From: Candidatus Omnitrophota bacterium
Lineage (GTDB): Bacteria; Omnitrophota; Gorgyraeia; Duberdicusellales; Duberdicusellaceae
Length of the DNA: 64,000 nt
NCBI GenBank assembly: GCA_016932855.1
Contig: JAFGCB010000025.1
Span: forward strand, 118,987-182,986
Reading direction: 5' to 3'
Shown: positions 1 through 64,000 of the stretch, piece after piece
Layout of the letters: each line of letters starts with the position of its first letter
How positions within the stretch are numbered: position 1 is the stretch's first letter
Notes under the pieces: generated by a model
Database searches by the model: none
Told to the model about the DNA's origin: nothing
What the model saw: only the letters and a program-made list of their open reading frames with translations
Translations under genes and position numbers: made by a program

Positions 1-127
1 ACGTGGAGATATTAAGTGACGGCTGGACTGTAATTTCCCAGGACCGAAAATCTTGCGTACATTTCGAGCATACCGTAGCGGTTACTAACAAGGGCTGCAG
101 AATATTGACTAATTAAGACTTTTACGG

Positions 128-343
128 ATGGCTAAGGAAGATTTAATCGAGACTGAAGGCGAGGTTGTCGAAACTTTGCCGAACGCGATGTTTAGAGTGA
201 AAATAGAGGAAGGACATATTGTGTTGGCCCATGTATCGGGAAAAATGCGTATGCATTTTATACGGATTTTGCCCGGTGACAGGGTCACGCTTGAACTATC
301 ACCTTATGATTTACGCCGGGGCAGGATAACCCGGCGTCTGTAA
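128..343 (+). CDS. infA: translation initiation factor IF-1
   Basis: 71 aa; S1-like IF-1 sequence ([22 protein letters not shown]...AH.SGKMR...IRILPGD.V..E.SPYDL..GRI..R); sits directly upstream of rpmJ-rpsM-rpsK-rpsD-rpoA-rplQ. Confidence 0.93.
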
Positions 344-466
344 GGAAGATAATTATAGACTGGATAGTAGGGGAATGTTCCCGCAGATGAATGCAGATAA
401 AATATATTTACGGCTGTTTTTGACAGTCAGGGATAATCTGCATGTTGCATAATAGGTTATGCTAAG

Positions 467-580
467 ATGAAAGTAAGATCATCAATAAAAAGAATTTGCG
501 AAAATTGTAAGATAATAAAAAGAAAAGGGATTTTGCGTATAATTTGCAAAAATCCTAAGCATAAACAAAAGCAAGGATAG
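467..580 (+). CDS. rpmJ: 50S ribosomal protein L36
   Basis: Not in the ORF track (<60 aa). Manual translation gives [37 protein letters not shown] (37 aa) with the C-x2-C...C zinc-ribbon signature of L36; canonical position between infA and rpsM. Confidence 0.85.
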
Positions 581-651
581 CTATTGTTTAAGATTTATTG
601 TCTTTTGGCGGACAGTCAAAATCAGATAAGATTTAACTAAAGGAGAGTAAA

Positions 652-1020
652 ATGCCGAGAATTGCCGGTGTAGATATTCCTCCAAATAAAAAGATTTATT
701 ATTCGTTGCAATATATTTACGGAGTCGGGCCTTTGAGGGCGAGACTTATTCTTGAAGAGGCAGGGCTTGATTTCGCAAAGAAGGCTAAAGATTTGAACGA
801 AGAAGAGACTTCCCGGATTGCCGGAGTAATCCAGACTCATTACAAGGTCGAAGGCGAATTGCGCAGGCAAGTTGCCCAGAATATAAGAAGACTTATAGAT
901 ATCGGTTCTTATCGAGGCAGCCGACATAAAAAAGGCTTGCCAGCGCGGGGACAGCGTACGCGCTGTAACGCAAGAACTCGTAAAGGACCCAGACCGCGCG
1001 TAGGCGGCATAAAGAAGTGA
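652..1020 (+). CDS. rpsM: 30S ribosomal protein S13
   Basis: 122 aa; [11 protein letters not shown].....L..IYGIG.. N-terminus and basic C-terminal tail typical of S13; AGGAG ribosome-binding site upstream. Confidence 0.93.
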
Positions 1021-1027
1021 GGATAAA

Positions 1028-1429
1028 ATGCCAAAGGTATCAAGATCAAAGGCCGGAAAACGTAAAAAGAAAGTCACTCAGAAAATCGTATCGGGGATTG
1101 CTCATGTCAAATCTACTTTTAATAATACAATTATAGCCATAACCGATAAAGAAGGAAATGTGTTGGTTTGGGGTTCAGCCGGTACCGGCGGGTTCAAAGG
1201 AACCAAGAAATCAACCCCTTATGCGGCTCAGATTACCGCTCGTGAGCTGGCGAAACGGGCCAAAGAATTAGGCTTACGCGAGCTTACCGTAAGGGTAAAA
1301 GGGCCGGGGCCAGGCAGAGAGGCAGCTATACGCTCGCTTCAAAGCGCGGGCTTAAGCATAAAAAGCGTAAAAGACGTAACGCCGGTTCCCCATAACGGAT
1401 GCAGGCCGAGAAAAAAGAGGAGAGTTTAG
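1028..1429 (+). CDS. rpsK: 30S ribosomal protein S11
   Basis: 133 aa; GIAHV.STFNNTI...TD..GN...W.SAG...[11 protein letters not shown] motif block. Confidence 0.93.
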
Positions 1430-1484
1430 TACAAATTGCTAAATTGTTTTATTGTTAAATAATTAGATTGAAAGGAAACTTAAT

Positions 1485-2114
1485 ATGGCCAGATATACAG
1501 GCGCAAAATGTAGATTGTGCAGGCGAGAAGGCGCAAAATTGTTTTTAAAAGGGGCGAAATGCAACGGAGCGGCGTGCCCATTTGCCAAGAGACCTTATGC
1601 TCCCGGAGCCCGGACCCGTTCCATGCGCAAGCCTTCCTATTATGCGCTGCAATTGCGTGAAAAGCAAAAAGTCAAAAGAATGTACGGTCTTCTCGAGCGA
1701 CAATTCCGAAGGTATTATGTAATAGCCTCTAAATCAAAAGGCGCTACCGGCCGAGTTATAATACAGCTTCTCGAGCGAAGATTGGATAATGTCGCCTTTC
1801 GTCTACTTTTTTCCAGCTCCCGCAGTCAAGCCCGCCAGCTGGTAAGGCATGGGTTTATGTTTATCAATAACCGGCGGGTCAATATTCCTTCGTATCTGGT
1901 AAAGGTTGACGATAAGGTTGAAATAAGAGGTAAAGACGTTTTGCAGAACAGGATTAAAAAGAATATCGACGCCATTTCGAAAGAAAGAAGCGTAGCTAAT
2001 TGGCTTTTTTTAGACAAAGGCAATTTAAAAGCTGAAATCTTGCGGTTGCCCGAAAAAGAAGATTTGATTGTTCCTATTAATGAACAGCTGATAGTTGAAT
2101 TGTATTCTAAATAG
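1485..2114 (+). CDS. rpsD: 30S ribosomal protein S4
   Basis: 209 aa; MARYTG.K.RL.RREG..LFLKG.KC N-terminus with Cys cluster, S4 RNA-binding domain. Confidence 0.93.
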   Translation: MARYTGAKCRLCRREGAKLFLKGAKCNGAACPFAKRPYAPGARTRSMRKPSYYALQLREKQKVKRMYGLLERQFRRYYVIASKSKGATGRVIIQLLERRLDNVAFRLLFSSSRSQARQLVRHGFMFINNRRVNIPSYLVKVDDKVEIRGKDVLQNRIKKNIDAISKERSVANWLFLDKGNLKAEILRLPEKEDLIVPINEQLIVELYSK

Positions 2115-2289
2115 AATGAGGCAGCAGCTTATGACCAACAGAGTTTCAAATCTTTGGACTGGTTGCTGTTGTTCGGGTCAATTAATGCAGAGAGCTAGAA
2201 CTATTATTGACCCGAGCTTTACCCGCTTTTAAATATTGTAATATTTAGCGGGATCCTGCCGAGGCGGGATCATCAAAGGAGGCTTAAGA

Positions 2290-3276
2290 ATGGGTATCAA
2301 ATGGAGAGACTTCCAGTTTCCCCGAAAAATTGTGGTCGATGAGAAGACATATTCGCCGACCTACGGAAAATTCATCGCCGAACCCTTTGAGAGAGGTTTC
2401 GGTGTAACTTTGGGAAATTCTTTTCGAAGGGTTCTTCTTTCTTATATTGAAGGCGCTGCGGTTACCTCGATAAGAATCGATGGCGTAAGTCACGAATTTT
2501 CCAGTATACCGGGAGTCTTGGAAGATCTGTCTGAAATTATTCTTAATATCAAAAGCCTGGTTTTAAAATCATTTAGTCGTGCGCCGAAGAAAATCCATAT
2601 AAAGGCGGAAAAAAAGGGGGAAGTTACCGGCGCGGATATTATTACCGACGAGTCGGTGGAAGTCATTAATAAAGATTTACACATTGCTACTCTTACCGAA
2701 GATGCTCACTTTTTTGTCGAAATGGAGGTCGGTAAAGGCAGGGGTTTTGTATCGGAAGAGTTCAACCGGCGCGATGACGCTCCGGTGGGCACAATTGCGA
2801 TAGATTCCTTGTTTGCTCCGGTAAAAAAAGTTAATTTTAAAGTCGAGAGCACCCGGGTCGGAAAAAGCACTGATTATGATCTGCTCACCCTTGAGGTCTG
2901 GACCAACGGAAGCATCGAGCCTAAAGACACCCTTGTTTATGGTGCGAATATACTAAGCAAGCATTTAGAGCTATTTATGAATCTTGGTCAGATTGAAGAG
3001 GAAGAGGAGGAAGAAGAATTGACTCCTGAAGAGTCATCTTTATACGAAAAACTTAAAATCCCGGTTTCGGAAATTGAACTTTCGGTGCGCAGCGCCAATT
3101 GCTTGCGCGAGGCGAATATAAAGTCCTTGGCCGATTTAGTGGAAAAAACCGAACAGGAGATCCTCTCCTATCGAAATTTCGGAAAGAAGTCATTAAATGA
3201 AATCGTGACCCTTTTAAAGAGTATGGGGTTGTCTTTAGGAACACCGATTGATAAAAAGAAACTGGAGAAAGCTTAA
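2290..3276 (+). CDS. rpoA: DNA-directed RNA polymerase alpha subunit (with poly-Glu linker)
   Basis: 328 aa; N-terminal assembly domain and C-terminal alphaCTD (ELSVRSANCL...I..L..L.....L......G.KSL.EI); an EEEEEEEE linker lies between the domains. Confidence 0.92.
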   Translation: MGIKWRDFQFPRKIVVDEKTYSPTYGKFIAEPFERGFGVTLGNSFRRVLLSYIEGAAVTSIRIDGVSHEFSSIPGVLEDLSEIILNIKSLVLKSFSRAPKKIHIKAEKKGEVTGADIITDESVEVINKDLHIATLTEDAHFFVEMEVGKGRGFVSEEFNRRDDAPVGTIAIDSLFAPVKKVNFKVESTRVGKSTDYDLLTLEVWTNGSIEPKDTLVYGANILSKHLELFMNLGQIEEEEEEEELTPEESSLYEKLKIPVSEIELSVRSANCLREANIKSLADLVEKTEQEILSYRNFGKKSLNEIVTLLKSMGLSLGTPIDKKKLEKA

Positions 3277-3305
3277 TTGTACGAATAAACTAAAAAAACA
3301 TAGCG

Positions 3306-3824
3306 ATGCGACATTTAATCAAAGAAAACAAACTTTCCCGCTCGCGGGCCCAGCGAAAGGCCTTGATAAAAAGCCTTGTGCGTAACCTTTTAATTTACGA
3401 GAGGATCAAAACCACTCCCCGTAAGGCTAAGGCCGCCTCGGCTAAAGCCGAGCGCCTTATTGCTATGGCCAAGAGAAACGATCTTCATTCACGAAGGATC
3501 GCATTTTCTTTTCTGCAGGACCATAATTTAGTTACGCGTCTTTTTGACGAGATAGCCCCGCGGTTTAAAAGCAATCCGGGCGGCTGTACCCGGATAATTG
3601 ACCTGGGATTTCGAAAGGGCGACGGAGCAGAAATATCTATTTTGGAATTAACAACCCTGGTCGAGAAGCAGCATCAAAGGAAGGAAAAGAAGGCGGCGAA
3701 AGAACATCCTCAAGAGGCTCACGTTCCCTCTCTTAAGGAAGCTCCCAAGAAGAGCGCTCCTTCAAAGAAAGGTTTACGTCAGAGTTTGCGAAAAATATTT
3801 AAAAAGGAAAGAGACGCCCTGTAA
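3306..3824 (+). CDS. rplQ: 50S ribosomal protein L17 with ~50-aa Lys/Ala-rich C-terminal extension
   Basis: 172 aa; MRHL....KL.R....R.A....L...L......I.TT..KAK N-terminus; the L17 core is normally ~115-130 aa, here followed by a K/A/E-rich tail. Confidence 0.88.
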   Translation: MRHLIKENKLSRSRAQRKALIKSLVRNLLIYERIKTTPRKAKAASAKAERLIAMAKRNDLHSRRIAFSFLQDHNLVTRLFDEIAPRFKSNPGGCTRIIDLGFRKGDGAEISILELTTLVEKQHQRKEKKAAKEHPQEAHVPSLKEAPKKSAPSKKGLRQSLRKIFKKERDAL

Positions 3825-3942
3825 AATTAGAGTCCTAATTCTAAGTTCGAAATTCTAAACAATCTTGGATTTTTTATTTCAAAAAATAAATTTTCAAAAA
3901 GTTTTTCAGTGTTTAGAGTTTAGGATTTAGATTTTTTTTTGT

Positions 3943-5202
3943 ATGGGTAAGACAATAGTCGAAAAAATCTTTTCCTCTCATTCCAACAAGCCGTTAACTG
4001 CTGGCCAAGTAGGTATTTGCAATGTCGATTTTTGTTTTTCGCAAGACGGAACGACTTCTTTAGTCATCGACAGTCTTAATAAATTTAAAAAAACCCGTTT
4101 AAAGAATCTTAAAAGTTTCGCTATGTTTATCGATCATAGCGCCCCCTCTCCTAATTTAGGAGTTTCTGCCGTGCATCAATCGATGCGCAAATTCTCGTTA
4201 AAGCATAAAAACCTGCTTTATGATGTTGGGTGCGGCATTTCTCATCAGCTGATGCTGGAAGAGGGTTTTGTGCTGCCTGGCCGGCTTATCTTAGGCGCTG
4301 ATTCGCATACGGCCACGGGAGGGATTTTAGGCGCCTGTTGCGTTGCCGTGGGTTCCACTGATTTAGCCGTGGGGCTTGTCTATAAGAAAAATTGGTTTAA
4401 AGTTCCGGAGACGATTAAGATAATTATTAAAGGAAAAATTCCCCGAGGTGTCTTCAGTAAGGATATTGCTTTGGAGATAGTCCGAAAGTTCACAGCCAAA
4501 GGCGCCACATATAAAGCGCTTGAATATGAAGGGGAGGTGATAAAGGCCCTTTCTCTGGATGCCCGAGCGACCCTTACGAATATGAGTATTGAGTTTGGGG
4601 CAAAAACCGCGATAATCGCCCCTGACAAGAAAGTCTTCGCCTTTCTTAATAAAATTACGAAAAAAAAGATAAATCCTGTTTATTCCGACGAAGACGCCTG
4701 TTATGAACAGATATGCGAGATTGATGTGACTAAGCTTTCTCCGATGGTCGCTAAGCCTCATTCAGTCGATAGCGGGGTTGCGGTTTCGGAAATAGAAGGC
4801 TTGAAGGTCGATCAGGGATTTATCGGGACTTGCACTAACGGCCGTCTGGAGGATCTCGAGATCGCTGCAAAAATCCTTAATAAACGAAAAGTTCATAAAG
4901 AGACAAAGCTTTTTATCGCGCCGGCTTCGAAGAAAATTTTAGAGTCGGCTTATAAAAAAGGTATTCTGAAAGTTTTTATTGATTCGGGTGCGATAGTTTT
5001 ACCTGTAGGCTGCGGTCCCTGCGTAGGAACCCATCAGGGCATTCCGGCTGACGCGGAAGTTACGATTTCTACCGCCAACAGGAACTTTAAGGGCCGGATG
5101 GGTAATCCCAATGCTTTTATTTATTTGGCATCGCCGGCGACGGTTGCCGCTTCATGTATCAGGTCAAAAATTACAGACCCACGAAATTTTATCAAAAATT
5201 AG
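3943..5202 (+). CDS. leuC: 3-isopropylmalate/homoaconitate dehydratase large subunit (aconitase family, archaeal-type short form)
   Basis: 419 aa; aconitase-family catalytic domain (GADSHT..GG, IGTCTNGR, PCVGTHQG Fe-S ligand region); length fits the short archaeal-type LeuC/HACN; a matching small subunit lies downstream. Confidence 0.8.
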   Translation: MGKTIVEKIFSSHSNKPLTAGQVGICNVDFCFSQDGTTSLVIDSLNKFKKTRLKNLKSFAMFIDHSAPSPNLGVSAVHQSMRKFSLKHKNLLYDVGCGISHQLMLEEGFVLPGRLILGADSHTATGGILGACCVAVGSTDLAVGLVYKKNWFKVPETIKIIIKGKIPRGVFSKDIALEIVRKFTAKGATYKALEYEGEVIKALSLDARATLTNMSIEFGAKTAIIAPDKKVFAFLNKITKKKINPVYSDEDACYEQICEIDVTKLSPMVAKPHSVDSGVAVSEIEGLKVDQGFIGTCTNGRLEDLEIAAKILNKRKVHKETKLFIAPASKKILESAYKKGILKVFIDSGAIVLPVGCGPCVGTHQGIPADAEVTISTANRNFKGRMGNPNAFIYLASPATVAASCIRSKITDPRNFIKN

Positions 5203-5270
5203 GCCTAAAGCGGTTGAATAAATATTAATTTTTGAAATTGAATATGGACAGAGTTTAAAAGGAGGTTGAT

Positions 5271-6323
5271 ATGCTGGATATAAAAAATTTGCTTAAATTG
5301 ACCATGGAAAAGAATGCTTCCGATTTACACCTTACGGTAAACAGCCCGCCGGTATTAAGAGTCGACGGCACCATCATTTTGGAAAATGATTTTGAAACCC
5401 TTAACACCGAAACCCTTAAGAATTTAATTTACAGCATTCTTACCAATACCCAGAAGGAAAAATTTGAGCGTGACAAGGAATTGGATTTTTCTTTTGCCCC
5501 CCAGGGATTTGACAGATACAGGGTCAATGTTCACTTGCAGCGGGGCAATGTTGAAGCAGCGTTCAGAAGGGTGCCGCGCTCAATACCTAAGCTCGGAGAT
5601 TTAGGTCTTCCTCAGATTAGCCAGGAGTTGGCTCGGAAGCCAAACGGCCTTGTCTTAGTTACCGGGCCCACCGGAACCGGCAAAAGCACGACCTTAGCGG
5701 CCATGATTGATTTAATTAACAACGAGCGGGAGTGCGTGATAATTTGCATAGAAGACCCGATTGAATTTATGCATAACAATAAGAAAAGCATTGTCAAGCA
5801 GCGGGAGATTTATTCAGACACTCATTCGTTTGCCGAGTCTTTAAAGAGGGCCTTGCGCCAAGACCCGGATGTAATTGTTGTCGGTGAAATGAGGGATTTA
5901 GAAACAATCGGAACCGCCCTTACTGCAGCCGAAACAGGGCATCTGGTTTTAGCCACTCTTCATACCCCTGATGCTCCTCAGACCATTGAGCGAATTATCG
6001 ACGTTTTCCCGCCTTATCAACAGAGGCAAGTACGTCTTCAATTGGGCGATTGTCTTCAGGGTATAATTTCCCAGTTATTGCTCTCGCGCATGGAAGGTAA
6101 AGGAAGGGTTCTGGCTACCGAAGTCATGATTGCCACTCCCGGTATACGAAATTTGGTAAGGGAAGGAGAAATAGCTCAGCTACCCACCTTAATTCAGACC
6201 GGGGCCCAGTACGGCATGAGGACCATGGATAAGTGCTTAAAAGAGCTTTACAAGAAGCGGATAATATCTTACGAAGCGGCGCTGAGTAAAGTGAAAAATA
6301 TTGAAGAATTTAAGATTCTATAA
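5271..6323 (+). CDS. pilT: type IV pilus retraction ATPase PilT-family
   Basis: 350 aa; N-terminus MLDIKNLL....ASDLHL....PP..RVDG, Walker A GPTGTGKSTT, Asp/His boxes (DPDVIVVGEMRDLET...A.TGHLV..TLHT) characteristic of PilT/PilU. Confidence 0.85.
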   Translation: MLDIKNLLKLTMEKNASDLHLTVNSPPVLRVDGTIILENDFETLNTETLKNLIYSILTNTQKEKFERDKELDFSFAPQGFDRYRVNVHLQRGNVEAAFRRVPRSIPKLGDLGLPQISQELARKPNGLVLVTGPTGTGKSTTLAAMIDLINNERECVIICIEDPIEFMHNNKKSIVKQREIYSDTHSFAESLKRALRQDPDVIVVGEMRDLETIGTALTAAETGHLVLATLHTPDAPQTIERIIDVFPPYQQRQVRLQLGDCLQGIISQLLLSRMEGKGRVLATEVMIATPGIRNLVREGEIAQLPTLIQTGAQYGMRTMDKCLKELYKKRIISYEAALSKVKNIEEFKIL

Positions 6324-6372
6324 AAAGAGCTTTGTAGTTTAATGCAAGGATATTTTTGAGAGTATAAATTAA

Positions 6373-6876
6373 ATGATTTGTCAGGGAAAAGTATTTAAAT
6401 TCGGGGACAACATTAACACCGACTTTATTATTTCCGGAAGGTATAAATTCTCGATTACCGACATGAGCAAGCTCTGTAGGCATATATTTGAGGACATACG
6501 CCCGAATTTTTACGAAGAAATAGAATCGGCCAAGAGTATTATTGTCGCCGGCGCTAATTTTGGAATGGGTTCTTCCCGTGAACAAGCGCCTTGGGTAATC
6601 AAGGAAGCAGGCATTTTTTGTGTCGTGGCCAAGAGTTTCGCCAGGATTTTCTACCGTAACGCCTTTAATATCGGCCTGGCCTTGATAGAGGCGGATACTG
6701 ACAGCATAAGCGAAGCCGATTTTCTGGAAATAGATCTTAAGAAAGGGGTTATTAAAAATAAGTCTCGCAATATTCAGACGCAGTTTTATCCTTGGAATAA
6801 ATTTCAGCTGGAACTAATAAAGAATCACGGGATAATTAATTATTTGGAAAAATATAAGGAATTTAAAATAACTTGA
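6373..6876 (+). CDS. leuD: 3-isopropylmalate/homoaconitate dehydratase small subunit (archaeal-type)
   Basis: 167 aa; aconitase swivel domain (G.V.KFGDNI.TD.II, VVAG.NFG.GSSREQA); size typical of archaeal-type LeuD. Confidence 0.8.
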
Positions 6877-6897
6877 GAAAATAAACCGATAGTAAAT

Positions 6898-7983
6898 ATG
6901 AGTTACAGAGTAACGTTAATACCTGGCGACGGAGTAGGCCCTGAGGTTGTTGAGGCCGCTAAAATTTGCATAGAGGCCAGCGGTGTCGAGATTATCTGGG
7001 AAGAGAAGCTTTTGGGCGCCCAGGCCCAGGAGAAATTGGGCAGCCTTATTCCCGAGGAGACTCTGGCGTCAATTCGAAAGAATAAACTAGCCCTTAAAGG
7101 CCCGGTTACTACTCCCGTGGGTAAGGGCTTTAGGTCGGTAAATGTGGGCTTACGAAAAGCCCTTGATTTATATGCTAATGTAAGGCCGGCAAAATCTCTG
7201 GGTGCATGCAACAGCAAATATGACAATGTCGATATTGTTGTTGTCAGGGAAAATACTGAAGACCTTTACGCCGGCATAGAGTTTGATTTCAATGACCCCT
7301 TTGCGAGTTTTCTTATCGATAAAATAAATAAGGGCAATATCGGGAAATTATCCGAAAACACCGCCATTTCTTTTAAGACAATTTCAAAAAAAGCCAGCGA
7401 GAGGATTATCCGCTTTGCCTTTGAGTATGCCATTCAAAATAAAAGAAAAAAACTTGCCTGTGTCCATAAGGCAAATATTTTAAAGTTTACTGATGGGCTT
7501 TTTTTATCAATATTTTACGAGATTGCAAAAGATTATAAGGAAATCGAGGCTCAAGATTACATTGTCGATAATCTTTCGATGCAGCTGGTGCTTCGTCCGT
7601 ACAACTTCGATGTTTTAGTCCTGCCTAATCTTTACGGTGACATAATTTCCGATCTCTGCGCCGGTTTAATCGGAGGATTAGGCCTTGCCCCCGGAGCTAA
7701 TATCGGTCAGACAATCGCGGTATTTGAGCCGGTCCACGGGTCCGCGCCTAAATACACCGGTAAAAATAAAGTAAATCCCGCGGCAACAATTCTTTCCGCG
7801 GCCCTTTTACTCAAGCATTTACAGGAAAACGAGGCAGCCCGAAAGATAGAACAGGCGGTTAAGGACGTTATTAAAGAAAATAAATCCGTCACTTACGATC
7901 TTAAACTTAACCGCGATGACCCAAGTTCAGTAGGTACCCTTGAGATGGCCGAGGCCATCGCCGATAAGATAAAGTCATATTAA
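6898..7983 (+). CDS. isopropylmalate/isocitrate dehydrogenase family enzyme (likely 3-isopropylmalate dehydrogenase)
   Basis: 361 aa; LIPGDGVGPEV N-terminus, NLYGDIISD metal-binding motif of beta-decarboxylating dehydrogenases; assigned leuB-like by context with leuC/leuD, but ICDH or HICDH cannot be excluded from sequence alone. Confidence 0.75.
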   Translation: MSYRVTLIPGDGVGPEVVEAAKICIEASGVEIIWEEKLLGAQAQEKLGSLIPEETLASIRKNKLALKGPVTTPVGKGFRSVNVGLRKALDLYANVRPAKSLGACNSKYDNVDIVVVRENTEDLYAGIEFDFNDPFASFLIDKINKGNIGKLSENTAISFKTISKKASERIIRFAFEYAIQNKRKKLACVHKANILKFTDGLFLSIFYEIAKDYKEIEAQDYIVDNLSMQLVLRPYNFDVLVLPNLYGDIISDLCAGLIGGLGLAPGANIGQTIAVFEPVHGSAPKYTGKNKVNPAATILSAALLLKHLQENEAARKIEQAVKDVIKENKSVTYDLKLNRDDPSSVGTLEMAEAIADKIKSY

Positions 7984-7990
7984 TGCCGAA

Positions 7991-8920
7991 ATGAGCGTTA
8001 AAAAAATATCAATAGTAGGAGCCGGCCAAGTCGGCAGTACCCTTGCTTTTTTACTTCTTATAAGGCGTCTCTGCAGCCAGATCACATTAGTTGATGTACA
8101 GCATGAGCTCGCCAAAGCCTGCGTCTTAGACCTGGAAGACAGCCGCTGGGTTTTTTCGGCTATCACAAACTTAACCTCAAGCAATAAGCTGCAAAGCTTA
8201 GCTTCTTCCGACATAATAGTCATAACTGCCGGCAAGCCCCGAAGTCCGGGAATGAGTCGCGCAGATTTAATCAAGGCAAATACCTCAACCATCCGGGATA
8301 TTTCCCGGGGAATTAAAAAGTTTGCGCCGGAAGCGCTGGTTATCCTTATCACAAACCCTTTGGATTTAATGACTTGCGTAGCTTTAAAAACTTCGGGTTT
8401 TTCGAAAGGCAGAGTTTTCGGAATGGGTTCATCTTTGGATTCAGCGCGCTTGGCGAATCTTATAAGTCAAAGGCTGAAATTAAACATTAAAGACATAAAT
8501 CCGGTTGTTTTCGGTGCTCACGGAAAAGACATGCTGGTTTCGGAAAATACAACTGTTCAAGCCGCCGGTTTAGCGAATTTTCTAAGCAAGAAAGATTTTT
8601 CACGGCTTAAGGAAGCCACCCTTAACCGAGGGGCAAGCATTGTTGGGCTGTTAAAAAAAGGAAGCGCTCGTTTTGGCCCGGCTGCGGCTTGTTTAGATTT
8701 AATCGAGGCTGTTGTTTTTGATCAAAAGAAAATAACATTTGCCTCGGTCTATTTAAATGGCCAATATTCAATTAAAGGCGTTTGCCTGGGCGTTCCGGTC
8801 GTGGTAGGCAGAGAAGGTATCGAACGCATCTTGGAGCTTAAGCTTTCCAAGCAGGAGAAAAATATCCTGATCCAAGCTGCCAGGACAATTAGAGGCCATT
8901 TAAAGCTGTTAAGAGATTAA
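7991..8920 (+). CDS. mdh: malate/L-lactate dehydrogenase family (LDH/MDH-like Rossmann)
   Basis: 309 aa; KISIVGAG.VG...AF NAD-binding N-terminus, ITAG.PR.PGM.R.DL, LDS.R motif of the LDH/MDH family. Confidence 0.75.
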   Translation: MSVKKISIVGAGQVGSTLAFLLLIRRLCSQITLVDVQHELAKACVLDLEDSRWVFSAITNLTSSNKLQSLASSDIIVITAGKPRSPGMSRADLIKANTSTIRDISRGIKKFAPEALVILITNPLDLMTCVALKTSGFSKGRVFGMGSSLDSARLANLISQRLKLNIKDINPVVFGAHGKDMLVSENTTVQAAGLANFLSKKDFSRLKEATLNRGASIVGLLKKGSARFGPAAACLDLIEAVVFDQKKITFASVYLNGQYSIKGVCLGVPVVVGREGIERILELKLSKQEKNILIQAARTIRGHLKLLRD

Positions 8921-8921
8921 A

Positions 8922-10010
8922 ATGACTTTCGAGCGAAAACATCTTAAAAATATAAAAAATTACCAGCCGGGAAAGCCCATCGAGGAAGTAAAACGGGATT
9001 TGGGTTTACGGCAAGTAATAAAGCTAGCTTCCAACGAGAGCCCTTTTCCGCCATCTAAAGCAACACGTAAAGCCCTTATCGAGAATATATGCAGAGTTAA
9101 TCGTTATCCTGATTCCCAAGGCTATTATTTAAAACGCAAGCTGGCCGCGAATTTAAAAGTTAAACCTGGCAATATAATTTTAGGTAACGGTTCTGACGAA
9201 CTTATTGTTTTGGCCCTGCGTGCCTTTGTCGATCCGGGCCAAGAAGTCATCGTCGGAAATCCTACTTTTTTAATCTATGAAATACAGGCTAAGGCTTGCG
9301 GGCTTAGGGTTGTGCGCAGCCGGCTTAAAGATTTCAGGTATGATTTGGATGACATAAAACGCAAGATTACAAAAAAAACAAAGTTAATCTTTATTGCCAA
9401 TCCCGACAATCCTAACGGGACCTATTTAAAGCATGAAGAAATTCAGAGTTTTTTAAAAGCGATTCCCCGGAAAGTTATTGTTTTCTTTGATGAAGCGTAT
9501 TGTGAATTTTCTCCTGAAGATTTTCCAAAAAGCATTAATTTCTTGAAGCAGGGCTATAATATGATTTTCACCAGGACTTTTTCGAAGGTTTTCGGCTTAG
9601 CCGGTTTACGAATCGGCTATGGAATTGCCAAGCCTGAATTAATCCGGTCTTTGGATAAAGTCCGCGAACCTTTCAACGTCAACTCTTTGGCGCAAGCGGC
9701 GGCTTGTTCCTGCCTGAACCAGAAAAACCAAGCCAGACAAACAGTCCGGTACATCAATAAAGAAAAATATTTTTTCTACGAAGGCCTGGGGAACCTTAAT
9801 CTGAGATTTGTAAAAAGCGCCACGAATTTTATTTTAGTAGATTTAGGTAGGATTTCTTCGAAGGCAGTTTTTTCACGGCTTCTTAAAAAGGGAATAATCG
9901 TGCGCGAAATGAGCTCCTGGGGGTTTAAAAACTTTATCAGAGTTACCGTAGGAACCCATTCCCAGAATCGCAGATTTTTAAAAGCTTTAAGCTTAAGCCT
10001 TAACCATTAG
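8922..10010 (+). CDS. hisC: histidinol-phosphate aminotransferase
   Basis: 362 aa; class-II aminotransferase; YPD..., [16 protein letters not shown]-lysine region. Confidence 0.82.
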
Positions 10011-10024
10011 AGGAGGAGATAGCT

Positions 10025-11044
10025 ATGATTATAGTGTTGAAGCCCAAGGCCACCGATCAGGAGATTGATTACATAATCTCCCGTATCGAGAAACTGGGTC
10101 TTAAAACCATGGTTTCTAAAGGAGTCGAGCGCACGATCATCGGCGTAATCGGCCCGGAAGACATATTAAGATCCCATCCCCTGGAGGTATTTCCCGGTGT
10201 GGAAAAAGTAATGCCGGTTTTAGCTCCTTATAAATTGGTTTCGCGTTATTTTAAGGCTGAGCCTTCGGTTATTGAGATTACTAAAGATGTAAAGATCGGT
10301 ACAAAAAAAATCATAATAATAGCCGGGCCTTGCTCTATCGAGTCAAAGGAACAGTTGCTGGACGTGGCCAAAAGGATAAAGGCGGCCGGTGCTACAATTA
10401 TACGCGGTGGAGCGTTCAAGCCCCGGACGTCTCCTTATAGCTTTCAGGGTTTGGGCAAAGAAGGTCTGGAAATCCTTAAGGCGATATCCCAAGAGACAGG
10501 CTTGCCTACTATCACGGAAGTAATGGATACGCGTGATGTCGAATTAGTTTCGAAATATACCGATATATTGCAGGTTGGTGCTCGAAATATGCAGAATTTT
10601 AACCTACTTAAAGAAATCGGCCAGACGAAGAAGCCGGTAGTGTTAAAGCGAGGCCTGAGCGCGACCATTAACGAGCTACTTATGAGCGCAGAGTATATTC
10701 TCTCGGGAGGTAATTTCAACGTCATCTTATGCGAGCGGGGCATTAGAACATTCGAAGATGCAACTCGCAACACTTTGGATTTAAGCGCCATCCCCATAAT
10801 AAAGCAATTATCCCATCTTCCGGTAATAGTCGATCCTTCTCACGCCACCGGTAAATGGAATTTAGTTTCTCCGCTGTCGAAGGCCGCGGTCGCCTGCGGA
10901 GCTGACGGTCTTTTAATCGAAGTTCACCCTCAGCCCGAAGAAGCTCTTTCCGACGGCCCGCAGCAGCTATTGCCGAAAAAGTTTGTTGCTCTTATGGGAG
11001 AATTACAAAAGGTGGCCTTAAGTGTTGAGAGAACTTTTGACTAA
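10025..11044 (+). CDS. aroF: 3-deoxy-7-phosphoheptulonate (DAHP) synthase, AroA(G)/KDO8PS-like type with N-terminal regulatory domain
   Basis: 339 aa; N-terminal ferredoxin-like/ACT-type domain (MIIVLKP.A....I..I...I...G) followed by a KDO8P-synthase-like TIM barrel (IAGPCS.ES.EQ, ..[16 protein letters not shown]). Confidence 0.8.
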
Positions 11045-11059
11045 CTTAAGAAATAAAGT

Positions 11060-11890
11060 ATGAATTTTAATAAAGTCACTGTTATTGGGGCCGGATTCAT
11101 GGGAGGGTGTTTCGCGATTAACCTTAAGAAGAAAAAAATTGCCAAAAGCATCTGGGCAGTAGCCCGAAACCAACAAAGGGTTCGTCAGATAAACAAGTTA
11201 AATATTTTTGATAAGGTTATAACCAATCTTGAGAGTGCCGTAGACAATGCGGAGGTGGTGGTTTTGGCCACTCCGGTGTCAGCAATAATTACTTATATCG
11301 AAAAAATAGCTCCGCTAGTGCATAAAAAGTGCGTAGTTTTTGATTTGGGTAGCACAAAGCGCGAAATTATAAAAAAAGCGAAAGAGTTTCTTAAGGATAA
11401 TTTTGTCGGTTGCCACCCTCTCTGCGGCTCGGAGAAAAAAGGCGCAGCCTTCGCGGTTGATTCTTTATTCGAAGATTCTTTATGTATTCTTACGCCTCTA
11501 ATGAAAAACAGGGCTTTCGCGATTACAAACAAGCTTTTCAAGTCGCTCGGCGCCCGGACAATAACTCTGGATGCCAACCGCCACGATAAAATTTTGGGTT
11601 TTGTTTCAGCCTTGCCCCATCTTCTAAGTTTTTCTTTGATTAAAGCCCTGCCTTCCGAATTTTCTCCATTCGCAGCCGGCTCATTCAAGGATTTGACCCG
11701 AATTAGCGCCTCCGATAGTTTACTCTGGGCAGATATATTCTTAAGTAATTCCGGTAATCTTAAAGATGCCGCGGCAAACTTGAACCGCAGTATAAAAACG
11801 TTTTTGAGAATTATCGAGAAAAACGATAGAGCAAAGTTAATTTCGCTTCTTAGGGCAGTAAACCAAAAACATAAACGCTTAATTGAATAA
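11060..11890 (+). CDS. tyrA: prephenate dehydrogenase
   Basis: 276 aa; V.VIGAGFMGG Rossmann N-terminus; TyrA-family core; adjacent to DAHP synthase. Confidence 0.8.
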   Translation: MNFNKVTVIGAGFMGGCFAINLKKKKIAKSIWAVARNQQRVRQINKLNIFDKVITNLESAVDNAEVVVLATPVSAIITYIEKIAPLVHKKCVVFDLGSTKREIIKKAKEFLKDNFVGCHPLCGSEKKGAAFAVDSLFEDSLCILTPLMKNRAFAITNKLFKSLGARTITLDANRHDKILGFVSALPHLLSFSLIKALPSEFSPFAAGSFKDLTRISASDSLLWADIFLSNSGNLKDAAANLNRSIKTFLRIIEKNDRAKLISLLRAVNQKHKRLIE

Positions 11891-11970
11891 TCATTGCCCA
11901 GCTGCCCCCGAACTTTTCACGCGGATTGTAAATATATCGATTTTTTTACCTTTGGGAGACGGGGTAATTT

Positions 11971-12627
11971 ATGATAGTTGCGATTGACGGACCTGCCGGG
12001 AGCGGTAAAAGCACGATAGCTCGGCTTCTGGCTCAGCGGCTTAATTTTTTGTATCTGGATACCGGCGCGATGTACCGGGCGCTTACTTTGAAGGTTCTTC
12101 AGATGAATATTGATCTTGATGATTACGAAAACATAATCGTCCAGGCCAAAAACACAGAAATTGAATTTAAGGACGAAAAAGTTTTTTTGGACTCGGCTGA
12201 CGTTACTTCCGATATTCGCTTGCCTCAGGTCGATAAAAGCATATCTAGTATTGCCAAAATTCCCGAAGTAAGAGAAGAAATGGTTAAAATCCAGAGAAGT
12301 ATAGGGTGCAGTACAGATTGCGTCGTAGAAGGACGTGACACTACAACCGTTGTTTTCCCTGACGCAAAACTTAAAATTTTTTTAGATGCCCGGTTTTCGC
12401 AGAGGGCAAAGCGCCGTTTAGGCGATTTCCGGCAAAAGGGCATAGACGTTGACATCAAGAGCCTCGAAACCGATTTAAAAGCCAGAGATACCGCAGATAT
12501 GACCCGGGCGGTCGGGCCTTTAAAGAAGGCTTCCGATTGCGTCTACGTAGACACTACAGATTTGACTATAGACGAAGTAGTCAGCAGGGTTTATTCCTTG
12601 GCCGAAAATAAGTTAAAAATTAAATGA
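11971..12627 (+). CDS. cmk: cytidylate kinase
   Basis: 218 aa; IVAIDGPAGSGKST.A..LA..L.F.YLDTGAMYRA signature. Confidence 0.9.
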   Translation: MIVAIDGPAGSGKSTIARLLAQRLNFLYLDTGAMYRALTLKVLQMNIDLDDYENIIVQAKNTEIEFKDEKVFLDSADVTSDIRLPQVDKSISSIAKIPEVREEMVKIQRSIGCSTDCVVEGRDTTTVVFPDAKLKIFLDARFSQRAKRRLGDFRQKGIDVDIKSLETDLKARDTADMTRAVGPLKKASDCVYVDTTDLTIDEVVSRVYSLAENKLKIK

Positions 12628-12636
12628 TCAAAGAAG

Positions 12637-14430
12637 ATGTCGAATAAGCGTATTCGCAATTTTTGCATCATAGCCCACATTGATCACGGCAAATCCACTC
12701 TTGCCGATAGAATTTTAGAGATAACCTCGGCTGTAGAGGAACGCCAGTTTAGGGACCAGATGCTTGATAGCATGGATCTCGAAAGGGAGCGGGGTATTAC
12801 CATAAAGGCAAAAGCCGTAAGATTAGCGTTTAACTCTAACGACGGTAATGTCTATACATTTAATCTGGTTGATACTCCGGGGCACGTGGATTTTACCTAT
12901 GAGGTTTCCAAGTCTCTGGGTGCGTCCGAAGGGGCCTTGCTTTTAGTTGACGCAACCCAGGGCATTGAGGCGCAAACCATGGTAAATTTCTATTTAGCAA
13001 AGGACCAGAACTTAAAAATAATACCGATAATCAATAAAATAGACTTAGCCGGAGCCCAAATTGAGCGGACCAGGACCGATCTTTGCGATGTATTCGGTTT
13101 TTCGCCTGATGAAATTCTTTCTATTTCGGCAAAAGACGGCAGCGGCGTGCGAGAAGTTCTCGAGAAAATAATAACCGAAATACCGGCTCCTTCAGGTTCT
13201 CTGGACGAACCCTTAAGAGCGTTTCTTTTTGATTCCCAGTACGATCCTTATAAAGGCGTAATACTTTTTACCCGCGTTCTTGAAGGAAAAATTACTAAAG
13301 GTACAGAAATTTTAATCCTTTCCAAGAACATAAGTTATCCGGTAGAGGAAGTCGGGATTTTTAAGCCCAAGATCGAGAAAAAAGAGGAATTAGAGGCTGG
13401 CGAGATAGGTTTTATTTATTGCAATATAAAGGACCCTCAGCAAGTATTGATACCGGACTATCTTACCGATAAAAACAACCCTACTCATAAGCCGATTCCT
13501 GATTGCAAACGGCTTACTCCTATGGTTTTTTGCGGCGTCTTTCCTTCTTCTCCCAAGGATTACACTAATCTTAGAACGTCTTTAGAAAAGCTCAAGCTGT
13601 CCGATCCGTCCTTTGTTTATGAGGTTGACGCCTCACAGGTTTTAGGATACGGCTTTCGCTGTGGATTTTTAGGTCTTCTTCATATGGAGATCATCAGGGA
13701 ACGGATTGATCGAGAGTACGATTTGGATGTATTGCTTACTTCCCCTAACGTCAAATACGAAGTGCTCACCAAAAAGCAAGAGGTTTTAACGATTGATAAT
13801 CCCCAGAAATTCCCGGAAGTTCCCCAGATAGAGGAAATAAGGGAGCCATTTATCAAGGCTTGCATTATTACTCCGGTGGAATTTATGGACCCGATCTGTG
13901 AGTTGGCAAAATCCAGGCGGGGAGTATTTGAAAAAATGGATTACTTGGGTCAAGAACGCTTAAGTATTTACTTTGAACTTCCTTTTCAGGAGGTGATTGT
14001 TGACTTTTACGATAATATAAAGTCGGTAACTAAAGGCTACGGGTCTTTCGAATATGAATTTATAGGTTTTAAGCCTTCGGATATCGTGAGGGTCGATGTT
14101 TTGTTTAATCGAAAACCTTCGGGTATCTTTTCGCTTCTTTTGCATCAGGAAAAGGCCGAACGTTTGTCAAGAAAGATGCTTCTTAAGCTGAAAGAAATTA
14201 TACCCAGGCACGCCTTTGAGATAAGCCTTCAGGCGGCCATCGGAAGCAAGATAATTGCGTCCGAGAAAATCCCGGCTCTAAAGAAAGATGTGACTAGCAA
14301 ATGTTACGGAGGAGACATTACGCGAAAACGAAAACTTTGGGAACGTCAAAAAGAAGGAAAGAAAAAAATGAAAATGCTGGGTAATGTTCAAATACCCTCA
14401 AAAGCATTTTTGGAGATTTTGAAACTATGA
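12637..14430 (+). CDS. lepA: elongation factor 4 (LepA)
   Basis: 597 aa; IRNFCIIAHIDHGKSTLADR G1 box, DTPGHVDF, NKIDL, LepA C-terminal domain. Confidence 0.95.
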   Translation: MSNKRIRNFCIIAHIDHGKSTLADRILEITSAVEERQFRDQMLDSMDLERERGITIKAKAVRLAFNSNDGNVYTFNLVDTPGHVDFTYEVSKSLGASEGALLLVDATQGIEAQTMVNFYLAKDQNLKIIPIINKIDLAGAQIERTRTDLCDVFGFSPDEILSISAKDGSGVREVLEKIITEIPAPSGSLDEPLRAFLFDSQYDPYKGVILFTRVLEGKITKGTEILILSKNISYPVEEVGIFKPKIEKKEELEAGEIGFIYCNIKDPQQVLIPDYLTDKNNPTHKPIPDCKRLTPMVFCGVFPSSPKDYTNLRTSLEKLKLSDPSFVYEVDASQVLGYGFRCGFLGLLHMEIIRERIDREYDLDVLLTSPNVKYEVLTKKQEVLTIDNPQKFPEVPQIEEIREPFIKACIITPVEFMDPICELAKSRRGVFEKMDYLGQERLSIYFELPFQEVIVDFYDNIKSVTKGYGSFEYEFIGFKPSDIVRVDVLFNRKPSGIFSLLLHQEKAERLSRKMLLKLKEIIPRHAFEISLQAAIGSKIIASEKIPALKKDVTSKCYGGDITRKRKLWERQKEGKKKMKMLGNVQIPSKAFLEILKL

Positions 14431-15017
14431 AAAACAGACAAGATACAAAGAAAAAAAAGTCAGTTTTGCGGGAGTGGGTTGATTCGATTCTGATCGCGTT
14501 TATTTTAGCTATGTTTGTCAGGGTGTTTTTCTTCGAGTTTTATAAAATTCCTACCAGCTCCATGGTCGCCACTCTTATTCCCGGCGATAGGATTTTGGTC
14601 GGCAAGATTATTTATGGACCAAGAATACCTTTTGTCGGGGTCCGTATACCGGGATACCGAAAGCCCCAGCGCGGGGAGGTGATTGTTTTTATTTCGCCGC
14701 CCGAAAAAAGCAAGGCCTACGTAAAGAGGATAGTCGGGTTTGGAGGAGAAGAAGTCGAAATTAGCCAGGGCAGTATCTATATAGACGGCCGGGAGATAAC
14801 CGATCCCCGGATAAGGAAGAATTTTTATTATAATTTTGGCAAGTTCGGCCAGGAAGGCAAGGTCACCAAGATTCCCGATGATTCGTATTTTGTTTTAGGT
14901 GATAATAGCGCTTCATCGCGTGACAGCCGCCATTGGGGGTTTGTTCCCGCTAAAGATGTTTTGGGAAAAGCAATATTGATCTGGTGGCCGCCTAAGCGGA
15001 TAAGGATGATTGAATAA
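14427..15017 (+). CDS. lepB: signal peptidase I
   Basis: 196 aa; TM anchor, catalytic SM.PTL box (PTSSMVATL), GDNS..S.DSR.WG box; ATGA overlap with lepA. Confidence 0.9.
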   Translation: MKNRQDTKKKKSVLREWVDSILIAFILAMFVRVFFFEFYKIPTSSMVATLIPGDRILVGKIIYGPRIPFVGVRIPGYRKPQRGEVIVFISPPEKSKAYVKRIVGFGGEEVEISQGSIYIDGREITDPRIRKNFYYNFGKFGQEGKVTKIPDDSYFVLGDNSASSRDSRHWGFVPAKDVLGKAILIWWPPKRIRMIE

Positions 15018-15103
15018 GAATCGCCCGGGACCCGGTTTTCAGCGCCGTCGAAAAACAGGGGATGTTTAATTTATCGTATCTTGCGCGTTATTTAAGATAA
15101 ACT

Positions 15104-15685
15104 ATGGGTTTTGCCAATAAAATATCGTTGTCACGAATTCTTGTCATTCCTTTTTTTGTCGCTTCTCTTATTTACTCCGCGCGCAACCCCGGAACGCCCC
15201 AGTTTAAATGGCTTGTTTTGTTTCTCTTTCTTTTCGCCATGATTACCGACTTCCTTGACGGTATTATCGCCCGCATTAAAAAGGAGAAGACTTCTTTGGG
15301 CAGAATACTTGATCCCTTAGCGGATAAGCTGCTGCTTTTAAACGCTTTTATTTGGGTGTATTCTTTGCGAAACAATTTACCTTTTCTTTATAAGCTACCT
15401 TTAATCGTGGTTCTCGTGGTAATCAGCCGGGACGTAATAATTTTATTGGGGATCGGAATATTTTCCTTTTTAAAGATCGAAGTCTGTATAAAGCCGAATA
15501 TTTGGGGTAAGCTTACGACTTTTTTTCAAATGTCGACTATCTTAAGCATTTTTTTGGATTTTCCGGTTTCCGAATATATTTGGAATTTAGCCTGTCTTTT
15601 TACGATTATTTCCGGCATACTCTATATAAAACGCGGGGTTACGGCCTTGAATGTTTTCGATAGCAAACCTAACAGCCATTCCTAA
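15104..15685 (+). CDS. pgsA: CDP-alcohol phosphatidyltransferase (phosphatidylglycerophosphate synthase-like)
   Basis: 193 aa; D.LDG..AR......G..LDPLADK CDP-alcohol phosphatidyltransferase motif, multiple TM helices. Confidence 0.8.
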   Translation: MGFANKISLSRILVIPFFVASLIYSARNPGTPQFKWLVLFLFLFAMITDFLDGIIARIKKEKTSLGRILDPLADKLLLLNAFIWVYSLRNNLPFLYKLPLIVVLVVISRDVIILLGIGIFSFLKIEVCIKPNIWGKLTTFFQMSTILSIFLDFPVSEYIWNLACLFTIISGILYIKRGVTALNVFDSKPNSHS

Positions 15686-15697
15686 AGGTTAAAGTAA

Positions 15698-16327
15698 ATG
15701 TCCGTATCTGTAAAAATCCTAATCCTGTCCGCTTTTAGCTATTTTTTCGGTTCCATTCCGTTTGGTTTGATCGTTTCGAAAAAAGTCCGGGGGATCGATG
15801 TACGCAAGTTCGGTTCGGGAAATATCGGTGCGACTAATGTCGTGCGTGTAGTGGGCTTTAAATGGGGAGTTTTTGTTTTTTTCCTGGATTTTTTAAAAGG
15901 CTTTCTGCCGGTTTTTTTAGTTTTTGCTATTTTGGAGAAAAACCATGAATTAGTTTACTTAGGGTCGATAAGCGCGGCTTTGCTGGCCATTGCCGGACAT
16001 AATTGGCCGGTATTTCTTAAATTTCGTGGCGGAAAAGGAGTATCAACCAGCATAGGATGCATAGTCGCGTTAAGTCTTTTTTTGGTCTTTTTAAGAATCC
16101 CTGTAATGTTGAGTCTTCTGGCTTGGCTGGCCCTATATTTTCTTACCCGCTTAGTTGGCCTAGCTTCGCTTTCAGCCGGCCTTTCTTTTTTTATAAGCTG
16201 CCTTTCGGTTAAGGAAACGCCCCTTGAATTTAGATTTCTTTCCTTTGTTATCGCCCTTTTTATAACTGTTCGGCATCGGCAAAATATTAAAGATATTATC
16301 CAAATATATAAGAGTAAAAGGCGGTAA
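15698..16327 (+). CDS. plsY: glycerol-3-phosphate acyltransferase PlsY
   Basis: 209 aa; GSIPFG, GSGN.GATN, AGHNWP..LKF.GGKGV motifs of PlsY. Confidence 0.9.
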   Translation: MSVSVKILILSAFSYFFGSIPFGLIVSKKVRGIDVRKFGSGNIGATNVVRVVGFKWGVFVFFLDFLKGFLPVFLVFAILEKNHELVYLGSISAALLAIAGHNWPVFLKFRGGKGVSTSIGCIVALSLFLVFLRIPVMLSLLAWLALYFLTRLVGLASLSAGLSFFISCLSVKETPLEFRFLSFVIALFITVRHRQNIKDIIQIYKSKRR

Positions 16328-16423
16328 TTTCTTTGAAGTTAACGCCTTTGTTCAGAGGCTTTACGCTTACCCCACAAGGCTAAAAGCTTAATTCTGACAA
16401 AGAATTTTATCCAGATGGCCAAA

Positions 16424-16451
16424 TTGACAAGCGATTTTCTTCTGGTATAAT
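16424..16451 (+). promoter_or_regulatory. sigma70-like promoter upstream of recA (TTGACA-16 nt-TATAAT)
   Basis: TTGACA at 16424-16429 and TATAAT at 16446-16451, about 50 nt upstream of the recA start. No CTGT-N8-ACAG or GAAC-N4-GTTC LexA box was seen. Confidence 0.5.
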
Positions 16452-16504
16452 ATCATTTCACTTGTATAGATTAATTATTCTACTGACGCAGGAAAGGAGT
16501 TATT

Positions 16505-17515
16505 ATGACTAAAGAGACGGATAACAGAAAAAAAGCCTTGGAGTTAGCATTAGCACAAATCGAAAAACAGTTCGGCAAGGGCGCGATTATGAGGCTTGGA
16601 AGTTCAGTAAAGCTTGATGTTGCGGTTCTTTCAACCGGGATTCTAAGTCTTGATCAAGTTTTAGGTGTCGGCGGCATTCCGCGAGGAAGAGTGATTGAAC
16701 TTTTTGGTCCGGAGTCGTCCGGAAAGACCACTTTAGCCTTAAGCATATTGGCTGAAACTCAAAAAAACGGCGGAGTAGCGGCTTTTATTGATGCTGAACA
16801 CGCTTTTGATCCTTCTTATGCCAGAATAATCGGAGTCAATCTCGAGAATCTTTTAATTTCCCAGCCCGATACCGGAGAGCAGGCGCTAGAAATAACTGAA
16901 ACCTTGGTGCGTTCAAATGCCGTTGATTTAATCGTTATCGATTCGGTTGCAGCCTTGGTTCCGCGGGCCGAAATCGAAGGAGACATGGGAGACGCTCAGA
17001 TGGGCCTTCAGGCCCGGCTTATGTCCCAGGCTATGCGTAAACTGACCGCGGCCATAAGCAAATCTAAGACCTGCGTGATTTTTATAAATCAGATAAGAGA
17101 AAAGTTAGGGATTATGTTCGGGAATCCTGAGGTTACTCCCGGGGGAAGAGCCCTAAAGTTTTATTCGTCAGTTAGGATAGATCTGCGGAAAATCGGAACC
17201 ATCACCGATAAAGACAAGATTGTCGGCACCAGAGTCCGGGCGAAAATCGTAAAAAATAAAGTGGCTCCGCCTTTTAAAGAAGCTATATTTGAGATTACTT
17301 ATACCGAGGGTGTTTCCAAGATCGGCAATTTGATTGATTCCGCTTTGGATCTGGGCATAATTAATCGAGCCGGCAGCTGGTTCTCGTATAAAGATGAAAA
17401 GCTGGCCCAGGGCAAGGAATCGGTTAAAAAGTATCTGAATGAAAATCCGAAATCATTAGAGAAGATAAAAAAAGAGGTTGAGGATAAAATATATTCGACG
17501 AAAGCTGGAAATTAG
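16505..17515 (+). CDS. recA: recombinase RecA
   Basis: 336 aa; [31 protein letters not shown] Walker A, full RecA core. Confidence 0.97.
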
Positions 17516-17569
17516 CGACGCATTCCGATAAGCCAGGAACTGTTCCTGAGTAATAAATAGGAGGTTTTT

Positions 17570-19045
17570 ATGAAAAAGTATAATAAGCGAATTCTGCTTG
17601 TTTTGTGCGGATTGGTTCTAGGAGTCTTCATTACTCTCAAAGCCGATTTATTCCAGGCTGGTTGCGCCCAGCGCACAGGGTCTGATCCGCAAGCGGCGTC
17701 GTATAATTTGGAATCCCAAACTATTAAAGTAGCCCAAGATGTAGGCCAGGCCGTGGTTTCGATAAGCACGGAAGTTAGGCAAAAAACAGGTGGTTATCGC
17801 CAGGCTCCCTTTGATGATTTCGGGGATGACTTTTTCAGGCGGTTTTTCGAAGAGTTTTTCGGCGATTCCCCCTATCGAGAATTTAAACGACAGGGCTTAG
17901 GCAGCGGAGTCATAATCGATAAAGAGGGATATATTTTGACTAATGAACACGTGGTTTCCGGAGCAGATACTATAAAAGTGCGTTTAGCTGACGCTCGGGA
18001 GTTCGATGCAGAAGTTAAAGGTGCGGATTCCCGGTCGGATCTGGCAGTTATAAAAATAAAAGCCAGCAATCTTCCGGCGGCGGTTCTCGGCGATTCAGCC
18101 GAGGTGAAAATCGGCCAGTGGGTCGTAGCTATAGGCAATCCTTTTGGTTTTGCGATTGAAGGAAGCCAGCCCACGGTTACAGTAGGTGTTATAAGCGCCT
18201 TGCACCGCGATTTGCCGATTTTAGGCAGAAGGGACAAAAGTTATAATGACTTAATTCAAACCGACGCTGCCATAAATCCCGGTAATTCCGGAGGGCCGTT
18301 GGTGGATATGGCCGGTCGGGTTATCGGCATCAATGCAGCAATAATTTCCACTACCGGAGGATATCAAGGTTTAGGTTTTGCTATACCGGTAAACAAGGCA
18401 AAGAAGATCCTGCAGAAATTAATTAAAGGAGAGGAGATCTTGTACGGCTGGCTAGGCGTAAGTATTCAGGATCTAAACGAAGACTTGAAAAATTATTTTG
18501 GTTTAAGCCAGGAAGAAGGCGCCTTGATCATAGATGTTTTCAAGGATTCACCGGCATCCAAAGCCGGACTTATGGAAGGCGACTTGATTCTTGAGCTTGA
18601 AGGGCAAAGAGTGACGAAAGTAAAGGATTTGGTTGATAAAGTCACTAACCGAGACCCGGAAACCAAGATCACTTTAAAAATTTTGCGCCAGAATAAACTC
18701 ATGGATATAGAGGTAACATTAGGAAAACGTCCGGGCGACTTGGAGGGTTTTGAGACCAAAACAAAAGAAGTAGGTTTTCGCGGCCTGGAAGTGGACGACA
18801 TAACCGATGAAATTAAGCGCCGGTACCGGATAAGCGACGACGAAGGAGCTGTAGTTACTTACGTTGAGCCGGATTCCCCGGCTGATAAAGCTGGGATTAT
18901 CGCTTCGGACATAATCCAAAGCGTAGAAGGCAACCCGATAAAAAATAAAAAAGATTTTTTAGACGCAATAAGCGGGCTTCAAGGTGATTGTTTGGTGAAA
19001 ACAAATCGCGGGTTTTCCGTGATTAAAGATAAAAGTGTTGAATAA
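17570..19045 (+). CDS. htrA: periplasmic serine endoprotease DegP/HtrA with two PDZ domains
   Basis: 491 aa; signal/TM N-terminus, trypsin-like core with GNSGGPLV catalytic Ser motif, two C-terminal PDZ domains. Confidence 0.9.
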   Translation: MKKYNKRILLVLCGLVLGVFITLKADLFQAGCAQRTGSDPQAASYNLESQTIKVAQDVGQAVVSISTEVRQKTGGYRQAPFDDFGDDFFRRFFEEFFGDSPYREFKRQGLGSGVIIDKEGYILTNEHVVSGADTIKVRLADAREFDAEVKGADSRSDLAVIKIKASNLPAAVLGDSAEVKIGQWVVAIGNPFGFAIEGSQPTVTVGVISALHRDLPILGRRDKSYNDLIQTDAAINPGNSGGPLVDMAGRVIGINAAIISTTGGYQGLGFAIPVNKAKKILQKLIKGEEILYGWLGVSIQDLNEDLKNYFGLSQEEGALIIDVFKDSPASKAGLMEGDLILELEGQRVTKVKDLVDKVTNRDPETKITLKILRQNKLMDIEVTLGKRPGDLEGFETKTKEVGFRGLEVDDITDEIKRRYRISDDEGAVVTYVEPDSPADKAGIIASDIIQSVEGNPIKNKKDFLDAISGLQGDCLVKTNRGFSVIKDKSVE

Positions 19046-19505
19046 TAAACAGTTAGGGCAAGCTCGCAAAGCCGCGCTCAGGCTGCTTAAATATAGGCCG
19101 CGTTCCGAAAAAGAGCTGGAACGACGCCTGCGGCTTAAAAAAATACCCGCCCAGCTGGTCGAGTTGGTTTTGGGCGAGCTTAAAAAGACTTCTTTGATAG
19201 ACGATGCGCGGTTTGCAAAGATTTGGACACAAGACCGCTTAAAGAAAGGTTACGGCCCAAGACGGATAGAGAAAGAATTAAATGAAAAGGGCCTAGATCG
19301 GCAAATAATTGCCGGGTCTATTAAAAACGCACGGACTTTCTTAAACGCGTCCCCGGTTCTAAACGAACTTTTAGAAAAAAGATTACGGCGATTTAAAAAG
19401 CAAGATGATCGCCTTAAAACAAAACAAAAATTATTTAACTACTTATACCGCAGGGGTTTCGAGCTAGATCATGTACGGCGTTATATCGATGAATTAGCAT
19501 TATAA
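19035..19505 (+). CDS. recX: recombination regulator RecX
   Basis: 156 aa; RecX three-helix repeats (A...L..R.RSE.EL...L..K......V...L......DD.RFA); located close downstream of recA. Confidence 0.75.
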   Translation: MLNNKQLGQARKAALRLLKYRPRSEKELERRLRLKKIPAQLVELVLGELKKTSLIDDARFAKIWTQDRLKKGYGPRRIEKELNEKGLDRQIIAGSIKNARTFLNASPVLNELLEKRLRRFKKQDDRLKTKQKLFNYLYRRGFELDHVRRYIDELAL

Positions 19506-19509
19506 CATT

Positions 19510-22137
19510 ATGGATACCAACAAGTTAAGGAATGAATTCCTTTCTTTTTTTGAGTCCAAGGGTCACAGAATTATCAGGTCGGATTCTTTGGTTCCTAAAG
19601 AGGATCCGACTTTGCTTTTTACTTCCGCCGGAATGAATCAGTTCAAAGATTATTTTTTAGGCAAGAAGAAAGATATAAAACGCGCCGCGAGTTGTCAGAG
19701 GTGTCTGCGTACGGGAGATTTAGACCGGGTGGGAGTTACCCCTTATCATCACACATTTTTTGAAATGCTGGGAAATTTTTCTTTCGGCGATTATTTTAAA
19801 CAGGATTCTATTGTTTGGGCTTGGGAATTCTTGACTAAACGTCTGAATCTAAAAGAAAAAGATCTTTGGGTTTCGGTTTATCAAGATGACGACGAGGCTT
19901 ACGGTATTTGGCAGACGCAGATTCAGGTAGTTCCGGAAAAAATATCGCGATTCGGCCCCCAGGACAATTTTTGGCCGGCTAACGCTTTGCTTGACGGTCC
20001 CAACGGACCTTGCGGGCCGTGTTCCGAGATATTTTTTGATTGGGGCGTCGACAGAGGGTGTCAGAAGCCGGAGTGCAATCCTTCTTGTAGCTGTGGCCGT
20101 TTCGTTGAAATTTGGAATTTAGTGTTTACTCAGTTCAATCGCGTAGGCGTTAATGAGACGCAGCCGCTCCCTTTCAATAACATTGATACTGGCATGGGTC
20201 TTGAGCGGATGAGCTCGGTTTTGCAGGGTAAAGCCAGCAATTTTGAAATCGATATCTTTCAGCCGATAGTAGATCAAGTCAAGGCATTTATGAAAACCAA
20301 AGATTCCCGCTCAGTTCGGGCAATTGCCGACCACGTTAGGGCTGTTGTTTTTGCTATATCGGACGGGGTTTATCCCTCGAACGAGGATCGGGGCTATGTT
20401 ATAAGACGAATCTTGCGCCGGGCGTTATGGTTTGGTTTTAGCTTGGGCCGAAAGAAGCCGTTTTTATACGATTTAGTCGCTGCGGTGTCTGAGACTATGA
20501 AGCAAGCCTATCCGGAAGTCTGCCGCAAGAGCGATATTATTTCTCAGGTTATCCGGGCAGAAGAAGAAAGATTTCTCAATACTTTGGATAAGGGAAAACA
20601 GGTCCTTAGCTCATATATTGCTGAGGCTGTGCAGGATAAAAAAGACCTTATTTCCGCAGAAGAGGTTTTTACGCTTTATGATACATACGGATTTCCCTAC
20701 GAACTTACGGAAAGCATCCTAAAGCAGAAGGGGTTAAAAAGCGATTTTGCTGGCTTTGAGGAATTGCTGGAAAAACAGCGTAAATCTTCGCGTCAACGGA
20801 GCAAGTTTCAGGAAGGAGTGTTTACCAGCGACGCATTCTTAAATCGGCGTTGTGAATTTATAGGGTATGACATAAGCGGGCAGGAAATAAGTGTAAAGGT
20901 TAAAGATGTACTTAGCTTTGGCGACGAAACAAAGCGTGGCCTTGTTTTGGATAAAACACCGTTTTATTTTACTTCCGGCGGCCAGCTTAGCGATAAGGGA
21001 ATTATAAGGAATGCGGTCGGGGAAAACTCTTTTATTTTCCAGGTAGAGGACGTGGATAAAATCGGAGATTGCCTGGTACATAAAGGAGTATTTATTTCAG
21101 GCGACTTGGCTGACGCCGTTGACACCGACTTAAAGGCTGTGGCTATTGTTGATATGGCGCGGCGCAGGGCCTTGGCCCGGGCTCACACTTCAACCCATCT
21201 TTTGCAGGCCGCTTTACGTAAAGTCTTAGGCGCTCATGTGCAACAGCAGGGTTCTTTAGTTGACGAGGATTATTTTAGATTTGATTTTACTCATTTCAAA
21301 GGCTTAAGCCAAGAGGAGATTATCGTAGTTGAAAAAGAGGTAAACAGCTATATATTGGACGATTTCCCGGTTGAGAAGGTAATCCTGTCGCTTGCGGAAG
21401 CAAAAAAGCAAGGGGCCCTTGCTTTTTTTGAAGAAAAATACGAGGAGCAGGTCAGGGTCGTAAAAATATCCTCGGTAAGTAAAGAACTTTGCGGCGGCAT
21501 ACACTTGGCGCGCACTTCGCAAGCAGGTTCATTTTTTATTATTTCCGAAAGCTCGATAAGTAGCGGCATAAGACGGGTCGAGGCGGTTACGGGAAAAAAG
21601 GCTTATAGTTTAGCCGCCAAAAAAAATGAAATACTTTTATCGGCTGGCGCAATGCTTAAAACCGCCCCGGAAGGCATACAGAAGTCTCTTAATGCCCTCG
21701 TTGCTAAAAACAAGGAATATTCGAAAACCTTGAATAATTTGCGAAAAAAGATATTCGAAAACAGCGAAGCCCGGGTTCTTCTTAACCAAAAGAGCTGTTT
21801 GGTCAAAGATAAGAAGCTTGTAATTTTTGAATTAAAAGACAGCGACACTGAATTTTTACGGCAATCCCTTGATATTTTACGAAAGAAGGCGAAAGATAAA
21901 ACAATTATTTTGGGTTTTATCCAGGATGCCGATAAATTAACCTTAAATATTTCTTGCACAAAAGATTTGTTGATTGCAGGTTTTTCCTGTAAAATCGTTG
22001 CTTCTGCGATATCAGAAAGATTAGGCGGTTCAGGAGGCGGCAGGGATGATTTCGGATTTGCCGGGGCAAAAGGCTTAAAGAATATATCCGAGGAAAAAAT
22101 TAAAGAGCTGAGTATAGAAATCCTCGGAAATTACTGA
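19510..22137 (+). CDS. alaS: alanine--tRNA ligase
   Basis: 875 aa; F..FF..KGH....S.SL.P..DPTLLFT.AGM.QFK class-II core, editing domain (HTSTHLL), C-terminal DHHA1-like domain. Confidence 0.96.
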   Translation: MDTNKLRNEFLSFFESKGHRIIRSDSLVPKEDPTLLFTSAGMNQFKDYFLGKKKDIKRAASCQRCLRTGDLDRVGVTPYHHTFFEMLGNFSFGDYFKQDSIVWAWEFLTKRLNLKEKDLWVSVYQDDDEAYGIWQTQIQVVPEKISRFGPQDNFWPANALLDGPNGPCGPCSEIFFDWGVDRGCQKPECNPSCSCGRFVEIWNLVFTQFNRVGVNETQPLPFNNIDTGMGLERMSSVLQGKASNFEIDIFQPIVDQVKAFMKTKDSRSVRAIADHVRAVVFAISDGVYPSNEDRGYVIRRILRRALWFGFSLGRKKPFLYDLVAAVSETMKQAYPEVCRKSDIISQVIRAEEERFLNTLDKGKQVLSSYIAEAVQDKKDLISAEEVFTLYDTYGFPYELTESILKQKGLKSDFAGFEELLEKQRKSSRQRSKFQEGVFTSDAFLNRRCEFIGYDISGQEISVKVKDVLSFGDETKRGLVLDKTPFYFTSGGQLSDKGIIRNAVGENSFIFQVEDVDKIGDCLVHKGVFISGDLADAVDTDLKAVAIVDMARRRALARAHTSTHLLQAALRKVLGAHVQQQGSLVDEDYFRFDFTHFKGLSQEEIIVVEKEVNSYILDDFPVEKVILSLAEAKKQGALAFFEEKYEEQVRVVKISSVSKELCGGIHLARTSQAGSFFIISESSISSGIRRVEAVTGKKAYSLAAKKNEILLSAGAMLKTAPEGIQKSLNALVAKNKEYSKTLNNLRKKIFENSEARVLLNQKSCLVKDKKLVIFELKDSDTEFLRQSLDILRKKAKDKTIILGFIQDADKLTLNISCTKDLLIAGFSCKIVASAISERLGGSGGGRDDFGFAGAKGLKNISEEKIKELSIEILGNY

Positions 22138-22141
22138 AGAT

Positions 22142-23365
22142 ATGAAAGTTATAAAAGCTAACTCGAAAAGCTTTCGCAAAATAGTTGACCGCAACGGGAA
22201 CATAAAACGCAGGATTTCCAAAAAAGTCTCAAGAATAATTGATGATATCCGGGTCAAGAAAGACTTGGGACTTATCGAATATACAAAGAAATTTGATAAG
22301 GTTAAATTGCAGCCCCGGGATTTGCAAGTAAGTGAACGGGAAATTAACGCTTCGTTTCAGGATTTGGATTCATCTCTCATATTATCGCTTAAAGCGGTTA
22401 TGGAAAATTTATTCAAATTTTACAGACGGCAGTCACCTAAAAATTTCAAATTCAAGACCGAGGATGGAACGAAAATAGAGGAAAGATATATGCCGCTGGA
22501 ACGCGTGGGAATATATATTCCCGGCGGGCAAGCCCCTTTGGTTTCTTCGGTGTATATGTGCGGGGTCCCCGCTATAGTCGCCGGCGTAAAAGAGATAGTC
22601 GTTGCTTCACCGCCTGATTCCCGGGGTTTTATAAATCCCTATATTTTAGCCACGGCTTCAATTTTGAAAATAAAAGAAGTTTATAAAGTCGGAGGGGCCC
22701 AAGCCATAGCCGGTCTTGCTTTGGGGACGGAAACGATCGCCAAAGTCGACAAGATAGTCGGCCCGGGCAACGAATACGTAACCGAAGCTAAAAGGCAGCT
22801 TTTCGGAGTCGCTGGCATTGATATGCTGGCCGGACCTTCGGAGGTAGTAATTGTTGCCGGAAGAAAAGCCAATCCCGAGTATATTATTAAAGACTTGGAA
22901 GCTCAGACCGAACACAGATCCGGCCTGGGCATTGTCATAACTTTAAGCAAGTCTCTTTTCAAGCAATTAAGAAAAACTAATATTAGGAACGCCTATTTAA
23001 TCTCCGTTAAGAATCTCGAAGAAGCAATTTATCTGGTGAATAAAATCGCCCCCGAGCATTTAGAGGTCATGCTTCGCAGTTCGGCGAAGTTTATTAAAAA
23101 GCTGCGTCATTGTGGAGCGGTATTCTTAGGAGACTACTCCCCGGTATCCCTAGGCGATTATGTTGCCGGACCTAGTCACGTGCTTCCGACCGGCGGAACC
23201 GCCCGCTTTTTTTCCGGGCTGTCGGTATATGATTTTCTCAAGCGTACACATGTTGTTTCCTATTCAAAAAAAGCCCTGGTAAAAGATTTTGAGGCTTTGG
23301 AGAAAGTCGCGAATTTAGAAGGAATGAAAAAACATATCGATAGCGTTAAAATTCGAATAAGCTAG
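22142..23365 (+). CDS. hisD: histidinol dehydrogenase
   Basis: 407 aa; HisD family (GIYIPGG.APL.SSV.M...PA.VAG, GP.H.LPT.G.ARF.SGLSV.DF). Confidence 0.9.
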   Translation: MKVIKANSKSFRKIVDRNGNIKRRISKKVSRIIDDIRVKKDLGLIEYTKKFDKVKLQPRDLQVSEREINASFQDLDSSLILSLKAVMENLFKFYRRQSPKNFKFKTEDGTKIEERYMPLERVGIYIPGGQAPLVSSVYMCGVPAIVAGVKEIVVASPPDSRGFINPYILATASILKIKEVYKVGGAQAIAGLALGTETIAKVDKIVGPGNEYVTEAKRQLFGVAGIDMLAGPSEVVIVAGRKANPEYIIKDLEAQTEHRSGLGIVITLSKSLFKQLRKTNIRNAYLISVKNLEEAIYLVNKIAPEHLEVMLRSSAKFIKKLRHCGAVFLGDYSPVSLGDYVAGPSHVLPTGGTARFFSGLSVYDFLKRTHVVSYSKKALVKDFEALEKVANLEGMKKHIDSVKIRIS

Positions 23366-23380
23366 TCAAAAGGAGAAGAC

Positions 23381-23968
23381 ATGAGAAAAGCCGTTATCAA
23401 ACGTAAAACAACGGAAACCGCCATTGATGCCGAGCTTATTATTGAAGGATCTGGTAATTTTAAAATATCTACTCAAATAGCTTTTTTGGATCACATGCTT
23501 TGTTTGCTTTCAAAGCATGGACTTTTTGATTTGAAATTAAAGGCTAAAGGTGATTTAGAGGTAGATTTTCACCATACCAATGAAGACGTGGGCATCGTCT
23601 TAGGTCAAGCCTTAAATAAAGCACTCAAAAGCAAAAAAGGCATACGGAGATTCGGAGCGGCCTTCTCTGTACTAGATGAAGCGCAGGTGCGGGTGGTTGT
23701 CGACATAAGCGGAAGGCCTTATTTAGATATCGCTGTTTTGTCGCCGATAAAATCCCCCAAGGAAGGATATACTTTTAATTATTTTGAGCAATTTTTACGG
23801 GCTTTCGTTCATGCCGCGTCAATTACCCTTCATGTCGATGTGTTAAAAGGCCGGGATTTACATCATATTCTTGAGTGTTGTTTCAAGGCTTTGGGTCTGG
23901 CTTTAGATGAAGCCACATCAATAGATAAGCGAAAGAAAGGATTACCTACCACCAAAGGAAAGCTTTGA
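23381..23968 (+). CDS. hisB: imidazoleglycerol-phosphate dehydratase
   Basis: 195 aa; R.T.ET.I...L...G.G...I.TGI.FLDHML, duplicated H..E motifs of IGPD. Confidence 0.9.
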   Translation: MRKAVIKRKTTETAIDAELIIEGSGNFKISTQIAFLDHMLCLLSKHGLFDLKLKAKGDLEVDFHHTNEDVGIVLGQALNKALKSKKGIRRFGAAFSVLDEAQVRVVVDISGRPYLDIAVLSPIKSPKEGYTFNYFEQFLRAFVHAASITLHVDVLKGRDLHHILECCFKALGLALDEATSIDKRKKGLPTTKGKL

Positions 23969-24675
23969 TAGTCATACCGGCAATCGATTTAATGGATAAA
24001 AAGGTGGTTAGGCTTCTTCGCGGCTCGTCTCAGAAAAAAACAATTTATTCTGATGATCCAGTTGAAGTCGCCGGCAGATTTCAAAGCCAGGGGGCTCGAC
24101 TTGTGCATCTGGTGGATCTAGATGCCGCTTTTGGTCAGGGCAATAATTTTGAATCGATAAAAGAAGTTGTTGCCAGCCTCAATATTGATGTTCAAGTCGG
24201 GGGCGGCATAAGGACCCCGGAGTATGCTCATAAACTTATCGATGCGGGAGTAAAAAGGATTGTCGTAAGCACCAAGGCTATCCAAAATAGCCGCTTCTTA
24301 AATCTTCTTTACCAGAGCTTTGCCGATAGGCTTGTTATAAGTCTGGATGTACGAAACGGTAAATTAGCCATAGAAGGATGGCGGCAATCATCTTGCCAGG
24401 AGCCTTTACCTTTTATCCGAGAACAAGAACGCAAGGGTCTTAAATGGCTGGTTTATACGGATATATCCCGCGACGGGACACTTGAAGGGTTAAATTTTAA
24501 GGCAATTAAAGCTTTAAAAGAAGAAACCTCTATAGGAATCATTGCCTCCGGGGGGGTGGCGAGTCTGGAAGATATAAAAAAAGCTAATTCCTTGGGAGTC
24601 TGGGGGGTTATTGTCGGTAAGGCCTTGTATGAAGAAAAATTTACTTTAAAGGAGGCGTTAAAGACTTTATCATGA
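23965..24675 (+). CDS. hisA: 1-(5-phosphoribosyl)-5-[(5-phosphoribosylamino)methylideneamino]imidazole-4-carboxamide isomerase
   Basis: 236 aa; (beta/alpha)8 HisA/HisF family, IPAIDL..G..VRL N-terminus, VQVGGGIR, GG..S..D; assigned HisA rather than HisF by the start motif; overlaps the hisB stop. Confidence 0.8.
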   Translation: MIVIPAIDLMDKKVVRLLRGSSQKKTIYSDDPVEVAGRFQSQGARLVHLVDLDAAFGQGNNFESIKEVVASLNIDVQVGGGIRTPEYAHKLIDAGVKRIVVSTKAIQNSRFLNLLYQSFADRLVISLDVRNGKLAIEGWRQSSCQEPLPFIREQERKGLKWLVYTDISRDGTLEGLNFKAIKALKEETSIGIIASGGVASLEDIKKANSLGVWGVIVGKALYEEKFTLKEALKTLS

Positions 24676-25010
24676 GTAAAAGACTAGGAAAAAATACCCG
24701 GATACCGCGTCTAAAATATGATGAAAAAGGGCTTATACCTGCGATCATTCAGGATTATAAAACTAAACAAGTCTTGATGCTCGCTTACATGAACCGTCAA
24801 TCGTTAAAGATTTCCCTGAAGGAGGCAAGGACTTGCTTTTATTCTCGTTCCCGAAAAGTTTTGTGGAGGAAAGGCTCTACCTCCGGAAATATCCAGAAGA
24901 TAAAAGCTGTTTATTACGACTGCGACAAAGACACCCTTCTTGTAAAGGTTATTCAGAAGGGGGGAGCTTGTCACACCGGCAATAAAACCTGCTTTTACAG
25001 AAAAATTTAG
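24672..25010 (+). CDS. hisI: phosphoribosyl-AMP cyclohydrolase
   Basis: 112 aa; GLIPAI.QD..T..VLMLAYMN..SL..... and C.YD.D.D.LL.KV.Q.G.ACHTG...CF HisI signature. Confidence 0.88.
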   Translation: MSKRLGKNTRIPRLKYDEKGLIPAIIQDYKTKQVLMLAYMNRQSLKISLKEARTCFYSRSRKVLWRKGSTSGNIQKIKAVYYDCDKDTLLVKVIQKGGACHTGNKTCFYRKI

Positions 25011-25013
25011 TTT

Positions 25014-26510
25014 ATGAATATTTCAATTGATTTAAAACCGAGCAGAGAAGAGTTTATTAAAATATCCGGCAGGTTTAATGTGATACCTTTATCAGCAGAG
25101 CTGGGAGATGACTTCATTAGTCCAATCCAGCTCTATTCCAAGCTGAAGGATAAAAGTCACAGTTTTTTATTGGAGTCGGTGGAAGGCGAAGAGAAGATCT
25201 CCCGGTTCTCGTTCGTGGGATTTAATCCTTTATACGTCTTTAAGAGCAAAGCGGATTCAATTGAAATAAACGATTTAACTCTCGGGTCTCGCAAGCATTT
25301 CAAGACTTCACTTGATCCCCTGGAGGAACTTAAGAAACTCATGAGCAGGTTCAAGGTTTTTTCGTCAAAGGATTTGAGGTTTCCCGGGGGATTCGTGGGA
25401 TATCTAGGTTATGACAACATCCGCTTTTTTGAGCCGGTTCTAAATAAAAATTCACGGATTAAAGATGCCGAAAGTATATTTGTGTTTTGCAAATACCTTT
25501 GCGTATTCGACCATAAAGAAAAAAATATCCGTATTATTTCGTTTGTGGTTCTGCCCGAAGATATCAATAAAAATAAGCTTACGTCCGTATATGCGGCAGA
25601 GACGGAAAAGTTAAAAAAAGTCATCCGGTCGTTCTATTCCCATAGCCGTCTTGTACCGATCGGACTGGGACGAAAGACAAAGCTTTTAAGGTATAAATCA
25701 AATATTTCTAAGAAAGATTTTATGGCGCAGGTAATGCGGGCTAAAGAATATATCAAGAAAGGTGACATTATACAAGTTGTTCTCTCTCAGAGACTTGAAG
25801 TAAATTATTCCAGGGATCCTTTTGACATCTACCGCTATTTGCGCATTCTTAATCCTTCGGCCTACATGTACTATATTAATTTTAAAGATGTAAAAATTAT
25901 CGGCGCTTCCCCAGAGATGCTTCTGCGCTGCGAGAATGAAGTCCTGATTACTCGTCCCATAGCCGGAACCCGGCCCAGGAATTCAAACGATCAAAAGGAC
26001 GTTCTCTTAGAGAAAGATTTACTGAAGGACCCCAAAGAAAAAGCCGAGCATATTATGCTCGTGGATTTAGGCCGCAATGATTTAGGCAGAGTTTCCCGTA
26101 AAGGAAAGGTGTCGGTCCCGATATTTATGAAAATCGAAAGATTTTCCCATGTCATGCATATTGTTAGCGAAGTCAGAGGCTTTATGGATAAAAAGAAGGA
26201 TGTTTTTTCCGCTCTCAGATCCTGTTTTCCTGCTGGAACTGTAAGTGGCGCTCCCAAGATAAGAGCGATGCAGATAATTGATGAACTTGAAAAAACCTCC
26301 CGTCGCATCTACGCCGGTTGCGTTGGATATTTTTCGTTTACAGGCAACCTTGATACCGCTATAATTATCCGTACTATTGTCTTGCGGAAAAAGAAAGCCT
26401 ATGTTCAGGCTGGCGCGGGCATAGTTTTAGATTCGAAGCCAGAAAAAGAATATTTCGAAACATTAAATAAAGCTAAGGCGCAATTATTGGCGCTGCAATT
26501 AGCAAGTTGA
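25014..26510 (+). CDS. trpE: anthranilate/aminodeoxychorismate synthase component I (chorismate-binding enzyme)
   Basis: 498 aa; chorismate-binding C-terminal domain (PIAGTRPR, ML.DL.RND, GAPK..AM..I...E...R..Y.G..GY); TrpE versus PabB cannot be resolved here. Confidence 0.8.
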   Translation: MNISIDLKPSREEFIKISGRFNVIPLSAELGDDFISPIQLYSKLKDKSHSFLLESVEGEEKISRFSFVGFNPLYVFKSKADSIEINDLTLGSRKHFKTSLDPLEELKKLMSRFKVFSSKDLRFPGGFVGYLGYDNIRFFEPVLNKNSRIKDAESIFVFCKYLCVFDHKEKNIRIISFVVLPEDINKNKLTSVYAAETEKLKKVIRSFYSHSRLVPIGLGRKTKLLRYKSNISKKDFMAQVMRAKEYIKKGDIIQVVLSQRLEVNYSRDPFDIYRYLRILNPSAYMYYINFKDVKIIGASPEMLLRCENEVLITRPIAGTRPRNSNDQKDVLLEKDLLKDPKEKAEHIMLVDLGRNDLGRVSRKGKVSVPIFMKIERFSHVMHIVSEVRGFMDKKKDVFSALRSCFPAGTVSGAPKIRAMQIIDELEKTSRRIYAGCVGYFSFTGNLDTAIIIRTIVLRKKKAYVQAGAGIVLDSKPEKEYFETLNKAKAQLLALQLAS

Positions 26511-26602
26511 TATAATCCGGTGATTTAGATAAGATATCCTGGACATTAGGTGTCCGCGATATTAATTTCCCGCCGTGGCGGGGTTATTGAGGAGGTATAT
26601 TT

Positions 26603-26866
26603 ATGGCTTTGGTGATTCGTTTAAGAAAACCCGGTAAATCTGTAAAAAGACATTATCATTACAAAATTGTAGTTGATGAAAAACGCAGCAAAAAAGAAGG
26701 CCGATTCTTGGCTCAGGTTGGTTACTATGACCCTTCCAAGAATCCTAAGATTATCCAGGTCGATCTGGATAAATACCAGGAGTGGATTAAAAAAGGAGCC
26801 TTGCCTACGGAGACTGTAAAGGAATTAGCCAAGAAATTCGGAAAATTAAACAAAAAAGGAGAGTAA
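26603..26866 (+). CDS. rpsP: 30S ribosomal protein S16
   Basis: 87 aa; MALVIRLRK.G.....HY.IVV.....K..GRF...VGYYDP. Confidence 0.9.
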   Translation: MALVIRLRKPGKSVKRHYHYKIVVDEKRSKKEGRFLAQVGYYDPSKNPKIIQVDLDKYQEWIKKGALPTETVKELAKKFGKLNKKGE

Positions 26867-26867
26867 A

Positions 26868-27152
26868 ATGCCGCAAGCACAAGGTCCGGGAATTATAGGA
26901 TTTTTACCCTTAATTTTGATTTTTGTGATTTTTTACGTTCTTATTATTCTACCTCAGCGTAAACAGCAAAAGCAGCATAAGGAAATGATCCAGAATCTTC
27001 AGAAAAATGATGAGGTGGTAACCCTTGGCGGTCTGCACGGGGTCATTGTGAATATTAAAGAAAAAACTTTTTCTTTGCGGGTCGACGACAACACAAAAGT
27101 CGAAATCGATAAGACCGCCGTGTCATATAAGGTATTCAAGGATAAAAAATGA
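26868..27152 (+). CDS. yajC: preprotein translocase subunit YajC
   Basis: 94 aa; single TM followed by a P..K...K......LQ.ND.V.T.GG..G.I YajC core; immediately upstream of secDF. Confidence 0.8.
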   Translation: MPQAQGPGIIGFLPLILIFVIFYVLIILPQRKQQKQHKEMIQNLQKNDEVVTLGGLHGVIVNIKEKTFSLRVDDNTKVEIDKTAVSYKVFKDKK

Positions 27153-29305
27153 TGTATAAGAACTTAGGCTTAAAAACCACGCTTGTTCTGGTTGCGCTCA
27201 TATTAAGCATAATATTGGCTTTTCCGCTTAAGGATAAGATAAATTTAGGCTTAGATTTGGAAGGCGGAATGCATCTGGTCTACAAAGTGGATGTATCGCG
27301 TCTTAAAGATAAGACTGACGCTAAGGGGGCCGCGGAAAGAGCCGTTGAGATTATCAGGAACCGTATCGACGAGCTAGGGGTAAAGGAACCGATAATTCAA
27401 CCTCAAGGGGTAGATAGAATATTAATTCAACTTCCGGGCGTGGTGGATAGAGAAAGGGCCTTGAGTATCATCGGAAGAACTGCCCTGCTTGAATTTAAAT
27501 TAGTCGAAGATGACCCCGAGGCCATAACAAAAAATAAAGAGGCTTTGGATTCCGAGCACGAATTTAAAGACTTGGAGGAAAAAAGACTTCTTCTTAAGAA
27601 AGAAGCTTCTTTAACCGGAGGCGCCTTGACCGACGCTCAAGTTGGCTTTGATTCTTTGGGCTTAAGCTATGTCCTGGTAAAATTTAATTCCGAAGGCTCA
27701 AAATCTTTTGCTAAGCTTACTGAGGCAAGCGTAGGCAAAAGACTGGCTATAGTTTTAGACGGAAAAGTCAAATCTGCGCCGGTAATAAGGGAGCCGATAC
27801 TTTCGGGTCAAGCCCAAATTACAGGGAATTTTTCACCCAGTGAAGCCAAAGATTTATCATTGGTGCTTCGTTCAGGCGCTTTGCCCTGCCCTCTTTACAT
27901 TGAAGAGGAGCGCACGGTAGGACCGCTTTTAGGTGCTGATTCCATCAGGCGGGGCATAAGGGCGACTTTTGTCGGAGCCTGTGGGGTTGCTTTGTTTATG
28001 GCTGTTTACTATCTTTTTGCCGGCTTAATAACCGTGCTTGCTTTAGTTTTTAATTTACTGTTGATTTTAGGGGGTTTAAGTCTTTTAGGCAGCACTCTTA
28101 CGCTTCCCGGCATTGCCGGAATCATTCTTACTTTAGGTATGGCGGTTGACGCCAACGTACTTATTTATGAACGGATCCGTGAAGAATTAACTCTTAAGAA
28201 GCCTTTGGGTCTGGCCGTGCGTCTGGGATACGAAAAGGCCTTTAAGACCATTCTTGATTCAAATGTGACCACTTTGATCGCTGCTCTATTTTTGTTTATT
28301 TTCGGGACCGGGCCGATTAAGGGATTCGGGATAACCTTAATTCTGGGGATTGTGGCTTCGATGTTTACGGCTTTAGTGTTTACAAGGGTTATTTTTGAAT
28401 TTCTTTTATCGCGAAGACTCATTAAAAACTTAAAAATGCTGCGCATAGTCAGAGTCCCCAATTTTAATTTTATCGGAAAAATAAAACTCTGCTTGTTTAT
28501 TTCAGTAGCTTTTATAGTTGCCGGGGGTTTTTACTTCGTAAAGGGAGGTGAATCTATATACGGTATAGATTTTACCGGCGGACAGGTTCAGGAGTATAAG
28601 TTTAAACAGGCGGTTAACCTGGAAGAAATTCGGGCTAGTCTGGTGAATCAAGGGGCAGATGACGTGGTTATTTATAATTTCGTTTCCCAAAATACCATTG
28701 CCATAAAAAGCTCCGAAGACAGATATTCTTTGGTTAAAGCCGCCCTTGACCAAAATTACAAAGGTGAATATGAACTCCTCCGGGTGGAGAAAGTAGGGCC
28801 GGTAGTAGGTAAATTATTGCGCCGAAAAGCAATCTTCGCGCTTGTCTTTGCGATTCTAGGCATTCTTTTATATACCACCTTGCGATTTAAGCATTTTGAT
28901 TTCGGAATCGCAGCTGTGGTGGCATTGTTTCATGATGTAATCATTGCGTTTTCCTTTCTTCTATTTTTTTCTTACAAAATAGACCTTCTTATTGTTACCG
29001 CTTTTCTTACCATTGCCGGTTATTCTATTAATGATACTATCGTTGTCTACGACAGGATTCGAGAACTTTCTGTGCAGATGTCGAAAGAAAAATTACCTCA
29101 GATAATAAACGCCGCTTTAAACCGGACGCTTTCCCGGACCTTAATCACTTCTTTGACGACAATACTGGTCGTGGTTTCGCTGTTTATTTTAGGCAGCCAG
29201 AACTTAAAAGGCCTTTCCTTTTGTCTTCTTGTCGGTTTTATCGTCGGGACATATTCTTCGATATACATAGCCTCGCCTCTGGTAATCCTTCTTCGAAAGA
29301 AATAA
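27149..29305 (+). CDS. secDF: fused protein-export membrane protein SecD/SecF
   Basis: 718 aa; SecD periplasmic domain and 6 TM, followed by a SecF half; a single continuous ORF. Confidence 0.88.
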   Translation: MMYKNLGLKTTLVLVALILSIILAFPLKDKINLGLDLEGGMHLVYKVDVSRLKDKTDAKGAAERAVEIIRNRIDELGVKEPIIQPQGVDRILIQLPGVVDRERALSIIGRTALLEFKLVEDDPEAITKNKEALDSEHEFKDLEEKRLLLKKEASLTGGALTDAQVGFDSLGLSYVLVKFNSEGSKSFAKLTEASVGKRLAIVLDGKVKSAPVIREPILSGQAQITGNFSPSEAKDLSLVLRSGALPCPLYIEEERTVGPLLGADSIRRGIRATFVGACGVALFMAVYYLFAGLITVLALVFNLLLILGGLSLLGSTLTLPGIAGIILTLGMAVDANVLIYERIREELTLKKPLGLAVRLGYEKAFKTILDSNVTTLIAALFLFIFGTGPIKGFGITLILGIVASMFTALVFTRVIFEFLLSRRLIKNLKMLRIVRVPNFNFIGKIKLCLFISVAFIVAGGFYFVKGGESIYGIDFTGGQVQEYKFKQAVNLEEIRASLVNQGADDVVIYNFVSQNTIAIKSSEDRYSLVKAALDQNYKGEYELLRVEKVGPVVGKLLRRKAIFALVFAILGILLYTTLRFKHFDFGIAAVVALFHDVIIAFSFLLFFSYKIDLLIVTAFLTIAGYSINDTIVVYDRIRELSVQMSKEKLPQIINAALNRTLSRTLITSLTTILVVVSLFILGSQNLKGLSFCLLVGFIVGTYSSIYIASPLVILLRKK

Positions 29306-29345
29306 AGGGGCGCAGAATCTATACTGCATAATCAGAAATTAAAGG

Positions 29346-31262
29346 TTGTTGAGCTTTTCGCAAAAAGCTATGGAATTCAAGACGTTTAAGATATACAGGG
29401 GCAAGGTTCTATCTATCGACCAGGTGATAAAAGAATTGGTTTCTTTAGGCTATAATTCTTGCCTTCAGATCGCCGAAGAAGGGGATTTTCGTAGAAGCGG
29501 CGAGGTTTTGGATATATTTTGTGTTTCCTTTGAGTATCCGGTTCGAATAGAATGGGATTGGGACAAGGTAACAAAAATCCGCAATTTTGACCCGGTAAGT
29601 CTTATTTTTTTTCAAGAGCACGACATTTTAATAATTCTGCCCAAATTAAAAAAAAGGCGCCTTTCTTATCTTCACCAAGAATATCCTCTCCAGGGCACTC
29701 TTGATCTTCGCAAAGGTGATTTCGTTGTCCACGTAAATTACGGCATCGGAAAATATCTGGGTCGAAAGAATATAGAAACTAACTCCGGGTTAAAAGATTT
29801 TCTGGAAATAGAATATCAGAATAAAGAGAAAATATTCGTCGCTTTGGACAAGGCTCATCTTGTCCAGCGCTATGTAAATCTAGGCGGCCGCCCCCCGAAG
29901 CTTTCACGCCTGGGCACAAAAGAATGGCTTTATATAAAAGAACGAGCCCATAAGTCTATACGCCGATACGCGCTTGAGCAGGTTCGGGAGCAGGCTTTAC
30001 GGCAGGTTTTAGGCGGGGTTAAATTCAGCGACGACACTGCCTGGCAGAAACAATTTGAGGAAACTTTTTCGTATGACGAGACTCCTGACCAGCTTACGGC
30101 CCTTGGCGAAGTAAAGCGCGATATGCAAAACCCGATGTCCATGGATAGGCTTATTTGCGGTGACGTAGGCTACGGCAAAACTGAAGTCGCCATGCGGGCC
30201 GGCTTTAAGGCGGTTATGGATTCAAAACAGGTGGCGTTCTTGGTTCCTACAACCATACTTGCCGAGCAGCACTACCAGAATTTTAAAGCAAGGCTTAAAG
30301 ATTTTCCGGTACGAGTGGAGATGCTTTCGCGCTTTAGAACACCCCTTGAGCAGAAACGGATTGTTGATGAAGTCAAAAAAGGCATTATTGATATTGTGAT
30401 TGGAACTCACCGCTTGTTGTCGCAGGACGTGGGATTTAAAGAATTAGGGCTTTTAATAATTGATGAAGAGCAGCGGTTTGGAGTAAGGCAAAAAACAAAA
30501 ATAAAAAAATTGAAATTGGGCATAGACGTGCTCACTTTAACCGCTACACCTATACCCCGGACTTTATATATGGGTTTGACAGGAATAAAATCAATCTCTA
30601 TAATAAAAACACCGCCGAAAGACAGGCTTTCGGTCAGGAGTTTTGTGGGGCAATTCGATAAAACTCTGATCAAGGAGGCGATTGTACGGGAACACCAAAG
30701 AGGTGGTCAGATTTATTTCATTGAAAACAGAATAAAAAACCTTTCCAGCATAAAATCAATACTTGAAGAAATTTTACCGGGCTCTTTGAACATCGGTGTA
30801 GCTTTTGGAAGAATGCGCCCCCAGGAATTAGAGAAAGTTATGGTTAATTTTATCCATCATAAAATAGATTGTCTTCTTTCAACCGCGATAATCGAATCCG
30901 GGATAGACATCCCTTCGGCTAATACCGTAATAGTAAATAATGCGCATAGATTCGGGCTTTCGGATTTGCATCAGTTACGAGGAAGGGTAGGGCGTATGAA
31001 TATACAGGCCTACGCATACTTTTTGGTCCCCAGGGGTGCATCGCTTTCAAAAGAGGCTAAAAGTCGCCTTGACGCAATCCAGGATTACTCACATTTAGGC
31101 GCTGGATTTGAGTTGGCGATGCAGGATTTAGAAATTCGGGGAGCAGGAAATATTTTAGGCGAGCAGCAGCACGGCTTTATCTGGCAGGTGGGACTTGACT
31201 TGTATTGCCGGTTGCTGAAGATGGAAATAGATAGACTGCGGGCAGAGTTTAAGCTTAACTGA
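29346..31262 (+). CDS. mfd: transcription-repair coupling factor, compact form (RID + superfamily-2 translocase; lacks N-terminal UvrB-like region and C-terminal D7)
   Basis: 638 aa versus ~1100-1200 for canonical Mfd. Has a D2-like fragment (VLDIF....YPVRIEWDWD.V..IR.FDP.S), CarD/TRCF RNAP-interacting domain (GDFVVHVNYGIGKYLG), helicase motifs (GDVGYGKTEVAMRA, DEEQRFGV, LTATPIPRT, QLRGRVGR); ends right after the D6-equivalent. Confidence 0.75.
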   Translation: MLSFSQKAMEFKTFKIYRGKVLSIDQVIKELVSLGYNSCLQIAEEGDFRRSGEVLDIFCVSFEYPVRIEWDWDKVTKIRNFDPVSLIFFQEHDILIILPKLKKRRLSYLHQEYPLQGTLDLRKGDFVVHVNYGIGKYLGRKNIETNSGLKDFLEIEYQNKEKIFVALDKAHLVQRYVNLGGRPPKLSRLGTKEWLYIKERAHKSIRRYALEQVREQALRQVLGGVKFSDDTAWQKQFEETFSYDETPDQLTALGEVKRDMQNPMSMDRLICGDVGYGKTEVAMRAGFKAVMDSKQVAFLVPTTILAEQHYQNFKARLKDFPVRVEMLSRFRTPLEQKRIVDEVKKGIIDIVIGTHRLLSQDVGFKELGLLIIDEEQRFGVRQKTKIKKLKLGIDVLTLTATPIPRTLYMGLTGIKSISIIKTPPKDRLSVRSFVGQFDKTLIKEAIVREHQRGGQIYFIENRIKNLSSIKSILEEILPGSLNIGVAFGRMRPQELEKVMVNFIHHKIDCLLSTAIIESGIDIPSANTVIVNNAHRFGLSDLHQLRGRVGRMNIQAYAYFLVPRGASLSKEAKSRLDAIQDYSHLGAGFELAMQDLEIRGAGNILGEQQHGFIWQVGLDLYCRLLKMEIDRLRAEFKLN

Positions 31263-31304
31263 AAAAGTTTAAATAAAGCAGTTCGGCGAAACAAGGAGAA
31301 AAAG

Positions 31305-32210
31305 ATGAAAAAAATTTTTACATTTTTGGTTATTTTGTTCATATGCAACATTGCCTTCTGTCAGCATAAAATTGTGGCGGTAGTAAACGATGATGTAATT
31401 ACGGATAAGGAACTTAAGGACTTTTTGAATATTACTAAATTTAACCTCCCTTTAGAAAGCGCGGCAATAAACGATATTCAAATGCAGCAGACCTATGAAC
31501 AGGAAAAGAGCTTTGCTTTGCAGCGGCTGGTTGAAGATCGTTTGATTATTCAGGAGGCAAGAAAAAGTGAAATCGAAATACCCGAAGAATCAATAGATAA
31601 GCAAATTGAAGGTTTTCTTGCGCAGTTTCCGAGCCGCCGGGAATTCGAGTCCTATTTGGCGGAAAAAGGGCTTACTATCTCTTCTTTGCGAAAGAAGATC
31701 GAGGAGCAAACCCTTATGCGGTATATTGTGCGTTTAAAAATACGTGACAAAATTGCGATTACTCCTTACGAGATTACCGAGTATTACAAAGGCCACTCCG
31801 ATGAGTTTAAATCTCCTCTTCGCGTAGATTACCGGGCGCTGAAATTCACTCAGACCTTTAAGGCCTATCAGGCACATGAAGAGCTGGAAAAAAGCGGGGA
31901 CATAGGCGCTGTTTTGGATAAATATAAAGAAAATCGTGTAAGCGGCACTCTTAGCCAAAAAGAATCCCGAAGAGAACTGGAAGAGATTTTCCTGTTGGAT
32001 GAAAACAAATTCACATCGCCTATAAGTCTTGACGCTGAATTGTATATCTTTGTCATTGATAAAAAATACCCGGAGACACAACTGGCTTTAGACGAGGCAA
32101 AAGACAGAATTTGGGAAATTCTATATCAGAATAAATTTCAGGGTTTAATGAAGGATTGGCTTAAGGATTTAAAGGAAACGGCGCTGATTAAGATAATGCC
32201 CGCCTCCTAA
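31305..32210 (+). CDS. SurA N-terminal-domain periplasmic chaperone-like protein
   Basis: 301 aa; signal peptide, SurA_N-like chaperone region (I.AVVND..IT..EL......). No clear parvulin PPIase motif was seen. Sits upstream of pdxA-ksgA as surA does in E. coli. Confidence 0.6.
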   Translation: MKKIFTFLVILFICNIAFCQHKIVAVVNDDVITDKELKDFLNITKFNLPLESAAINDIQMQQTYEQEKSFALQRLVEDRLIIQEARKSEIEIPEESIDKQIEGFLAQFPSRREFESYLAEKGLTISSLRKKIEEQTLMRYIVRLKIRDKIAITPYEITEYYKGHSDEFKSPLRVDYRALKFTQTFKAYQAHEELEKSGDIGAVLDKYKENRVSGTLSQKESRRELEEIFLLDENKFTSPISLDAELYIFVIDKKYPETQLALDEAKDRIWEILYQNKFQGLMKDWLKDLKETALIKIMPAS

Positions 32211-32219
32211 AGGCTTCAA

Positions 32220-33167
32220 ATGTTAAAACGCCTGGTTATTACAATGGGCGATCCGGCAGGAATAGGGCCTTTTATTCTTGTTAAATCTCTACTCCCTTTA
32301 AGATTAAAAAACGTTGAAGTCGTATTGCTAGGCGATCGAAAGGTTTTAAGCGGCGTGCCCGGATTTAAACGGCTTGAAGGCCGCGTTACTTTGGTGGATT
32401 TGAAAAATGCCGGAGGCATACCTCGGGGTCAGCCCGGCCGGGGTTCCGGAATAGCCGCCCTTGAATATCTTTATCGGGCCCGGGATTTCTTAGGTGATCA
32501 GAAAAGATCTTGCCTGGTTACCGGGCCGGTTTCAAAAGAGGCTATACAGTTAAGCAAAACCGATTTCACGGGACACACCGAATTTTTAGCGAAAGAATTT
32601 TCTGTCGAAAATTTTGCCATGATGATGGTTGGACGTATTTTGAAGATAGTGTTTTTAACCCGTCATGTTAACATAAGAGACGTACCTAAACAGCTTAATT
32701 TGACGAAGATCAAGGACACGCTAAAACTTACCAGTGATTCTTTAAGATTTCTGTTTGGTTTAAGGACTCCAAAAATTGCTCTCTGCAGCTTAAATCCCCA
32801 TGCCGGACTTGATACCTATCTAGAACGGGAAGAAAAAAATTTGCTTAAAGCAGTAAAAGACTTAAAAGAAAAAAATACTGATTTTATCGGCCCCTATCCC
32901 GCAGATACATTATTTAAAGAAGCGTTAAAGGGCGGCTTCGATGCTGTAGTTTCGTTTTATCATGACCAAGGAATGATACCTTTTAAGAGTTTTGAATTCT
33001 CTTCAGGGGTGAATCTTACCTTAGGACTTCCTTTTGTGCGGACCTCTCCCGCTCACGGCCCGGCTTTTAATATTGTAAATAAATCGAACAAAATTGACCC
33101 GCGGTCGATGACGCAGGCAATAAAGCTGGCTCTTAAGCTTAAGTCAAACCCGGTATTTTCGCCTTGA
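32220..33167 (+). CDS. pdxA: 4-hydroxythreonine-4-phosphate dehydrogenase
   Basis: 315 aa; ITMGDPAGIGP N-terminus, H.G..E PdxA family core. Confidence 0.85.
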   Translation: MLKRLVITMGDPAGIGPFILVKSLLPLRLKNVEVVLLGDRKVLSGVPGFKRLEGRVTLVDLKNAGGIPRGQPGRGSGIAALEYLYRARDFLGDQKRSCLVTGPVSKEAIQLSKTDFTGHTEFLAKEFSVENFAMMMVGRILKIVFLTRHVNIRDVPKQLNLTKIKDTLKLTSDSLRFLFGLRTPKIALCSLNPHAGLDTYLEREEKNLLKAVKDLKEKNTDFIGPYPADTLFKEALKGGFDAVVSFYHDQGMIPFKSFEFSSGVNLTLGLPFVRTSPAHGPAFNIVNKSNKIDPRSMTQAIKLALKLKSNPVFSP

Positions 33168-33184
33168 AGGTTTAAACAGCAGTA

Positions 33185-33955
33185 ATGAGATCTAAAAAGC
33201 ACTTAAGCCAATTTTTCTTAGTAAACAAAAAATATCTTGAGAAGATTTCAGATCTTGTTTCCGTTCACGACCAGGAAATCATGGTGGAAATAGGTTCCGG
33301 CAAAGGCCAGCTTACAGATTTTCTCATCGGAAAACAGAAATCGATTATATGTGTCGAAATTGATCCGGCTTTTTGCGAAATTTTGAATGAAAAGTATGCT
33401 GATATTCCTTTTTTAGATGTGGTTTGTGCTGATATACGTAAGTTTAAATTGCCCGATAAAAAAGTAATCGTTGTCGGTAATGTACCTTACCATTTAAGTT
33501 TTGAGATAATAAATTTTGTAATCAGTAATCGCGATAAGGTGCCTCGGGCGTATTTAACCTTCCAAAAGGAATTTGCCAGGAAGCTTGCCGGTCGATTAGG
33601 CACCAAGGATTACGGATATCTTTCCTGCTTTATGAATATTTACGCCGACGCAAAAATTCTTTTCACTATCCCTAAGACTTGTTTTCACCCGCGGCCTAAG
33701 GTTGACGCAGCTTTTCTGGAGATTAAATTACACTCGGAGCCGAAGGCGCAAGTGTCTAGCCAGGAAGCTTTTTTAAATTTTTTGCGGAATGTTTTCAGCC
33801 AACGCCGAAAAAAAATAGCAAATATAATTGAAAATCTCTATCCTCATCTGGCAACCGAAACCATCCTTGCGACTGCTCAAGTTCTTGCGGATTTGCGTCC
33901 GGAAAATATAAGTTTTTTAAAATTAGCCCAACTTTATAAACTGCTATCAAATTAG
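33185..33955 (+). CDS. rsmA: 16S rRNA (adenine1518/1519-N6)-dimethyltransferase
   Basis: 256 aa; KSLGQ.FL-type start (KHLSQFFL), EIG.G.G.LT SAM motif, VGN.PY box. Confidence 0.88.
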   Translation: MRSKKHLSQFFLVNKKYLEKISDLVSVHDQEIMVEIGSGKGQLTDFLIGKQKSIICVEIDPAFCEILNEKYADIPFLDVVCADIRKFKLPDKKVIVVGNVPYHLSFEIINFVISNRDKVPRAYLTFQKEFARKLAGRLGTKDYGYLSCFMNIYADAKILFTIPKTCFHPRPKVDAAFLEIKLHSEPKAQVSSQEAFLNFLRNVFSQRRKKIANIIENLYPHLATETILATAQVLADLRPENISFLKLAQLYKLLSN

Positions 33956-33999
33956 TTACCGGCCGGATTCTATCTTTTGTATAATTTGCGGATCTATTT

Positions 34000-35298
34000 T
34001 TAAGGCAGGCTTATGCTGCGGGTAAAGGCTTTGACTACTTCCGGGTCAAAGTGCGAGCCGGATTCCCGGCTGATTATTTTTAAGGCTTTTTTAAATTCAT
34101 AGGCTTTTCGATAAGGACGGTCGGAAACCAAAGCTTGAAAGCTATCGGCTAAGGCCACAACTTTAGCTTCAATAGGGATTTGATTATTTTTAAGTCCGTA
34201 AGGATAGCCATGGCCGTCGATTCTTTCGTGGTGGTAGAGGATAGACGGTATTATCTTAATAAGGGGGTGCAAGGGCCGCAATATTTCTGCGCCGATAACC
34301 GGATGTTTCTTTATTTTTTTAAACTCTTCTGCGGTAAGCTCGCCCGGTTTTTGCAAAATTGATTCCGGAATGCCTACTTTGCCCAGATCATGCAGCATCG
34401 CCGCATATCTGATTATTTCTAATTGTTGTTCTTCAAGATTAAGTTTGCGCCCGATGACCAAAGCTATTGTTACTGTTCTTTCGGTGTGTTCTGCCGTATA
34501 GAAATCCTTGGCTTTGATTGCGGTTGCAAAGGCGATGATTGTTTCGAGGGTTGTACGGTCAAGCATCGTAGTTAGCTGCAGGATTTTATTTTTTAGTTCA
34601 GTAACTTCGTGTTTGCCATTTGCATTGTCCTCGCTGGCCGCGGTGTTTTCCTTTAATTTTCGCAACGTGATTACTTTATTATTTTTCGCCTTTGAGCAGT
34701 TAAGGCATTGATTTAAGATCGAAAGCAGTATTTCTTCATTGGTTCCGTCTTCAGGATAAGTCACAAGCCCTATGCTTATTTGGAGACTTATCTTTTCTTT
34801 GCCGAAATATCTGAATTTAAGCTTTTCTTGAATCCGGCCGGCAAGCCTTGTCGCCTCTTCCTTGGAAGTATAGCTGCATATTACGATGAATTCATCTTCC
34901 TTTGATCTGGCTAGAATATCTCCGGTACGCAATTCGTTTTTTAAGAAACAAGCAAATTCGCGCAAGATTACATCTCCGCGCGATACGCCATAGATTTTAT
35001 TGATATTTTTAAATAGTTCTATGTCAATTTTTAGCAAGGATACCGAAAAATTATGCCTTTCGGCCTGAGTCAGGCTTTCCTTAAGGCGAAAGGCTAAATA
35101 TTTGGAGTTGTATAAGTCGGTTATAGTATCGATGAACGAAGACCGGGCCAGACGTTTGTTTAATTGCGCGATTTGGGCATTTTTTGAATTAAGCCTAAGT
35201 TTTAAATAAAATGCCCAGAATAAAACAGGAAATAGCGCTAGCCCTGTAAAGGGCAAGGGTTTTGAAAAAGTCTTTAGAAACTGGAGAAAATAGTCCAT
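34000..35298 (-). CDS. membrane-anchored degenerate-GGDEF / HD-GYP domain protein (putative c-di-GMP phosphodiesterase)
   Basis: 432 aa; N-terminal TM, GGDEF-like fold with the motif degenerated to SKEDEF, C-terminal HD-GYP (HDLGK ... HHERIDGHGYPYGL). Confidence 0.8.
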   Translation of the reverse strand: MDYFLQFLKTFSKPLPFTGLALFPVLFWAFYLKLRLNSKNAQIAQLNKRLARSSFIDTITDLYNSKYLAFRLKESLTQAERHNFSVSLLKIDIELFKNINKIYGVSRGDVILREFACFLKNELRTGDILARSKEDEFIVICSYTSKEEATRLAGRIQEKLKFRYFGKEKISLQISIGLVTYPEDGTNEEILLSILNQCLNCSKAKNNKVITLRKLKENTAASEDNANGKHEVTELKNKILQLTTMLDRTTLETIIAFATAIKAKDFYTAEHTERTVTIALVIGRKLNLEEQQLEIIRYAAMLHDLGKVGIPESILQKPGELTAEEFKKIKKHPVIGAEILRPLHPLIKIIPSILYHHERIDGHGYPYGLKNNQIPIEAKVVALADSFQALVSDRPYRKAYEFKKALKIISRESGSHFDPEVVKAFTRSISLP

Positions 35299-35416
35299 CT
35301 CCCTATTAATTTTTGAAAGCGTTTACATTATCCGTGGCAACGGTGTGCATTTAGAGTATAAAATATTCCCGGCTGCAAAATCAAGTCTTTAAGGCAAAAT
35401 AAGACAAATAATATTT

Positions 35417-35445
35417 TTGACTTTTGTCGGTTTAAATGGTAAGAT
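35417..35445 (+). promoter_or_regulatory. putative sigma70 promoter for gatCAB (TTGACT-17 nt-TAAGAT)
   Basis: TTGACT at 35417-35422 and TAAGAT at 35440-35445, in the divergent intergenic region upstream of gatC. Confidence 0.35.
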
Positions 35446-35546
35446 TTACCTTCAAAAAAAACAGCTTTCCCGATTTAATTTTGCAAAATTAACATTTTTT
35501 AGAATTAATCCGGATGCGCGTTAAAATGTCGGGGGAGGAATAAGGT

Positions 35547-35834
35547 ATGTCTATAGACAAAACGACTGTAAGTTATATTGCCCGACTTGCCAGGATAAAT
35601 CTGGAGGAAGACGAGCTTGATTATTACTCAGGCCAGTTATCTAAGATACTAAATTATATCGAAAAGATAAACGAGCTTGATCTCAAAGAAATTCCCCTAA
35701 GCTTCAGCGTTTATCCCGATGTCAATATCTATCAAGACGATGAAGTATTGAATTTCGAAAATACTCAGGCGATTATTGATATTTTTCCTCAGAAAAGTGA
35801 CAATTTCATAAAAATACCCAAAGTTATTGAGTAA
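35547..35834 (+). CDS. gatC: Asp/Glu-tRNA(Asn/Gln) amidotransferase subunit C
   Basis: 95 aa; V..IA.LARI.L.E.E GatC start; directly upstream of gatA/gatB. Confidence 0.85.
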   Translation: MSIDKTTVSYIARLARINLEEDELDYYSGQLSKILNYIEKINELDLKEIPLSFSVYPDVNIYQDDEVLNFENTQAIIDIFPQKSDNFIKIPKVIE

Positions 35835-35854
35835 TCAGGATCCTTTACATTGTT

Positions 35855-37288
35855 ATGTCTTTACATAAGCTAAGCGGTTGGCAGATATCGGAAAAACTTA
35901 AGAAAAAAGAAATAGGCTTGGGCGAGGTTGTCTCTTTTTTTCAAGAACGAGTCCAACGCCTGAACCCTAAAATAAAGGCGGTTATTTCTCTGTTTGATGA
36001 ACCCCTGGGCCCGGAAAAGGATTCGGATTCCAAGCTTTGGGGCGTGCCGGTTTTAATAAAGGACAACATATGTATCAAAAACAAGGAAATCACTTGTGCA
36101 TCAAAGATATTAAAAGGATTTATCAGTCCGTATAATGCAACAGTTATTGAAAGATTAAGGAAGGCCGGTCTTGTGATCCTGGGCACGGCAAATATGGATG
36201 AGTTTGCCTTCGGTTCTTCTTGTGAGAATTCTTGTTATGGACCGACTTTGAATCCTTGGAATGAAAGCTGTGTTCCCGGCGGTTCTTCCGGGGGATGCGC
36301 TGCTGCGGTTGCGGCCGGGCTTGTACCCTGCGCCTTAGGTTCTGATACCGGGGGATCAATTCGGCAGCCTGCCTCATTTTGCGGAGCCGTCGGATTTAAA
36401 CCTACCTACGGCAGGGTTTCCCGGTTCGGGCTGGTTGCTTTTGGGTCAAGTCTTGATCAAATCGGTCCGATCTCAAGAGACATCGTCGATTCCGCCTATC
36501 TTTTAAATATTGTATCCGGCAAAGATTCCCGCGACAGTACCTCGGCTTCGATAGCAGTCCCTGACTTTTCAAAATCTTTTGATGGCAGTCTAAAAGGCTT
36601 GAAAGTCGGCCTGCCTAAAGAATATTTTGTCAGCGGCCTAGACGGCCAGGTTAAGAAAACCGTTGAGCTTGCGATATCTGTGCTAAAATCAAAAGGTATC
36701 GAATTTAGCGAAATTAGCCTGCCTCATACCGAATACGCAGTTCCGACGTATTATATCTTAGCTTCCTCCGAGGCAAGCTCCAATCTTTCCCGTTTTGAAG
36801 GGATAAGGTACGGAAAGAGAATACATCAAAATAATCTGATTGAACTTTATAAAAGAACCCGGCAGGAAGGCTTTGGTCAAGAAGCGAAGCGCAGGATAAT
36901 GCTTGGGACGTTTAGCCTCTCTTCAGGATACTATGAGGCCTATTACCTTAAGGCCCTGAAGGTGCGTTGGCTTATTAAAAAGGATTTTGATCAAGCGTTT
37001 AAGGCTTATGACGCTATAATCACGCCTACTTCTCCCACCGCCGCCTTTAAGATCGGGGAAAAGGCAGACAATCCTTTAAGTATGTATCTTTCGGATATCT
37101 ACACTATTTCCTGTAACTTAAGCGGGGTTCCTTCGGTTTCGATTCCTTGTGGCTTTACCCAGGAAGGCTTGCCGGTGGGCCTTCAGCTAATAAGTAAACA
37201 TTTTAATGAAGAGATGTTGATTCGTTTAGCCCATGCCTATCAAGAGTCAACTGATTGGCATAAACAATTCCCCGTGAATTATGAGTAA
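35855..37288 (+). CDS. gatA: Glu-tRNA(Gln) amidotransferase subunit A
   Basis: 477 aa; amidase signature GGSSGGCAAAVAAG...GSDTGGSIR. Confidence 0.93.
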   Translation: MSLHKLSGWQISEKLKKKEIGLGEVVSFFQERVQRLNPKIKAVISLFDEPLGPEKDSDSKLWGVPVLIKDNICIKNKEITCASKILKGFISPYNATVIERLRKAGLVILGTANMDEFAFGSSCENSCYGPTLNPWNESCVPGGSSGGCAAAVAAGLVPCALGSDTGGSIRQPASFCGAVGFKPTYGRVSRFGLVAFGSSLDQIGPISRDIVDSAYLLNIVSGKDSRDSTSASIAVPDFSKSFDGSLKGLKVGLPKEYFVSGLDGQVKKTVELAISVLKSKGIEFSEISLPHTEYAVPTYYILASSEASSNLSRFEGIRYGKRIHQNNLIELYKRTRQEGFGQEAKRRIMLGTFSLSSGYYEAYYLKALKVRWLIKKDFDQAFKAYDAIITPTSPTAAFKIGEKADNPLSMYLSDIYTISCNLSGVPSVSIPCGFTQEGLPVGLQLISKHFNEEMLIRLAHAYQESTDWHKQFPVNYE

Positions 37289-38702
37289 GTTTGATTCGGT
37301 AATCGGTTTAGAGGTCCATGTGCAATTGGCCACAGCGTCAAAGATGTTTTGTCGCTGTCCTAATATCTTCGGGAAAGAGCCAAATAGCCTAGTCTGCCCG
37401 GTGTGTATGGGCCTGCCCGGGATTTTACCGGTTTTAAATAAAAAAGCTCTGGACTTAGGGACAAGAGTCGCCTTGGCTTTAAACTGCGCGATTCAGGAAA
37501 AGATTATTTTTGAGAGAAAGCATTATTTTTATCCGGATTTACCCAAGAATTTTCAAATTTCCCAATATGCCAGGCCCCTTGGCGAAGAGGGAAAGCTGGA
37601 TATTAAAGGAGAAACGATTAGAATAAAAAGAGTTCATCTCGAAGAAGATGCCGGAAAACTCATCCACACCCGGGATTATTCACTTGTCGACTTGAACAGA
37701 GCAGGAGTGCCTCTTTTAGAGATAGTAAGTTATCCCGACATAAGTTCGGCTAGTCAAGCCTATGATTATTTAAAGGAACTTAAACTTATCGTTCAGTATG
37801 TCGGGGCTTCAAGCTGCGACATGGAAAAGGGATTTTTACGCTGCGACGCCAATATTTCACTGAAAGAAGAGGGGAGTCCGACCCTGGGGGTGAAGGTCGA
37901 ACTTAAAAATATGAACAGCTTTCGTCAAGTTGAATCGGCCTTGGAATACGAGATACGAAGGCAGGAAAAAATACTGCTCAGCAATAAAAAAGTTTTCCAA
38001 GAAACCAGGCTTTGGGACGAAGAAAAGAAGATAACTACTGTTATGCGGACAAAGGAAGAAGCCCATGATTACCGGTATTTCCCCGAACCGGACCTGTTGC
38101 CGATTACAATCAAAGAGAAGGACGTGGAGACTCAGAAAAAATCTATACCGGAAATGCCGGCTCGAAGACGGCAACGATTCAGTCAGCAATATTATTTAGG
38201 CGAAAAGGAAATAGAGATCATTCTTTCAAATATGTTTCTGGCTGAATTCTTCGAAGCGTCGCACAAGATTTATCCCAATACGAAAAAAGTTGTTAATTGG
38301 ATAATCGGGCCTCTTTTGGAGGTTCTAAACAGTAAAGGAATAGAAACCGAAAAAATTCAGCTGACCCCGGATAATTTTGCCCGATTGATCAAATTGGCTA
38401 GCGAGGGCAAGGTAACTAATATAGTTGCAAAAGACATCCTTTCCCAGATAATTGATAAAGATGCTGATCCCGAAAGAATCGTTCAGGAGAAAGGTCTTTC
38501 TTGCGTTTCAAATCAAGAGGAGCTGACCGGATTGGTGAAGGACGCCATAGAAAGCAATCCTAGGGCTGCCGATGACTTTCGAACAGGAAAAGAACAGGCT
38601 TTAATGTTTCTGGTGGGGCAAGTTATGAGGAAAACAAGAGGTAAGGCGAGCCCCAATACGCTTAAGTCTTTATTTATTAAAATTCTTAAGGAAAAACCGT
38701 AG
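37281..38702 (+). CDS. gatB: Asp/Glu-tRNA(Asn/Gln) amidotransferase subunit B
   Basis: 473 aa; GLE.H.QL.T.SK.FC, RCDANIS, C-terminal YqeY-like tail; 8-nt overlap with gatA. Confidence 0.93.
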   Translation: MSKFDSVIGLEVHVQLATASKMFCRCPNIFGKEPNSLVCPVCMGLPGILPVLNKKALDLGTRVALALNCAIQEKIIFERKHYFYPDLPKNFQISQYARPLGEEGKLDIKGETIRIKRVHLEEDAGKLIHTRDYSLVDLNRAGVPLLEIVSYPDISSASQAYDYLKELKLIVQYVGASSCDMEKGFLRCDANISLKEEGSPTLGVKVELKNMNSFRQVESALEYEIRRQEKILLSNKKVFQETRLWDEEKKITTVMRTKEEAHDYRYFPEPDLLPITIKEKDVETQKKSIPEMPARRRQRFSQQYYLGEKEIEIILSNMFLAEFFEASHKIYPNTKKVVNWIIGPLLEVLNSKGIETEKIQLTPDNFARLIKLASEGKVTNIVAKDILSQIIDKDADPERIVQEKGLSCVSNQEELTGLVKDAIESNPRAADDFRTGKEQALMFLVGQVMRKTRGKASPNTLKSLFIKILKEKP

Positions 38703-38726
38703 TGAAATACTACGGAGGAGGTAATA

Positions 38727-39971
38727 ATGAATAAAACTAAACTGGTGGTTTTTGGTGCAATTTGCATCTTTTTGGCTGTCGCCATTACTTCAGTTGTATT
38801 CGGGCTTTCGCGGGAAGAGAAAGAAGATACGTATAGAGAACTTGAACTCTTTGCTGATGCCCTTGCTTTTGTGCAGACAAGGTATGTGGAAGCAAAATCC
38901 GCCCAGGACTTAATTTACGGGGCATTAGAGGGCATGCTTGCGTCGCTGGATCCTTACAGTCAATTTTTAACTCCCGAGGACTATAAAGAGCTTTTGGTTG
39001 AAACCGGTGGCAGATTCGGAGGGTTGGGGGTGGAAATTACCATAAAAGACGGACTTCTTACGGTAGTATCGCCCTTAGAAGATACTCCAGCCTGGAAAGC
39101 CGGGCTTAAACCCGGCGACAGAATAGTAAAGATTGAAGGAGAGCTTACCAGGGGAATTACTTTGACCGATGCGGTAAAAAAGCTGCGCGGAGATCCCAAG
39201 ACGGACGTTACGATAACTATCTTAAGAGAAAAAGAGAGAAAAGTTTTCGATGTTACAATCACTCGCGAGATTATCAAAATAAAAGACATAAGAAGAAATC
39301 TTCTCTTGGAAAACAACATAGGCTATATTAGGCTTTCGGAGTTCAGAGAAGATACGGCAAACGAGCTAGATAAAGCAATAACCGAGACGAAGAAGCAGGG
39401 AGCAAAAGCCTACATACTCGATTTACGGAATAATCCCGGCGGGCTTCTTGATAGTGCGGTGAGCGTAACTTCCAGGTTCGTTGACGAAAACAAGCTTATC
39501 GTCTATACCCTAGATAAGGAAGGTAAGAAGATTGAGTACAAATCCTCACCGCGTTCAGCGCGCATTCTGCAAGAGCCTTTAGTAGTGATCGTTAATGAAG
39601 GCAGCGCTTCCGGCAGCGAGATAGTCGCCGGGTGCCTTAAAGATTATAAGCGGGCAGTTATTCTAGGAGCAAAGACTTTCGGGAAAGCCTCAGTTCAAAC
39701 CGTTCTTCCTCTTTCGGACGGCTCAGCTTTAAGGCTGACTACTGCCAAGTATTACACTCCTAAAGGAAAGCTTATACAGGATGAGGGAATTACGCCTGAC
39801 ATCGAAGTAGAACAACGGGAGCTAAAAACCGAATCTTCAAAAGAAGAAGAAATTTTTGATAAAATTGAGGAAAAAAAAGAACCGGAGGAAGATTTTTATA
39901 AAGTAGACTATCAGATCATAAGGGCTTTGGATTTGGTTAAGGGTTTACTTATACTTTCAGAAACAGAATAG
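38727..39971 (+). CDS. ctpA: carboxyl-terminal processing protease (S41)
   Basis: 414 aa; signal/TM, PDZ domain, S41 catalytic region (GSASGSEI..G ... K..G). Confidence 0.85.
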   Translation: MNKTKLVVFGAICIFLAVAITSVVFGLSREEKEDTYRELELFADALAFVQTRYVEAKSAQDLIYGALEGMLASLDPYSQFLTPEDYKELLVETGGRFGGLGVEITIKDGLLTVVSPLEDTPAWKAGLKPGDRIVKIEGELTRGITLTDAVKKLRGDPKTDVTITILREKERKVFDVTITREIIKIKDIRRNLLLENNIGYIRLSEFREDTANELDKAITETKKQGAKAYILDLRNNPGGLLDSAVSVTSRFVDENKLIVYTLDKEGKKIEYKSSPRSARILQEPLVVIVNEGSASGSEIVAGCLKDYKRAVILGAKTFGKASVQTVLPLSDGSALRLTTAKYYTPKGKLIQDEGITPDIEVEQRELKTESSKEEEIFDKIEEKKEPEEDFYKVDYQIIRALDLVKGLLILSETE

Positions 39972-39994
39972 TAATATCGAAAATAATTAGTCCA

Positions 39995-40981
39995 ATGTAC
40001 ACTCTAGGAATTGAAACTTCGTGCGATGAGACTTCGGTTTCGGTTGTGAGACGAAGAAAGGTTCTTTCTTGTAAAACTCTTTCCAGCCTAAAGCTGCACG
40101 CAAAGTACGGCGGGGTAATCCCCGAGATCGCCAGCCGCCGGCATTTAAAATTCATCGACAAGGTCGCAAATCAAGCTCTTAAAGAAGCTAAAATTAATAT
40201 AAATGACATAGGCTTAGTCGCCGTGACGCAGGGTCCGGGTCTTATAGGGTCTTTGCTTGTAGGTATCTGCTATGCCAAGGCGTTGGCCTTTTCTTTAAAA
40301 GTTCCAATTTTAGGCGTTAACCATCTTTGGGCCCATTTATTCGCATCGTTTTTAGATAAACCTCTGGTAATGCCTTTTCTGGGATTGGTTGCTTCCGGCG
40401 GCCATACACAAATCTATAAAGTTTCGGATTTTGATAAAATCACTCTGGTCAGCAAAACCCTGGATGATGCCTCGGGTGAAGCTTTGGATAAAGTAGGCAG
40501 ATTTTATGGCCTGGGGTTTCCGGCGGCCCCCCAAATTGATAGAATTTCCAGGCGTGATCTGGTAGACGAGAGGTTGTTTAGTTTTAAAAAAACTGATAAT
40601 TTAAATTTCAGTTTTAGCGGAATTAAAACCAAGGCTGTATACCTGCATGATAAATTAAAGAAACAAAACAAACTTTCCAGCAAAAAGGTCTGCCAGGTGC
40701 TTTCTTCGTTTCAGCATTCAGTAGTAGACTCTTTAATTAATAATTTGACTATATGCATTAAAAAATTTAAAATAAAGAGTGTGGTTTGCGGAGGAGGCGT
40801 TTTGGCGAATCGATTATTACGCGGGCGGTTAGATAAGCTGCGCAGGGAAAGCAATCTTACGGTATGCATACCCGAAGTTTCGTATTGTCAGGATAATGCC
40901 GCTTGCGTGGCCGGCTTAGGCGAATACCTATATCGTAAAGGATACGCGTCAAAATTTAATTTCGCTCCCCTTGCGCGCTAA
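39995..40981 (+). CDS. tsaD: tRNA N6-adenosine threonylcarbamoyltransferase
   Basis: 328 aa; LGIETSCDETSV N-terminus, Kae1/YgjD family. Confidence 0.88.
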   Translation: MYTLGIETSCDETSVSVVRRRKVLSCKTLSSLKLHAKYGGVIPEIASRRHLKFIDKVANQALKEAKININDIGLVAVTQGPGLIGSLLVGICYAKALAFSLKVPILGVNHLWAHLFASFLDKPLVMPFLGLVASGGHTQIYKVSDFDKITLVSKTLDDASGEALDKVGRFYGLGFPAAPQIDRISRRDLVDERLFSFKKTDNLNFSFSGIKTKAVYLHDKLKKQNKLSSKKVCQVLSSFQHSVVDSLINNLTICIKKFKIKSVVCGGGVLANRLLRGRLDKLRRESNLTVCIPEVSYCQDNAACVAGLGEYLYRKGYASKFNFAPLAR

Positions 40982-40986
40982 AGCCT

Positions 40987-41454
40987 ATGAGTAATTTTAC
41001 TGTTTTTATCCGAATTGTGCTGGCGGTTATTTTCGGCGGACTTATCGGTCTTGAGCGCGAACATAAAGGAAGGGCAGCCGGGCTTAGAACCCATGTTCTG
41101 GTATGCATGGGTTCATGTCTTATAATGCTGGTGTCGTTATCGGTCTTCGAGGCCTATAAAAGCCAGACTCCGCTTGATCCGGGAAGAATAGCCGCCGGCG
41201 TTGTTACCGGCATAGGTTTTTTAGGCGCCGGCACGATTATACGAAGCGTTCAGCATGTAAGCGGTCTTACTACCGCCGCCTCAATCTGGGTAAGTGCCGG
41301 CATTGGCATCGGCGTAGGTTGCGGTCTTTATTTCGCATCTTTTTTGGTTACGGTTTTTGCCCTGGTAACTTTGGTTTTATTTAAACGAATTGAAGGTGCT
41401 TTGGAAATAAACGATTCTGCGCAAAATAATCAGGCAAACCCGGACGGCGGCTAA
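40987..41454 (+). CDS. MgtC/SapB family membrane protein
   Basis: 155 aa; MgtC N-terminal family (GLERE..G..AGLRTH.LV..GS), 4-5 TM helices. Confidence 0.75.
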   Translation: MSNFTVFIRIVLAVIFGGLIGLEREHKGRAAGLRTHVLVCMGSCLIMLVSLSVFEAYKSQTPLDPGRIAAGVVTGIGFLGAGTIIRSVQHVSGLTTAASIWVSAGIGIGVGCGLYFASFLVTVFALVTLVLFKRIEGALEINDSAQNNQANPDGG

Positions 41455-41532
41455 TCAGCGCGGTCAGCGATAAAGAAAACCAGTGCTATCTTTATATAGA
41501 TACGCATAACCAGTGATAATAGGGGGTGGAAC

Positions 41533-42024
41533 ATGCTAAAGAAGAAGGAAGAGGAGAAAGTGCTGGATGTAAACGCCAGTATGCAGGGAAGTCTTGTATT
41601 TTCCGACCCGGTAAATTTACGCATCAACGGAAAGTTCGACGGGGACCTTAAGACAAAAGGCATACTGCAGGTCGGCCAATACGCAGAGGTTCGGGCAGAC
41701 ATACACGGAGAAGTAATCATAATTTCCGGGAGAGTAAGAGGCACAATTCTTGCTGATAAAAAAATATGTTTGCTTTCCACCGCAGTGGTGCAGGCTGACA
41801 TATCGGCCCCGGCTTTAGAGGTAAAAGAGGGGGCAATTTTCGAAGGCCGCTCCAGCATGATCGCCGATACAATGGAACTTAAAGACATTTCTCGTTATCT
41901 GGATATCGAAGAAAACAAGATTCTCGAATGGGCTTCAACCGGCAAGATTCCGGCAATCCAAGACGGCAGCAAGTGGATATTTGAGCGAAAAAGGATTGAA
42001 AGCTGGGTAAAAGACACGAAATAG
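41533..42024 (+). CDS. bactofilin-domain protein with C-terminal HTH_17 (excisionase/MerR-like) helix-turn-helix
   Basis: 163 aa; bactofilin beta-helix repeats (INGKFDGDL...G.L.VG..A.V.ADI.GEV.I.G.V.G.I.A...I.L..TA.V.ADI.A..LEV.EGAIFEG...M), then ...LDIEENKILEWASTGKIPAIQDGSKWIFERKRIESW matching the HTH_17 pattern. Confidence 0.7.
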   Translation: MLKKKEEEKVLDVNASMQGSLVFSDPVNLRINGKFDGDLKTKGILQVGQYAEVRADIHGEVIIISGRVRGTILADKKICLLSTAVVQADISAPALEVKEGAIFEGRSSMIADTMELKDISRYLDIEENKILEWASTGKIPAIQDGSKWIFERKRIESWVKDTK

Positions 42025-42031
42025 ATTAGCG

Positions 42032-42071
42032 GATTAACTGATTAACTAATTAAGGGATTCACTGATTAAAA
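42032..42071. repeat. five tandem imperfect octamers (GATTAACT-like) in the promoter region of the HTH-membrane gene
   Basis: gattaact gattaact aattaagg gattcact gattaaaa read directly; about 20 nt upstream of the 42093 start codon. Confidence 0.7.
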
Positions 42072-42092
42072 AGCAAGGGGTGTAATACGGTT

Positions 42093-42392
42093 ATGGCAGA
42101 GAAATTAATTACCATAAGGGAAGCTTCGGAAATACTGGGAATACTGGAAAAAGACGTTATCGACTTAGCGAAGAAAAAACGGATACCTTCATATCTTATA
42201 GGCGGAGAATTTTTGCGGTTTCCCCGTGAAGATATCCATCAACTCAAAGAAAAGATACAAAAAGAATTCAACGTTTTGACTACCACTGTATCTTTTGGCG
42301 AAAAGGTCTATAATCTTTTCCATTTTAATGATTTCTACATAATATCCTTCCTGGCTATCGCAATTCTTTTGGGCGTGATTCTTTTTACATAA
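42093..42392 (+). CDS. HTH_17-family helix-turn-helix protein with C-terminal transmembrane anchor
   Basis: 99 aa; ITIREASEILGI.EKDVIDLAKKKRIPSYLIGGEFLRF.REDI matches excisionase-type HTH; C-terminal hydrophobic helix (YIISFLAIAILLGVILF). Confidence 0.6.
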   Translation: MAEKLITIREASEILGILEKDVIDLAKKKRIPSYLIGGEFLRFPREDIHQLKEKIQKEFNVLTTTVSFGEKVYNLFHFNDFYIISFLAIAILLGVILFT

Positions 42393-43070
42393 ATGTTTGA
42401 AAAAAATGAAAGTTTCCTTGAACTAGGGTTTGCTAAACTTGATTGCTCACGACAGCGACGAACCGGCCTTCCGGAGATCGTTTTTGCGCAGACAAAAGAA
42501 ATCTCCCAGCTTAAGGAAATCATTATTTCCTTTAAAAAAAACAAGGTGCCCCTGTTTCTTTCCCGCCTTAGCAAAGAACAATACCTAAGGTTAAAAAAAC
42601 ATTTTAAAGATTTAAAATATTTTTCTGCCGCCCGGATAGGGTTTTTGGGAAAACCCTATCCTAAAACCGGCAAAACCGTTTCTTTAGTCACGGCCGGCAC
42701 TTCGGATATCCCGGTGGCGGAAGAAGCAGGAGTATTTTTAGAGATTTTGGGAAACAAGGTTGAGCGAATTTTTGATGCCGGAGTTGCCGGCGTCCATCGA
42801 ATACTAAGTTTTAAAAATAAGATCGATCGCTCAAAGATAATAATCGTGGTGGCGGGAATGGAGGGGGCGTTGGCAAGTTTGGTTTCAGGAATCACCAAAA
42901 GGCCGGTTATCGGAGTTCCTACCAGTATTGGCTACGGTGCAAGCTTTAACGGCCTTGCCTCGCTGTTAGGCATGCTTAACAGCTGCTCTTTAGGGGTTTG
43001 CGTGGTTAATATTGACAACGGACTGGGAGCCGGTTATTTAGCGCACACGATTATAAACAGCGATATTTGA
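42393..43070 (+). CDS. larB: nickel-pincer cofactor biosynthesis protein LarB (PurE-like carboxylase/hydrolase)
   Basis: 225 aa; PurE-like fold with V.LVTAGTSDIPVAEEA...G..V....DAGVAGVHR; N-terminal extension typical of LarB rather than PurE; followed by larC. Confidence 0.7.
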   Translation: MFEKNESFLELGFAKLDCSRQRRTGLPEIVFAQTKEISQLKEIIISFKKNKVPLFLSRLSKEQYLRLKKHFKDLKYFSAARIGFLGKPYPKTGKTVSLVTAGTSDIPVAEEAGVFLEILGNKVERIFDAGVAGVHRILSFKNKIDRSKIIIVVAGMEGALASLVSGITKRPVIGVPTSIGYGASFNGLASLLGMLNSCSLGVCVVNIDNGLGAGYLAHTIINSDI

Positions 43071-43073
43071 TAA

Positions 43074-44213
43074 ATGGCCATGCGTGAAGAAAAGGTTATA
43101 TATTTTGATTTAATCGGCGGGGCCTCCGGCGATATGCTCTTGGCCGGGCTTATCGGCGCGGGTTTCCAGAAAACCTCTTTGGAAAATTTAATGCGGCGGT
43201 TAGGGTTTAAGCAACTCGGTATCCGCCTTAAAAAAATAAAAGTCGGTCACATATCTGCCAACCGGCTTAGTTACCAAGAGAAAAATACTAAAAATTTATC
43301 TTTTAAGGAGATTAGATCCTTGTTCCGAAAAGCTCCGATAAGCCGATGGGTAAGCGAAAAATCCATGCAGACCTATGACGATCTGCTCCGGGCTGAAGAA
43401 GCGGTACACGGCCATAAACACCATACAAGGTTCGAGCATTTAGGAAAGCCCGATGCAATAATCGAAATTGCTGGATTCTGGCTAGCCCTAGAAGAGCTGA
43501 AAATTAATCGCGGTTTTTGTTCCATATTTCCTTTAAGCCAGACCGCCCCAGCTACTATCGAGCTTCTCAAAAACCGCAAGGTTTGTTTTGTTGATTGGGG
43601 TTATGAAACAGTAACCCCTACTGCGGCCGTATTGTTAAAGAATTTTAGTCAAAACGACATGGTTCTTATTCCCAAAACCGCCGGTTACGCAGCAGGATAC
43701 AACAACAGCCCTGAACGAGAGGATATGTTACGAGTGGTTACTTGTCAAAAACCGGATATAAAAGAAAAGATCCTTAAGCTCGAAACGAACTTAGATGACA
43801 TAAATCCCCAGGTTTTTGATTATATTATGGAGCTGCTTTTTAAAGCGGGCGCTCTCGATGTTTACATCACGCCGATTATTATGAAAAAAAGCAGGCCGGC
43901 TTTTGTGTTATCGGTTCTTCTTGATAAAAAGGATTTAGTGAAAATAGAAAAAGTAATTTTTCGCGAAACAACTACTTACGGCCTGCGCTATGCCGAATTT
44001 TCGCGCGATAAGCTCAACTATAAATTTATTGAAAAAAAGACTTCTTTCGGTAAAGTCCTTTTTAGGACCGGGCATTTGGACGGAAGCATTTTTAAGCAAA
44101 GTCCCGAATATAGCCATTGCAAAAAAATAGCCTCTAAGTATAATATTCCTTTAATTGACGTCTATAAACGTTTAAATGCAAGTAATGCAGTTTTAAGGGG
44201 TAGCGGGGATTAA
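43074..44213 (+). CDS. larC: nickel insertion protein LarC (DUF111)
   Basis: 379 aa; IYFD...GASGDMLL..LI..G N-terminal LarC signature. Confidence 0.75.
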   Translation: MAMREEKVIYFDLIGGASGDMLLAGLIGAGFQKTSLENLMRRLGFKQLGIRLKKIKVGHISANRLSYQEKNTKNLSFKEIRSLFRKAPISRWVSEKSMQTYDDLLRAEEAVHGHKHHTRFEHLGKPDAIIEIAGFWLALEELKINRGFCSIFPLSQTAPATIELLKNRKVCFVDWGYETVTPTAAVLLKNFSQNDMVLIPKTAGYAAGYNNSPEREDMLRVVTCQKPDIKEKILKLETNLDDINPQVFDYIMELLFKAGALDVYITPIIMKKSRPAFVLSVLLDKKDLVKIEKVIFRETTTYGLRYAEFSRDKLNYKFIEKKTSFGKVLFRTGHLDGSIFKQSPEYSHCKKIASKYNIPLIDVYKRLNASNAVLRGSGD

Positions 44214-44331
44214 AAGGATAGAAGGGGTGAAAGGTGCCCCTCCCTCTGTAACCCTTGTATCCCTTAAAACCCTTGCAACCTTTAAAGTTGTTTCGCCATC
44301 AAACGCATTACGCGTTACGCATAACGAAATT

Positions 44332-44405
44332 GGCGGGATAGCTCAGGCTGGTAGAGCAAACGGCTCATACCCGTTCTGTCGGTGGTTCAAGTCCACTTCC
44401 CGCCA
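44332..44405 (+). tRNA. tRNA-Met (anticodon CAT; could alternatively be lysidine-modified tRNA-Ile2)
   Basis: GGCGGGA/TCCCGCC acceptor stem, GCTC..GAGC D stem, AACGG/CCGTT anticodon stem with loop CTCATAC, GGTGG-TTCAAGT-CCACT T arm, discriminator A; CCA not encoded. Confidence 0.85.
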
Positions 44406-44417
44406 TTCTGTTTCGCC
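44364..44417 (+). repeat. direct repeat copy 1 (3' half of tRNA-Met plus 12 nt), candidate attL-like site
   Basis: 54 nt; 52/54 identical to 45986-46039. Confidence 0.8.
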
Positions 44418-44811
44418 TATAGCAACGTAACACTAGTTAGGGTTTCGTAGGAATCGCCGAAGTAGGTCCTTCGAAGCCATGCCTTTTTTGAAGGGTTAAT
44501 GGCGAAGAAGACCGCTTGCCGCCACTTCTAATTACAGTTTTACCTACCATTCTCAAATTCTTAAGAATATTGGAATAGTTGTGAATCCTGCCGAAATTGC
44601 TTATCCAAACCTACTATCTTGCGGTATAATGAAAACAAAGAGCAGTTTATGAAGCGGAAATGATAACAAATTAAAGAAGATTATCGCAGACTAAAAATCG
44701 GTGTAAATCTGCAATAAATCAGCGCAAATCTGTGCAAAAAAATGAAACCTTTATTCCCGCCAATGCTTGAATTAGATGGGGTGAATCAGTAGTTATAATG
44801 CAGAAAAAAAT

Positions 44812-45918
44812 ATGAAGACTGTAAAAAAAATTTTGGGAATGGTGATTATTTTGGTTGGCATATGGAGTCTTTGGCCTTATCTTGGAGATGCTCTTTGGGG
44901 TATTGCGGGCGGCGCAGAAGACATGCTGGCTACAATCGTTGCTATAATTTTATTTTTATTGAACGTTGGACTAATTTTAGTTGGCGTCCAGATTTTCATG
45001 AATAAGATTAAAGTCTATACTTACGTATTTTTGATACTTGGACTGATAGCCTTAGTCCCTTTTTATAAACAGCTCTATTTAGAGTATATGAGTCCAATGC
45101 GTAAAGTGGCACGAGGAGATGTAGAAGGCGCACTTAAAGAATGTACTCGAATTATAGATTCTGAAGAAAAGGGTTCAGCGTATGTAATGAGAGGGAGAAT
45201 TTATTACGGTCTCGGCGAATATAAAAAAGCCCTTTCAGACTTCGCGGCTGTAGATGGTTGGATTAAATATAAATATGCAATCTTTACCCATATTAGGTTA
45301 AATGATTTTGAAAGTGCGTTGCGGACCTGTGATGCGTGGGCGAGGGTTATGCCACGGCTTGCGAGCGTTGCATATTGTTATAAAGGGGATTTGTATTATG
45401 CGCAGGGAGATTATGAAAACGCAATAGAAGCATATAGAAAACATATTGAGTTATCGAAAATACCTAACGACGATAGATCGTGGGTTGAAGATGGTGCAAA
45501 GGTCGAAGATTACATACGTTTATCAACTTGTTATGCGAAACTGGGAAATTTTTCTTTAGCTGAAGAATACCTTGATAGGGCCTTTACTCTAGCAAGTGAT
45601 TTTAATAAAGATTTATCAATAAATGAAAGCGCTGACCTTACAAGCGTATTGGTTGCAAGAGGAAATCTTTATGCTTATATTGGTAAGCTCGATGAGGCAA
45701 AAGCCCAGTATCGTCAGGCTGTTCAAAGGAACGATTCTAAATTTACGCAGAGAGTTATATGCAAGAAAGCCTCCAGCAAGATATTAAAAGAAATGGGGGT
45801 GCAGTGCTACCTTAATGCGCTTGATGAGAAGAAGGAGAGGGATCCGAGCCGAGCGATAGATCGAGATATGAGAGATTTAATGCCAAGCTTCCCATCCTAT
45901 AAATGGATATGCAGGTAA
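44812..45918 (+). CDS. membrane-anchored TPR-repeat protein (cargo of tRNA-flanked insert)
   Basis: 368 aa; 3 N-terminal TM helices then several TPR-like helical repeats (YYGLGEYKKAL, YYAQGDYENAIEAY, LYAYIGKLDEAKAQY). Confidence 0.6.
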   Translation: MKTVKKILGMVIILVGIWSLWPYLGDALWGIAGGAEDMLATIVAIILFLLNVGLILVGVQIFMNKIKVYTYVFLILGLIALVPFYKQLYLEYMSPMRKVARGDVEGALKECTRIIDSEEKGSAYVMRGRIYYGLGEYKKALSDFAAVDGWIKYKYAIFTHIRLNDFESALRTCDAWARVMPRLASVAYCYKGDLYYAQGDYENAIEAYRKHIELSKIPNDDRSWVEDGAKVEDYIRLSTCYAKLGNFSLAEEYLDRAFTLASDFNKDLSINESADLTSVLVARGNLYAYIGKLDEAKAQYRQAVQRNDSKFTQRVICKKASSKILKEMGVQCYLNALDEKKERDPSRAIDRDMRDLMPSFPSYKWICR

Positions 45919-45985
45919 TAAAAGGAGCGGTTTAAATAAAAAAGGAGGTGAAAGGCTCAAAGGAAAAGTATTACTTTTAGCGGGC

Positions 45986-46039
45986 CTCATACCCGTTCTA
46001 TCGGTGGTTCAAGTCCACTTCCCGCCATTCTGCTTCGCC
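45986..46039 (+). repeat. direct repeat copy 2 (partial tRNA-Met 3' half), candidate attR-like site
   Basis: ctcatacccgttctatcggtggttcaagtccacttcccgccattctgcttcgcc; weaker homology to the tRNA flank continues ~60 nt further, and a 16-nt perfect palindrome aagccatatatggctt lies at 46056-46071. Confidence 0.8.
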
Positions 46040-46248
46040 CTTCATAGTTTTGACGAAGCCATATATGGCTTTAGATGGCTAATGCCGAAGAAAACTAAGT
46101 TCAGTCATTGTTATTTTAAGTTATTATTTTAAATCTTGCTCTGCAGTTTTGCCTGTAGTATAATACTTTTCCGATTTTTACGAAATAGGTACAAGGCTGT
46201 TTTCGGTCAAATTTTATTAAAATCATTTTTAGCTTTAGGAGGGTTCTT

Positions 46249-46452
46249 ATGGAGACTTTTGCTTCAAGGCTATCGGGCTTGCTTAAGCGAAACATAACCG
46301 TTGTTACTACTCAAATGGAGGAAGGCAAAGCCGTTGTTTACGGCGGCACTCTTATGGAGGTGGGCTCTGATTATCTAGTGATTAAAGTTCCTAGGGAAGG
46401 CCAGCAGGTTATAAATTTTGCCCATATTGTTCGGGCTTTCGAAAATATATAA
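46249..46452 (+). CDS. small hypothetical protein (67 aa)
   Basis: GGAGG ribosome-binding site upstream; no recognisable motif; lies between the att-like repeat and the receiver pseudogene. Confidence 0.4.
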   Translation: METFASRLSGLLKRNITVVTTQMEEGKAVVYGGTLMEVGSDYLVIKVPREGQQVINFAHIVRAFENI

Positions 46453-46588
46453 AGGATTTATCGCCGAACGTCAAAAACAAAAGTATAAAGGTTTTTTCTA
46501 ACCCTAAGTATTCTGTATTTGATACGGGATGGGTTAGGGCATACTTAACTAAAAAAAAGAAATAAAGTCAATTAAGGACGAAGCTATG

Positions 46589-46980
46589 CTATAAATTTAG
46601 CGCGCCTACGTCCTTCGAGAGTTGTTTGTATTTCTGAGAGTATGTCTTTCAAGCTGAAGGGCTTGTTAATAAAACAGCTTGCTCCTTTTTTCAAACCTGT
46701 TTTCAAATCTTCCTCGGACGCTAAGGCAGTCAGCATTATTTTCGATATTTTTCGGGTTTATTGTCTTTTTTAAGACGCTGGCTGGCCTCGAATCCGTTAA
46801 TTTCAGACATAATAACATCAAGGATTATCAAATCGGGGTTTTCGCTTGCGGCTTTTTTAAACAATCAGCGCCGTTAGATACAGCAAGGATATCATAACTT
46901 TCTATTTTAAGCATTTTACCCAATAAATCGATTATTGCCGCTGCGTCATCGACCAAAATATTTTTTATCCTTTCCGACAT
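46589..46980 (-). pseudogene. CheY-like response-regulator receiver gene interrupted by two frameshifts
   Basis: Minus-strand translation gives MSERIKNILVDDAAAIIDLLGKMLKIESYDILAVSNGADCLKK... then, after a -1 shift in an A6 run, ...AASENPDLIILDVIMSEINGFEASQRLKKDNKPE..., and after a second shift ...IMLTALASEEDLKTGLKKGASCFINKPFSLKDILSEIQTTLEGRRRAKFI; together a complete REC domain. Confidence 0.65.
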
Positions 46981-47308
46981 CGCTTAATACCGTCAGCGTA
47001 GTATATCACAACAAAACATAATCACTTCCACATTTTAAGTCGCCTAAGCGCCGGGGTTAGTTCCTTTTTTTTCGCCGGCACTGTAGGATTTTTTATCAGT
47101 ACTGCCAAATTTCTGCTTTATTTTTAATCAGCAATGGGTTATTATAAGATTACAAGGTGGCAGTATGGACGTCGATAAAATAAAACTTTTTTATTCTTTC
47201 GGTATTTAATCTCCGTTGGAGCAGGCGAATTTACCGATTGATACTTTTTCTTTTTGAAATATAAAGATAAAAACCTTTTTTGGATAAAAGGAAAATAGAA
47301 TAAATTTT

Positions 47309-47692
47309 ATGCCAGAGGACCGAAGAAGATTTGAACGCGCGAAATTTCCTATTGTTGTCAGATGGCGATGTTTGACAACTTTCGCTGAAGGCGACGCGTC
47401 TTTGCCGGATTTGGCGGAAGACATATCCGCAGGAGGCGTCTGCCTGGTGTTGTATGACGCATTGAAAGTGGGCGATGAAATCGAGCTTCAATTTTCATTA
47501 CTAGGTAAAGGAAACATTCAAACAAAGGCAAGGGTTGTTTGGGTCAGGCAAGCCCAAATGTTTAGCGGCGATTACAGGATGGTGAAATACTATGCCGGCC
47601 TTGAATTTATCGAAATGAGCCAGAAAGATAAAGAATTCATTAATCAGATCATCGCTCGATTAAAAAGAAATCCCGAACAGGCACAGGCTTAA
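47309..47692 (+). CDS. PilZ-domain c-di-GMP-binding protein
   Basis: 127 aa; RRRFER (RxxxR) followed by DISAGG (DxSxGG) PilZ signature. Confidence 0.8.
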   Translation: MPEDRRRFERAKFPIVVRWRCLTTFAEGDASLPDLAEDISAGGVCLVLYDALKVGDEIELQFSLLGKGNIQTKARVVWVRQAQMFSGDYRMVKYYAGLEFIEMSQKDKEFINQIIARLKRNPEQAQA

Positions 47693-47706
47693 ATGTAGGA
47701 GCAAAA

Positions 47707-48336
47707 ATGAAAAATGTTATGCGAACAGTTTTTGTTGTTCTTTTCCTAAGTTCTGGCGTTATCTTCGCTTTGGCCGAGACCGTTGCTGAAAAATCCTCTT
47801 TACCGGATATTTCAATCGAGGGCATTCTTTTTGATGAAAACAATCCAATGGTTGTAATCAACGGCAGGACTTTACGGATAGGCGATAATATCGAAGGGGC
47901 TGAAATAGTAGAGATTACCGAAAACGGGGTAAAGTTTGACTTTCAGGGGAATTTCTATACAAAGACGCTCAATGTCGGAAAGCCCGGTCCGGTGATACGC
48001 AAACAGGAAAGTTTTTTTGAGAAGGTTAAGAAAAGTTTGAGTAAATTCTTTACCAAAGAAAAAAGCCCTACGGAACAAATAAACGCTTCGAAAGTATCGC
48101 GGTTTCAAAGACACAAGGAACTGGCTTACCGCTATTCGCGGGATGCTCAAAAAAGATCTCGTTCTGACCCCGTGGGGGCTGCGGCCTTGTATGGAAAAGC
48201 GCACCGGGAAGCTCAGATGGCTTACAAGGCTGTTCCCGGTAAAGGTAAATATGCCGATATTGAGAGGAAGAAAATGTTTAACTTAGCCAACGATTGCTTG
48301 GAACAGCAGGAAGCTTGTCAAAGATTAATGCGGTAA
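47707..48336 (+). CDS. secreted protein with PilP/GspC-like beta domain and basic C-terminal tail
   Basis: 209 aa; signal peptide (MKNVMRTVFVVLFLSSGVIFALA), segment L..ISIEGILFDENNPMVVINGRTLRIGDNIEGAEIVEITENGVKFDFQGNFY resembling the GspC-HR/PilP small beta domain, then a K/R-rich tail; 14 nt after PilZ. Confidence 0.4.
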   Translation: MKNVMRTVFVVLFLSSGVIFALAETVAEKSSLPDISIEGILFDENNPMVVINGRTLRIGDNIEGAEIVEITENGVKFDFQGNFYTKTLNVGKPGPVIRKQESFFEKVKKSLSKFFTKEKSPTEQINASKVSRFQRHKELAYRYSRDAQKRSRSDPVGAAALYGKAHREAQMAYKAVPGKGKYADIERKKMFNLANDCLEQQEACQRLMR

Positions 48337-48345
48337 ATCTACTCG

Positions 48346-48624
48346 TTGTTACAGAACTTAAGCAAGGAGGGTTATATGTTGGAAAATATCCCTTATGGCG
48401 AATATCTCGCCGGTTACATCGGAAATATAGTTTTGGTTTCATATTCAATGGCTGCGATGTTCAGTATCTTAGTTTTGGTTGTTTTGGAGATGACCGGGGA
48501 TAAGCTGAACCGCTTGGTGAAACGCATTTTTAGCGTAATCGCCTGGTTTAGCTTAATTTTTATTTTGTCCTACTGGGTCGGGAGTATTATACATACTTTA
48601 ATTGCCGCAGGCGGAAAAAGCTGA
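48346..48624 (+). CDS. small membrane protein (2 TM)
   Basis: 92 aa; two hydrophobic helices; GGAGG ribosome-binding site upstream. Confidence 0.45.
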   Translation: MLQNLSKEGYMLENIPYGEYLAGYIGNIVLVSYSMAAMFSILVLVVLEMTGDKLNRLVKRIFSVIAWFSLIFILSYWVGSIIHTLIAAGGKS

Positions 48625-48688
48625 ATGGCCGTCGTTGTATTGTTAATAAACTTTCTTTGATAGTCTAGGGTTTATTCTTTATCACAAA

Positions 48689-49012
48689 ATGTTTAAATTT
48701 AAAAAAACGGTCCGATTTTACCCTTTTATTTTTATTTTGGCCGCCAGCTTTGCCTTTGCTGAAAACGACAAAAAAGAGGATGTGCCTCCAGGAATGGAAG
48801 TAATTGAGGTGGGACAAACCAAAGTTGTTGTGCCTAAAGATTCGCAAATCCGTAAAGAAGGCGGATTGATAATACTTGAAAGCCCCAATCAATACGTGGC
48901 CAGGCGGCTCGTAGATTTTGACCAGCGTCTTTCGCTTCTAGAAAAACAAACACTAGAGCTTAAAAACCAGATTGGCCAGTTAGAAAAAGCTCTGGAAGAC
49001 GTAAAAGAATAA
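48689..49012 (+). CDS. small secreted coiled-coil protein
   Basis: 107 aa; signal peptide (FIFILAASFAFA), C-terminal heptad-like LLEKQTLELKNQIGQLEKALEDV. Confidence 0.45.
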   Translation: MFKFKKTVRFYPFIFILAASFAFAENDKKEDVPPGMEVIEVGQTKVVVPKDSQIRKEGGLIILESPNQYVARRLVDFDQRLSLLEKQTLELKNQIGQLEKALEDVKE

Positions 49013-49045
49013 CCGCTAAAGAAACAAACTAAATAAGGAGTTGTA

Positions 49046-49519
49046 ATGTCTGAGGATTTAAACAAGGAGAACATCGCTGCTGATTCTAGCAAGGATATTT
49101 TGAAGCGCCTTCTTGAAAATATCCAAAAATTTGTGACCAGGGCCAGTCTCCACACGGGATATTCCACACGAACCATGTCCTTTAACGTCTTTGGCCAGCA
49201 AACCTGGTGGCATATGGGAAATATCGGAGGAATGAATGTAGCCCAAGTCGTATGCAGATGTGAAATCACCAATATAACAAACAGCTTTGACGTAAGGCCG
49301 ATAAGCGCTATTTTAAAAGCCACGAACACTTACGGGATAGTTGGCGTAAACTCTGAAAACGGCGTTGTGTCTGTGCATTGGACTCTTCAGGCCGGTTTCG
49401 AATTTTGGGTGACCAAGCCGTTTAAGAAAAAAAGTCAGAGTTTTATATCGGATATTCTGGTGTACGATCAGTTCAGCAATCGTCATATAATAAAAGGAGT
49501 TAAATTTGAATACCGTTAA
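49046..49519 (+). CDS. hypothetical protein, no recognisable domain
   Basis: 157 aa; AGGAG ribosome-binding site upstream; Trp/Gly-rich core; no TM or signal peptide. Confidence 0.45.
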   Translation: MSEDLNKENIAADSSKDILKRLLENIQKFVTRASLHTGYSTRTMSFNVFGQQTWWHMGNIGGMNVAQVVCRCEITNITNSFDVRPISAILKATNTYGIVGVNSENGVVSVHWTLQAGFEFWVTKPFKKKSQSFISDILVYDQFSNRHIIKGVKFEYR

Positions 49520-49619
49520 AATTCGCCTTTTATTGATACCGAAATTATACTTTAACGGTAAAATTCTTTCGTTTAAAAATTGAGTTTTTTGTGTTATTAT
49601 TACATCAACAAGCTAAGCT

Positions 49620-50006
49620 ATGCTATTCTGGAAAAAAAAGAAAAAAATATTGATAATCGAGGATAACGAAGATTTAGTTATCTTTTTGAAAAAAATCCTC
49701 GAATCCGAGGGCTATACGGTTTTTTCGGTTACTCGCGGAGAAGGGGCTATAGATCTTGCCATAGCTAACAAGCCCGACGTAATACTTTTAGACATACTTT
49801 TGCCTGATATTCCCGGAGCAGAGGTAGAGCGTTTATTAAAAGAGGCTCCTCCTACCCGCAACATCCCGATAGTATATATGACTGCCTTGGTAAGCAGAGA
49901 AGATGAAGAAAACTCCAAACGGCCTGAGAGTACCCGCCTTTTATTAGCTAAACCCGTTACTAAAGATAGGCTTCTTCAGGCAATACGCAGCGCCGTCGCA
50001 AAATAA
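49620..50006 (+). CDS. single-domain response regulator (CheY-like receiver)
   Basis: 128 aa; ILIIEDNEDL..., D.ILLD (phospho-Asp), conserved T and K positions. Confidence 0.8.
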   Translation: MLFWKKKKKILIIEDNEDLVIFLKKILESEGYTVFSVTRGEGAIDLAIANKPDVILLDILLPDIPGAEVERLLKEAPPTRNIPIVYMTALVSREDEENSKRPESTRLLLAKPVTKDRLLQAIRSAVAK

Positions 50007-50063
50007 ACTAATTACGGACATTCCTTCCGATAAAATATTAATTGACTGAAAACTGGGTTAAAA

Positions 50064-50432
50064 TTAGGAAATTGCGGAGTTTATCACGGTGACCAATTCA
50101 CTCAGCCTAACTGGTTTAGTGAGTATTTTGTGGTCGTGGGGGTTAAGTCCTGCTTTTTCTATTTCGTCGTAGGATATTAAGGCTGTCACAAAAATAAAGG
50201 GTATGTTTTGCGTTTCTTTATTTTTTTTAAGTTCAATCGCAAGCTGAGATCCGTTTATTTCCGGCATCAATATGTCGAGAAGAATCAAGTCCGGTTGAAA
50301 CCGGGTAATTTCTTTGAAGCTTTCTTTAGCGTTGGAACATACCGCTACTGAAAACTTCCCGACTTTTTCCAATCCTTTCTTTACAAAAAAACAGAAATCT
50401 TTTTCGTCGTCAATAATAAGAACTTTTTTCAT
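50064..50432 (-). CDS. single-domain response regulator (CheY-like receiver)
   Basis: 122 aa; KVLIIDDEKDF, PDLILLDILMP, K at the expected position; 4-nt overlap with the upstream hybrid kinase. Confidence 0.8.
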   Translation of the reverse strand: MKKVLIIDDEKDFCFFVKKGLEKVGKFSVAVCSNAKESFKEITRFQPDLILLDILMPEINGSQLAIELKKNKETQNIPFIFVTALISYDEIEKAGLNPHDHKILTKPVRLSELVTVINSAIS

Positions 50433-51589
50433 TCTTTGTTTTTTCGGGTTAAAGGCAGGATTATTCTGACTTCCGTACCTTTGCTGATTTTGCTTTCGAT
50501 AAGCAGGTTACCGTTGTGGTTATCGAGGATAGTCTTTGCGATTGATAATCCTAAACCTGTGCCTTTCTTGTCTCGCTTGGTCGTAAAAAAAGGTTCAAAA
50601 AGCTTTGGCAGCATATCTTGGGAAATGCCTTGTCCTGTATCTTTAATTTTTATAAAGCAGGATGATTGGCCGGTATTTTGGTCATTAATCCAAGTGCCGG
50701 TAGTGATTGTGATCGTACCGCCTTGAGGCATCGATTCAACGGCATTCATCAAAATATTAAATAAAACCTGCTGTATTTGATTTTTATCAGCGTTAATGCC
50801 GATATCTTGATCAAACTCCGTTTTTATTTCAATATTTTTTAAGGGACAACGGTATTTCATAAGAGCGAGAGTTTCATTTATTATATCTTCCGGTTTAAGC
50901 AGAGTGAATTCGGCCTCCGAGGGTTTAGCGAATTTTAAAAGGCCTTGTATAATCGAATCCGCTCTTAGGGTAGCTTCTTTTATTTTCGTCATCGCCATTT
51001 TGGTGTCTCCGCTGGCGTTAGAAAGGGTCAATTCCAAGAACTCTATTCCGCCGAGGATTACCGCCAGGGGGTTTTTTACTTCATGAGCTATTCCCGAAGA
51101 AAAAGTTCCCAGTGCCGCAAGTTTCTCCGATTGAATTAATTCTTTTTGGGTTTCTTTTAGTTTACTATACGCCTCGCTTACTTCTGTTTCGAGGCGTTCC
51201 TTGTCTTTTTTCATCCTGTATTTGTCAAGGGATTTCTCAATAACCGCTTGTAAAGTTTCTCCGTAAGCGACATCCTTAACCACGTAATCGTACGCACCTT
51301 CCTTCATAAAGTCGACCGCTACCTTTTCGCTGCCTGACGCCGTAACTACAATAAACGGAATATCTATTTCTGCCTTTCGTAATTCGCGCAGCACATCCAG
51401 GCCGGTTAAATCCGGCATACGATAATCACAGAGGATTACATGCGGCCTTTCTTCGATCGCCTTCTTCAACCCTTCGCGAGAATCAGATACAAAATCAGCC
51501 TGATAATTGTTATCGACTTGCTCTAGAATCGTTTTTGTAAGAAAAGCGTGGTCTTTCTCGTCGTCGATTATTAATATCTTTACTGGCAT
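50429..51589 (-). CDS. hybrid response regulator-histidine kinase (REC-HisKA-HATPase_c), cytoplasmic
   Basis: 386 aa; N-terminal REC (ILIIDDEKDHAF...ILCDYRMPD), H-box GIAHEVKNPL, G-box GTGLGLSIAK; no TM. Confidence 0.85.
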   Translation of the reverse strand: MPVKILIIDDEKDHAFLTKTILEQVDNNYQADFVSDSREGLKKAIEERPHVILCDYRMPDLTGLDVLRELRKAEIDIPFIVVTASGSEKVAVDFMKEGAYDYVVKDVAYGETLQAVIEKSLDKYRMKKDKERLETEVSEAYSKLKETQKELIQSEKLAALGTFSSGIAHEVKNPLAVILGGIEFLELTLSNASGDTKMAMTKIKEATLRADSIIQGLLKFAKPSEAEFTLLKPEDIINETLALMKYRCPLKNIEIKTEFDQDIGINADKNQIQQVLFNILMNAVESMPQGGTITITTGTWINDQNTGQSSCFIKIKDTGQGISQDMLPKLFEPFFTTKRDKKGTGLGLSIAKTILDNHNGNLLIESKISKGTEVRIILPLTRKNKE

Positions 51590-51843
51590 ATAAAATTCTC
51601 CTTTACTTTAAACGCTGTACGCATATTATACATTTCCGGCCGCAAATTAACAATAATTAGTTTCTTTAAAAAAAGGGGGCTTTTATTTATTCCGCCGGCG
51701 AGAATAGAAAGAAAATAGAAGCGCCTTTTCTTCGGCTGCGAACCATGCATTTTTATGGCTCCGTTTGCCAGGTTTTAGCGATAATTTTATTGAAAAATGT
51801 TACTGAAGTGATAGAATGCAAATAGAGATATAGACAATAAGGT

Positions 51844-52185
51844 TTGATTATGAGTATAGTAGTCATTCGCAATACACTGCGAAAATTGTTTTCCCAACAT
51901 TTAGAAAGCCTTAAGGATTTTCAGTTTTCTTTTCGCAACCATCTATTCTGGATTTTTGTTCTTGTTTTATTCGTTATTCTGACACGTTTTTGGAAAGCCA
52001 AAAAAGCCTTTTCTTTTTGTTTCGTAACAGTTGCCCTTCTTTTGCTTACCACTAAAGCCGAAGAACTCCTGGGTGCCTGGCTTACTAATTCCGGTGAAAC
52101 TTTTGATCCTTTGCTCATTAGAGCAGTATCTGCTTTTTTGATTTTCATCATATTTTTTTATTATTCAATAATACGAGAAGAATAA
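51844..52185 (+). CDS. small polytopic membrane protein
   Basis: 113 aa; three predicted hydrophobic helices. Confidence 0.4.
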   Translation: MIMSIVVIRNTLRKLFSQHLESLKDFQFSFRNHLFWIFVLVLFVILTRFWKAKKAFSFCFVTVALLLLTTKAEELLGAWLTNSGETFDPLLIRAVSAFLIFIIFFYYSIIREE

Positions 52186-52221
52186 AAACCTTTGTTTTAT
52201 CAGATTCGTTGAGGAGAAGAA

Positions 52222-52602
52222 ATGGGCGATCTTTTCGATAATACAGAAAATTTATTTGTTAAATTAGCTAAATTTGAAGAGGTTTATCATCAGCTTAAAG
52301 ATGCAATTATCGAATGGACCGAGAAAGGTCAAGGCGTATATCATTGGACAGACGCCGATTCTAAGCAGTACGAACATAAGGCAAGCATGAAGCAAAACGG
52401 AGCCCTCATAAGATGCAGTAATCCTCGGTGCCGCCAGGGCGGATTCAATCTGGAACAGGAGCTTTCCTCGTTAGCCGTGGGCAAACAGAAAAAAATTAAG
52501 AATTTTAAAAAATGCATGGGTTTCGAGCAGGCAACGCCCGGTCAAAACCGGATAAACTGTCTGAACGGCATAGATTATAAGATAACCCTTGTTTACAAAT
52601 AA
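52222..52602 (+). CDS. hypothetical Cys-cluster (zinc-ribbon-like) protein
   Basis: 126 aa; CSNPRC...C...C arrangement; no other motif. Confidence 0.4.
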   Translation: MGDLFDNTENLFVKLAKFEEVYHQLKDAIIEWTEKGQGVYHWTDADSKQYEHKASMKQNGALIRCSNPRCRQGGFNLEQELSSLAVGKQKKIKNFKKCMGFEQATPGQNRINCLNGIDYKITLVYK

Positions 52603-52629
52603 AAGTTTCATTACCTTGATAGTTTTTCA

Positions 52630-52968
52630 ATGCAGGAAAGACGAAGATTCGTAAGAATACCTGAACGGCTGGCTATAGCCTATAAAATTCTGCCCAGCGA
52701 CAAACCAGCCGGGTTTCTTACCAAAAACATAAGCCAGGCAGGATTAAGGTTTTTCGTTCATGATTTCGTTAAACCCGCTAGCCTTTTGGAAGTAAGGGTT
52801 AGTTTTGAAAAAGTACGCTTTTCTTTGGAAGCGATTGCTCGGGTTGTCTGGGTTGAAAAAGAGGCTCATAGCGAGCGCTATGAAGTCGGCGTGGAATTTG
52901 CAACAATATCGAAAAAAGCTGCGTCTCAGCTTATTTCCTACATTGAAACAATCCTGAAAACCAAGTAG
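52630..52968 (+). CDS. PilZ-domain c-di-GMP-binding protein
   Basis: 112 aa; RRRFVR (RxxxR) and NISQAG (variant DxSxGG). Confidence 0.75.
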   Translation: MQERRRFVRIPERLAIAYKILPSDKPAGFLTKNISQAGLRFFVHDFVKPASLLEVRVSFEKVRFSLEAIARVVWVEKEAHSERYEVGVEFATISKKAASQLISYIETILKTK

Positions 52969-53036
52969 TCCTTACCCGCCTTACTCTGTCATTTTTTTAA
53001 AGCGGTTTTAGCTGGTATTTCAGGCAATATAGACCT

Positions 53037-54224
53037 ATGGAGCAAACAAAAAGAATTCTTCTTATTTGCAGGGATAAAAATCTTAACGAAATTATCTATT
53101 TTTGCCTTGAAGGCTGGGGATATGAGGTGTGCATACTGGCCGATGAAGTCATATTCCTTGAGCAAATTAAAAAAACAGAACCGGATTTGTTGATTGTTGA
53201 CTTTCCGCATCCTTATAAGGAACGCCTGAATTTTTGTCAGCAAATAAAGAACGATTTCATCACTAAATCGATTCCGGTTGTCGTATTAATTGACAGGCGT
53301 CAGCTGCGCAAACATCTTCTTTCTCTGGAGCATGGGATAGACGACTATCTTTTAAAGCCGCCTGACCCCCTCGATCTAAGGGTTAGAGTCGAGATGGCCA
53401 TGCGACGCACTCAGTATAGTTTTTACACTAACTCTTTGACTAATCTTCCCGGGGGAAGGATAATCGAAGAGATTCTTAAAGAAAAAATTTCGAAAAAAGA
53501 GAAATTTTCTTCAGCCCATATTGATATCGATAATTTTAAGTATTTTAATGACCGGTACGGTTACCTGAAAGGGGATCGAGCAATAACACAAACTGCATAT
53601 ATTTTGCATCAGACAGTGCAACGCTTCGGCACGAACAAAGATTTCATCGGCCATATCGGAGGAGACGATTTTGTTTTCATAACGTCGCTTGATGAAGAAG
53701 AGGCTGTGGCTTCGGAATTTATCCGGCAGTTTGATCGCCTTATCCCTTTGCATTATTCAAAAGAGGATCGCGTACGCGGTTATATTAATATCGAGGATAG
53801 ATTAGGGGCTGAGCGTAAAATACCCCTTATGAGTGTTTCAGTCGCAATCGTAAATAATAGAGGTGCGGACTTTAGCAATACTGTTCAGATAAACGAAGCT
53901 TTGGCCAGTCTTAAATCCTATCTTAAAAAAATGCCCGGAAGTAATTTTATGGTCGACAGAAGATTGGCGGATAAGGGAATAAATAAAAGGTCCGAAGCCC
54001 AGACATTTTTGAAAGCTTGCCGGCGGAAGGTTTGTCGAGGAAAGAACACCAAGCCCTTGGGGCAAATCCTGCTTGATAAAGGGATACTGAACAGCGATAC
54101 TCTTGAAAAAAACCTGGATATACATTTTCGACGAGGTCTTCCTTTAGGCGAAGTCCTAAAAGACAGCGGCGTAATCGATGGCCGCGAGCTTGCAGCTGTT
54201 TTATCCTGGCAGCAGCGATCTTAA
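53037..54224 (+). CDS. receiver - degenerate GGDEF (GGDDF) - MshEN-like c-di-GMP-binding domain protein
   Basis: 395 aa; REC-like N-terminus (LLIVDF phospho-Asp region), GGDEF fold with GGDDF in place of GG[DE]EF and no RxxD I-site, C-terminal tandem MshEN motifs PLGQILLDKGILNSDTLEKNL.. and PLGEVLKDSGVIDGRELAAVLSWQ. Confidence 0.7.
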   Translation: MEQTKRILLICRDKNLNEIIYFCLEGWGYEVCILADEVIFLEQIKKTEPDLLIVDFPHPYKERLNFCQQIKNDFITKSIPVVVLIDRRQLRKHLLSLEHGIDDYLLKPPDPLDLRVRVEMAMRRTQYSFYTNSLTNLPGGRIIEEILKEKISKKEKFSSAHIDIDNFKYFNDRYGYLKGDRAITQTAYILHQTVQRFGTNKDFIGHIGGDDFVFITSLDEEEAVASEFIRQFDRLIPLHYSKEDRVRGYINIEDRLGAERKIPLMSVSVAIVNNRGADFSNTVQINEALASLKSYLKKMPGSNFMVDRRLADKGINKRSEAQTFLKACRRKVCRGKNTKPLGQILLDKGILNSDTLEKNLDIHFRRGLPLGEVLKDSGVIDGRELAAVLSWQQRS

Positions 54225-54237
54225 CCTTTTAAAGATA

Positions 54238-54594
54238 GTGAATTTGTATAAAAATAGGTTAATTTTTGCATTAATTGTATTATCTGGCATTATTTGTCTA
54301 AGTTCTTGTAGTAGAACGCGGGGTTACTCTTCTACCCAAAGCGCCCTTACTGAAATTGGTTCGGCTGTAAGCCCCGGTAAATCAAAAACTTCAAAGAGTG
54401 CAGTTATTATCGAAAATATTTTAATTGATCGAAAAGACACTAAAGAAAGCGTGGAAAAGAAAATAGGCAAGCCTTCCTATATCGGCACTACTATCGAAGG
54501 TTTTCAATTCTATCGTTACGAGGATAAACACATAGAAATTTACTTTAGCGGCAATCGAGTGGTAGGTTGGAATGACCTTTATTTTCGACCGTGA
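54238..54594 (+). CDS. putative lipoprotein
   Basis: Proposed GTG start at 54238, just after the upstream stop; the track ATG at 54178 overlaps the preceding gene. Signal plus lipobox LSSC; 118 aa. Confidence 0.4.
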   Translation: MNLYKNRLIFALIVLSGIICLSSCSRTRGYSSTQSALTEIGSAVSPGKSKTSKSAVIIENILIDRKDTKESVEKKIGKPSYIGTTIEGFQFYRYEDKHIEIYFSGNRVVGWNDLYFRP

Positions 54595-54603
54595 GGGCAA
54601 AAA

Positions 54604-55884
54604 TTATTGCCCGGCCGAAAGTTTTTTGTTTAGTTGACGTGTATAATCTTTTATCCAGTAGAATTCCTTTAAAGCCTGCGGCCGGCTTGAAAAAAATATG
54701 GAATTGTTATGCAGCAGGGGATCGGCAAACATATTTTCATAATCCTTAAAAATCTTTGTTTTAGGCGTTATGGCGAATTCCGCAAGAGACACCCTGGCTC
54801 CCTGAGAATTAAGGAAATCTATCTCTTTCTTAAGTTCTTCCAAATCTTGATCAGGATAGCCTAAAAGTAAATAGAGGCTGAACTCACCGTTTTTAAACCC
54901 CGCTTTTTTTAATGTTTTCACGCCTTTTTCCACCTCGCTTAAATTTACTTTATCGCCCCATTTTTTTTGCAAGCTTGGATTCAATGTTTCCAGTCCGAAA
55001 TGTGGGTTGGTAAACCCCGTTCTTTTTAGCAGGCTGGCGGTTTCCTCATCCAGAAATCGCAAATGCAGGGCATTGGGGGTGTGAAATCTGACATTAATTT
55101 TTGCTTCTAGAATTTTTCGCAACAGGCTTTTTATGTATTTGTTTTCGTAAAGAAGGGCATCATCATAAAATACGAAATCGCCTATTCCTTTCCTGCAGTA
55201 TTTTAAAATAAACTTTATAACCTTTTCTTGGGAGATTCGGAAAAAACCATCGGATAATTCGTTTATCGCGCAATAGCTGCAGCTAAACGGGCATCCCCAG
55301 CTGGTCCGCAAAACCACGTAATCAAGCTTGTGATAAAAGTCTTCATATCGTGGTAAAGTGGAAAATAATTCTTTCGGCTCATAACCGATGTTAAAAAGTT
55401 CAAAAAAGCCGTTCAGCTTTCTGTTTTCGAACAAATAATCACACCCAATTATTGACTCTGCGTGGCTGTGACAAAGCGTGGCGTATGTGCCCCCTAATAT
55501 TATCGGGGTACCGGGATGATGCGTTTTAAGAATTTTAATGACTTCACTTATTGCCGGATACCAATAAGTCATAGAGGAGGTTATGAGTATAAAATCCGGC
55601 TTGGTCTTTTTTATTTCCGATTCGACCTCGGCTATAGTTTTTCCGTAACGCTTAAAATAGCGCGGCACCGATTCAAGAAGCTTCGGCTTAGCGATCCGCT
55701 CCGAATAGTATTTGCCTCTGCCGAACGGATCTTTAGAAATTTTTTTATCCAAGCAATCAATAAAATCGATTCTGTTTTGTTTGGTTTTTAAATAAGATAG
55801 GATCGAGAGAAATCCATACGGTTTAAGCCAAAAATCATAAGCCGCAAAATCATATATCCAGGGATTTATCGCTAAAATCCGCAT
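54604..55884 (-). CDS. B12-binding-domain radical SAM protein
   Basis: 426 aa; N-terminal cobalamin-binding-like domain, CPFSCSYC (CxxxCxxC) radical SAM cluster motif. Confidence 0.75.
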   Translation of the reverse strand: MRILAINPWIYDFAAYDFWLKPYGFLSILSYLKTKQNRIDFIDCLDKKISKDPFGRGKYYSERIAKPKLLESVPRYFKRYGKTIAEVESEIKKTKPDFILITSSMTYWYPAISEVIKILKTHHPGTPIILGGTYATLCHSHAESIIGCDYLFENRKLNGFFELFNIGYEPKELFSTLPRYEDFYHKLDYVVLRTSWGCPFSCSYCAINELSDGFFRISQEKVIKFILKYCRKGIGDFVFYDDALLYENKYIKSLLRKILEAKINVRFHTPNALHLRFLDEETASLLKRTGFTNPHFGLETLNPSLQKKWGDKVNLSEVEKGVKTLKKAGFKNGEFSLYLLLGYPDQDLEELKKEIDFLNSQGARVSLAEFAITPKTKIFKDYENMFADPLLHNNSIFFSSRPQALKEFYWIKDYTRQLNKKLSAGQ

Positions 55885-56020
55885 ATAACTCGACTTTTTG
55901 AATAAATTGCAAATTGTTTTGCCTATGCTATAATTTTTAAGAGTTTGGTTGACCTTTTAAAGGTTTCCTAAGGCGTCAAGAAAAACCGCGTCTAAAATAA
56001 AAGAACGGAGGTTTAAACAC

Positions 56021-56401
56021 ATGGGTGTGCCACGAGGATTATTGTATACTAAAGATCATGAATGGGCAAGAATCGAACAAAACAATGCTATGGTCGGGAT
56101 AACCTACTATGCGCAGTCTCATTTAGGAGATGTTACGTTTGTTGGTTTACCCCAGCTTGGCAAATCCTTTTCCCAATTCGAAACAATCGCTACCATTGAG
56201 TCAACTAAAGCGGCCGTGGAAATACACAGTCCTTTGTCGGGCAAGGTTATAAAAATAAACGAAAGCCTTACATCAAATCCTGAATTGATAAACCGGTCGC
56301 CTTACGATCAGGGTTGGCTTGCGGTCTTAGAGATCAATAGGGACAGCGAAGAAAAAAATCTTTTAACAGCCGGCCAATACGACATTTTTTTGGAAACCTG
56401 A
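56021..56401 (+). CDS. gcvH: glycine cleavage system H protein (lipoyl carrier)
   Basis: 126 aa; YTK.HEW...., G.T.YAQ..LGD, lipoyl-lysine region IESTKAA, PY..GW. Confidence 0.88.
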   Translation: MGVPRGLLYTKDHEWARIEQNNAMVGITYYAQSHLGDVTFVGLPQLGKSFSQFETIATIESTKAAVEIHSPLSGKVIKINESLTSNPELINRSPYDQGWLAVLEINRDSEEKNLLTAGQYDIFLET

Positions 56402-56427
56402 GCTGAGGCGCAGCGCAATTAAAAAAT

Positions 56428-57243
56428 ATGGCAATTTGGAGATTGATAAATTCCGGCCCGGCGAGCCCCTATGAAAATATGGCTTATGACGAGTCTTTAT
56501 TTTATAATTACGAGAGACATCAAAAGCCGACTCTCAGGATTTATTCATGGTGCTATCCGAGCTTTTCTCTGGGTTTTTCACAGAAGGCCGCTGATTCGCT
56601 CTATTTAGATCGGTTCAGGGATAAAAAAGTTTCTTTTGTCAGAAGAATAACTGCTGGTGGAATACTCTTGCACGATCACGACATTACGTACAGCGTCATC
56701 TGTTCCCAGAAAGATTTAGGCTCTTGTTTCGGTGTTAAGGAAAGCTTTAAGCATATCTGCGGCTTTCTGATTAATTTCTATGAGAAACTCGGACTTAAGG
56801 CTTATTTTTGTGGCGATGTCAACAAAAAAACCTCTGGTTTAAGCTCTGTATTTTGTCTCGATTCTTTTCAAGATTATGATATTTTAATCGGTTCTAAAAA
56901 AATCGGCGGTAACGCTCAACGTCGAAAAAAAGATTTAATTCTGCAGCACGGTTCGATTCCTTTCCGGCTTGATTTTACAAAAATTCGAGAGTTTATAAAG
57001 GGGGATTTGCCGGCCTTGGAAGCAAAAACAGCTTCTTTAAATGAGTTAATTTGCAATCAAGGCGGGCTGGATGCGCTTCTTGGTTTGTTCACGGAATCTT
57101 TTCAGGAAACTCTTTCCTGCAGGCTCGCGGAAAGCGAACCCACCGACAGCGAAACCCAATTTGCTCATTTTCTGGAAAAAGAAAAATACAGCAGTTTTTC
57201 TTGGAATGTATGCGGAATAACCCCCGCTTTAAGTTTGGTTTAA
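56428..57243 (+). CDS. lipoate-protein ligase/octanoyltransferase family protein (LipM/LplA-like BPL_LplA_LipB domain)
   Basis: 271 aa; BPL/LPL catalytic domain (RR.TAGG.L.HD.D.TYS, K..GNAQRR); position between gcvH and lipA fits the LipM-type relay. Confidence 0.7.
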   Translation: MAIWRLINSGPASPYENMAYDESLFYNYERHQKPTLRIYSWCYPSFSLGFSQKAADSLYLDRFRDKKVSFVRRITAGGILLHDHDITYSVICSQKDLGSCFGVKESFKHICGFLINFYEKLGLKAYFCGDVNKKTSGLSSVFCLDSFQDYDILIGSKKIGGNAQRRKKDLILQHGSIPFRLDFTKIREFIKGDLPALEAKTASLNELICNQGGLDALLGLFTESFQETLSCRLAESEPTDSETQFAHFLEKEKYSSFSWNVCGITPALSLV

Positions 57244-58100
57244 TGAGAAAACCCGGCTGGCTTAACAAAAAAATAGATTTTTCCCGCCTGAGATTCGTTG
57301 AGAAAACGTTAAAGGATTTAAATCTTTATACCGTCTGCCAGGAAGCAAGATGTCCGAATATTTCCGAATGTTTTCATAAAAATATAGCTACATTTTTAAT
57401 TTTGGGTAATATCTGCACCAGAGATTGCAGCTTTTGCGGGGTACGAAAAGGCCGCCCCCTATCCCCGGATATTGATGAGCCTGAAAGGGTCGCCAGGGCG
57501 GTAAGGCGGTTGAATCTGCGTTTTGTGGTTATTACAAGCGTTTGTCGCGATGACCTGCAAGACCAAGGGGTGTCGTTTTTTATTGACACTATAAAAAAAA
57601 TCCGTAAATTAAATTCCGGCGTCGATATTGAAACCCTTATTCCTGACTTTTCCGGCGATACAAATCTGATAAGAGCCTTGACTAAAAGTAAACCGAAAAT
57701 AATAAACCATAACCTTGAAACTATAAAAAGGCTTTACCCCTTGCTTAGGAAAAAATCAAATTATCATCGATCACTTGATGTTTTGCATTTTATAAAGACG
57801 GCTTCTCCTGAAGTATATACCAAATCCGGTATAATGCTGGGCTTCGGTGAGAGGGAAGATGAAGTAGTGCGGCTTTTGCAGGATTTGAGAAAAGTTAAGT
57901 GTGATTTTCTAAGCATGGGACAGTATCTTGCACCGACTAAAGGACATTTTCCGGTAAAAAAGTACATAGAAAAGGAACAATTCGAAAAATATCAAAAAAT
58001 TGCATTAAAGTTAGGCTTTCGGCACGTAATAAGTTTTCCGTATGCCCGTAGTTCTTTCGCCGCCTCAAGTTACACAACCAGCAAATCGATTATAGATTAA
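57243..58100 (+). CDS. lipA: lipoyl synthase
   Basis: Track ORF starts at 57051, but the LipA sequence begins at MRKPGWL (ATG 57243, ATGA overlap with the upstream stop). CQEARCPNISEC auxiliary cluster and CTRDCSFC radical SAM cluster. Confidence 0.9.
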   Translation: MRKPGWLNKKIDFSRLRFVEKTLKDLNLYTVCQEARCPNISECFHKNIATFLILGNICTRDCSFCGVRKGRPLSPDIDEPERVARAVRRLNLRFVVITSVCRDDLQDQGVSFFIDTIKKIRKLNSGVDIETLIPDFSGDTNLIRALTKSKPKIINHNLETIKRLYPLLRKKSNYHRSLDVLHFIKTASPEVYTKSGIMLGFGEREDEVVRLLQDLRKVKCDFLSMGQYLAPTKGHFPVKKYIEKEQFEKYQKIALKLGFRHVISFPYARSSFAASSYTTSKSIID

Positions 58101-59114
58101 ATGGAGAAAATTTTCGTCCGATTTAAAACATTTATCGAAGAAAACAAACTCATACTCCCGGGAGAAAAACTTATTTTAGGAGTTTCAGGAGGCCCGGATT
58201 CGCTGTTTCTTTTTCACATGGCTCTTATGTTAAAAAACCACCAGAAAAACGAGTTCATAGTGGCGCATTTCAATCATCTTTTACGCAAAGAGGCTTCGCG
58301 GGAAGAGGAATACGTAAGATCTGTTTGTCAAAAAAACAATATTGCGCTCGTTAGCGAAAAAAAGGATGTCAGAAAATTGTTTAAAGGTGATTCGCTAGAG
58401 CAAACCGCGCGCAATTTGCGCTACGATTTTTTTCTTAAAACATCAAGGACTTATAAAATAAAAAAAGTTGTCCTTGCGCATCATAAAGACGACTTGATCG
58501 AGACAGTTCTTTTGCGGATGCTCAGAGGTTCCGGTCTTTCGGGCTTGCGAGGGATCCTGCCGATCTCAAAATACAAAAAGATTGTAGTGGTCCGGCCGCT
58601 TTTATTTCTTGAGAAAAAAGAAATAACCGCCTTTCTTACGGCTCGTGAGATAAAATACCTAGTGGACAAAAGTAATTTTCAGGAAGAATTCCTGCGGAAT
58701 AAAATACGGCTGAGGCTTCTGCCGGTCTTATCGAAGATTTCGAATTCCTACAAGGATAACCTTTATAATTTGGCAAAAAGCATTGGGTGGGACTACGATT
58801 TTATCCATAAACAGTCTTTGCTGGCCGTTCAAAGCGCGGTTTTGAAAGAATCTGCCAACATTTTCGAAATCAGCTTTGAAAAAATTGCCCATCTTCATAG
58901 ATCCTTATTGAACGGTTCTATCCGGATTTGCCTGGAGTGGACTAAAGGAAATTTAAGACGTGTTGATTCCAAGCATATAGATGAAATTATTGACTTAATT
59001 TTTGAGAGACCGGTTGGCTCAGTCGTGGACATCCCCGATCTTAAAATCACAAAAAAAGAAAAGTCCCTGGTTTTTCGTAAAATCGAGGCTAATTCAGGAC
59101 ATAAAACCATTTAA
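58101..59114 (+). CDS. tilS: tRNA(Ile)-lysidine synthetase
   Basis: 337 aa; PP-loop LGVSGGPDS, TilS N-terminal domain. Confidence 0.85.
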   Translation: MEKIFVRFKTFIEENKLILPGEKLILGVSGGPDSLFLFHMALMLKNHQKNEFIVAHFNHLLRKEASREEEYVRSVCQKNNIALVSEKKDVRKLFKGDSLEQTARNLRYDFFLKTSRTYKIKKVVLAHHKDDLIETVLLRMLRGSGLSGLRGILPISKYKKIVVVRPLLFLEKKEITAFLTAREIKYLVDKSNFQEEFLRNKIRLRLLPVLSKISNSYKDNLYNLAKSIGWDYDFIHKQSLLAVQSAVLKESANIFEISFEKIAHLHRSLLNGSIRICLEWTKGNLRRVDSKHIDEIIDLIFERPVGSVVDIPDLKITKKEKSLVFRKIEANSGHKTI

Positions 59115-59155
59115 TTTACTTGATTTTAATGCCTTTTAGGTTATAATTAACTATT

Positions 59156-61060
59156 ATGGCTGCCAAAAAATCTAGCGATAACAAAGGTAATCTTAAGCAA
59201 AATCAGCAGTTTCTTCGATCTCTTTTAATCTGGCTACTGGGGTTTTTTATAATAGTCCAGCTGATTGCTTTATTTTCCCAAGGGCTTAAAAATAAAGAGA
59301 CATTGTCATATAGCCAGTTTTACAATATTCTTAAAAATAACAACGAAAACCCTCTTATCTATTCAGTAAAAAAGACCGAAAATAAAATCGAAGGTCAGTT
59401 CTTGCCGATTGAACAAAATAAGTGGTTTCAAGTCTATGTTCCCGATGAAGATAAAGAACTTATTGAACTTCTTAAAAATAATGTGGAAAAATTTGAGGTT
59501 GAACCGCCCCAAACTTTCTGGGCCGGACTTTTTTATTCTTTGGCTCCGATTGTGCTTTTTATTTTCTTTTTGTGGTATTTTGCTTATCGGGGTTCAAAGC
59601 AGGTCGGCGGCAGTCTCTGGTCCTTTGGCAAAGTAAGAGGTAAGCTTATCGAGCAAGGCAAAACTAGAGTTACCTTTGAAGACGTTGCCGGGGTTGACGA
59701 GGCAAAAGAAGAGCTTAAGGAAGTTATCGAATTCCTAAAAGACCCTAAGCGTTTCCAGCGTCTGGGCGGAAAAATACCCAAAGGCGTATTATTGGTAGGG
59801 CCGCCTGGCTGTGGAAAAACTTTAATCGCTAAGGCAGTAGCCGGGGAGGCCGACGTTCCGTTTTTTAGTATAAGCGGCTCTGATTTCGTCGAGCTTTTCG
59901 TCGGCGTGGGTGCTTCGCGAGTAAGGGATCTTTTTGACCAGGCAAAAAAAGCGGCAAAAATTTCCACCAAGGGATGCATCGTGTTCATTGATGAAATAGA
60001 TGCTGTCGGCCGGCAGCGTTTCGCCGGCATCGGCGGCGGGCATGATGAACGCGAGCAGACATTAAACCAGCTCCTTGTCGATATGGACGGTTTCGCCCCT
60101 AATGAAGGGATAATTGTCATGGCGGCCACAAACAGACCTGATGTGCTGGATCCCGCTCTGTTACGGCCGGGACGCTTTGACAGGCATATCGTAATCGACA
60201 GGCCTGATATAAAAGGCCGCGAAGAAATCCTGAAGGTTCATACAAAAACGATAAAGTTAGATCAAGACGTCAACCTAAATTCCATTGCCCGTCAAACCCC
60301 TGGTTTTTCCGGGGCGGATTTAGCCAATCTTTGCAATGAAGGAGCCTTGCTTGCTGCCAGGAAAAATAAAGATACGGTAACCAGGGAAGAAGTCGAAGAG
60401 TCAATAGAGCGTGTTATGGCCGGACCGCAGAGAAAAAGCCGGATTATTTCAAAAAAGGAAAAAGAAATCGTGTCAATACATGAATCCGGTCACGCGCTTT
60501 TGTCGGTAGTCCTTTCTGATGTCGACCCTCTTCATAAAGTATCGATTATACCCCGGGGAGTAGGCGCTTTAGGCTATACCATGCAATTACCGCTTCAAGA
60601 CCGATATTTGTTGACCGAGCAGGAACTCTTTTCCCGGATCTGCGTTCTTTTGGCTGGCAGAGTTTCTGAAATTCTTGTTTTGGGAGAAATTTCTACCGGC
60701 GCGGAAAACGATTTAAGGATTGCGACTGATCTTGCCAGGAAAATGGTTACTGATTTTGGAATGAGCAAGCGGCTTGGGAGCCTGACTTTGGGAAAAAGAG
60801 ACGGCCCGGTATTTTTAGGCAAGGACCTGATTGACCAGAAAGATTACAGCGAAGAGACGGCTCGGATAATCGATGAAGAACTCAAAAGGATAATCGACGA
60901 AGCTTACAGTAAATCTGAAAATATTGTCAAAGACAATCTCGGAAAATTGAAGCTTTTAGCAGCTGCTCTGCTTGAAAAAGAAATACTGGATGCCGAAGAA
61001 GTGAAGAAAATCTTGGGATTCGAAAACAAAAACGATGATAATGCAAGCCCGCCTTCTTAA
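59156..61060 (+). CDS. ftsH: ATP-dependent zinc metalloprotease FtsH
   Basis: 634 aa; 2 TM, AAA+ ([18 protein letters not shown]), zinc site HESGHAL. Confidence 0.96.
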
Positions 61061-62258
61061 TCAATCACATCAGCAAAATTTAGGCGATTTAATGCATGAT
61101 ATCGGGGTTGATAAATACGGAATCCGAATCATGCAACCTAAAGCAAATTTACGGGTTATTTATTTAGACAATATCGCCTCTTTTTCGGCAAATATTTTGA
61201 AGCAGGAAACTCTATCCCTGGGAGCGGATCTGGCCATACCCAGAGAGGCATTATTTACAAAAAAGCCAGTTCAATGCCTTTTATTTGCCACTGATTCCCA
61301 AATCGACAAATTACTTAAAAAAATTAAAAAGCAACCTTATTCTCTGCGTGAACTCGGCAGTTTAATAAAGGAATGTCTTGAAAATTCTAAACGCCGAAAA
61401 TTTCTAATTCAGGCCCGAGAACGTAAGCTAACCATTAATAAGCCCCTGATTATGGGCATACTTAATGTAACTTCCGATTCGTTCAGCGGAGACGGGCTTC
61501 TTAAGGCGCAAGACAAAAAACTTGCAATAAAGGACCTGGTTTTGAAAAGGGCGGATGAAATGATCCGTGAAGGAGCCGATTGGATTGATGTAGGCGGTGA
61601 ATCCACAAGGCCAGGAGCAAAGCCTCTGAAGCTAAAAGACGAACTGGCACGTGCAATCCCGGCCATAAAAACCATCAAAAAATATTTTCCTAAGATACCT
61701 ATTTCCATCGATACTTATAAGCCGGATGTGGCCAAAGAAGCGTTAGAGGAAGGCGCCTGCATTGTTAATGATATCACCGCTTTGCGAAGTGACCGTCTTG
61801 CGAAAACAGTCGCCAGAAAGAAAGCCGCGGTAATCCTTATGCATATGAAGGCAACTCCGTTAACTATGCAGCAAAAACCTTTCTATAACGATGTTTTAGC
61901 TGAGATTTATGGATTTTTGGATAAAGCTATCAGGCGCGCCGCTTCGTTCGGGATCGAAAAAGAGAAAACTATAATTGATGTAGGCATAGGCTTCGGCAAG
62001 CGCCTTGAGGATAACCTAAGACTAATGCGTTACCTTTACGAATTTAAAAGCTTAGGCAGGCCTATTCTAATCGGCACTTCCCGTAAGTCATTTATCGGCC
62101 AATTATTAAATAAAGCCAATCCCCAAGATCGGCTTATCGGTACAATCACAAGCATAGCAATAGGGATAATAAACGGGGCGAAAATCCTGCGAGTCCACGA
62201 TATACGCCAGGCTAAAGAAGCCGTTAAAATAGCCGATTCTATCATGTCGTTATGTTAG
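61035..62258 (+). CDS. folP: dihydropteroate synthase with ~135-aa N-terminal extension of unknown function
   Basis: 407 aa; C-terminal ~270 aa is DHPS (IMGILNVTSDSFSGDG, pterin-binding barrel); no internal start is available before the DHPS core except M140, so the extension appears to be translated. Confidence 0.8.
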   Translation: MIMQARLLNQSHQQNLGDLMHDIGVDKYGIRIMQPKANLRVIYLDNIASFSANILKQETLSLGADLAIPREALFTKKPVQCLLFATDSQIDKLLKKIKKQPYSLRELGSLIKECLENSKRRKFLIQARERKLTINKPLIMGILNVTSDSFSGDGLLKAQDKKLAIKDLVLKRADEMIREGADWIDVGGESTRPGAKPLKLKDELARAIPAIKTIKKYFPKIPISIDTYKPDVAKEALEEGACIVNDITALRSDRLAKTVARKKAAVILMHMKATPLTMQQKPFYNDVLAEIYGFLDKAIRRAASFGIEKEKTIIDVGIGFGKRLEDNLRLMRYLYEFKSLGRPILIGTSRKSFIGQLLNKANPQDRLIGTITSIAIGIINGAKILRVHDIRQAKEAVKIADSIMSLC

Positions 62259-63028
62259 AGGAATTGTTTTCGAAGATAACTTTAAATTGGCGGATCATTC
62301 TTGAAATAACCATTCTTTGGTTTGTTTTCTACAGAGTTTTACTCTTTTTAAAAGATACTAAGGCCGTATATGTAATACGCGGCATCTTTATTTTGATAGT
62401 CGCTTTTTTTGTTTTTCAAAAACTTAAGTTAAACAGTTTAAATTGGATACTTACTAAGATTTTTGCTCTTTCGGTAATCTCTTTAATGATTATTTTCCAG
62501 CCCGAGCTACGCCAGGGTCTTACCCGATTAGGTCAACAGCCTTTGCTCTATGCCGGTTTTCAAGAAGAAGAGATTGAAAACATCGTAAAGGAGGTAAGCT
62601 CCGCTGTAAGCATATTAGCGAAAAAAAGGGTCGGGGCACTGCTCGCGATTCAGCGCCAGATCGGACTTAAGAACTATGTGGAAAGCGGCGTACCCCTGGA
62701 CGCTCAAATTTCCTCTGAATTCATACAGTCGATATTCATGCCGGATTCTCCGCTTCATGATGGAGGACTGATTTTGGTCGGAGAGAGGATTGCCGCGGCA
62801 GCCTGCTTATTTCCCTTATCAGAAAATCCCGACATTGACAAAGCCTTAGGAATGCGGCATAGAGCGGGAATAGGCTTGTCTGAAGAAACCGACGCTTTGG
62901 TAATAATTGTTTCCGAGGAACGTTCTAATATTTCCCTGGCAATAAACGGCAGAATTACCCCGGATTTAAAAAAAGAGGATTTAATCACCATCCTTAAAGG
63001 CTTGCTTAAGAAGGGGCGAAAAAGATAA
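62252..63028 (+). CDS. cdaA: diadenylate cyclase CdaA (c-di-AMP synthase)
   Basis: 258 aa; 3 N-terminal TM, DisA_N/DAC domain with LHDGGLIL and GMRHRAGIGLSEETDALVIIVSEE. Confidence 0.9.
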   Translation: MLEELFSKITLNWRIILEITILWFVFYRVLLFLKDTKAVYVIRGIFILIVAFFVFQKLKLNSLNWILTKIFALSVISLMIIFQPELRQGLTRLGQQPLLYAGFQEEEIENIVKEVSSAVSILAKKRVGALLAIQRQIGLKNYVESGVPLDAQISSEFIQSIFMPDSPLHDGGLILVGERIAAAACLFPLSENPDIDKALGMRHRAGIGLSEETDALVIIVSEERSNISLAINGRITPDLKKEDLITILKGLLKKGRKR

Positions 63029-63030
63029 CA

Positions 63031-63144
63031 ATGAAATTAGTCTTTCTTATATCTAACATTTGGCTTAAGCTTGTATCACTTATCTTGGCAATCTTAACCT
63101 GGCTTTATGTTAACGGCGAGATTTCCAAGATAATTAAACCTTAA
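63031..63144 (+). pseudogene. 37-codon remnant resembling the N-terminal membrane anchor of CdaR (YbbR-domain regulator)
   Basis: MKLVFLISNIWLKLVSLILAILTWLYVNGEISKIIKP* starts 3 nt after the cdaA stop; sequence-level resemblance to CdaR N-terminal anchors; no YbbR domains follow; pdxJ begins at 63183. Confidence 0.4.
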
Positions 63145-63182
63145 AGCTTAGCAGTTTTTCAAAATCCCTTCTTACATTTGAA

Positions 63183-63896
63183 ATGAAATTAGGAATAAAC
63201 GTTGATCATGTCGCAACACTGCGGGAGGCCCGCAAAATCGTCGATTACCCTTCGCCTTTTAAGGCGGCGCTGACGGCACAGAAATCCGGAGCCGATTCTG
63301 TTGTCATCCACCTAAGAGAGGACAGGCGTCATATAAAAGATACGGACGCCATCTTGATCAAAAAAAAGCTTAAAATCAGCTTGAATCTGGAAATGTCGGT
63401 AAATCCCGAAATAGTTGATATCGCCACAAGACTCAAGCCTGATAAAGCGACTATAGTTCCGGAAAGACGTCAGGAGATAACTACCGAAGGTGGCTTTGAT
63501 TTATTCAAGGAAGAAAAAAAGCTAGTGAAGGCCTTAAAGAAGTTACGAAAATCCGGAATTTCCGTAAGTGTTTTTATCGACCCTTTGTCTTCCCAAATAA
63601 AGAAAGCCAAAGACTTAAGTATAGACGCCATCGAACTTCATACCGGAAAATTCTGCGAGGCGAAAACCGAAAAAAGCCGCAAGTATCAGTTTCAAAGAAT
63701 TTATCGCGCGGCAAAGCTCGCCCATGATCTTGGATTATTTGTGGCGGCTGGGCACGGCCTTAATTACAAAAACGTAAAGAAAATTGCCGGAATAAAATAT
63801 ATTAACGAGCTTAATATCGGTCACAGCATTATTTCTGAGTCTGTTTTCCTGGGATTGCCGGAAGCGATAAAAGCGATGCGGCGTCTCATCAACTAA
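63183..63896 (+). CDS. pdxJ: pyridoxine 5'-phosphate synthase
   Basis: 237 aa; GINVDHVATLR..R, PdxJ TIM barrel. Confidence 0.9.
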   Translation: MKLGINVDHVATLREARKIVDYPSPFKAALTAQKSGADSVVIHLREDRRHIKDTDAILIKKKLKISLNLEMSVNPEIVDIATRLKPDKATIVPERRQEITTEGGFDLFKEEKKLVKALKKLRKSGISVSVFIDPLSSQIKKAKDLSIDAIELHTGKFCEAKTEKSRKYQFQRIYRAAKLAHDLGLFVAAGHGLNYKNVKKIAGIKYINELNIGHSIISESVFLGLPEAIKAMRRLIN

Positions 63897-63960
63897 GAAG
63901 ACGCATTAATCAAGGTATGACAAAAACACAAAATTTCCTTATTAGATACCAAAAACTAAC

Positions 63961-64000
63961 CGCTAATCGCTATACGCTAAACGCTATACGCTAAACGCTA
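63961..64000. repeat. heptanucleotide tandem repeat (CGCTANN)x5.7, truncated by the window edge
   Basis: cgctaat cgctata cgctaaa cgctata cgctaaa cgcta read directly. Confidence 0.7.

What the first reader, a model, noticed from the sequence alone, without database searches (positions are those of the whole stretch)
41533..42392. Bactofilin fused to an excisionase-type HTH, paired with a membrane-anchored HTH paralog and a five-copy tandem octamer array
The 163-aa product has a typical bactofilin beta-helix, including the terminal EGAIFEG...M motif. It continues into a ~45-aa helix-turn-helix of the HTH_17 type (ILEWASTGKIPAIQDGSKWIFERKRIESW). The next gene encodes an HTH_17 domain at the N-terminus of a protein with one C-terminal TM helix. 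Five tandem imperfect GATTAACT octamers lie between the two genes at 42032-42071, just upstream of the second start codon. This looks like an operator array for one or both HTH proteins. I do not know of a described cytoskeletal polymer (bactofilin) tethered to a DNA-binding domain next to a membrane-bound paralog. It could be a DNA-anchoring or positioning device, for example tethering a locus to the envelope. larB/larC follow directly and may or may not be co-regulated.
Basis: partly seen in the sequence, partly recalled or inferred. Interest (0 to 1): 0.68.

Follow-up and report, generated by a model that had tools for sequence, protein, structure and literature searches.

The report
Omnitrophota bactofilin–winged-helix fusion and membrane partner
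A cytoskeletal bactofilin fused to a DNA-binding-type winged helix, always followed by a small membrane-anchored winged-helix protein, is a conserved and unstudied gene pair across the uncultured phylum Omnitrophota, but the nearby octamer repeat is a private accident of this genome and both winged helices lack the residues that normally read DNA.

Summary
The sequence features are real. ORF 41533-42024 is a bactofilin beta-helix joined by six residues to a MerR/Xis-type winged helix (wHTH). ORF 42093-42392 is a wHTH plus a C-terminal membrane helix. An octamer array lies between them, and larB/larC follow.

The fusion is not a one-off. Relatives occur in 520 species genomes, essentially all Omnitrophota. 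The tail-anchored partner follows directly in every informative locus of the main family, usually 0-30 nt downstream, inside a housekeeping gene string.

The octamer array is absent from all orthologous loci, including the 76-79% identical ones.

In both wHTH families the position of the base-reading arginine of BldC/RacA is acidic (79/80 and 72/80). The recognition helix carries about -2.5 to -3 net charge, against +2/+3 in DNA-binding relatives. The wings stay basic.

My best reading (about 0.4) is a membrane-bound bactofilin scaffold that pairs with its tail-anchored partner through repurposed winged helices, as RodZ-MreB and BacR-bactofilin do. A non-specific DNA-membrane tether is the main rival (about 0.3).

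This is a new variant of a known kind, of moderate interest.

The parts
41533..42024 (+). bacHTH gene: 163-aa bactofilin-winged-helix fusion
   Evidence: ORF with ATG start and GGGGGTGG ribosome-binding site upstream. Pfam Bactofilin plus HTH_17, both above gathering score. 100% identical to a protein of a Candidatus Omnitrophica MAG (P0001).
41533..41559 (+). N-terminal peptide MLKKKEEEK, candidate membrane-targeting sequence
   Evidence: The commonest family N-terminus is MAFKKK. It resembles the global bactofilin membrane-targeting consensus MFSKKKK (PMC12448750). pLDDT is below 50 for residues 1-6. This assignment is an inference.
41560..41859 (+). Bactofilin beta-helix core (residues 10-109)
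   Evidence: AF2 gives all-beta structure with pLDDT 89-98. Foldseek hits BacA 2n3d (TM-target 0.81) and Thermus bactofilin 6rib. A profile hits 2n3d and 6ria at E 8.5e-12 and 5.3e-11. F103 aligns with the polymerisation-critical F130 of BacA and F105 of TtBac. That column is F51/L26/M3 in 80 sequences.
41878..42021 (+). C-terminal winged helix (residues 116-163), MerR/Xis/BldC type, with an acidic recognition helix
   Evidence: AF2 secondary structure H-H-E-E-H. Foldseek hits BldC 6amk/6ama (rmsd 1.4-1.7 A), RdfS, Pukovnik Xis, RacA and CbpM. E132 sits at the BldC Arg30 position and is E/D in 79/80 family members.
42024..42069 (.). Tandem octamer array (GATTAACT x 5.8), private to this genome
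   Evidence: TRF score 50. Beyond chance by simulation. Absent from all orthologous spacers. No promoter-like or terminator-like site was called inside it.
42075..42082 (+). Shine-Dalgarno-like AAGGGGTG for the second gene
   Evidence: Read directly from the sequence, 10 nt before the ATG at 42093. Orthologous loci show GGAGG-type sites before these genes.
42093..42392 (+). hthTM gene: 99-aa tail-anchored winged-helix protein
   Evidence: ORF. Pfam HTH_17 34.7 bits and TIGR01764 32 bits. Present directly downstream of bacHTH in 79/79 informative GTDB loci and in L081, L084, L085, L088 and L090.
42105..42266 (+). N-terminal winged helix of HthTM (residues 5-58)
   Evidence: AF2 gives H8-15, H19-27, E34-36, E40-44, H45-58. 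Foldseek hits BldC at rmsd 1.0-1.4 A and 22-26% identity, plus RacA and pSK1 Par. D24 at the BldC Arg30 position is D/E in 72/80. R42 at the BldC Arg48 position is invariant.
42300..42341 (+). Juxtamembrane motif E-[KR]-x-x-[DN]-[FL]-F-[YH]-F-N-D-F-Y-I (residues 70-83), the most conserved part of HthTM
   Evidence: Column counts are F75 78/80, Y77 78/80, F78 76/80, N79 76/80, D80 79/80, F81 80/80, Y82 80/80. AF2 predicts a helix at 68-78.
42333..42386 (+). C-terminal transmembrane helix (residues 81-98)
   Evidence: The 18-residue hydropathy is 2.86 here and averages 2.67 across the family, with 0-3 residues after it in most members. AF2 predicts a helix at 80-98.
41491..41520 (+). Weak sigma-70-like promoter match upstream of bacHTH (TTTATA-18-GATAAT)
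   Evidence: Consensus scan, 9/12 matches. This is not evidence of function.
40987..41454 (+). Upstream mgtC/sapB-family membrane protein gene, syntenic with the pair
   Evidence: Pfam MgtC 140.9 bits. Found directly upstream of bacHTH in most of the 80 loci, often overlapping or within 20 nt.
42393..44213 (+). Downstream larB (42393-43070) and larC (43074-44213), co-directional with zero spacer after hthTM
   Evidence: NCBIfam LarB 258 bits. Pfam Ni_insertion 282 bits. LarB follows hthTM in about 50 of 80 loci.

Best explanation
The two genes encode one conserved, co-expressed, membrane-attached cytoskeletal module of Omnitrophota.

BacHTH is a bactofilin that probably polymerises: the interface Phe is kept. 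It probably sits on the inner face of the cytoplasmic membrane through a short M-(A)-F/L-K-K-K N-terminal peptide. Each subunit carries a folded MerR/Xis-type winged helix six residues after the last beta-strand, so the filament displays a regular array of these domains.

HthTM is a tail-anchored protein whose cytoplasmic winged helix belongs to the same domain family. I propose that the winged helices have been repurposed from DNA reading to protein-protein contact. The acidic 'recognition-helix' face of one would pair with the conserved basic wing of the other. This would couple the filament to an integral membrane partner whose conserved aromatic juxtamembrane motif is the real membrane-side effector.

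This works like RodZ, a membrane protein whose HTH holds MreB. It also resembles bactofilin clients that are bitopic membrane proteins, and it echoes the BacR(HTH)-bactofilin interaction of Bacillus.

Shown: domain identities, folds, phylum-wide co-occurrence and tight gene coupling, loss of base-reading residues, and charge pattern. Inferred: polymerisation, membrane binding, and the wHTH-wHTH contact. The octamer array plays no conserved part.
For: Domains and folds are established.

Co-occurrence: hthTM follows bacHTH in 79/79 informative GTDB loci, with a median spacer of about 16 nt and many spacers of 0-10 nt. The same holds in L081, L084, L085, L088 and L090, including divergent family members.

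The two wHTH families are homologous (hhalign 96%). They are the only such domains in the 64-kb window.

Loss of DNA-reading residues: the BldC Arg30 / RacA Arg19 position is E/D in 79/80 BacHTH and D/E in 72/80 HthTM. The preceding position, which is Arg in Pukovnik Xis, is hydrophobic (contact residues from PMC5859096 and PMC4914108). In the nearest non-family HTH_17 repeats (P0344, P0319) that position is R/K in 7 of 10 repeats and never acidic.

Charge: the turn plus recognition helix has net charge -2.9 and -2.4, against +2/+3 in Xis/BldC. The whole BacHTH wHTH averages -1.6. The wings remain +2 to +2.8.

The net charges of the two wHTHs are anticorrelated (Spearman -0.49). After independent contrasts r = -0.23, one-sided p about 0.02.

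Precedents for this fold or motif in protein binding: CbpM-CbpA (3ucs, among the Foldseek hits), BacR binding bactofilins BacE/BacF (PMC13649987), and RodZ-MreB (PMC6946637 and PMC6052060, listed; the mechanism is from my own knowledge). BldC itself makes head-to-tail wHTH-wHTH contacts between the HTH face and the wing.

A sister bactofilin with the same core carries PilZ instead of the wHTH and has no HthTM neighbour. This is consistent with partner and wHTH going together.
Against: There is no direct evidence of a wHTH-wHTH contact. Column covariation between the two proteins only tracked clade splits, and a complex prediction could not be run.

Every characterised close structural relative except CbpM binds DNA.

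Basic wing residues are kept: HthTM R42 is invariant and K20 is 76/80 K/R; BacHTH has K143, K/R149, R152 and K153. The wing could therefore still hold DNA backbone.

A divergent Bactofilin+HTH_17 lineage (P0317, L087) keeps the acidic residue but has no HthTM neighbour. The acidic face therefore need not exist for HthTM.

The bactofilin appears to have its own membrane-targeting peptide, so an anchor is not strictly needed. HthTM has no other domain that would explain what is being recruited.

The charge anticorrelation is weak after phylogenetic correction. It would also fit conservation of a joint DNA affinity.
Confidence: 0.4

Rival explanations
1. Non-specific DNA-membrane tether. The filament on the membrane presents many weak winged helices, and the tail-anchored HthTM adds more. 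Avidity holds nucleoid DNA at the envelope through wing and backbone contacts. This would serve chromosome positioning, segregation or nucleoid occlusion in very small cells. It would be a built-in version of RacA-DivIVA, Noc or BacNOP-PadC-ParB.
For: The fold relatives BldC, RacA, pSK1 Par, Xis and RdfS all bind DNA. The basic wing is conserved, including the BldC Arg48 equivalent (R42 80/80 in HthTM; K/R149 59/80 in BacHTH). The BldC Lys26 equivalent is kept in HthTM (76/80). The isolated RacA wHTH binds DNA only at 9 uM, but 58 nM when oligomerised (PMC4914108). A polymer could therefore compensate for weak domains. Bactofilins already organise ParB-parS in Myxococcus (PMC5703909). The negative charge correlation could reflect conservation of a joint affinity.
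Against: The BacHTH wHTH is net negative (mean -1.6, down to -6). Both recognition helices are acidic in essentially all members, which is unusual for a non-specific DNA binder. Neither Arg position used for major-groove contact is basic. No conserved DNA repeat accompanies the locus.
Confidence: 0.3
2. BacR-like partner switch or regulator. The HthTM winged helix binds DNA or a transcription component, and the acidic winged helix on the bactofilin competes for that surface. Filament state would then control a membrane-proximal regulatory activity, including expression of this operon.
For: In B. subtilis the HTH protein BacR is encoded next to bactofilin genes. It binds BacE/BacF, and its DNA binding is then strongly reduced (PMC13649987). 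HthTM is mildly basic (+1.4) and BacHTH wHTH is acidic (-1.6), with anticorrelated charges. A weak promoter-like site lies upstream of bacHTH.
Against: HthTM is permanently membrane-anchored and lacks base-reading residues. There is no DUF4004 match. No conserved operator-like sequence lies upstream in orthologues. In most genomes bacHTH overlaps or abuts mgtC, so there is no room for a dedicated promoter.
Confidence: 0.12
3. These are sequence-specific DNA-binding proteins whose operator is the five-copy GATTAACT array between the genes, anchoring that locus to the envelope.
For: The array is a genuine, non-random repeat placed just upstream of the second start codon. BldC-type winged helices do bind AT-rich direct repeats cooperatively (PMC5859096).
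Against: The array is absent from all 79 GTDB loci and from the 76-79% identical relatives, whose spacers are 15-45 nt of unrelated sequence. Many genomes have 0-10 nt between the genes. The motif is not enriched elsewhere in the window (15 matches against 11.4 expected). The period of 8 bp differs from the 9-bp BldC repeat and puts successive sites on different helix faces. Base-reading residues are missing.
Confidence: 0.04
4. The two genes are merely neighbours in a streamlined housekeeping operon and the winged helices act independently. For example, the BacHTH wHTH might self-associate to bundle filaments, and HthTM might be an unrelated small membrane protein.
For: The cluster secDF-mfd-surA-pdxA-ksgA-gatAB-ctp-tsaD-mgtC-bacHTH-hthTM-larBC mixes unrelated functions. 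The synteny extends well beyond the pair. P0317 shows a fusion without the partner.
Against: Both proteins carry the same uncommon domain with the same unusual acidic substitution at the same position. No other ORF in 64 kb has it. Adjacency is kept even where flanking genes vary (LarB is absent in about 30 loci and MgtC in several).
Confidence: 0.1

Closest known systems
Canonical bactofilins (C. crescentus BacA, T. thermophilus TtBac; Pfam PF04519)
   Same: Same beta-helical core by profile and predicted fold. The interface Phe is conserved. The N-terminal M-F/L-K-K-K peptide resembles the described membrane-targeting sequence.
   Different: Canonical bactofilins have short, disordered, proline-rich tails. 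Here the C-terminal tail is replaced by a folded 48-residue winged helix after a 6-residue linker.
BacR (YhbD, DUF4004) with bactofilins BacE/BacF of Bacillus subtilis (PMC13649987)
   Same: An HTH protein is genetically linked to bactofilin genes. It binds bactofilins physically and is held at the membrane by them.
   Different: BacR is a separate, soluble, roughly 210-aa DUF4004 protein that binds DNA in vitro. Here one HTH is fused to the bactofilin and the other is an integral membrane protein. There is no DUF4004 match, and the base-contact residues are acidic.
RacA-DivIVA chromosome anchor of B. subtilis (PMC4914108)
   Same: A MerR-like winged helix of the same fold (Foldseek hits 5i44) is coupled to a membrane-associated polymer-forming scaffold. 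Oligomerisation boosts a weak DNA-binding domain.
   Different: RacA reads GC-rich centromere sites with Arg19 and has an electropositive surface. The equivalent residue here is Glu/Asp. RacA links to DivIVA through a coiled coil, not by fusion.
BldC / Xis / RdfS small winged-helix proteins (PMC5859096; PDB 6ama, 4j2n, 8dgl)
   Same: Closest structural matches for both winged helices (rmsd 1.0-1.7 A). They can form head-to-tail wHTH-wHTH contacts.
   Different: These are free-standing, basic DNA binders of direct repeats or recombination sites. Here the domains are tethered to a polymer or a membrane, lie in a housekeeping context with no recombinase, and have an acidic recognition helix.
RodZ-MreB (cited from knowledge; reviews PMC6946637, PMC6052060)
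   Same: A bitopic membrane protein with an N-terminal cytoplasmic HTH binds a cytoskeletal polymer rather than DNA.
   Different: RodZ has an XRE-type HTH, a periplasmic domain and partners with actin-like MreB. HthTM has a MerR/Xis-type wHTH, no periplasmic domain and sits next to a bactofilin.
BacNOP-PadC-ParB scaffold of Myxococcus xanthus (PMC5703909)
   Same: A bactofilin scaffold is connected to DNA-binding machinery for chromosome organisation.
   Different: The connection there runs through the adaptor PadC to ParB/ParA. There is no DNA-binding-type domain on the bactofilin itself.

Membership tests
Bactofilin (PF04519) | Right-handed beta-helical DUF583 core recognised by the family profile | tested here: met
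   Pfam 79.3 bits against cut-off 27.9. Profile hits to BacA 2n3d and TtBac 6ria. AF2 model matches 2n3d and 6rib.
Bactofilin (PF04519) | Conserved hydrophobic residue at the C-terminal polymerisation interface (BacA F130 / TtBac F105) | tested here: met
   F103 aligns with both. The column is F51/L26/M3 of 80.
Bactofilin (PF04519) | N-terminal membrane-targeting peptide (consensus MFSKKKK) | tested here: inconclusive
   The window protein has MLKKKEEE and the family mode is MAFKKK, against the consensus in PMC12448750. This is similarity only. Some members start MRRREEE.
Bactofilin (PF04519) | Nucleotide-independent polymerisation into filaments | not testable with these tools
   Needs purified protein and EM, or in vivo imaging.
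HTH_17 / excisionase-MerR winged helix (PF12728, TIGR01764) | Profile match and alpha-alpha-beta-beta-alpha winged-helix fold | tested here: met
   Pfam 31.7 and 34.7 bits against cut-off 27. TIGR01764 gives 32 bits (above its 28.8 cut-off) for HthTM but only 25 bits (below cut-off) for BacHTH. AF2 topology. Foldseek hits to BldC, Xis, RdfS and RacA.
HTH_17 / excisionase-MerR winged helix (PF12728, TIGR01764) | Basic recognition helix with a major-groove Arg/Lys (BldC Lys26/Arg30, RacA Arg19, Xis Arg) | tested here: not met
   The Arg30 position is E/D in 79/80 (BacHTH) and D/E in 72/80 (HthTM). Helix net charge is -2.9 and -2.4 against +2/+3. Only HthTM keeps the Lys26 equivalent.
HTH_17 / excisionase-MerR winged helix (PF12728, TIGR01764) | DNA binding | not testable with these tools
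   Needs EMSA or anisotropy.
Excisionase (recombination directionality factor) | Encoded in a mobile element next to an integrase/recombinase | tested here: not met
   Neighbours are SecDF, Mfd, SurA, PdxA, KsgA, GatA/B, Ctp, TsaD, MgtC, LarB and LarC. The same synteny holds in 80 genomes.
BacR / DUF4004 bactofilin regulators | DUF4004 (PF13171) domain of about 210 aa | tested here: not met
   No PF13171 hit at E <= 0.1 for either protein. Lengths are 163 and 99 aa.
BacR / DUF4004 bactofilin regulators | HTH protein gene adjacent to a bactofilin gene | tested here: met
   hthTM lies directly downstream of bacHTH in all informative loci of the main family.
RacA-type chromosome anchor | Winged helix that recognises repeated centromere-like sites | tested here: not met
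   There is no conserved repeat at or near the locus in orthologues. The Arg19-equivalent is acidic. Genome-wide sites could not be searched.
Operator array for an HTH regulator | Conservation of the repeated site in orthologous loci, or recurrence at other targets | tested here: not met
   Absent in 79 loci plus L084 and L085. No enrichment in the window.
RodZ | XRE-type HTH, transmembrane helix, periplasmic C-terminal domain | tested here: not met
   The HTH is HTH_17 type. Only 0-3 residues follow the TM helix. The resemblance is functional only.

The most novel reading that the evidence does not exclude
Omnitrophota, mostly ultra-small uncultured bacteria, use a bactofilin filament with a built-in winged helix, together with a tail-anchored winged-helix partner, as a self-contained cytoskeletal device. 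This device would hold the nucleoid against the membrane by avidity of many weak, non-sequence-specific wing contacts. It would be a one-operon functional equivalent of RacA-DivIVA, Noc or BacNOP-PadC-ParB, and the first cytoskeletal polymer with an intrinsic DNA-binding head.
Probability: 0.3. Interest if true: 0.75.

Novelty: new variant of a known kind. Interest (0 to 1): 0.55.

Why it matters
Bactofilins are widespread scaffolds whose clients are mostly unknown, and their terminal tails are normally disordered. Here a folded nucleic-acid-binding-type domain is welded to the polymer. An obligate membrane partner of the same fold is kept across a whole uncultured phylum. This gives a concrete, testable pair for asking how bactofilins recruit partners.

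It is also a natural 'Rosetta-stone' fusion that parallels the recently reported HTH(BacR)-bactofilin interaction in Bacillus. It may be a second example, after RodZ, of an HTH recycled into a cytoskeleton-membrane adaptor.

If the DNA-tether reading is right instead, it would reveal how very small cells with reduced division and segregation machinery position their chromosome.

On the practical side, the automatic name 'excisionase family DNA binding protein' for these genes is misleading.

Tried and rejected
(1) Octamer as operator. I checked orthologous spacers, recurrence of the motif in the window and promoter or terminator calls. The idea is rejected.

(2) Column covariation (MI with APC) between the two proteins on 80 pairs. 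The top pairs only reflect two or three clade splits and show no enrichment for wHTH-wHTH pairs. This was uninformative.

(3) The metagenome scan for closer relatives found only three loci, of which one was useful.

(4) Single-sequence searches of the two winged helices against PDB sequences gave only noise. Profile searches were needed.

(5) A Foldseek search against AFDB50, meant to find the architecture in other phyla, failed because the library is not installed.

(6) A complex prediction of BacHTH with HthTM was not possible.

(7) I considered that the octamer unit derives from the 'GGATTAAYTC' linker of a hairpin element seen in other genomes. That string is part of the outer stem of the hairpin and the window has no such hairpin. 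I dropped it as a superficial resemblance.

(8) Excisionase or prophage origin is rejected because of the housekeeping context.

(9) An Rfam scan of the hairpin-bearing loci found only tRNAs.
Full report
**What is there**

The window carries two co-directional ORFs at 41533-42024 (163 aa) and 42093-42392 (99 aa).

- The first ORF scores above Pfam's gathering thresholds for Bactofilin (residues 10-107, 79.3 bits) and HTH_17 (residues 116-160, 31.7 bits).
- The second ORF scores for HTH_17 (residues 5-54, 34.7 bits). It ends in an 18-residue hydrophobic stretch of hydropathy 2.86, with one residue after it.

Between the two ORFs, Tandem Repeats Finder reports 5.8 copies of GATTAACT at 42024-42069.

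- The lag-8 self-similarity is 28/38. This is the highest in the window.
- None of 200 Markov simulations reached that value.

larB starts on the base after the second stop codon, and larC follows.

**Structures**

With a 53-sequence alignment, AlphaFold2 gives a confident model of the fusion (mean pLDDT 90.5).

- An all-beta core spans residues 10-109.
- A six-residue linker follows.
- The C-terminal domain has helix-helix-strand-strand-helix topology, at 116-123, 127-136, 142-144, 147-151 and 152-162.

Foldseek against the PDB matches the core to BacA (2n3d) and Thermus bactofilin (6rib). It matches the C-terminal domain to several proteins:

- BldC (rmsd 1.4-1.7 A)
- the RdfS excisionase
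- Pukovnik Xis
- RacA
- CbpM, a MerR-like protein solved in complex with a protein, the CbpA J-domain

The second protein models less confidently (pLDDT 76). The same winged helix occupies residues 8-58. A low-confidence linker follows, then two helices at 68-78 and 80-98. Its best structural matches are BldC (rmsd 1.0-1.4 A, 22-26% identity), RacA and the pSK1 Par centromere-binding domain.

The two winged helices are not close paralogs.

- BLASTP finds no alignment between them.
- Their profiles do align (hhalign probability 96%, E 5e-9, 21% identity).
- They are the only ORFs in the 64-kb window that match either profile.

**Distribution and context**

The fusion protein is identical to one from a Candidatus Omnitrophica MAG (P0001).

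- At least 732 protein clusters (90% identity) match, and the best 120 all carry both Pfam domains.
- Sources name these proteins only 'polymer-forming cytoskeletal protein' or 'excisionase family DNA binding protein'.
- A scan of one genome per species (185,579 species) found 520 genomes encoding a relative.
- The best 80 are labelled Omnitrophota. A few carry what look like loose bin labels, namely 'uncultured Planctomycetia/Planctomycetales', one 'Margulisiibacteriota' and two plain 'bacterium'.
- At 50% identity the family collapses to about 25 full-length clusters, with 41 hits at E <= 1e-30. It is a compact orthologous family.

In the 80 loci the gene order ctp - (one gene) - tsaD - mgtC - bacHTH - hthTM - larB is widely kept.

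- hthTM follows bacHTH in 79 of 79 loci that extend far enough.
- The median spacer is about 16 nt, and many spacers are 0-10 nt.
- The same pairing is seen in L081, L084, L085, L088 and L090. These include divergent members such as one with a 20-residue acidic linker.

With a 30-sequence profile, the HthTM family returns 3125 hits. The top 120 are all 99-112 aa, and every one that carries an organism name is from Omnitrophota/Omnitrophica.

The wider window context is housekeeping: SecDF, Mfd, SurA, PdxA, KsgA, GatA, GatB, a Ctp protease, TsaD and MgtC upstream, and LarB/LarC downstream. This is not a mobile element, so the 'excisionase' label is misleading.

**The octamer array**

None of the 79 orthologous spacers contains the repeat.

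- The two closest relatives I could fetch are 76% and 79% identical. Their spacers are 45 nt and 15 nt of unrelated sequence.
- A two-unit version of the motif is not enriched elsewhere in the window (15 matches against 11.4 expected).
- No promoter-like or terminator-like site was called in the spacer.

The array is a real microsatellite-like repeat, but it is private to this genome.

**Do the winged helices look like DNA readers?**

The BldC-DNA structures show base contacts from Lys26 and Arg30 on the recognition helix. They show phosphate contacts from Thr27, Thr29, Lys33 and Trp31, and minor-groove contacts from wing residues His46, Arg47 and Arg48 (PMC5859096). RacA uses the equivalent arginine, Arg19 (PMC4914108). 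I mapped these positions through the profile alignments onto 80-sequence alignments built from the loci.

| BldC position | BacHTH (80 sequences) | HthTM (80 sequences) |
|---|---|---|
| Arg30 (base contact) | Glu or Asp in 79/80 | Asp or Glu in 72/80 |
| Preceding position (Arg in Pukovnik Xis) | hydrophobic | hydrophobic |
| Lys33 | Asn/Ser | mostly Glu |
| Thr27 | not scored here | Glu/Asp in 69/80 |

The nearest non-family HTH_17 repeats found by the exhaustive search are P0344 and P0319. In them the Arg30-equivalent is Arg or Lys in 7 of 10 repeats and never acidic.

Net charges are as follows.

| Segment | BacHTH | HthTM | Pukovnik Xis / BldC |
|---|---|---|---|
| Turn plus recognition helix | -2.9 | -2.4 | +2 / +3 |
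| Whole winged helix | -1.6 | +1.4 | +5 / +5 (the aligned 51- and 53-residue fragments) |
| Wing | +2.0 | +2.8 | +4 / +4 |

Basic residues are nevertheless kept in the wings. In HthTM, R42 (the Arg48 equivalent) is invariant and K20 (the Lys26 equivalent) is K/R in 76/80. BacHTH keeps K143, K/R149, R152 and K153.

Canonical sequence-specific major-groove reading is therefore unlikely for both domains. Backbone or minor-groove contact by the wings cannot be excluded.

**Other features of the fusion**

- F103 aligns with the polymerisation-critical Phe of BacA (F130) and TtBac (F105). That column is hydrophobic in all 80 sequences.
- The N-terminus is MLKKK here and MAFKKK in most relatives. This resembles the global bactofilin membrane-targeting consensus MFSKKKK (PMC12448750).
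- From these two points I infer, but have not shown, that the protein polymerises on the membrane.

In HthTM the most conserved stretch is not the winged helix. It is an aromatic juxtamembrane motif, D-F-F-Y-F-N-D-F-Y-I, leading into the transmembrane helix.

**Are the two proteins coupled?**

- They share the same uncommon domain with the same unusual acidic substitution at the same position.
- They are adjacent and tightly spaced in every informative locus of the main family.
- The net charges of their winged helices are anticorrelated (Spearman -0.49).
- After independent contrasts on a neighbour-joining tree, the correlation is -0.23 with one-sided permutation p about 0.02. This is weak support.
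- Column-level mutual information only tracked clade splits.

Two informative variants turned up in the exhaustive search.

- P0292 has the same bactofilin sub-family core but a C-terminal PilZ domain instead of the winged helix. It has no HthTM neighbour and sits next to a hybrid histidine kinase and a sigma-54 activator.
- P0317 is a much more divergent Bactofilin+HTH_17 fusion that also has Glu at the Arg30 position. Its neighbour is a membrane protein with mechanosensitive-channel-type TM helices, not HthTM.

The first variant fits partner and winged helix travelling together. The second shows that the acidic face can exist without HthTM.

**Interpretation**

My best-supported reading is a membrane-attached bactofilin scaffold. 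Its built-in winged helix, and that of its tail-anchored partner, would have been repurposed for protein-protein contact. There are precedents for each element:

- RodZ, a membrane-anchored HTH that binds MreB (from my own knowledge; reviews listed).
- CbpM, a MerR fold that binds the CbpA J-domain (3ucs).
- BacR, an HTH protein encoded next to bactofilin genes, which binds bactofilins and is held at the membrane by them, with loss of DNA binding (PMC13649987).
- The head-to-tail wHTH contacts of BldC.
- The recurring theme of bitopic membrane clients encoded next to bactofilins.

I give this reading about 0.4.

The main rival, at about 0.3, is a non-specific DNA-membrane tether working by avidity. 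The isolated RacA domain binds DNA at 9 uM but the oligomer binds at 58 nM. A polymer could therefore rescue weak domains. The basic wings and the DNA-binding habits of all close structural relatives speak for this rival.

**Comparison and novelty**

The protein is a bactofilin by every testable criterion, and its C-terminal domain is an HTH_17/MerR-type winged helix by profile and fold. It fails the feature that matters for DNA reading, and it is not an excisionase by context.

It is not a member of the BacR/DUF4004, RacA or RodZ families. It may work like one of them.

Three full-text searches found no paper describing a bactofilin fused to a winged helix or any bactofilin of Omnitrophota. 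The architecture is visible in databases but unnamed.

I rate it a new variant of a known kind. It is a conserved, testable and so far unstudied module, of moderate interest (0.55). The most novel reading, a cytoskeletal polymer with an intrinsic DNA-holding head, is still open at about 0.3.

Noticed in passing
L084 2935-2990; L085 1270-1335; L071 ~3925-3985; L013 ~4610-4672; L022 ~120-205; L048, L047, L016 (upstream of RBS): A conserved long hairpin sits immediately 5' of the ribosome-binding site of different genes of this cluster in several Omnitrophota genomes. Its layout is TYAATTC-GC, a variable 10-12-bp stem ending ACTTAY, a loop, RTAAGT plus stem, then GC-TCATTRA. It precedes bacHTH, hthTM, mgtC or ctp. 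In six copies, 10 of 19 predicted pairs show compensatory double changes. There is no Rfam match. It is absent from the window. It could be a cis-regulatory or processing RNA hairpin, or a REP-like element.
   Followed up: partly
L086 768-1529 (protein P0292): A bactofilin of the same sub-family core (signature IDVTANMQGT..FSDPVNLRI) carries a C-terminal PilZ domain instead of the winged helix. It lies next to a hybrid histidine kinase and a sigma-54 activator and has no HthTM partner. This suggests modular swapping of C-terminal heads on this bactofilin, here possibly c-di-GMP controlled.
   Followed up: partly
L087 1743-2306 (protein P0317): A divergent Bactofilin+HTH_17 fusion (187 aa, N-terminus MKFFPQKK) also has Glu at the BldC-Arg30 position. 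It has no tail-anchored HTH neighbour. The downstream gene encodes a 261-aa membrane protein with mechanosensitive-channel-type TM helices. In the PilZ locus L086, the upstream 225-aa gene gives a faint, sub-threshold match to the same TM-helix family (17.7 bits against cut-off 22).
   Followed up: partly
proteins P0344 (417 aa), P0371 (479 aa), P0319 (231 aa): These proteins consist of 3-8 tandem HTH_17 winged helices with ordinary basic recognition helices. They are the nearest non-family relatives of the BacHTH winged helix. Their origin and function are unknown.
   Followed up: no
window 63956-64000: A second short tandem array (CTAAACG x 6.4, also read as a 14-mer x 2.9) runs into the end of the window.
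   Followed up: no
window 44331-44406 and 44250-44286: A tRNA-Met (CAT) gene lies in the gap after larC. It is preceded by an 18-nt unit repeated 2.1 times. L084 also has a tRNA downstream of larC.
   Followed up: no
window 34000-35298 (-): The only sizeable minus-strand gene in a roughly 46-kb run of plus-strand genes encodes a GGDEF plus HD(-GYP-like) protein.
   Followed up: no
window 40987-41454 and loci L001-L080: A short MgtC/SapB-family membrane protein gene is almost always directly upstream of bacHTH. It often overlaps it by 1-11 nt or lies within 20 nt. A functional link between MgtC, the bactofilin and HthTM is possible but untested.
   Followed up: partly

Follow-up and report, generated by a model that had tools for sequence, protein, structure and literature searches.

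Sites of integration within tRNA genes were reportedly sorted into sublocation classes by Williams in 2002. In the Islander collection, 3760 of 3919 islands carry a 3' tRNA fragment and the attP is centred on the anticodon in 2083 (PMC4383910). The procedure rejects candidates that lack an integrase and those shorter than 2 kb (Hudson, Lau & Williams, 2015; PMC4383910). Elements that have decayed further are represented by the streptococcal CIMEs, derived from ICEs or IMEs, in which the integration and transfer genes are lost and attL and attR are kept (PMC5704250). In Thermococcaceae and other prokaryotes, integration that duplicates part of the target leaves partial, non-functional tRNA genes, and in the cases described these bound 9-23 kb of DNA that is recognisably viral or mobile (van der Gulik et al., 2023; PMC9897764).

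The locus described here lies within a window of 64 kb from Candidatus Omnitrophota (GCA_016932855.1, contig JAFGCB010000025.1), to which all positions refer. An intact tRNA(CAU) gene occupies 44332..44405 on the forward strand, where Rfam RF00005 was matched with 62.4 bits, and tRNA-Met(CAT) at 44331-44406 was the single ARAGORN call in the window. The Met label carries a caveat, because the CAT anticodon is common to Met and Ile2; in E. coli it is a gene annotated as tRNA-Ile(CAT) that matches best, and the tRNA may be of the lysidine-type Ile2.

A first-pass annotation of this DNA had reported that roughly the last 40 nt of the tRNA and 12 nt of flank recur 1.6 kb downstream with 52/54 identity, and a repeat search confirmed the observation. 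Copy 1 (44364..44417) and copy 2 (45986..46039), both on the forward strand, are direct repeats identical at 52 of 54 positions, with a start-to-start spacing of 1622 nt and an insert of 1568 nt between them. Aligned to the Rfam model, the duplicated portion of the tRNA comprises its last 42 nt (positions 32-73, anticodon loop to discriminator), after which 12 nt of trailer follow; the longest block exactly common to both copies is 32 nt. Two sub-patterns of the repeat were each found at exactly two places in the window, where 100 shuffles gave an expectation of 0.00, and no third copy was found in the window at up to three mismatches or by short-word blastn. The attL/attR-type anatomy proposed by the earlier annotation turned out to be sharper than claimed, with a left edge on tRNA position 32, where the anticodon loop begins, and an abrupt right edge 12 nt beyond the tRNA. 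By analogy with described islands, the geometry of this identity block is that of tyrosine-integrase att sites with the anticodon loop at their centre. The sequence at 45986-46039 is to be annotated as a tRNA fragment rather than as a gene.

On balance, the segment 44418-45985 is probably the decayed remnant of an element inserted into the tRNA(CAU) gene by a tyrosine integrase, in which case the gene at 44332..44405 would quite probably be the regenerated target, on the attL side. The element would have brought an attP with a replacement tRNA copy that began at the anticodon loop and extended 12 nt beyond the 3' end. Strand exchange in or beside the 7-nt anticodon loop would then have rebuilt a working tRNA from the 5' part of the host gene and the 3' part supplied by the element, displacing the original 3' part, with its trailer and hairpin, 1.6 kb downstream to 45986-46039. 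Later internal deletions would have spared only one cargo gene, for a membrane-anchored TPR protein, and taken the integrase with all the rest; the resulting segment would have no integrase but keep an att-like repeat at either end. From the arrangement as it stands we infer the insertion by an integrase, its direction (copy 2 as the original) and the loss of the integrase by deletion.

Like Islander islands, the segment has an intact tRNA and a direct, displaced 3' fragment at its ends, an anticodon-centred block reaching past the 3' end, and cargo between. Among the features by which Islander recognises islands, a full tRNA with a cognate fragment in the same orientation (the 52/54 direct repeat) and an end fragment with its inner edge at the anticodon loop/T-region (positions 32-73) are both found here. 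Unlike those islands, the segment has no integrase, is only 1.6 kb long and holds no helper, phage or conjugation genes; no tyrosine integrase (PF00589) is encoded inside it, its only ORF being that for the TPR protein, and its 1568 nt fall below the length range of 2 to 200 kb. A 1.6-kb segment without an integrase thus fails two Islander filters, which speaks against an island. The segment most likely resembles a CIME, since att-like sites are kept and the integrase has presumably been lost: the repeats retain 96% identity, no integration or transfer genes are present, and the whole lies at the 3' end of a tRNA in a variable accessory locus (PMC5704250). This comparison was made at the level of sequence, and the segment differs from the streptococcal CIMEs in that no ancestor element or tandem partner was found, in its much smaller size, in its single gene and in belonging to the phylum Omnitrophota. 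The Thermococcaceae cases likewise show a partial tRNA copy left by integration, in contrast to which the 1.6 kb found here contains nothing recognisably mobile (PMC9897764).

The boundaries of the repeat bear on how it arose. That the fragment is 3', direct and begins at tRNA position 32 argues for an integrated island, as does the sharpness of both edges, because a duplication formed in situ would decay evenly along its length. Beyond +12 the identity falls from 96% to a marginal similarity with indels. Homology had been said to continue for some 60 nt past copy 2, and a similarity is indeed present between 44472-44512 and 46054..46095 (forward strand), but it is marginal, the local alignment scoring 26 against 16.7 +/- 2.4 for shuffled sequences; that score was reached by 1 of 500 shuffles and 1 of 481 genomic controls. 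A simple tandem duplication was rejected as the main explanation because identity drops abruptly at +12 and the left edge coincides exactly with the start of the anticodon loop. A broader origin by rearrangement without a site-specific recombinase appears unlikely, whether part of the tRNA region was duplicated or a circularised piece of a sister genome entered by a RecA-mediated single crossover and deletions followed. The faint collinear similarity further downstream would fit such an event, as would a neighbourhood that is otherwise rearranged (an inverted, frameshifted regulator and variable gene content) and the presence of RecA, which is encoded within the window, where no integrase was found. 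Against it, a randomly placed breakpoint would fall exactly on the first anticodon-loop base with a chance of about 5-7% by our estimate, the identity falls abruptly at +12 from 96% to a level close to background even though copy 2 is free of tRNA selection, and neither a second copy of the TPR gene nor any trace of a larger duplicated unit was seen.

The bases shared by the two copies, and those that separate them, also need to be weighed. Copy 2 has an A at variable-loop position 46, where six of six functional homologues have G, suggesting relaxed constraint, and its trailer has a C in place of T, a change that also departs from the related contig L046. The two bases that tell the copies apart are thus G at 44378 against A at 46000 and T at 44411 against C at 46033. 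These departures from functional homologues agree with a displaced fragment no longer under constraint and hence with a decayed island. Both copies carry the acceptor strand TCCCGCC, which is specific to this lineage (relatives have CGCCGCC or CCCCGCC), so that the donor must have been very closely related, unless the duplication was formed in situ. The 12-nt trailers of both copies resemble that of L046, which weighs against an island, and this trailer together with the shared lineage-specific acceptor strand speaks for an endogenous rearrangement.

Between the repeats, the left arm of the insert (44418..44811, forward strand, 394 nt) is non-coding. In islands of the P4 type the integrase is expected close to the tRNA, that is, in this arm. 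Its six reading frames yielded only short stop-free pieces with nothing recognisable and no integrase remnant, and six-frame reading of both non-coding arms gave no remnant of an integrase or excisionase. The arms produced no Rfam match at E <= 1, and their folding z-scores of -1.1 to -1.9 were not significant. Directly left of copy 2, the hexamer AGCGGG (45979..45984, forward strand), which pairs in RNA folding, matches the inverted complement of CCCGTT (45992-45997) at five of six positions across a 7-nt loop. This match was noticed post hoc, and we put its chance expectation at roughly 2%. The hexamer may be a putative core-type half-site inherited from attP, and its likeness to the expected attP core half-site is a further point for integration. 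Beyond copy 2, in its trailer, the perfect 16-nt palindrome mentioned in the first-pass annotation was located at 46056..46071 (AAGCCATATATGGCTT). L046 and a second related contig, L047, have a hairpin at the equivalent position 3' of their tRNA, and the palindrome is thus probably the original trailing hairpin of the tRNA gene.

The earlier statement that no integrase, excisionase or transposase lies between or beside the repeats can be extended to the whole 64-kb window, where Pfam searches of 60 ORFs and a recombinase-motif regular expression recovered no integrase, transposase or phage gene; the Pfam matches were to housekeeping, signalling and secretion-related domains only. The lack of an integrase, excisionase or remnant of either in the insert or the window counts against an island. 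The same is true of the scans for an attP-type partial tRNA, since none turned up in viral contigs or metagenomes: a degenerate pattern covering the 42 nt of the tRNA 3' part had no match in the viral contigs, and its 13 metagenomic loci were all complete tRNA(CAU) genes of other organisms, none of which (0/13) had the acceptor strand of the window. Target duplications of typical transposons are far shorter than 54 nt. A transposon or insertion sequence was discarded on the length of that duplication and on the lack of a transposase and of flanking inverted repeats, a repeat search having found no terminal inverted repeats around the insert.

The same evidence bears on whether the segment still moves, its att-like repeats being still recognised by an integrase that another part of the genome encodes or an incoming element brings, in the manner of CIME mobilisation. 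This is distinctly improbable, although some features would suit it: the repeats are nearly intact (52/54), neither copy has a change in the anticodon loop or stem, copy 2 may have an inverted half-site on its left, and the k=31 graph of the source run fits an integrated form or a circle plus an empty site alike. CIMEs, moreover, keep attL and attR without integration genes, and tandem CIME-ICE transfer has been observed (PMC5704250). What tells against continued mobility is that no integrase is encoded within 64 kb, that no copy of the cassette and no attP-type junction was found in any collection scanned, and that the derived base of copy 2 at a conserved tRNA position suggests drift. That the segment should be a working single-gene cassette, free of an integrase, bounded by tRNA-derived att sites and excised and re-inserted by an integrase in trans, is slightly less probable again; if true, no CIME-like mobile unit described so far would be smaller, and traffic of this kind would be in evidence for the first time in Omnitrophota.

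The only real ORF between the repeat copies, at 44812..45918 on the forward strand, encodes a protein of 368 aa that had been described as the sole cargo, with three TM helices and TPR repeats. Pfam and the AlphaFold model agree with that description, the membrane helices being presumed. TPR_1, TPR_2 and TPR_8 were matched with E about 1e-20, at scores above the gathering cut-offs (TPR_2, 75 bits against 27; TPR_1, 75.5 bits against 27.8). The model (pLDDT 78) has long N-terminal helices at residues 2-31, 38-62 and 68-92 followed by an all-helical solenoid, as expected of a TPR-repeat protein with its tandem 34-residue helix-turn-helix repeats, and the three N-terminal helices are presumably transmembrane. 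Structural matches, the best of which in the PDB are TPR domains, were confined to generic TPR solenoids such as OGT, kinesin light chain, LGN and MamA, which point to no specific function; the protein is most likely a predicted membrane-tethered scaffold for protein binding.

This gene has an accessory look, with a low GC3, a deviating tetranucleotide composition and a rare, scattered family, which favours its delivery by an island, and it was probably acquired horizontally. Its GC3 of 0.344 (z = -2.3) is the second lowest of 62 ORFs, and the tetranucleotide distance of the insert is in the top 2% among 1.6-kb windows. Codon usage, on the other hand, does not deviate and counts against an island; the compositional deviation is mild. 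About six full-length homologues were found by HMMER among 1.84 billion representatives, and the family is rare and scattered. The contigs of such homologues (L051-L053, L067 and L068) contain no tRNA, tRNA fragment or integrase. Viral, phage and plasmid collections gave no homologue or generic TPR similarity only, as did PHROG and PADLOC, whose matches were to generic TPRs, and no further copy of the TPR cassette was present in any collection scanned.

The order bactofilin-HTH-LarB-LarC-tRNA(CAU) is kept in four related Omnitrophota contigs (L046, L047, L066 and L070), each with one tRNA and without a tRNA fragment or TPR gene; a fifth related contig breaks off at the first bases of the tRNA. 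The absence of the insert, the fragment and the TPR gene from all four favours an island. These four are all the relatives with a complete LarC-tRNA junction, and they are distant (LarC identity 40-61%). The absence is weaker evidence than it might seem, because the locus is variable in any case and the relatives are remote. The best LarC homologue among 5.8 billion proteins is 61% identical, and a LarC scan of genome contigs gave at best 36-43% identity over the best-matching segments. No close relative with an empty site was found in either LarC search or in the metagenome pattern scan, and with LarC identity of only about 60% even in the nearest relatives, a true empty site was not seen. 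In none of the relatives is an integrase present at this tRNA, a further point against an island.

Between the tRNA and a conserved RR-GGDEF gene, the content of the interval differs in every relative, in keeping with the accessory hotspot suggested by the earlier annotation. The interval ranges from absent in L048, where LarC and RR-GGDEF are separated by a gap of 18 nt, to 8.6 kb in the present window. The conclusion that the interval 3' of the tRNA is a variable locus in the clade, and apparently an accessory hotspot, is thus supported, and it speaks for a decayed island. Outside the repeats, this interval contains the orphan small ORF that had been noted downstream (46249..46452, forward strand, 67 aa), which was also called as a gene on an independently assembled contig, has no Pfam, PHROG or PADLOC match and is absent from the relatives. 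A frameshifted receiver gene, likewise reported before, lies at 46584..46980 on the reverse strand and is a real pseudogene of a response regulator, with two frameshifts at A-runs. Its translation is split into three collinear pieces, each in a different frame, and by tblastn all three are collinear on L047 12578-12937, the closest match, which encodes one regulator of 121 aa. Its orientation is opposite to that of the L047 regulator, and the frameshifted sequence is identical in an independent Logan contig.

Since the source is a metagenome-assembled genome, the contig might have been mis-joined through tRNA k-mers common to strains or species, the TPR segment belonging elsewhere. An independent assembly, the Logan contigs of run SRR13394437 (k=31), makes this extremely unlikely. 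Three of its contigs agree letter for letter with parts of the window (40248-44368, 44551-46030 and 46003-55864). The assembly breaks at both repeats, with a further, unexplained break at 44551, and 44369-44550 is missing from the Logan contigs, which would fit a mis-join. The exactly shared block of 32 nt, however, is spanned by ordinary reads, and because the two breaks ending at 46030 and 46003 bracket this block, both repeat copies must be present in the reads. Moreover, the junction from the TPR gene into the tRNA 3' fragment is found on the contig 44551-46030 and that from the fragment into the downstream sequence on 46003-55864, each contig carrying its own copy-specific base, so that a tRNA fragment is truly linked to the TPR gene, however the segments are ordered over longer distances. 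As both junction-specific variants are reproduced at k=31, an assembly error does not account for the repeat, and insertion by an integrase gains from this.

The segment leaves the general understanding of tRNA-targeted integration unchanged. It adds a precisely mapped probable integration scar for Omnitrophota, a phylum known only from metagenomes in which mobile elements and the sites they target have barely been described, and it illustrates how small decayed islands, although they still deliver lineage-specific genes, escape island finders that demand an integrase and a minimum length.

The window contains one tRNA gene according to ARAGORN (44332-44405, plus strand, anticodon CAT; Rfam RF00005, 62.4 bits), and its 3' part is duplicated. 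The first-pass annotation had claimed a repeat of this part and its trailer with 52 of 54 bases identical, and exactly such a 54-nt direct repeat was found at 44364-44417 and 45986-46039, both copies in the same orientation. Two sub-patterns of the repeat each occur exactly twice in the 64 kb and never in shuffled sequences; no third copy was found in the window, even with relaxed matching. Mapped on the cloverleaf, the repeat starts at tRNA position 32, where the 7-nt anticodon loop (CTCATAC) begins, and covers the 3' side of the anticodon stem, then the variable loop, the T-arm, the 3' strand of the acceptor stem and the discriminator base, followed by 12 nt of trailer. Copy 2 does not form a functional tRNA. 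It differs from copy 1 in an A at variable-loop position 46, where six of six functional homologues compared have G, and in a trailer C where copy 1 and the related Omnitrophota contig L046 share a T; by this comparison it is copy 2 that seems to have drifted at both places.

The gene is labelled Met by ARAGORN, and in E. coli it matches, at E <= 1e-3, only genes that are annotated as tRNA-Ile and have the anticodon CAT (82.8% over 57 nt). It may be a lysidine-type tRNA-Ile2 instead of Met. A PP-loop protein, taken to be TilS-like, is encoded within the window at 58101-59114. Directly upstream of the tRNA (44241-44328) lie tandem motifs, namely 2.1 copies of the 18-nt unit AACCCTTGCAACCCTTAA and 3.4 copies of the 7-nt unit ACGCATT, possible sites for a promoter or regulator; L046 has a similar ACGC-rich motif ahead of its tRNA and again ahead of the gene that follows.

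The sequence comes from a Candidatus Omnitrophica metagenome-assembled genome (a 184,839-nt contig), and a mis-assembly would be one way to produce such a repeat. Independent Logan contigs of run SRR13394437 match the window exactly over 40248-44368, 44551-46030 and 46003-55864. The ends at 46030 and 46003 flank a 32-nt block exactly common to both repeat copies, and each contig there carries its own copy-specific base, which is how a k=31 graph behaves at a true short repeat. The junctions of the insert with copy 2 and of copy 2 with the downstream DNA are therefore real, and since reads easily span 32 nt a mis-join is very improbable, although the stretch 44369-44550 is absent from these contigs and no repeat accounts for the break at 44551. 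Population variation or low coverage is a possible cause. The contig carrying the cargo gene begins there in the non-coding arm, beside the 12-nt palindrome ATTCTTAAGAAT (44558-44569).

Between the copies (44418-45985) lie 394 nt of non-coding DNA, a single ORF of 368 amino acids with several TPR family matches (44812-45918) and a 67-nt spacer, and the earlier description of a sole TPR cargo protein was thus accurate, as it was in every main point. In the model of the protein (mean pLDDT 78), three long helices at the N-terminus lead into a helical solenoid. A word-indexed search returned only the protein itself, and a full HMMER search of 1.84 billion representatives yielded about six full-length relatives (P0037, P0038, P0039, P0077, P0082 and P0163; 22-35% identity) with the same layout and the motif RGD..GA...Y.R.I......Y..RG.IYY.LGEY.KA..DF past the third helix. 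The family is rare, and the contigs of these relatives are unrelated and show neither a tRNA nor a fragment or integrase. The P0082 gene lies close to the end of its contig (633 kb) among poorly annotated genes with long spacers, where the only Pfam matches are Fic and Ser_hydrolase domains. A structure search found generic TPR domains only, with no specific hit from PHROG or PADLOC; most likely the protein acts as a scaffold that is tethered to the membrane and binds proteins. The compositional check proposed for the insert showed a mild deviation: GC3 of the gene is the second-lowest of 62 ORFs (z = -2.3), and in tetranucleotide distance the insert ranks among the highest 2% of windows of 1.6 kb; codon preference is not deviant.

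The related loci were compared at LarC, whose best homologue is 61% identical. No close relative of this genome was present in the collections searched, and a scan of species-representative genomes with LarC gave nothing above 36-43% identity over the best-matching segments. Four contigs (L046, L047, L066 and L070) retain the order bactofilin, HTH, LarB, LarC, tRNA(CAU), each with a single such tRNA and neither tRNA fragment nor TPR gene, while L071 stops at the first bases of the tRNA. The suggested presence/absence comparison therefore found the segment missing from all four intact loci, but in distant relatives. A downstream block (48689-57243) is shared with L047. The interval between LarC and the conserved RR-GGDEF gene (44213-53037 here), compared with L046, L047, L048, L066 and L070, ranges from 18 nt in L048, where it is empty and even the tRNA is missing, to 8.8 kb in the window, and its genes differ in every relative. 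L070 has a pilin-like gene there, L047 a ferredoxin together with response regulators, and L046 unrelated genes; the window carries the TPR segment along with an orphan ORF, the pseudogene of a response regulator, and genes of PilZ and T2SSB-like type. Within the clade this is a variable spot, and among the loci compared only the window genome has the TPR segment. The orphan ORF (67 amino acids, 46249-46452), just outside copy 2, has a good Shine-Dalgarno sequence, matches no family and lacks a counterpart in the relatives. The pseudogene (46584-46980, minus strand) is frameshifted twice, at a short A-run in each case, and is identical in the independent assembly; its closest match, a 121-residue regulator of L047 (12578-12943), has the opposite orientation, implying a local inversion.

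Several non-coding elements were seen in the relatives. Downstream of the tRNA, L046 (11417-11524) and L047 (11636-11743) share an element of about 110 nt beginning CATAGGGGGCTCTGCCCCCTCT, 81% identical, whereas their LarC proteins share only 55-61% identity with that of the window. It has no Rfam match, does not occur in the window and may be an undescribed small RNA. In the LarC-tRNA gap of L047 (11110-11444) a unit of about 72 nt occurs three to five times, every copy containing a GC-rich hairpin GGCATCGAGGCC TTCG GGCCTCGATAC; the stems vary between copies by paired changes, and behind each hairpin comes an AAGGAAATTGACC...TATA motif. One hairpin of this type directly precedes the tRNA in L071 (2027-2090).

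As to origin, identity is 96% within the repeat and falls to near background, with indels, directly beyond +12. An in-place duplicate should age evenly along its length, given that copy 2 is non-functional; a sharp block is as left by recombination of two molecules sharing only a conserved core. This argues against an endogenous rearrangement or a RecA-mediated single-crossover insertion, which we consider unlikely even though the acceptor strand is the lineage-specific TCCCGCC in each copy (CGCCGCC or CCCCGCC in relatives), so that either any donor was very closely related or the event was internal. The weaker homology reported beyond copy 2 proved marginal, the best alignment (44472-44512 against 46054-46095) scoring 26 against 16.7 +/- 2.4 for shuffles, a score attained by 1 of 500 shuffles and 1 of 481 genomic controls; the palindrome noted there is present at 46056-46071. 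The AGCGGG directly to the left of copy 2 matches CCCGTT in inverted form at 5 of 6 positions across a 7-nt loop, as an attP core half-site would, a match noticed post hoc with a chance expectation of roughly 2% by our own estimate.

The segment is probably a decayed tRNA-integrated element, the best-supported reading. An integrase would have swapped strands at the anticodon loop, so that the 3' tRNA part now in use came from the element and the original part was displaced with its trailer hairpin; later deletions would have taken the integrase and spared one cargo gene. The proposal of tRNA integration is partly supported, by att-like boundaries but not by an integrase. No integrase, excisionase, transposase or phage gene was found in the insert, its arms or the rest of the window, as had been claimed for the repeats' surroundings, the 60 ORFs scanned having housekeeping, signalling and secretion-related domains only. 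A cassette still mobile and served in trans is improbable, given this absence and the lack of any cassette copy or attP-type partial tRNA in the viral, metagenome, phage and plasmid collections.

In its left edge at the first anticodon-loop base and its 3' fragment, the repeat resembles the commonest tRNA site class of tyrosine integrases; in Islander, a database of tRNA-integrated genomic islands, a 3' fragment marks 3760 of 3919 islands, and an anticodon-centred attP is present in 2083 (PMC4383910). The segment lacks both the integrase and the 2-kb minimum length required there (PMC4383910), and is therefore called an island-like remnant instead of a member of that class. By definition, cis-mobilizable elements (CIMEs) keep att sites and have lost integration and transfer genes (PMC5704250); the segment resembles them in having att-like repeats without either set of genes. 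It represents a known kind of footprint, unusually small and stripped, in a little-studied phylum.

Follow-up and report, generated by a model that had tools for sequence, protein, structure and literature searches.

Five open reading frames, referred to here as g1 to g5, span positions 47309-49519 on the plus strand of the window, the whole 64-kb stretch of DNA that was analysed. The sequence-only reading of this DNA had described them as tightly spaced same-strand genes, and their coordinates were confirmed. The features on which the analysis draws are as follows.

5271-6323 of the window: PilT-like ATPase
47238-47265, plus strand: candidate sigma-70-type promoter (TTGATA-16 nt-TATAAA), 44 nt 5' of the g1 ATG, read from the sequence
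47309-47692, plus strand: g1, predicted cytoplasmic single-domain PilZ c-di-GMP receptor, 127 aa (NCBI MBN2120162.1; Pfam PilZ)
47707-48336, plus strand: g2, signal-peptide HR-domain protein, 209 aa (NCBI MBN2120163.1, named GspB; sequence features, Pfam T2SSB)
48376-48624, plus strand: g3, membrane protein with two TM helices, 82 aa (NCBI MBN2120164.1; hydropathy, AAGGAGG Shine-Dalgarno before the ATG)
48689-49012, plus strand: g4, 107 aa, Sec signal peptide (AXA-type, AFA-EN), short beta-rich segment and C-terminal coiled coil at aa ~70-107 (sequence features)
49046-49519, plus strand: g5, cytoplasmic protein, 157 aa (NCBI MBN2120166.1; family alignment, fold model)
49620-50006, plus strand: single-domain receiver after the block (Pfam Response_reg, E 3e-19)

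The start of g3 was placed at the ATG at 48376, which follows the AAGGAGG and was favoured over a TTG at 48346; the Logan gene call agrees. With this start g3 has 82 aa and not 92, and the gap between g2 and g3 is 39 nt and not the 9 nt given earlier, while the other gaps proposed for the block stood (14 nt between g1 and g2, 64 nt between g3 and g4 and 33 nt between g4 and g5). When 28 long genes of the window served as the training set, the codon-usage log-odds of each of the five ORFs were positive in its annotated frame and in no other (0.14-0.28 per codon, against 0.23 +/- 0.06 for the training genes), and g1 to g5 therefore look like genuine native genes. The terminator scan detected no terminator-like site on the plus strand inside the block. 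The TTGATA-16-TATAAA pattern at 47238-47265 occurs once in the window, the chance expectation being 0.04, and from this pattern the site is predicted to act as a promoter; it is absent from the consensus scan, in which the -10 hexamer must end in T. A possible intrinsic terminator 3' of g5, with a stem of 10 bp and a loop of 26 nt, was considered and rejected, its z-score of -0.5 not being significant. Same-strand genes separated by 14-64 nt usually form an operon, and the short gaps, suggestive though short of proof, indicate that g1 to g5 are probably co-transcribed. The receiver noted earlier as following the block was recovered at its expected place; the 100-nt gap that separates it from g5 holds promoter-like matches at 49572-49600, and the receiver is probably a transcription unit of its own.

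The product of g1 matched Pfam PilZ (PF07238) with 54.2 bits against a cut-off of 22.5 (E 2e-14), covering profile positions 1-101 of 102, and also matched the PilZ paralogue domain TIGR02266. Both motifs that had been claimed for it are intact in the translation, RxxxR as R6RFER10 and (D/N)xSxxG as D37ISAGG42, and on these features g1 reads as a canonical cytoplasmic PilZ c-di-GMP receptor. It shares this complete PilZ signature with the known stand-alone PilZ adaptors (YcgR-type, MapZ and PlzA), whose partners are cytoplasmic and include the flagellar motor, methyltransferases and ATPases. Control of pilus and secretion machines by c-di-GMP is well established, the established entry point for type IV pili and T2SS being the MshEN-domain ATPases; a literature search returned no case tying PilZ to a GspB/GspC-type periplasmic protein. 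A scan of the genome collection with g1 found nothing.

The g2 protein is composed of a Sec signal peptide (aa 1-23, AXA-type, ALA-ET), an acidic HR beta domain (aa ~32-87), a linker and a basic three-helix bundle (aa ~121-208), which bears out the earlier description of a signal-peptide protein with a PilP/GspC-like beta domain and a basic tail. Over aa 32-82 it matched Pfam T2SSB (PF16537) at 30.5 bits, a marginal score against the gathering cut-off of 28.4. Searches with profile A4 matched the structures 4WFW (E 4.6e-4) and 7OIO (E 3.4e-3), and 2LNV without significance (E 0.083), while g2 alone gave only noise against PDB sequences and retrieved only itself in a word-index homology search. 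In a model computed from the single sequence, the small beta-sandwich superposes on a solved HR domain. Both the profile matches and the model place it as an HR domain of the GspC/GspB/PilP type. HR domains of such proteins dock onto the N0 domain of secretins, and g2 is predicted to dock likewise. Among 81 related ORFs only two have at least 80 residues beyond the HR domain (median 13), which makes g2, with its tail of 122 aa, unusual in architecture. The 64-kb window contains no secretin, PilM/N/O or GspD/E/F gene, so that the proposed docking partner of g2 is unseen here. A pilus system is nevertheless likely to be present in the genome, as indicated by the PilT-like ATPase in the window together with the T2SS-like loci reported to be conserved across Omnitrophota (10.1101/2023.11.21.568195).

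To place g2 among known secretin adaptors, relatives of its HR domain were collected from metagenome loci with the degenerate probe [IV]NG[RKQ][TVI][LYV][RK][IVE]GD, with tblastn against the real g2 domain upholding every match; the pattern was derived from an alignment (A3) that included five hand-written variant sequences, used solely to define it. Among the 80 loci surveyed, the best-matching relatives were found in PilM-PilO-[HR]-secretin-ATPase clusters, and a further 15 loci were GspA-GspB pairs. In L013, L014, L017, L020, L025 and L071 the order was PilM-PilO-[HR]-secretin-T2SSE(MshEN)-T2SSF, with the HR protein in the PilP slot and 32-43% identity to g2 over ~50 aa. These proteins are among the closest recovered and share with g2 the Pfam T2SSB/CdsD_C signature. 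They are ~150 aa long, TM-anchored, end with the HR domain and are encoded directly 5' of the secretin gene, whereas g2 is an orphan copy that carries a helical bundle and adjoins a PilZ gene.

The best sequence-family match of g2 is GspB/OutB/ExeB (T2SSB PF16537; PDB 4WFW). Canonical GspB consists of a TM anchor, a long linker and a C-terminal HR domain, and its gene often follows that of the ATPase GspA/ExeA, as in the 15 paired loci. In g2, by contrast, the HR domain opens the mature protein, ahead of the tail. We rejected the possibility that g2 is GspB proper (ExeB/OutB/PulB) on account of the position of its HR domain (aa 32-87 of 209), its long tail and its lack of a gspA/exeA or T2SS context, no ExeA-like or T2SS gene being present in the window. 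The NCBI name "GspB" is therefore ill-suited to this architecture. In its order of hydrophobic N-terminus, HR domain and helical module g2 resembles GspC of the coiled-coil class (XcpP-like), for which ETEC GspC HR bound to GspD N0-N1 (PDB 3OSS) is the structural reference for docking. It differs from GspC in having a cleavable-looking AXA signal peptide with no clear signal anchor, in ending with a basic three-helix bundle and not a PDZ domain or long coiled coil, and in being encoded apart from gspD/E/F/L/M, with no T2SS gene within 64 kb.

The next two genes encode small envelope proteins. Hydropathy confirmed the two TM segments that had been read in g3 (aa 14-42 and aa 46-79), joined by a basic loop of ~12 aa (GDKLNRLVKR), and by the positive-inside rule its topology is predicted to be N-out/C-out. 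The secreted coiled-coil character read for g4 also held, with 10 of 11 a/d positions of the heptad register being hydrophobic. Against PDB sequences g4 gave only coiled-coil noise (E about 1), and exact 8-mer probes recovered no g4 relative in metagenome contigs; with these searches of limited sensitivity, relatives of neither g3 nor g4 were found. The two appear to be lineage-restricted envelope proteins, one with two TM helices and the other a periplasmic coiled coil.

The last gene, g5, had been read as having no recognisable domain. This stood in so far as neither g5 nor g3 and g4 matched Pfam, NCBIfam, PADLOC or PHROG; what did not stand was its orphan status, as it belongs to a family of 96 representatives that has no Pfam entry and carries the motifs WWHMG, VTNIT and DQFGN. 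The g5 model comprises an amphipathic N-terminal helix (aa 8-32) followed by a seven-stranded Ig-like beta-sandwich (aa 44-156). Among 60 family members, 32 have a TM helix, with K+R counts of 0.41 before and 3.81 after it, a skew which places the sandwich in the cytoplasm. The family consists of undescribed and uncharacterised, reasonably widespread and usually membrane-anchored cytoplasmic beta-sandwich proteins. Fold matches to archaeal pilins and archaellins led us to consider g5 as a type IV/archaeal pilin, which was rejected on topology and on its hydrophilic helix (maximum 19-aa hydropathy 0.23); the TM-scores of these matches were below 0.5. A profile search with the family returned 9 proteins only and the word-index search g5 itself only, while a genome-collection scan with the close g5 subfamily found nothing. 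Relatives of g5 occur in 11 unrelated contexts and without any g1-g4 relative nearby, and g5 most likely acts independently of g1-g4 as the stand-alone accessory gene that it is elsewhere.

Comparison across collections gave no sign that the block is conserved. At 90% identity each of the five proteins is a singleton, and neither the block nor any gene pair from it turned up a second time in the collections searched. No relatives of g3, g4 or g5 were present at the 80 HR-domain loci, where a PilZ gene lay near the HR-domain gene in only two cases, on the opposite strand and at about the chance level. Within the window, g1-g5 have no paralogues beyond a second PilZ at 52630-52968 (26% identity to g1); receiver genes related to that at 49620-50006 are present. 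The sequence-only reading had held beforehand that a lack of conserved synteny would count against its proposal, and none was detected, as far as could be seen with g2 searched by word index and g1 and g4 by exact 8-mer probes, g2-g4 being highly divergent. The 14-nt spacing could still mark a functional PilZ-g2 pair that is invisible to a survey of distant relatives.

The explanation that we favour, and hold tentatively, is that these small genes form a lineage-specific mosaic, which is real and probably co-transcribed but not a conserved system, and in which g2 is an orphan accessory secretin adaptor. The g2 protein would be exported to the periplasm and, possibly with g3 and g4, would serve as an accessory adaptor on the secretin of a type IV pilus / type II secretion-like machine, which in Omnitrophota would be encoded elsewhere in the genome. 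At the pore, the C-terminal bundle of g2 may either bring in a partner or shield one. From PilZ no more than a regulatory input would be expected; of g2-g4, only the ~12-aa loop of g3 is predicted to be exposed to the cytoplasm.

Between 44.4 and 54.6 kb the GC content falls below that of the housekeeping flanks, and within this stretch lie several family-less ORFs and, at 46584-46980, a receiver pseudogene with a frameshift. The 3' half of tRNA-Met is duplicated over 54 nt in an att-like manner, and the duplication brackets a 1.6-kb insert; we considered the block as part of this integrated element and rejected it, as the repeat ends at 46039, 1.3 kb upstream of g1. Genes related to c-di-GMP are also concentrated near the block (the second PilZ, a REC-GGDEF and a GGDEF-HD-GYP gene), and small pilZ genes are reported to be common in Omnitrophota (10.1101/2023.11.21.568195). 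With PilZ so dense in the genome (two in the window, beside GGDEF and HD-GYP) and so common in the phylum, the adjacency could plausibly be due to chance. Such a setting gives some weight to a fortuitous juxtaposition, in which unrelated genes were gathered in a variable tRNA-proximal stretch, the targets of PilZ lie far away and g2 is a paralogue, either in decay or neofunctionalised, that has no link to its neighbours. The low GC, the nearby tRNA-Met duplication with its insert, the pseudogene and family-less ORFs, and the singleton proteins lacking detected synteny all fit this explanation. We nevertheless consider it unlikely, though the closest competitor, since same-strand gaps of 14-64 nt usually mean an operon, codon usage is native, the block lies outside the att-bracketed insert, and the targeting of g2, g3 and g4 alike to the envelope is more coherent than would be expected at random.

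The sequence-only reading had proposed that the block is a c-di-GMP output system, in which all five products would form one dedicated unit with PilZ as the sensor and g2-g4 (and g5) altering a property of the envelope. The shared strand, the tight spacing (above all the 14 nt between g1 and g2), the lack of internal terminators, the intact PilZ binding motifs and the c-di-GMP-rich surroundings are all consistent with it, as is a distant g5 homologue at L003, where a PilZ-containing protein and a receiver follow and echo the arrangement in this window. The comparative data, however, lent it no support and make it improbable, as neither the block nor a gene pair from it recurs, the g5 relatives stand alone in varied contexts, and PilZ lies near HR genes about as often as its density would predict. 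Moreover, the c-di-GMP-binding element detected in the related pilus clusters is the MshEN domain on the ATPase and not PilZ, and PilZ and g5 are cytoplasmic whereas g2 and g4 are periplasmic, with only the 12-aa loop of g3 as a bridge between them.

It appears very improbable that the block is a remnant of mobile-element or defence-island cargo, with g5 (perhaps also g3 and g4) excluding phages or taking part in some comparable conflict. In its favour, recombinase or restriction-modification genes adjoin g5 relatives in 3 of the 11 contexts (a tyrosine integrase at L003, an ORFan island with a large serine recombinase at L093 and HNH/DNA-methylase/Vsr genes on the P0006 contig), the one g2-like protein built in a similar way (L026) seems, as we read its N-terminal sequence, to come after type I restriction-modification genes, and the tRNA integration scar is 1.3 kb away. 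Against it, neither g1-g5 nor five members of the g5 family matched PADLOC or PHROGs, searches of phages and plasmids by tblastn with g5 and of IMG/VR with the family were empty, the window region holds no integrase, and the genes have native codon usage.

Returning to the orphan adaptor within a lineage-specific mosaic, the present value of the analysis lies in correcting the database name "GspB" for g2, in documenting an orphan HR domain fused to a three-helix bundle, and in flagging the g5 family, for which the fold model is confident and motifs are conserved but no Pfam entry exists. In Omnitrophota, pilus/secretion machines are believed to serve a host-dependent or predatory way of life. 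In a broader interpretation, which we regard as a long shot, g1-g4 would be an undescribed accessory module (from PilZ through g3 to g2 and g4) that gates or redecorates the Omnitrophota secretin, with g5 separately representing a new widespread family. If this were true, the module would provide c-di-GMP with a second route to the pilus/secretion machine, besides the one through the MshEN domain of the ATPase, and a genuine link between PilZ and the HR protein would mean that c-di-GMP reaches the periplasmic side of a secretin machine by way of a small dedicated set of adaptors.

The block of five plus-strand genes at 47309-49519 (g1-g5) is best interpreted as a mosaic operon specific to its lineage, within a variable, signalling-rich region. 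Its open reading frames lie where the sequence-only reading had placed them, and under a codon-usage model built from 28 long genes in the window each scores positive solely in its annotated frame, with a value in the range seen for bona fide genes, so we regard them as real, native-looking genes. The reported gaps of 14, 64 and 33 nt were confirmed, while that between g2 and g3 is 39 nt; the earlier value of 9 nt presumes a TTG start, and the ATG at 48376, preceded by AAGGAGG, is the better start and that of an independent gene call. Co-transcription of g1-g5 is likely, given these short gaps, the lack of terminator-like sites on the plus strand within the block, a near-consensus promoter-like site 44 nt before g1 (TTGATA-16-TATAAA, occurring once in the window) and promoter-like sites of the following receiver gene g6 (49620-50006) inside the 100-nt gap separating it from the block.

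The window is part of a metagenome-assembled Candidatus Omnitrophica/Omnitrophota genome. Around the block, from about 44.4 to 54.6 kb, the GC content is 0.37-0.40 versus 0.42-0.47 in the flanks, which carry housekeeping genes: gatA/gatB, tsaD and larC-like genes upstream, and gcvH, lipoate genes, tilS-like, ftsH, folP and cdaA downstream. The block proteins are MBN2120162-MBN2120167 (locus tags approximately JW734_03795-03805) on a contig of 184,839 bp, and run SRR13394437 also yields an assembly of this DNA. A 54-nt direct repeat (44364-44417 and 45986-46039, 96% identical) copies the 3' half of tRNA-Met (44331-44406) and flanks a 1.6-kb insert whose sole gene encodes a TPR membrane protein (44812-45918), with no integrase; the arrangement resembles what a tRNA-targeted integration would leave behind. 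A minus-strand receiver gene (46584-46980), oriented divergently to the region of the g1 promoter, is split by frameshifts or stops into three ORF fragments and is thus probably a pseudogene. Elsewhere in the window, 41533-42024 (plus strand) encodes an unusual 163-aa fusion of a bactofilin domain with a C-terminal excisionase-type DNA-binding domain (HTH_17).

The sequence-only reading described the individual parts well overall. The product of g1 is a canonical single-domain PilZ protein (Pfam, 54 bits) with intact RxxxR and DxSxxG motifs, and the window is dense in c-di-GMP genes, with two PilZ genes and the two GGDEF proteins listed here.

34000-35298, minus strand: GGDEF-HD-GYP protein, GGDEF site degenerate (KEDEF), HD and GYP motifs intact, probably a c-di-GMP phosphodiesterase
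within 52222-52968, plus strand: second PilZ gene, 112 aa, motifs intact
53037-54224, plus strand: REC-GGDEF protein with a GGDDF signature

A family-less 126-aa Cys-containing ORF lies 27 nt upstream of the second PilZ gene, forming another small pair of an unknown with PilZ. The last approximately 55 residues of the REC-GGDEF protein hold a tandem pair of LGxxLxxxGxI...L...L motifs, similar on visual inspection to the MshEN motif that binds c-di-GMP; Pfam made no MshEN call there, and a tblastn comparison with the N-terminal part of a T2SSE ATPase reached only E 0.005.

At the N-terminus of the g2 protein is a Sec signal peptide that ends at ALA|ET, followed at aa 32-82 by a domain barely over the Pfam threshold for T2SSB and slightly below that for CdsD_C. 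A profile of g2 with 45 of the metagenome relatives described below matches the solved periplasmic domain of GspB (4WFW, E 4.6e-4) and GspC (7OIO, 3.4e-3). For mature g2, an AF2 model built from the single sequence is fairly confident (pLDDT 78), and very confident for a three-helix bundle in the last approximately 90 residues, whose likeness to MIT/TPR-like bundles is generic only; the domain has an acidic pI of 4.2, the tail a basic one of 10.1. These predictions make g2 a periplasmic protein with a secretin-docking (HR) domain. Its order of parts is GspC-like, with the bundle after the HR domain, and it lacks the GspB architecture implied by its NCBI name.

Related domains were retrieved from 80 metagenome loci via a degenerate peptide probe, designed from hand-written variant sequences, and comparison with the actual g2 domain confirmed the matches. 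Nearly all of the 81 related ORFs have a TM anchor first and the domain at the C-terminus, with a median of 13 residues after it; tails of at least 80 aa occur in only two. GspA(ExeA)-GspB pairs were present at 15 loci. In the best-matching long loci (L013, L014, L017, L020, L025 and L071) the g2-domain gene lies between PilM/PilO-like genes and the secretin, by gene order the PilP slot, with a T2SSE ATPase and then T2SSF after the secretin; an excisionase-like HTH gene lies upstream of pilM in these clusters. No PilM/PilO, secretin, MshEN-type T2SSE or T2SSF partner was found within the 64-kb window. As the usual partners of its relatives are absent and its architecture is unlike theirs, g2 is read from sequence as a secretin-adaptor paralogue that is orphaned and altered in architecture. 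A solitary PilT-like T2SSE ATPase (350 aa, 5271-6323, plus strand) lies among aconitase-family, isocitrate/isopropylmalate and lactate/malate dehydrogenase genes, with no further pilus genes around it.

The g3 protein (82 aa) has two TM helices joined by a basic loop, and g4 has a signal peptide (AFA|EN) and a C-terminal coiled coil with hydrophobic a/d positions at 10 of 11; for either protein, searches below full sensitivity detected no relative and no match to a family or a PDB entry. For g5, the earlier statement that no domain is recognisable holds for curated libraries, Pfam having no match for its family, but not in the sense of an orphan, as an exhaustive phmmer search returned 96 cluster representatives (two of which, P0003 and P0059, were judged spurious long repeat proteins). 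The family shares the motifs WWHMG, PAMQ, VTNIT and DQFGNxH, and the AF2 model with the family alignment (pLDDT 92) shows a helix at 8-32 and a seven-stranded sandwich. An N-terminal TM helix occurs in about half of the family and nearly all positive charge follows it, which places the sandwich in the cytoplasm; a pilin identity was rejected on this ground and because the helix of g5 is not hydrophobic. In some members there is an additional C-terminal domain of approximately 220 aa, without Pfam, PADLOC or PHROG match; in the long forms P0031, P0042, P0064 and P0095 (380-580 aa) the TM helix and sandwich are fused to this conserved region, which has a CGRRVGGLGS motif.

Conservation of the five-gene neighbourhood was not found in either set of loci, g5 having been searched exhaustively, g2 via its domain and g1, g3 and g4 below full sensitivity. 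Each of g1-g6 is a singleton cluster at 90% identity. The eleven g5-family contexts read, mostly short contigs, included an Anthrax_toxA-like gene, DUF6998/HNH/methylase/Vsr, Zn-ribbon/FMN_bind, methyltransferase and GatB/LysR neighbours, and an ORFan island adjoining a large serine recombinase. Only L003/L004 joined the family to PilZ and receiver genes: in L003 (JGI Ga0307475_10000162, 8001-10674) a distant g5-family gene immediately follows a phage-type integrase gene and precedes a 335-aa protein with a weak PilZ match and a receiver protein. No relatives of g1-g4 were found by tblastn in the fetched loci, and the gene tables used for three further contexts held no PilZ or T2SSB neighbour. 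By jackhmmer, the 80 HR-domain loci held no relatives of g3, g4 or g5, and PilZ genes in two (L039 and L036), on the opposite strand, which is about chance level given two PilZ genes in the 64-kb window and the reported abundance of small pilZ genes in Omnitrophota (10.1101/2023.11.21.568195). In the literature searched, no paper connected PilZ with proteins of GspB type.

Pure juxtaposition of the block genes has a modest chance of being correct. An integrated, undescribed c-di-GMP output system formed by g1-g5, as the sequence-only reading proposed, is improbable; its positive evidence at present goes no further than adjacency of the genes. That the block is mobile-element or defence cargo is more improbable still.

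The sole mechanistic statement supported by sequence and model is that g2 appears equipped to dock onto the N0 domain of a secretin and carries an extra interaction module, and for this reason we favour an accessory adaptor role. Here g2, possibly with g3 and g4, would act at a pilus or secretion pore, with PilZ g1 as an unproven regulatory neighbour and g5 as an independent accessory gene. Among the related clusters, a T2SSE ATPase with an MshEN domain is Pfam-confirmed in L017 (5825-7543) only, and the ATPase size of approximately 570 aa suggests the same domain in the sister loci L013, L014, L020, L025 and L071. Input of c-di-GMP to these pilus or secretion machines would then come via the ATPase.
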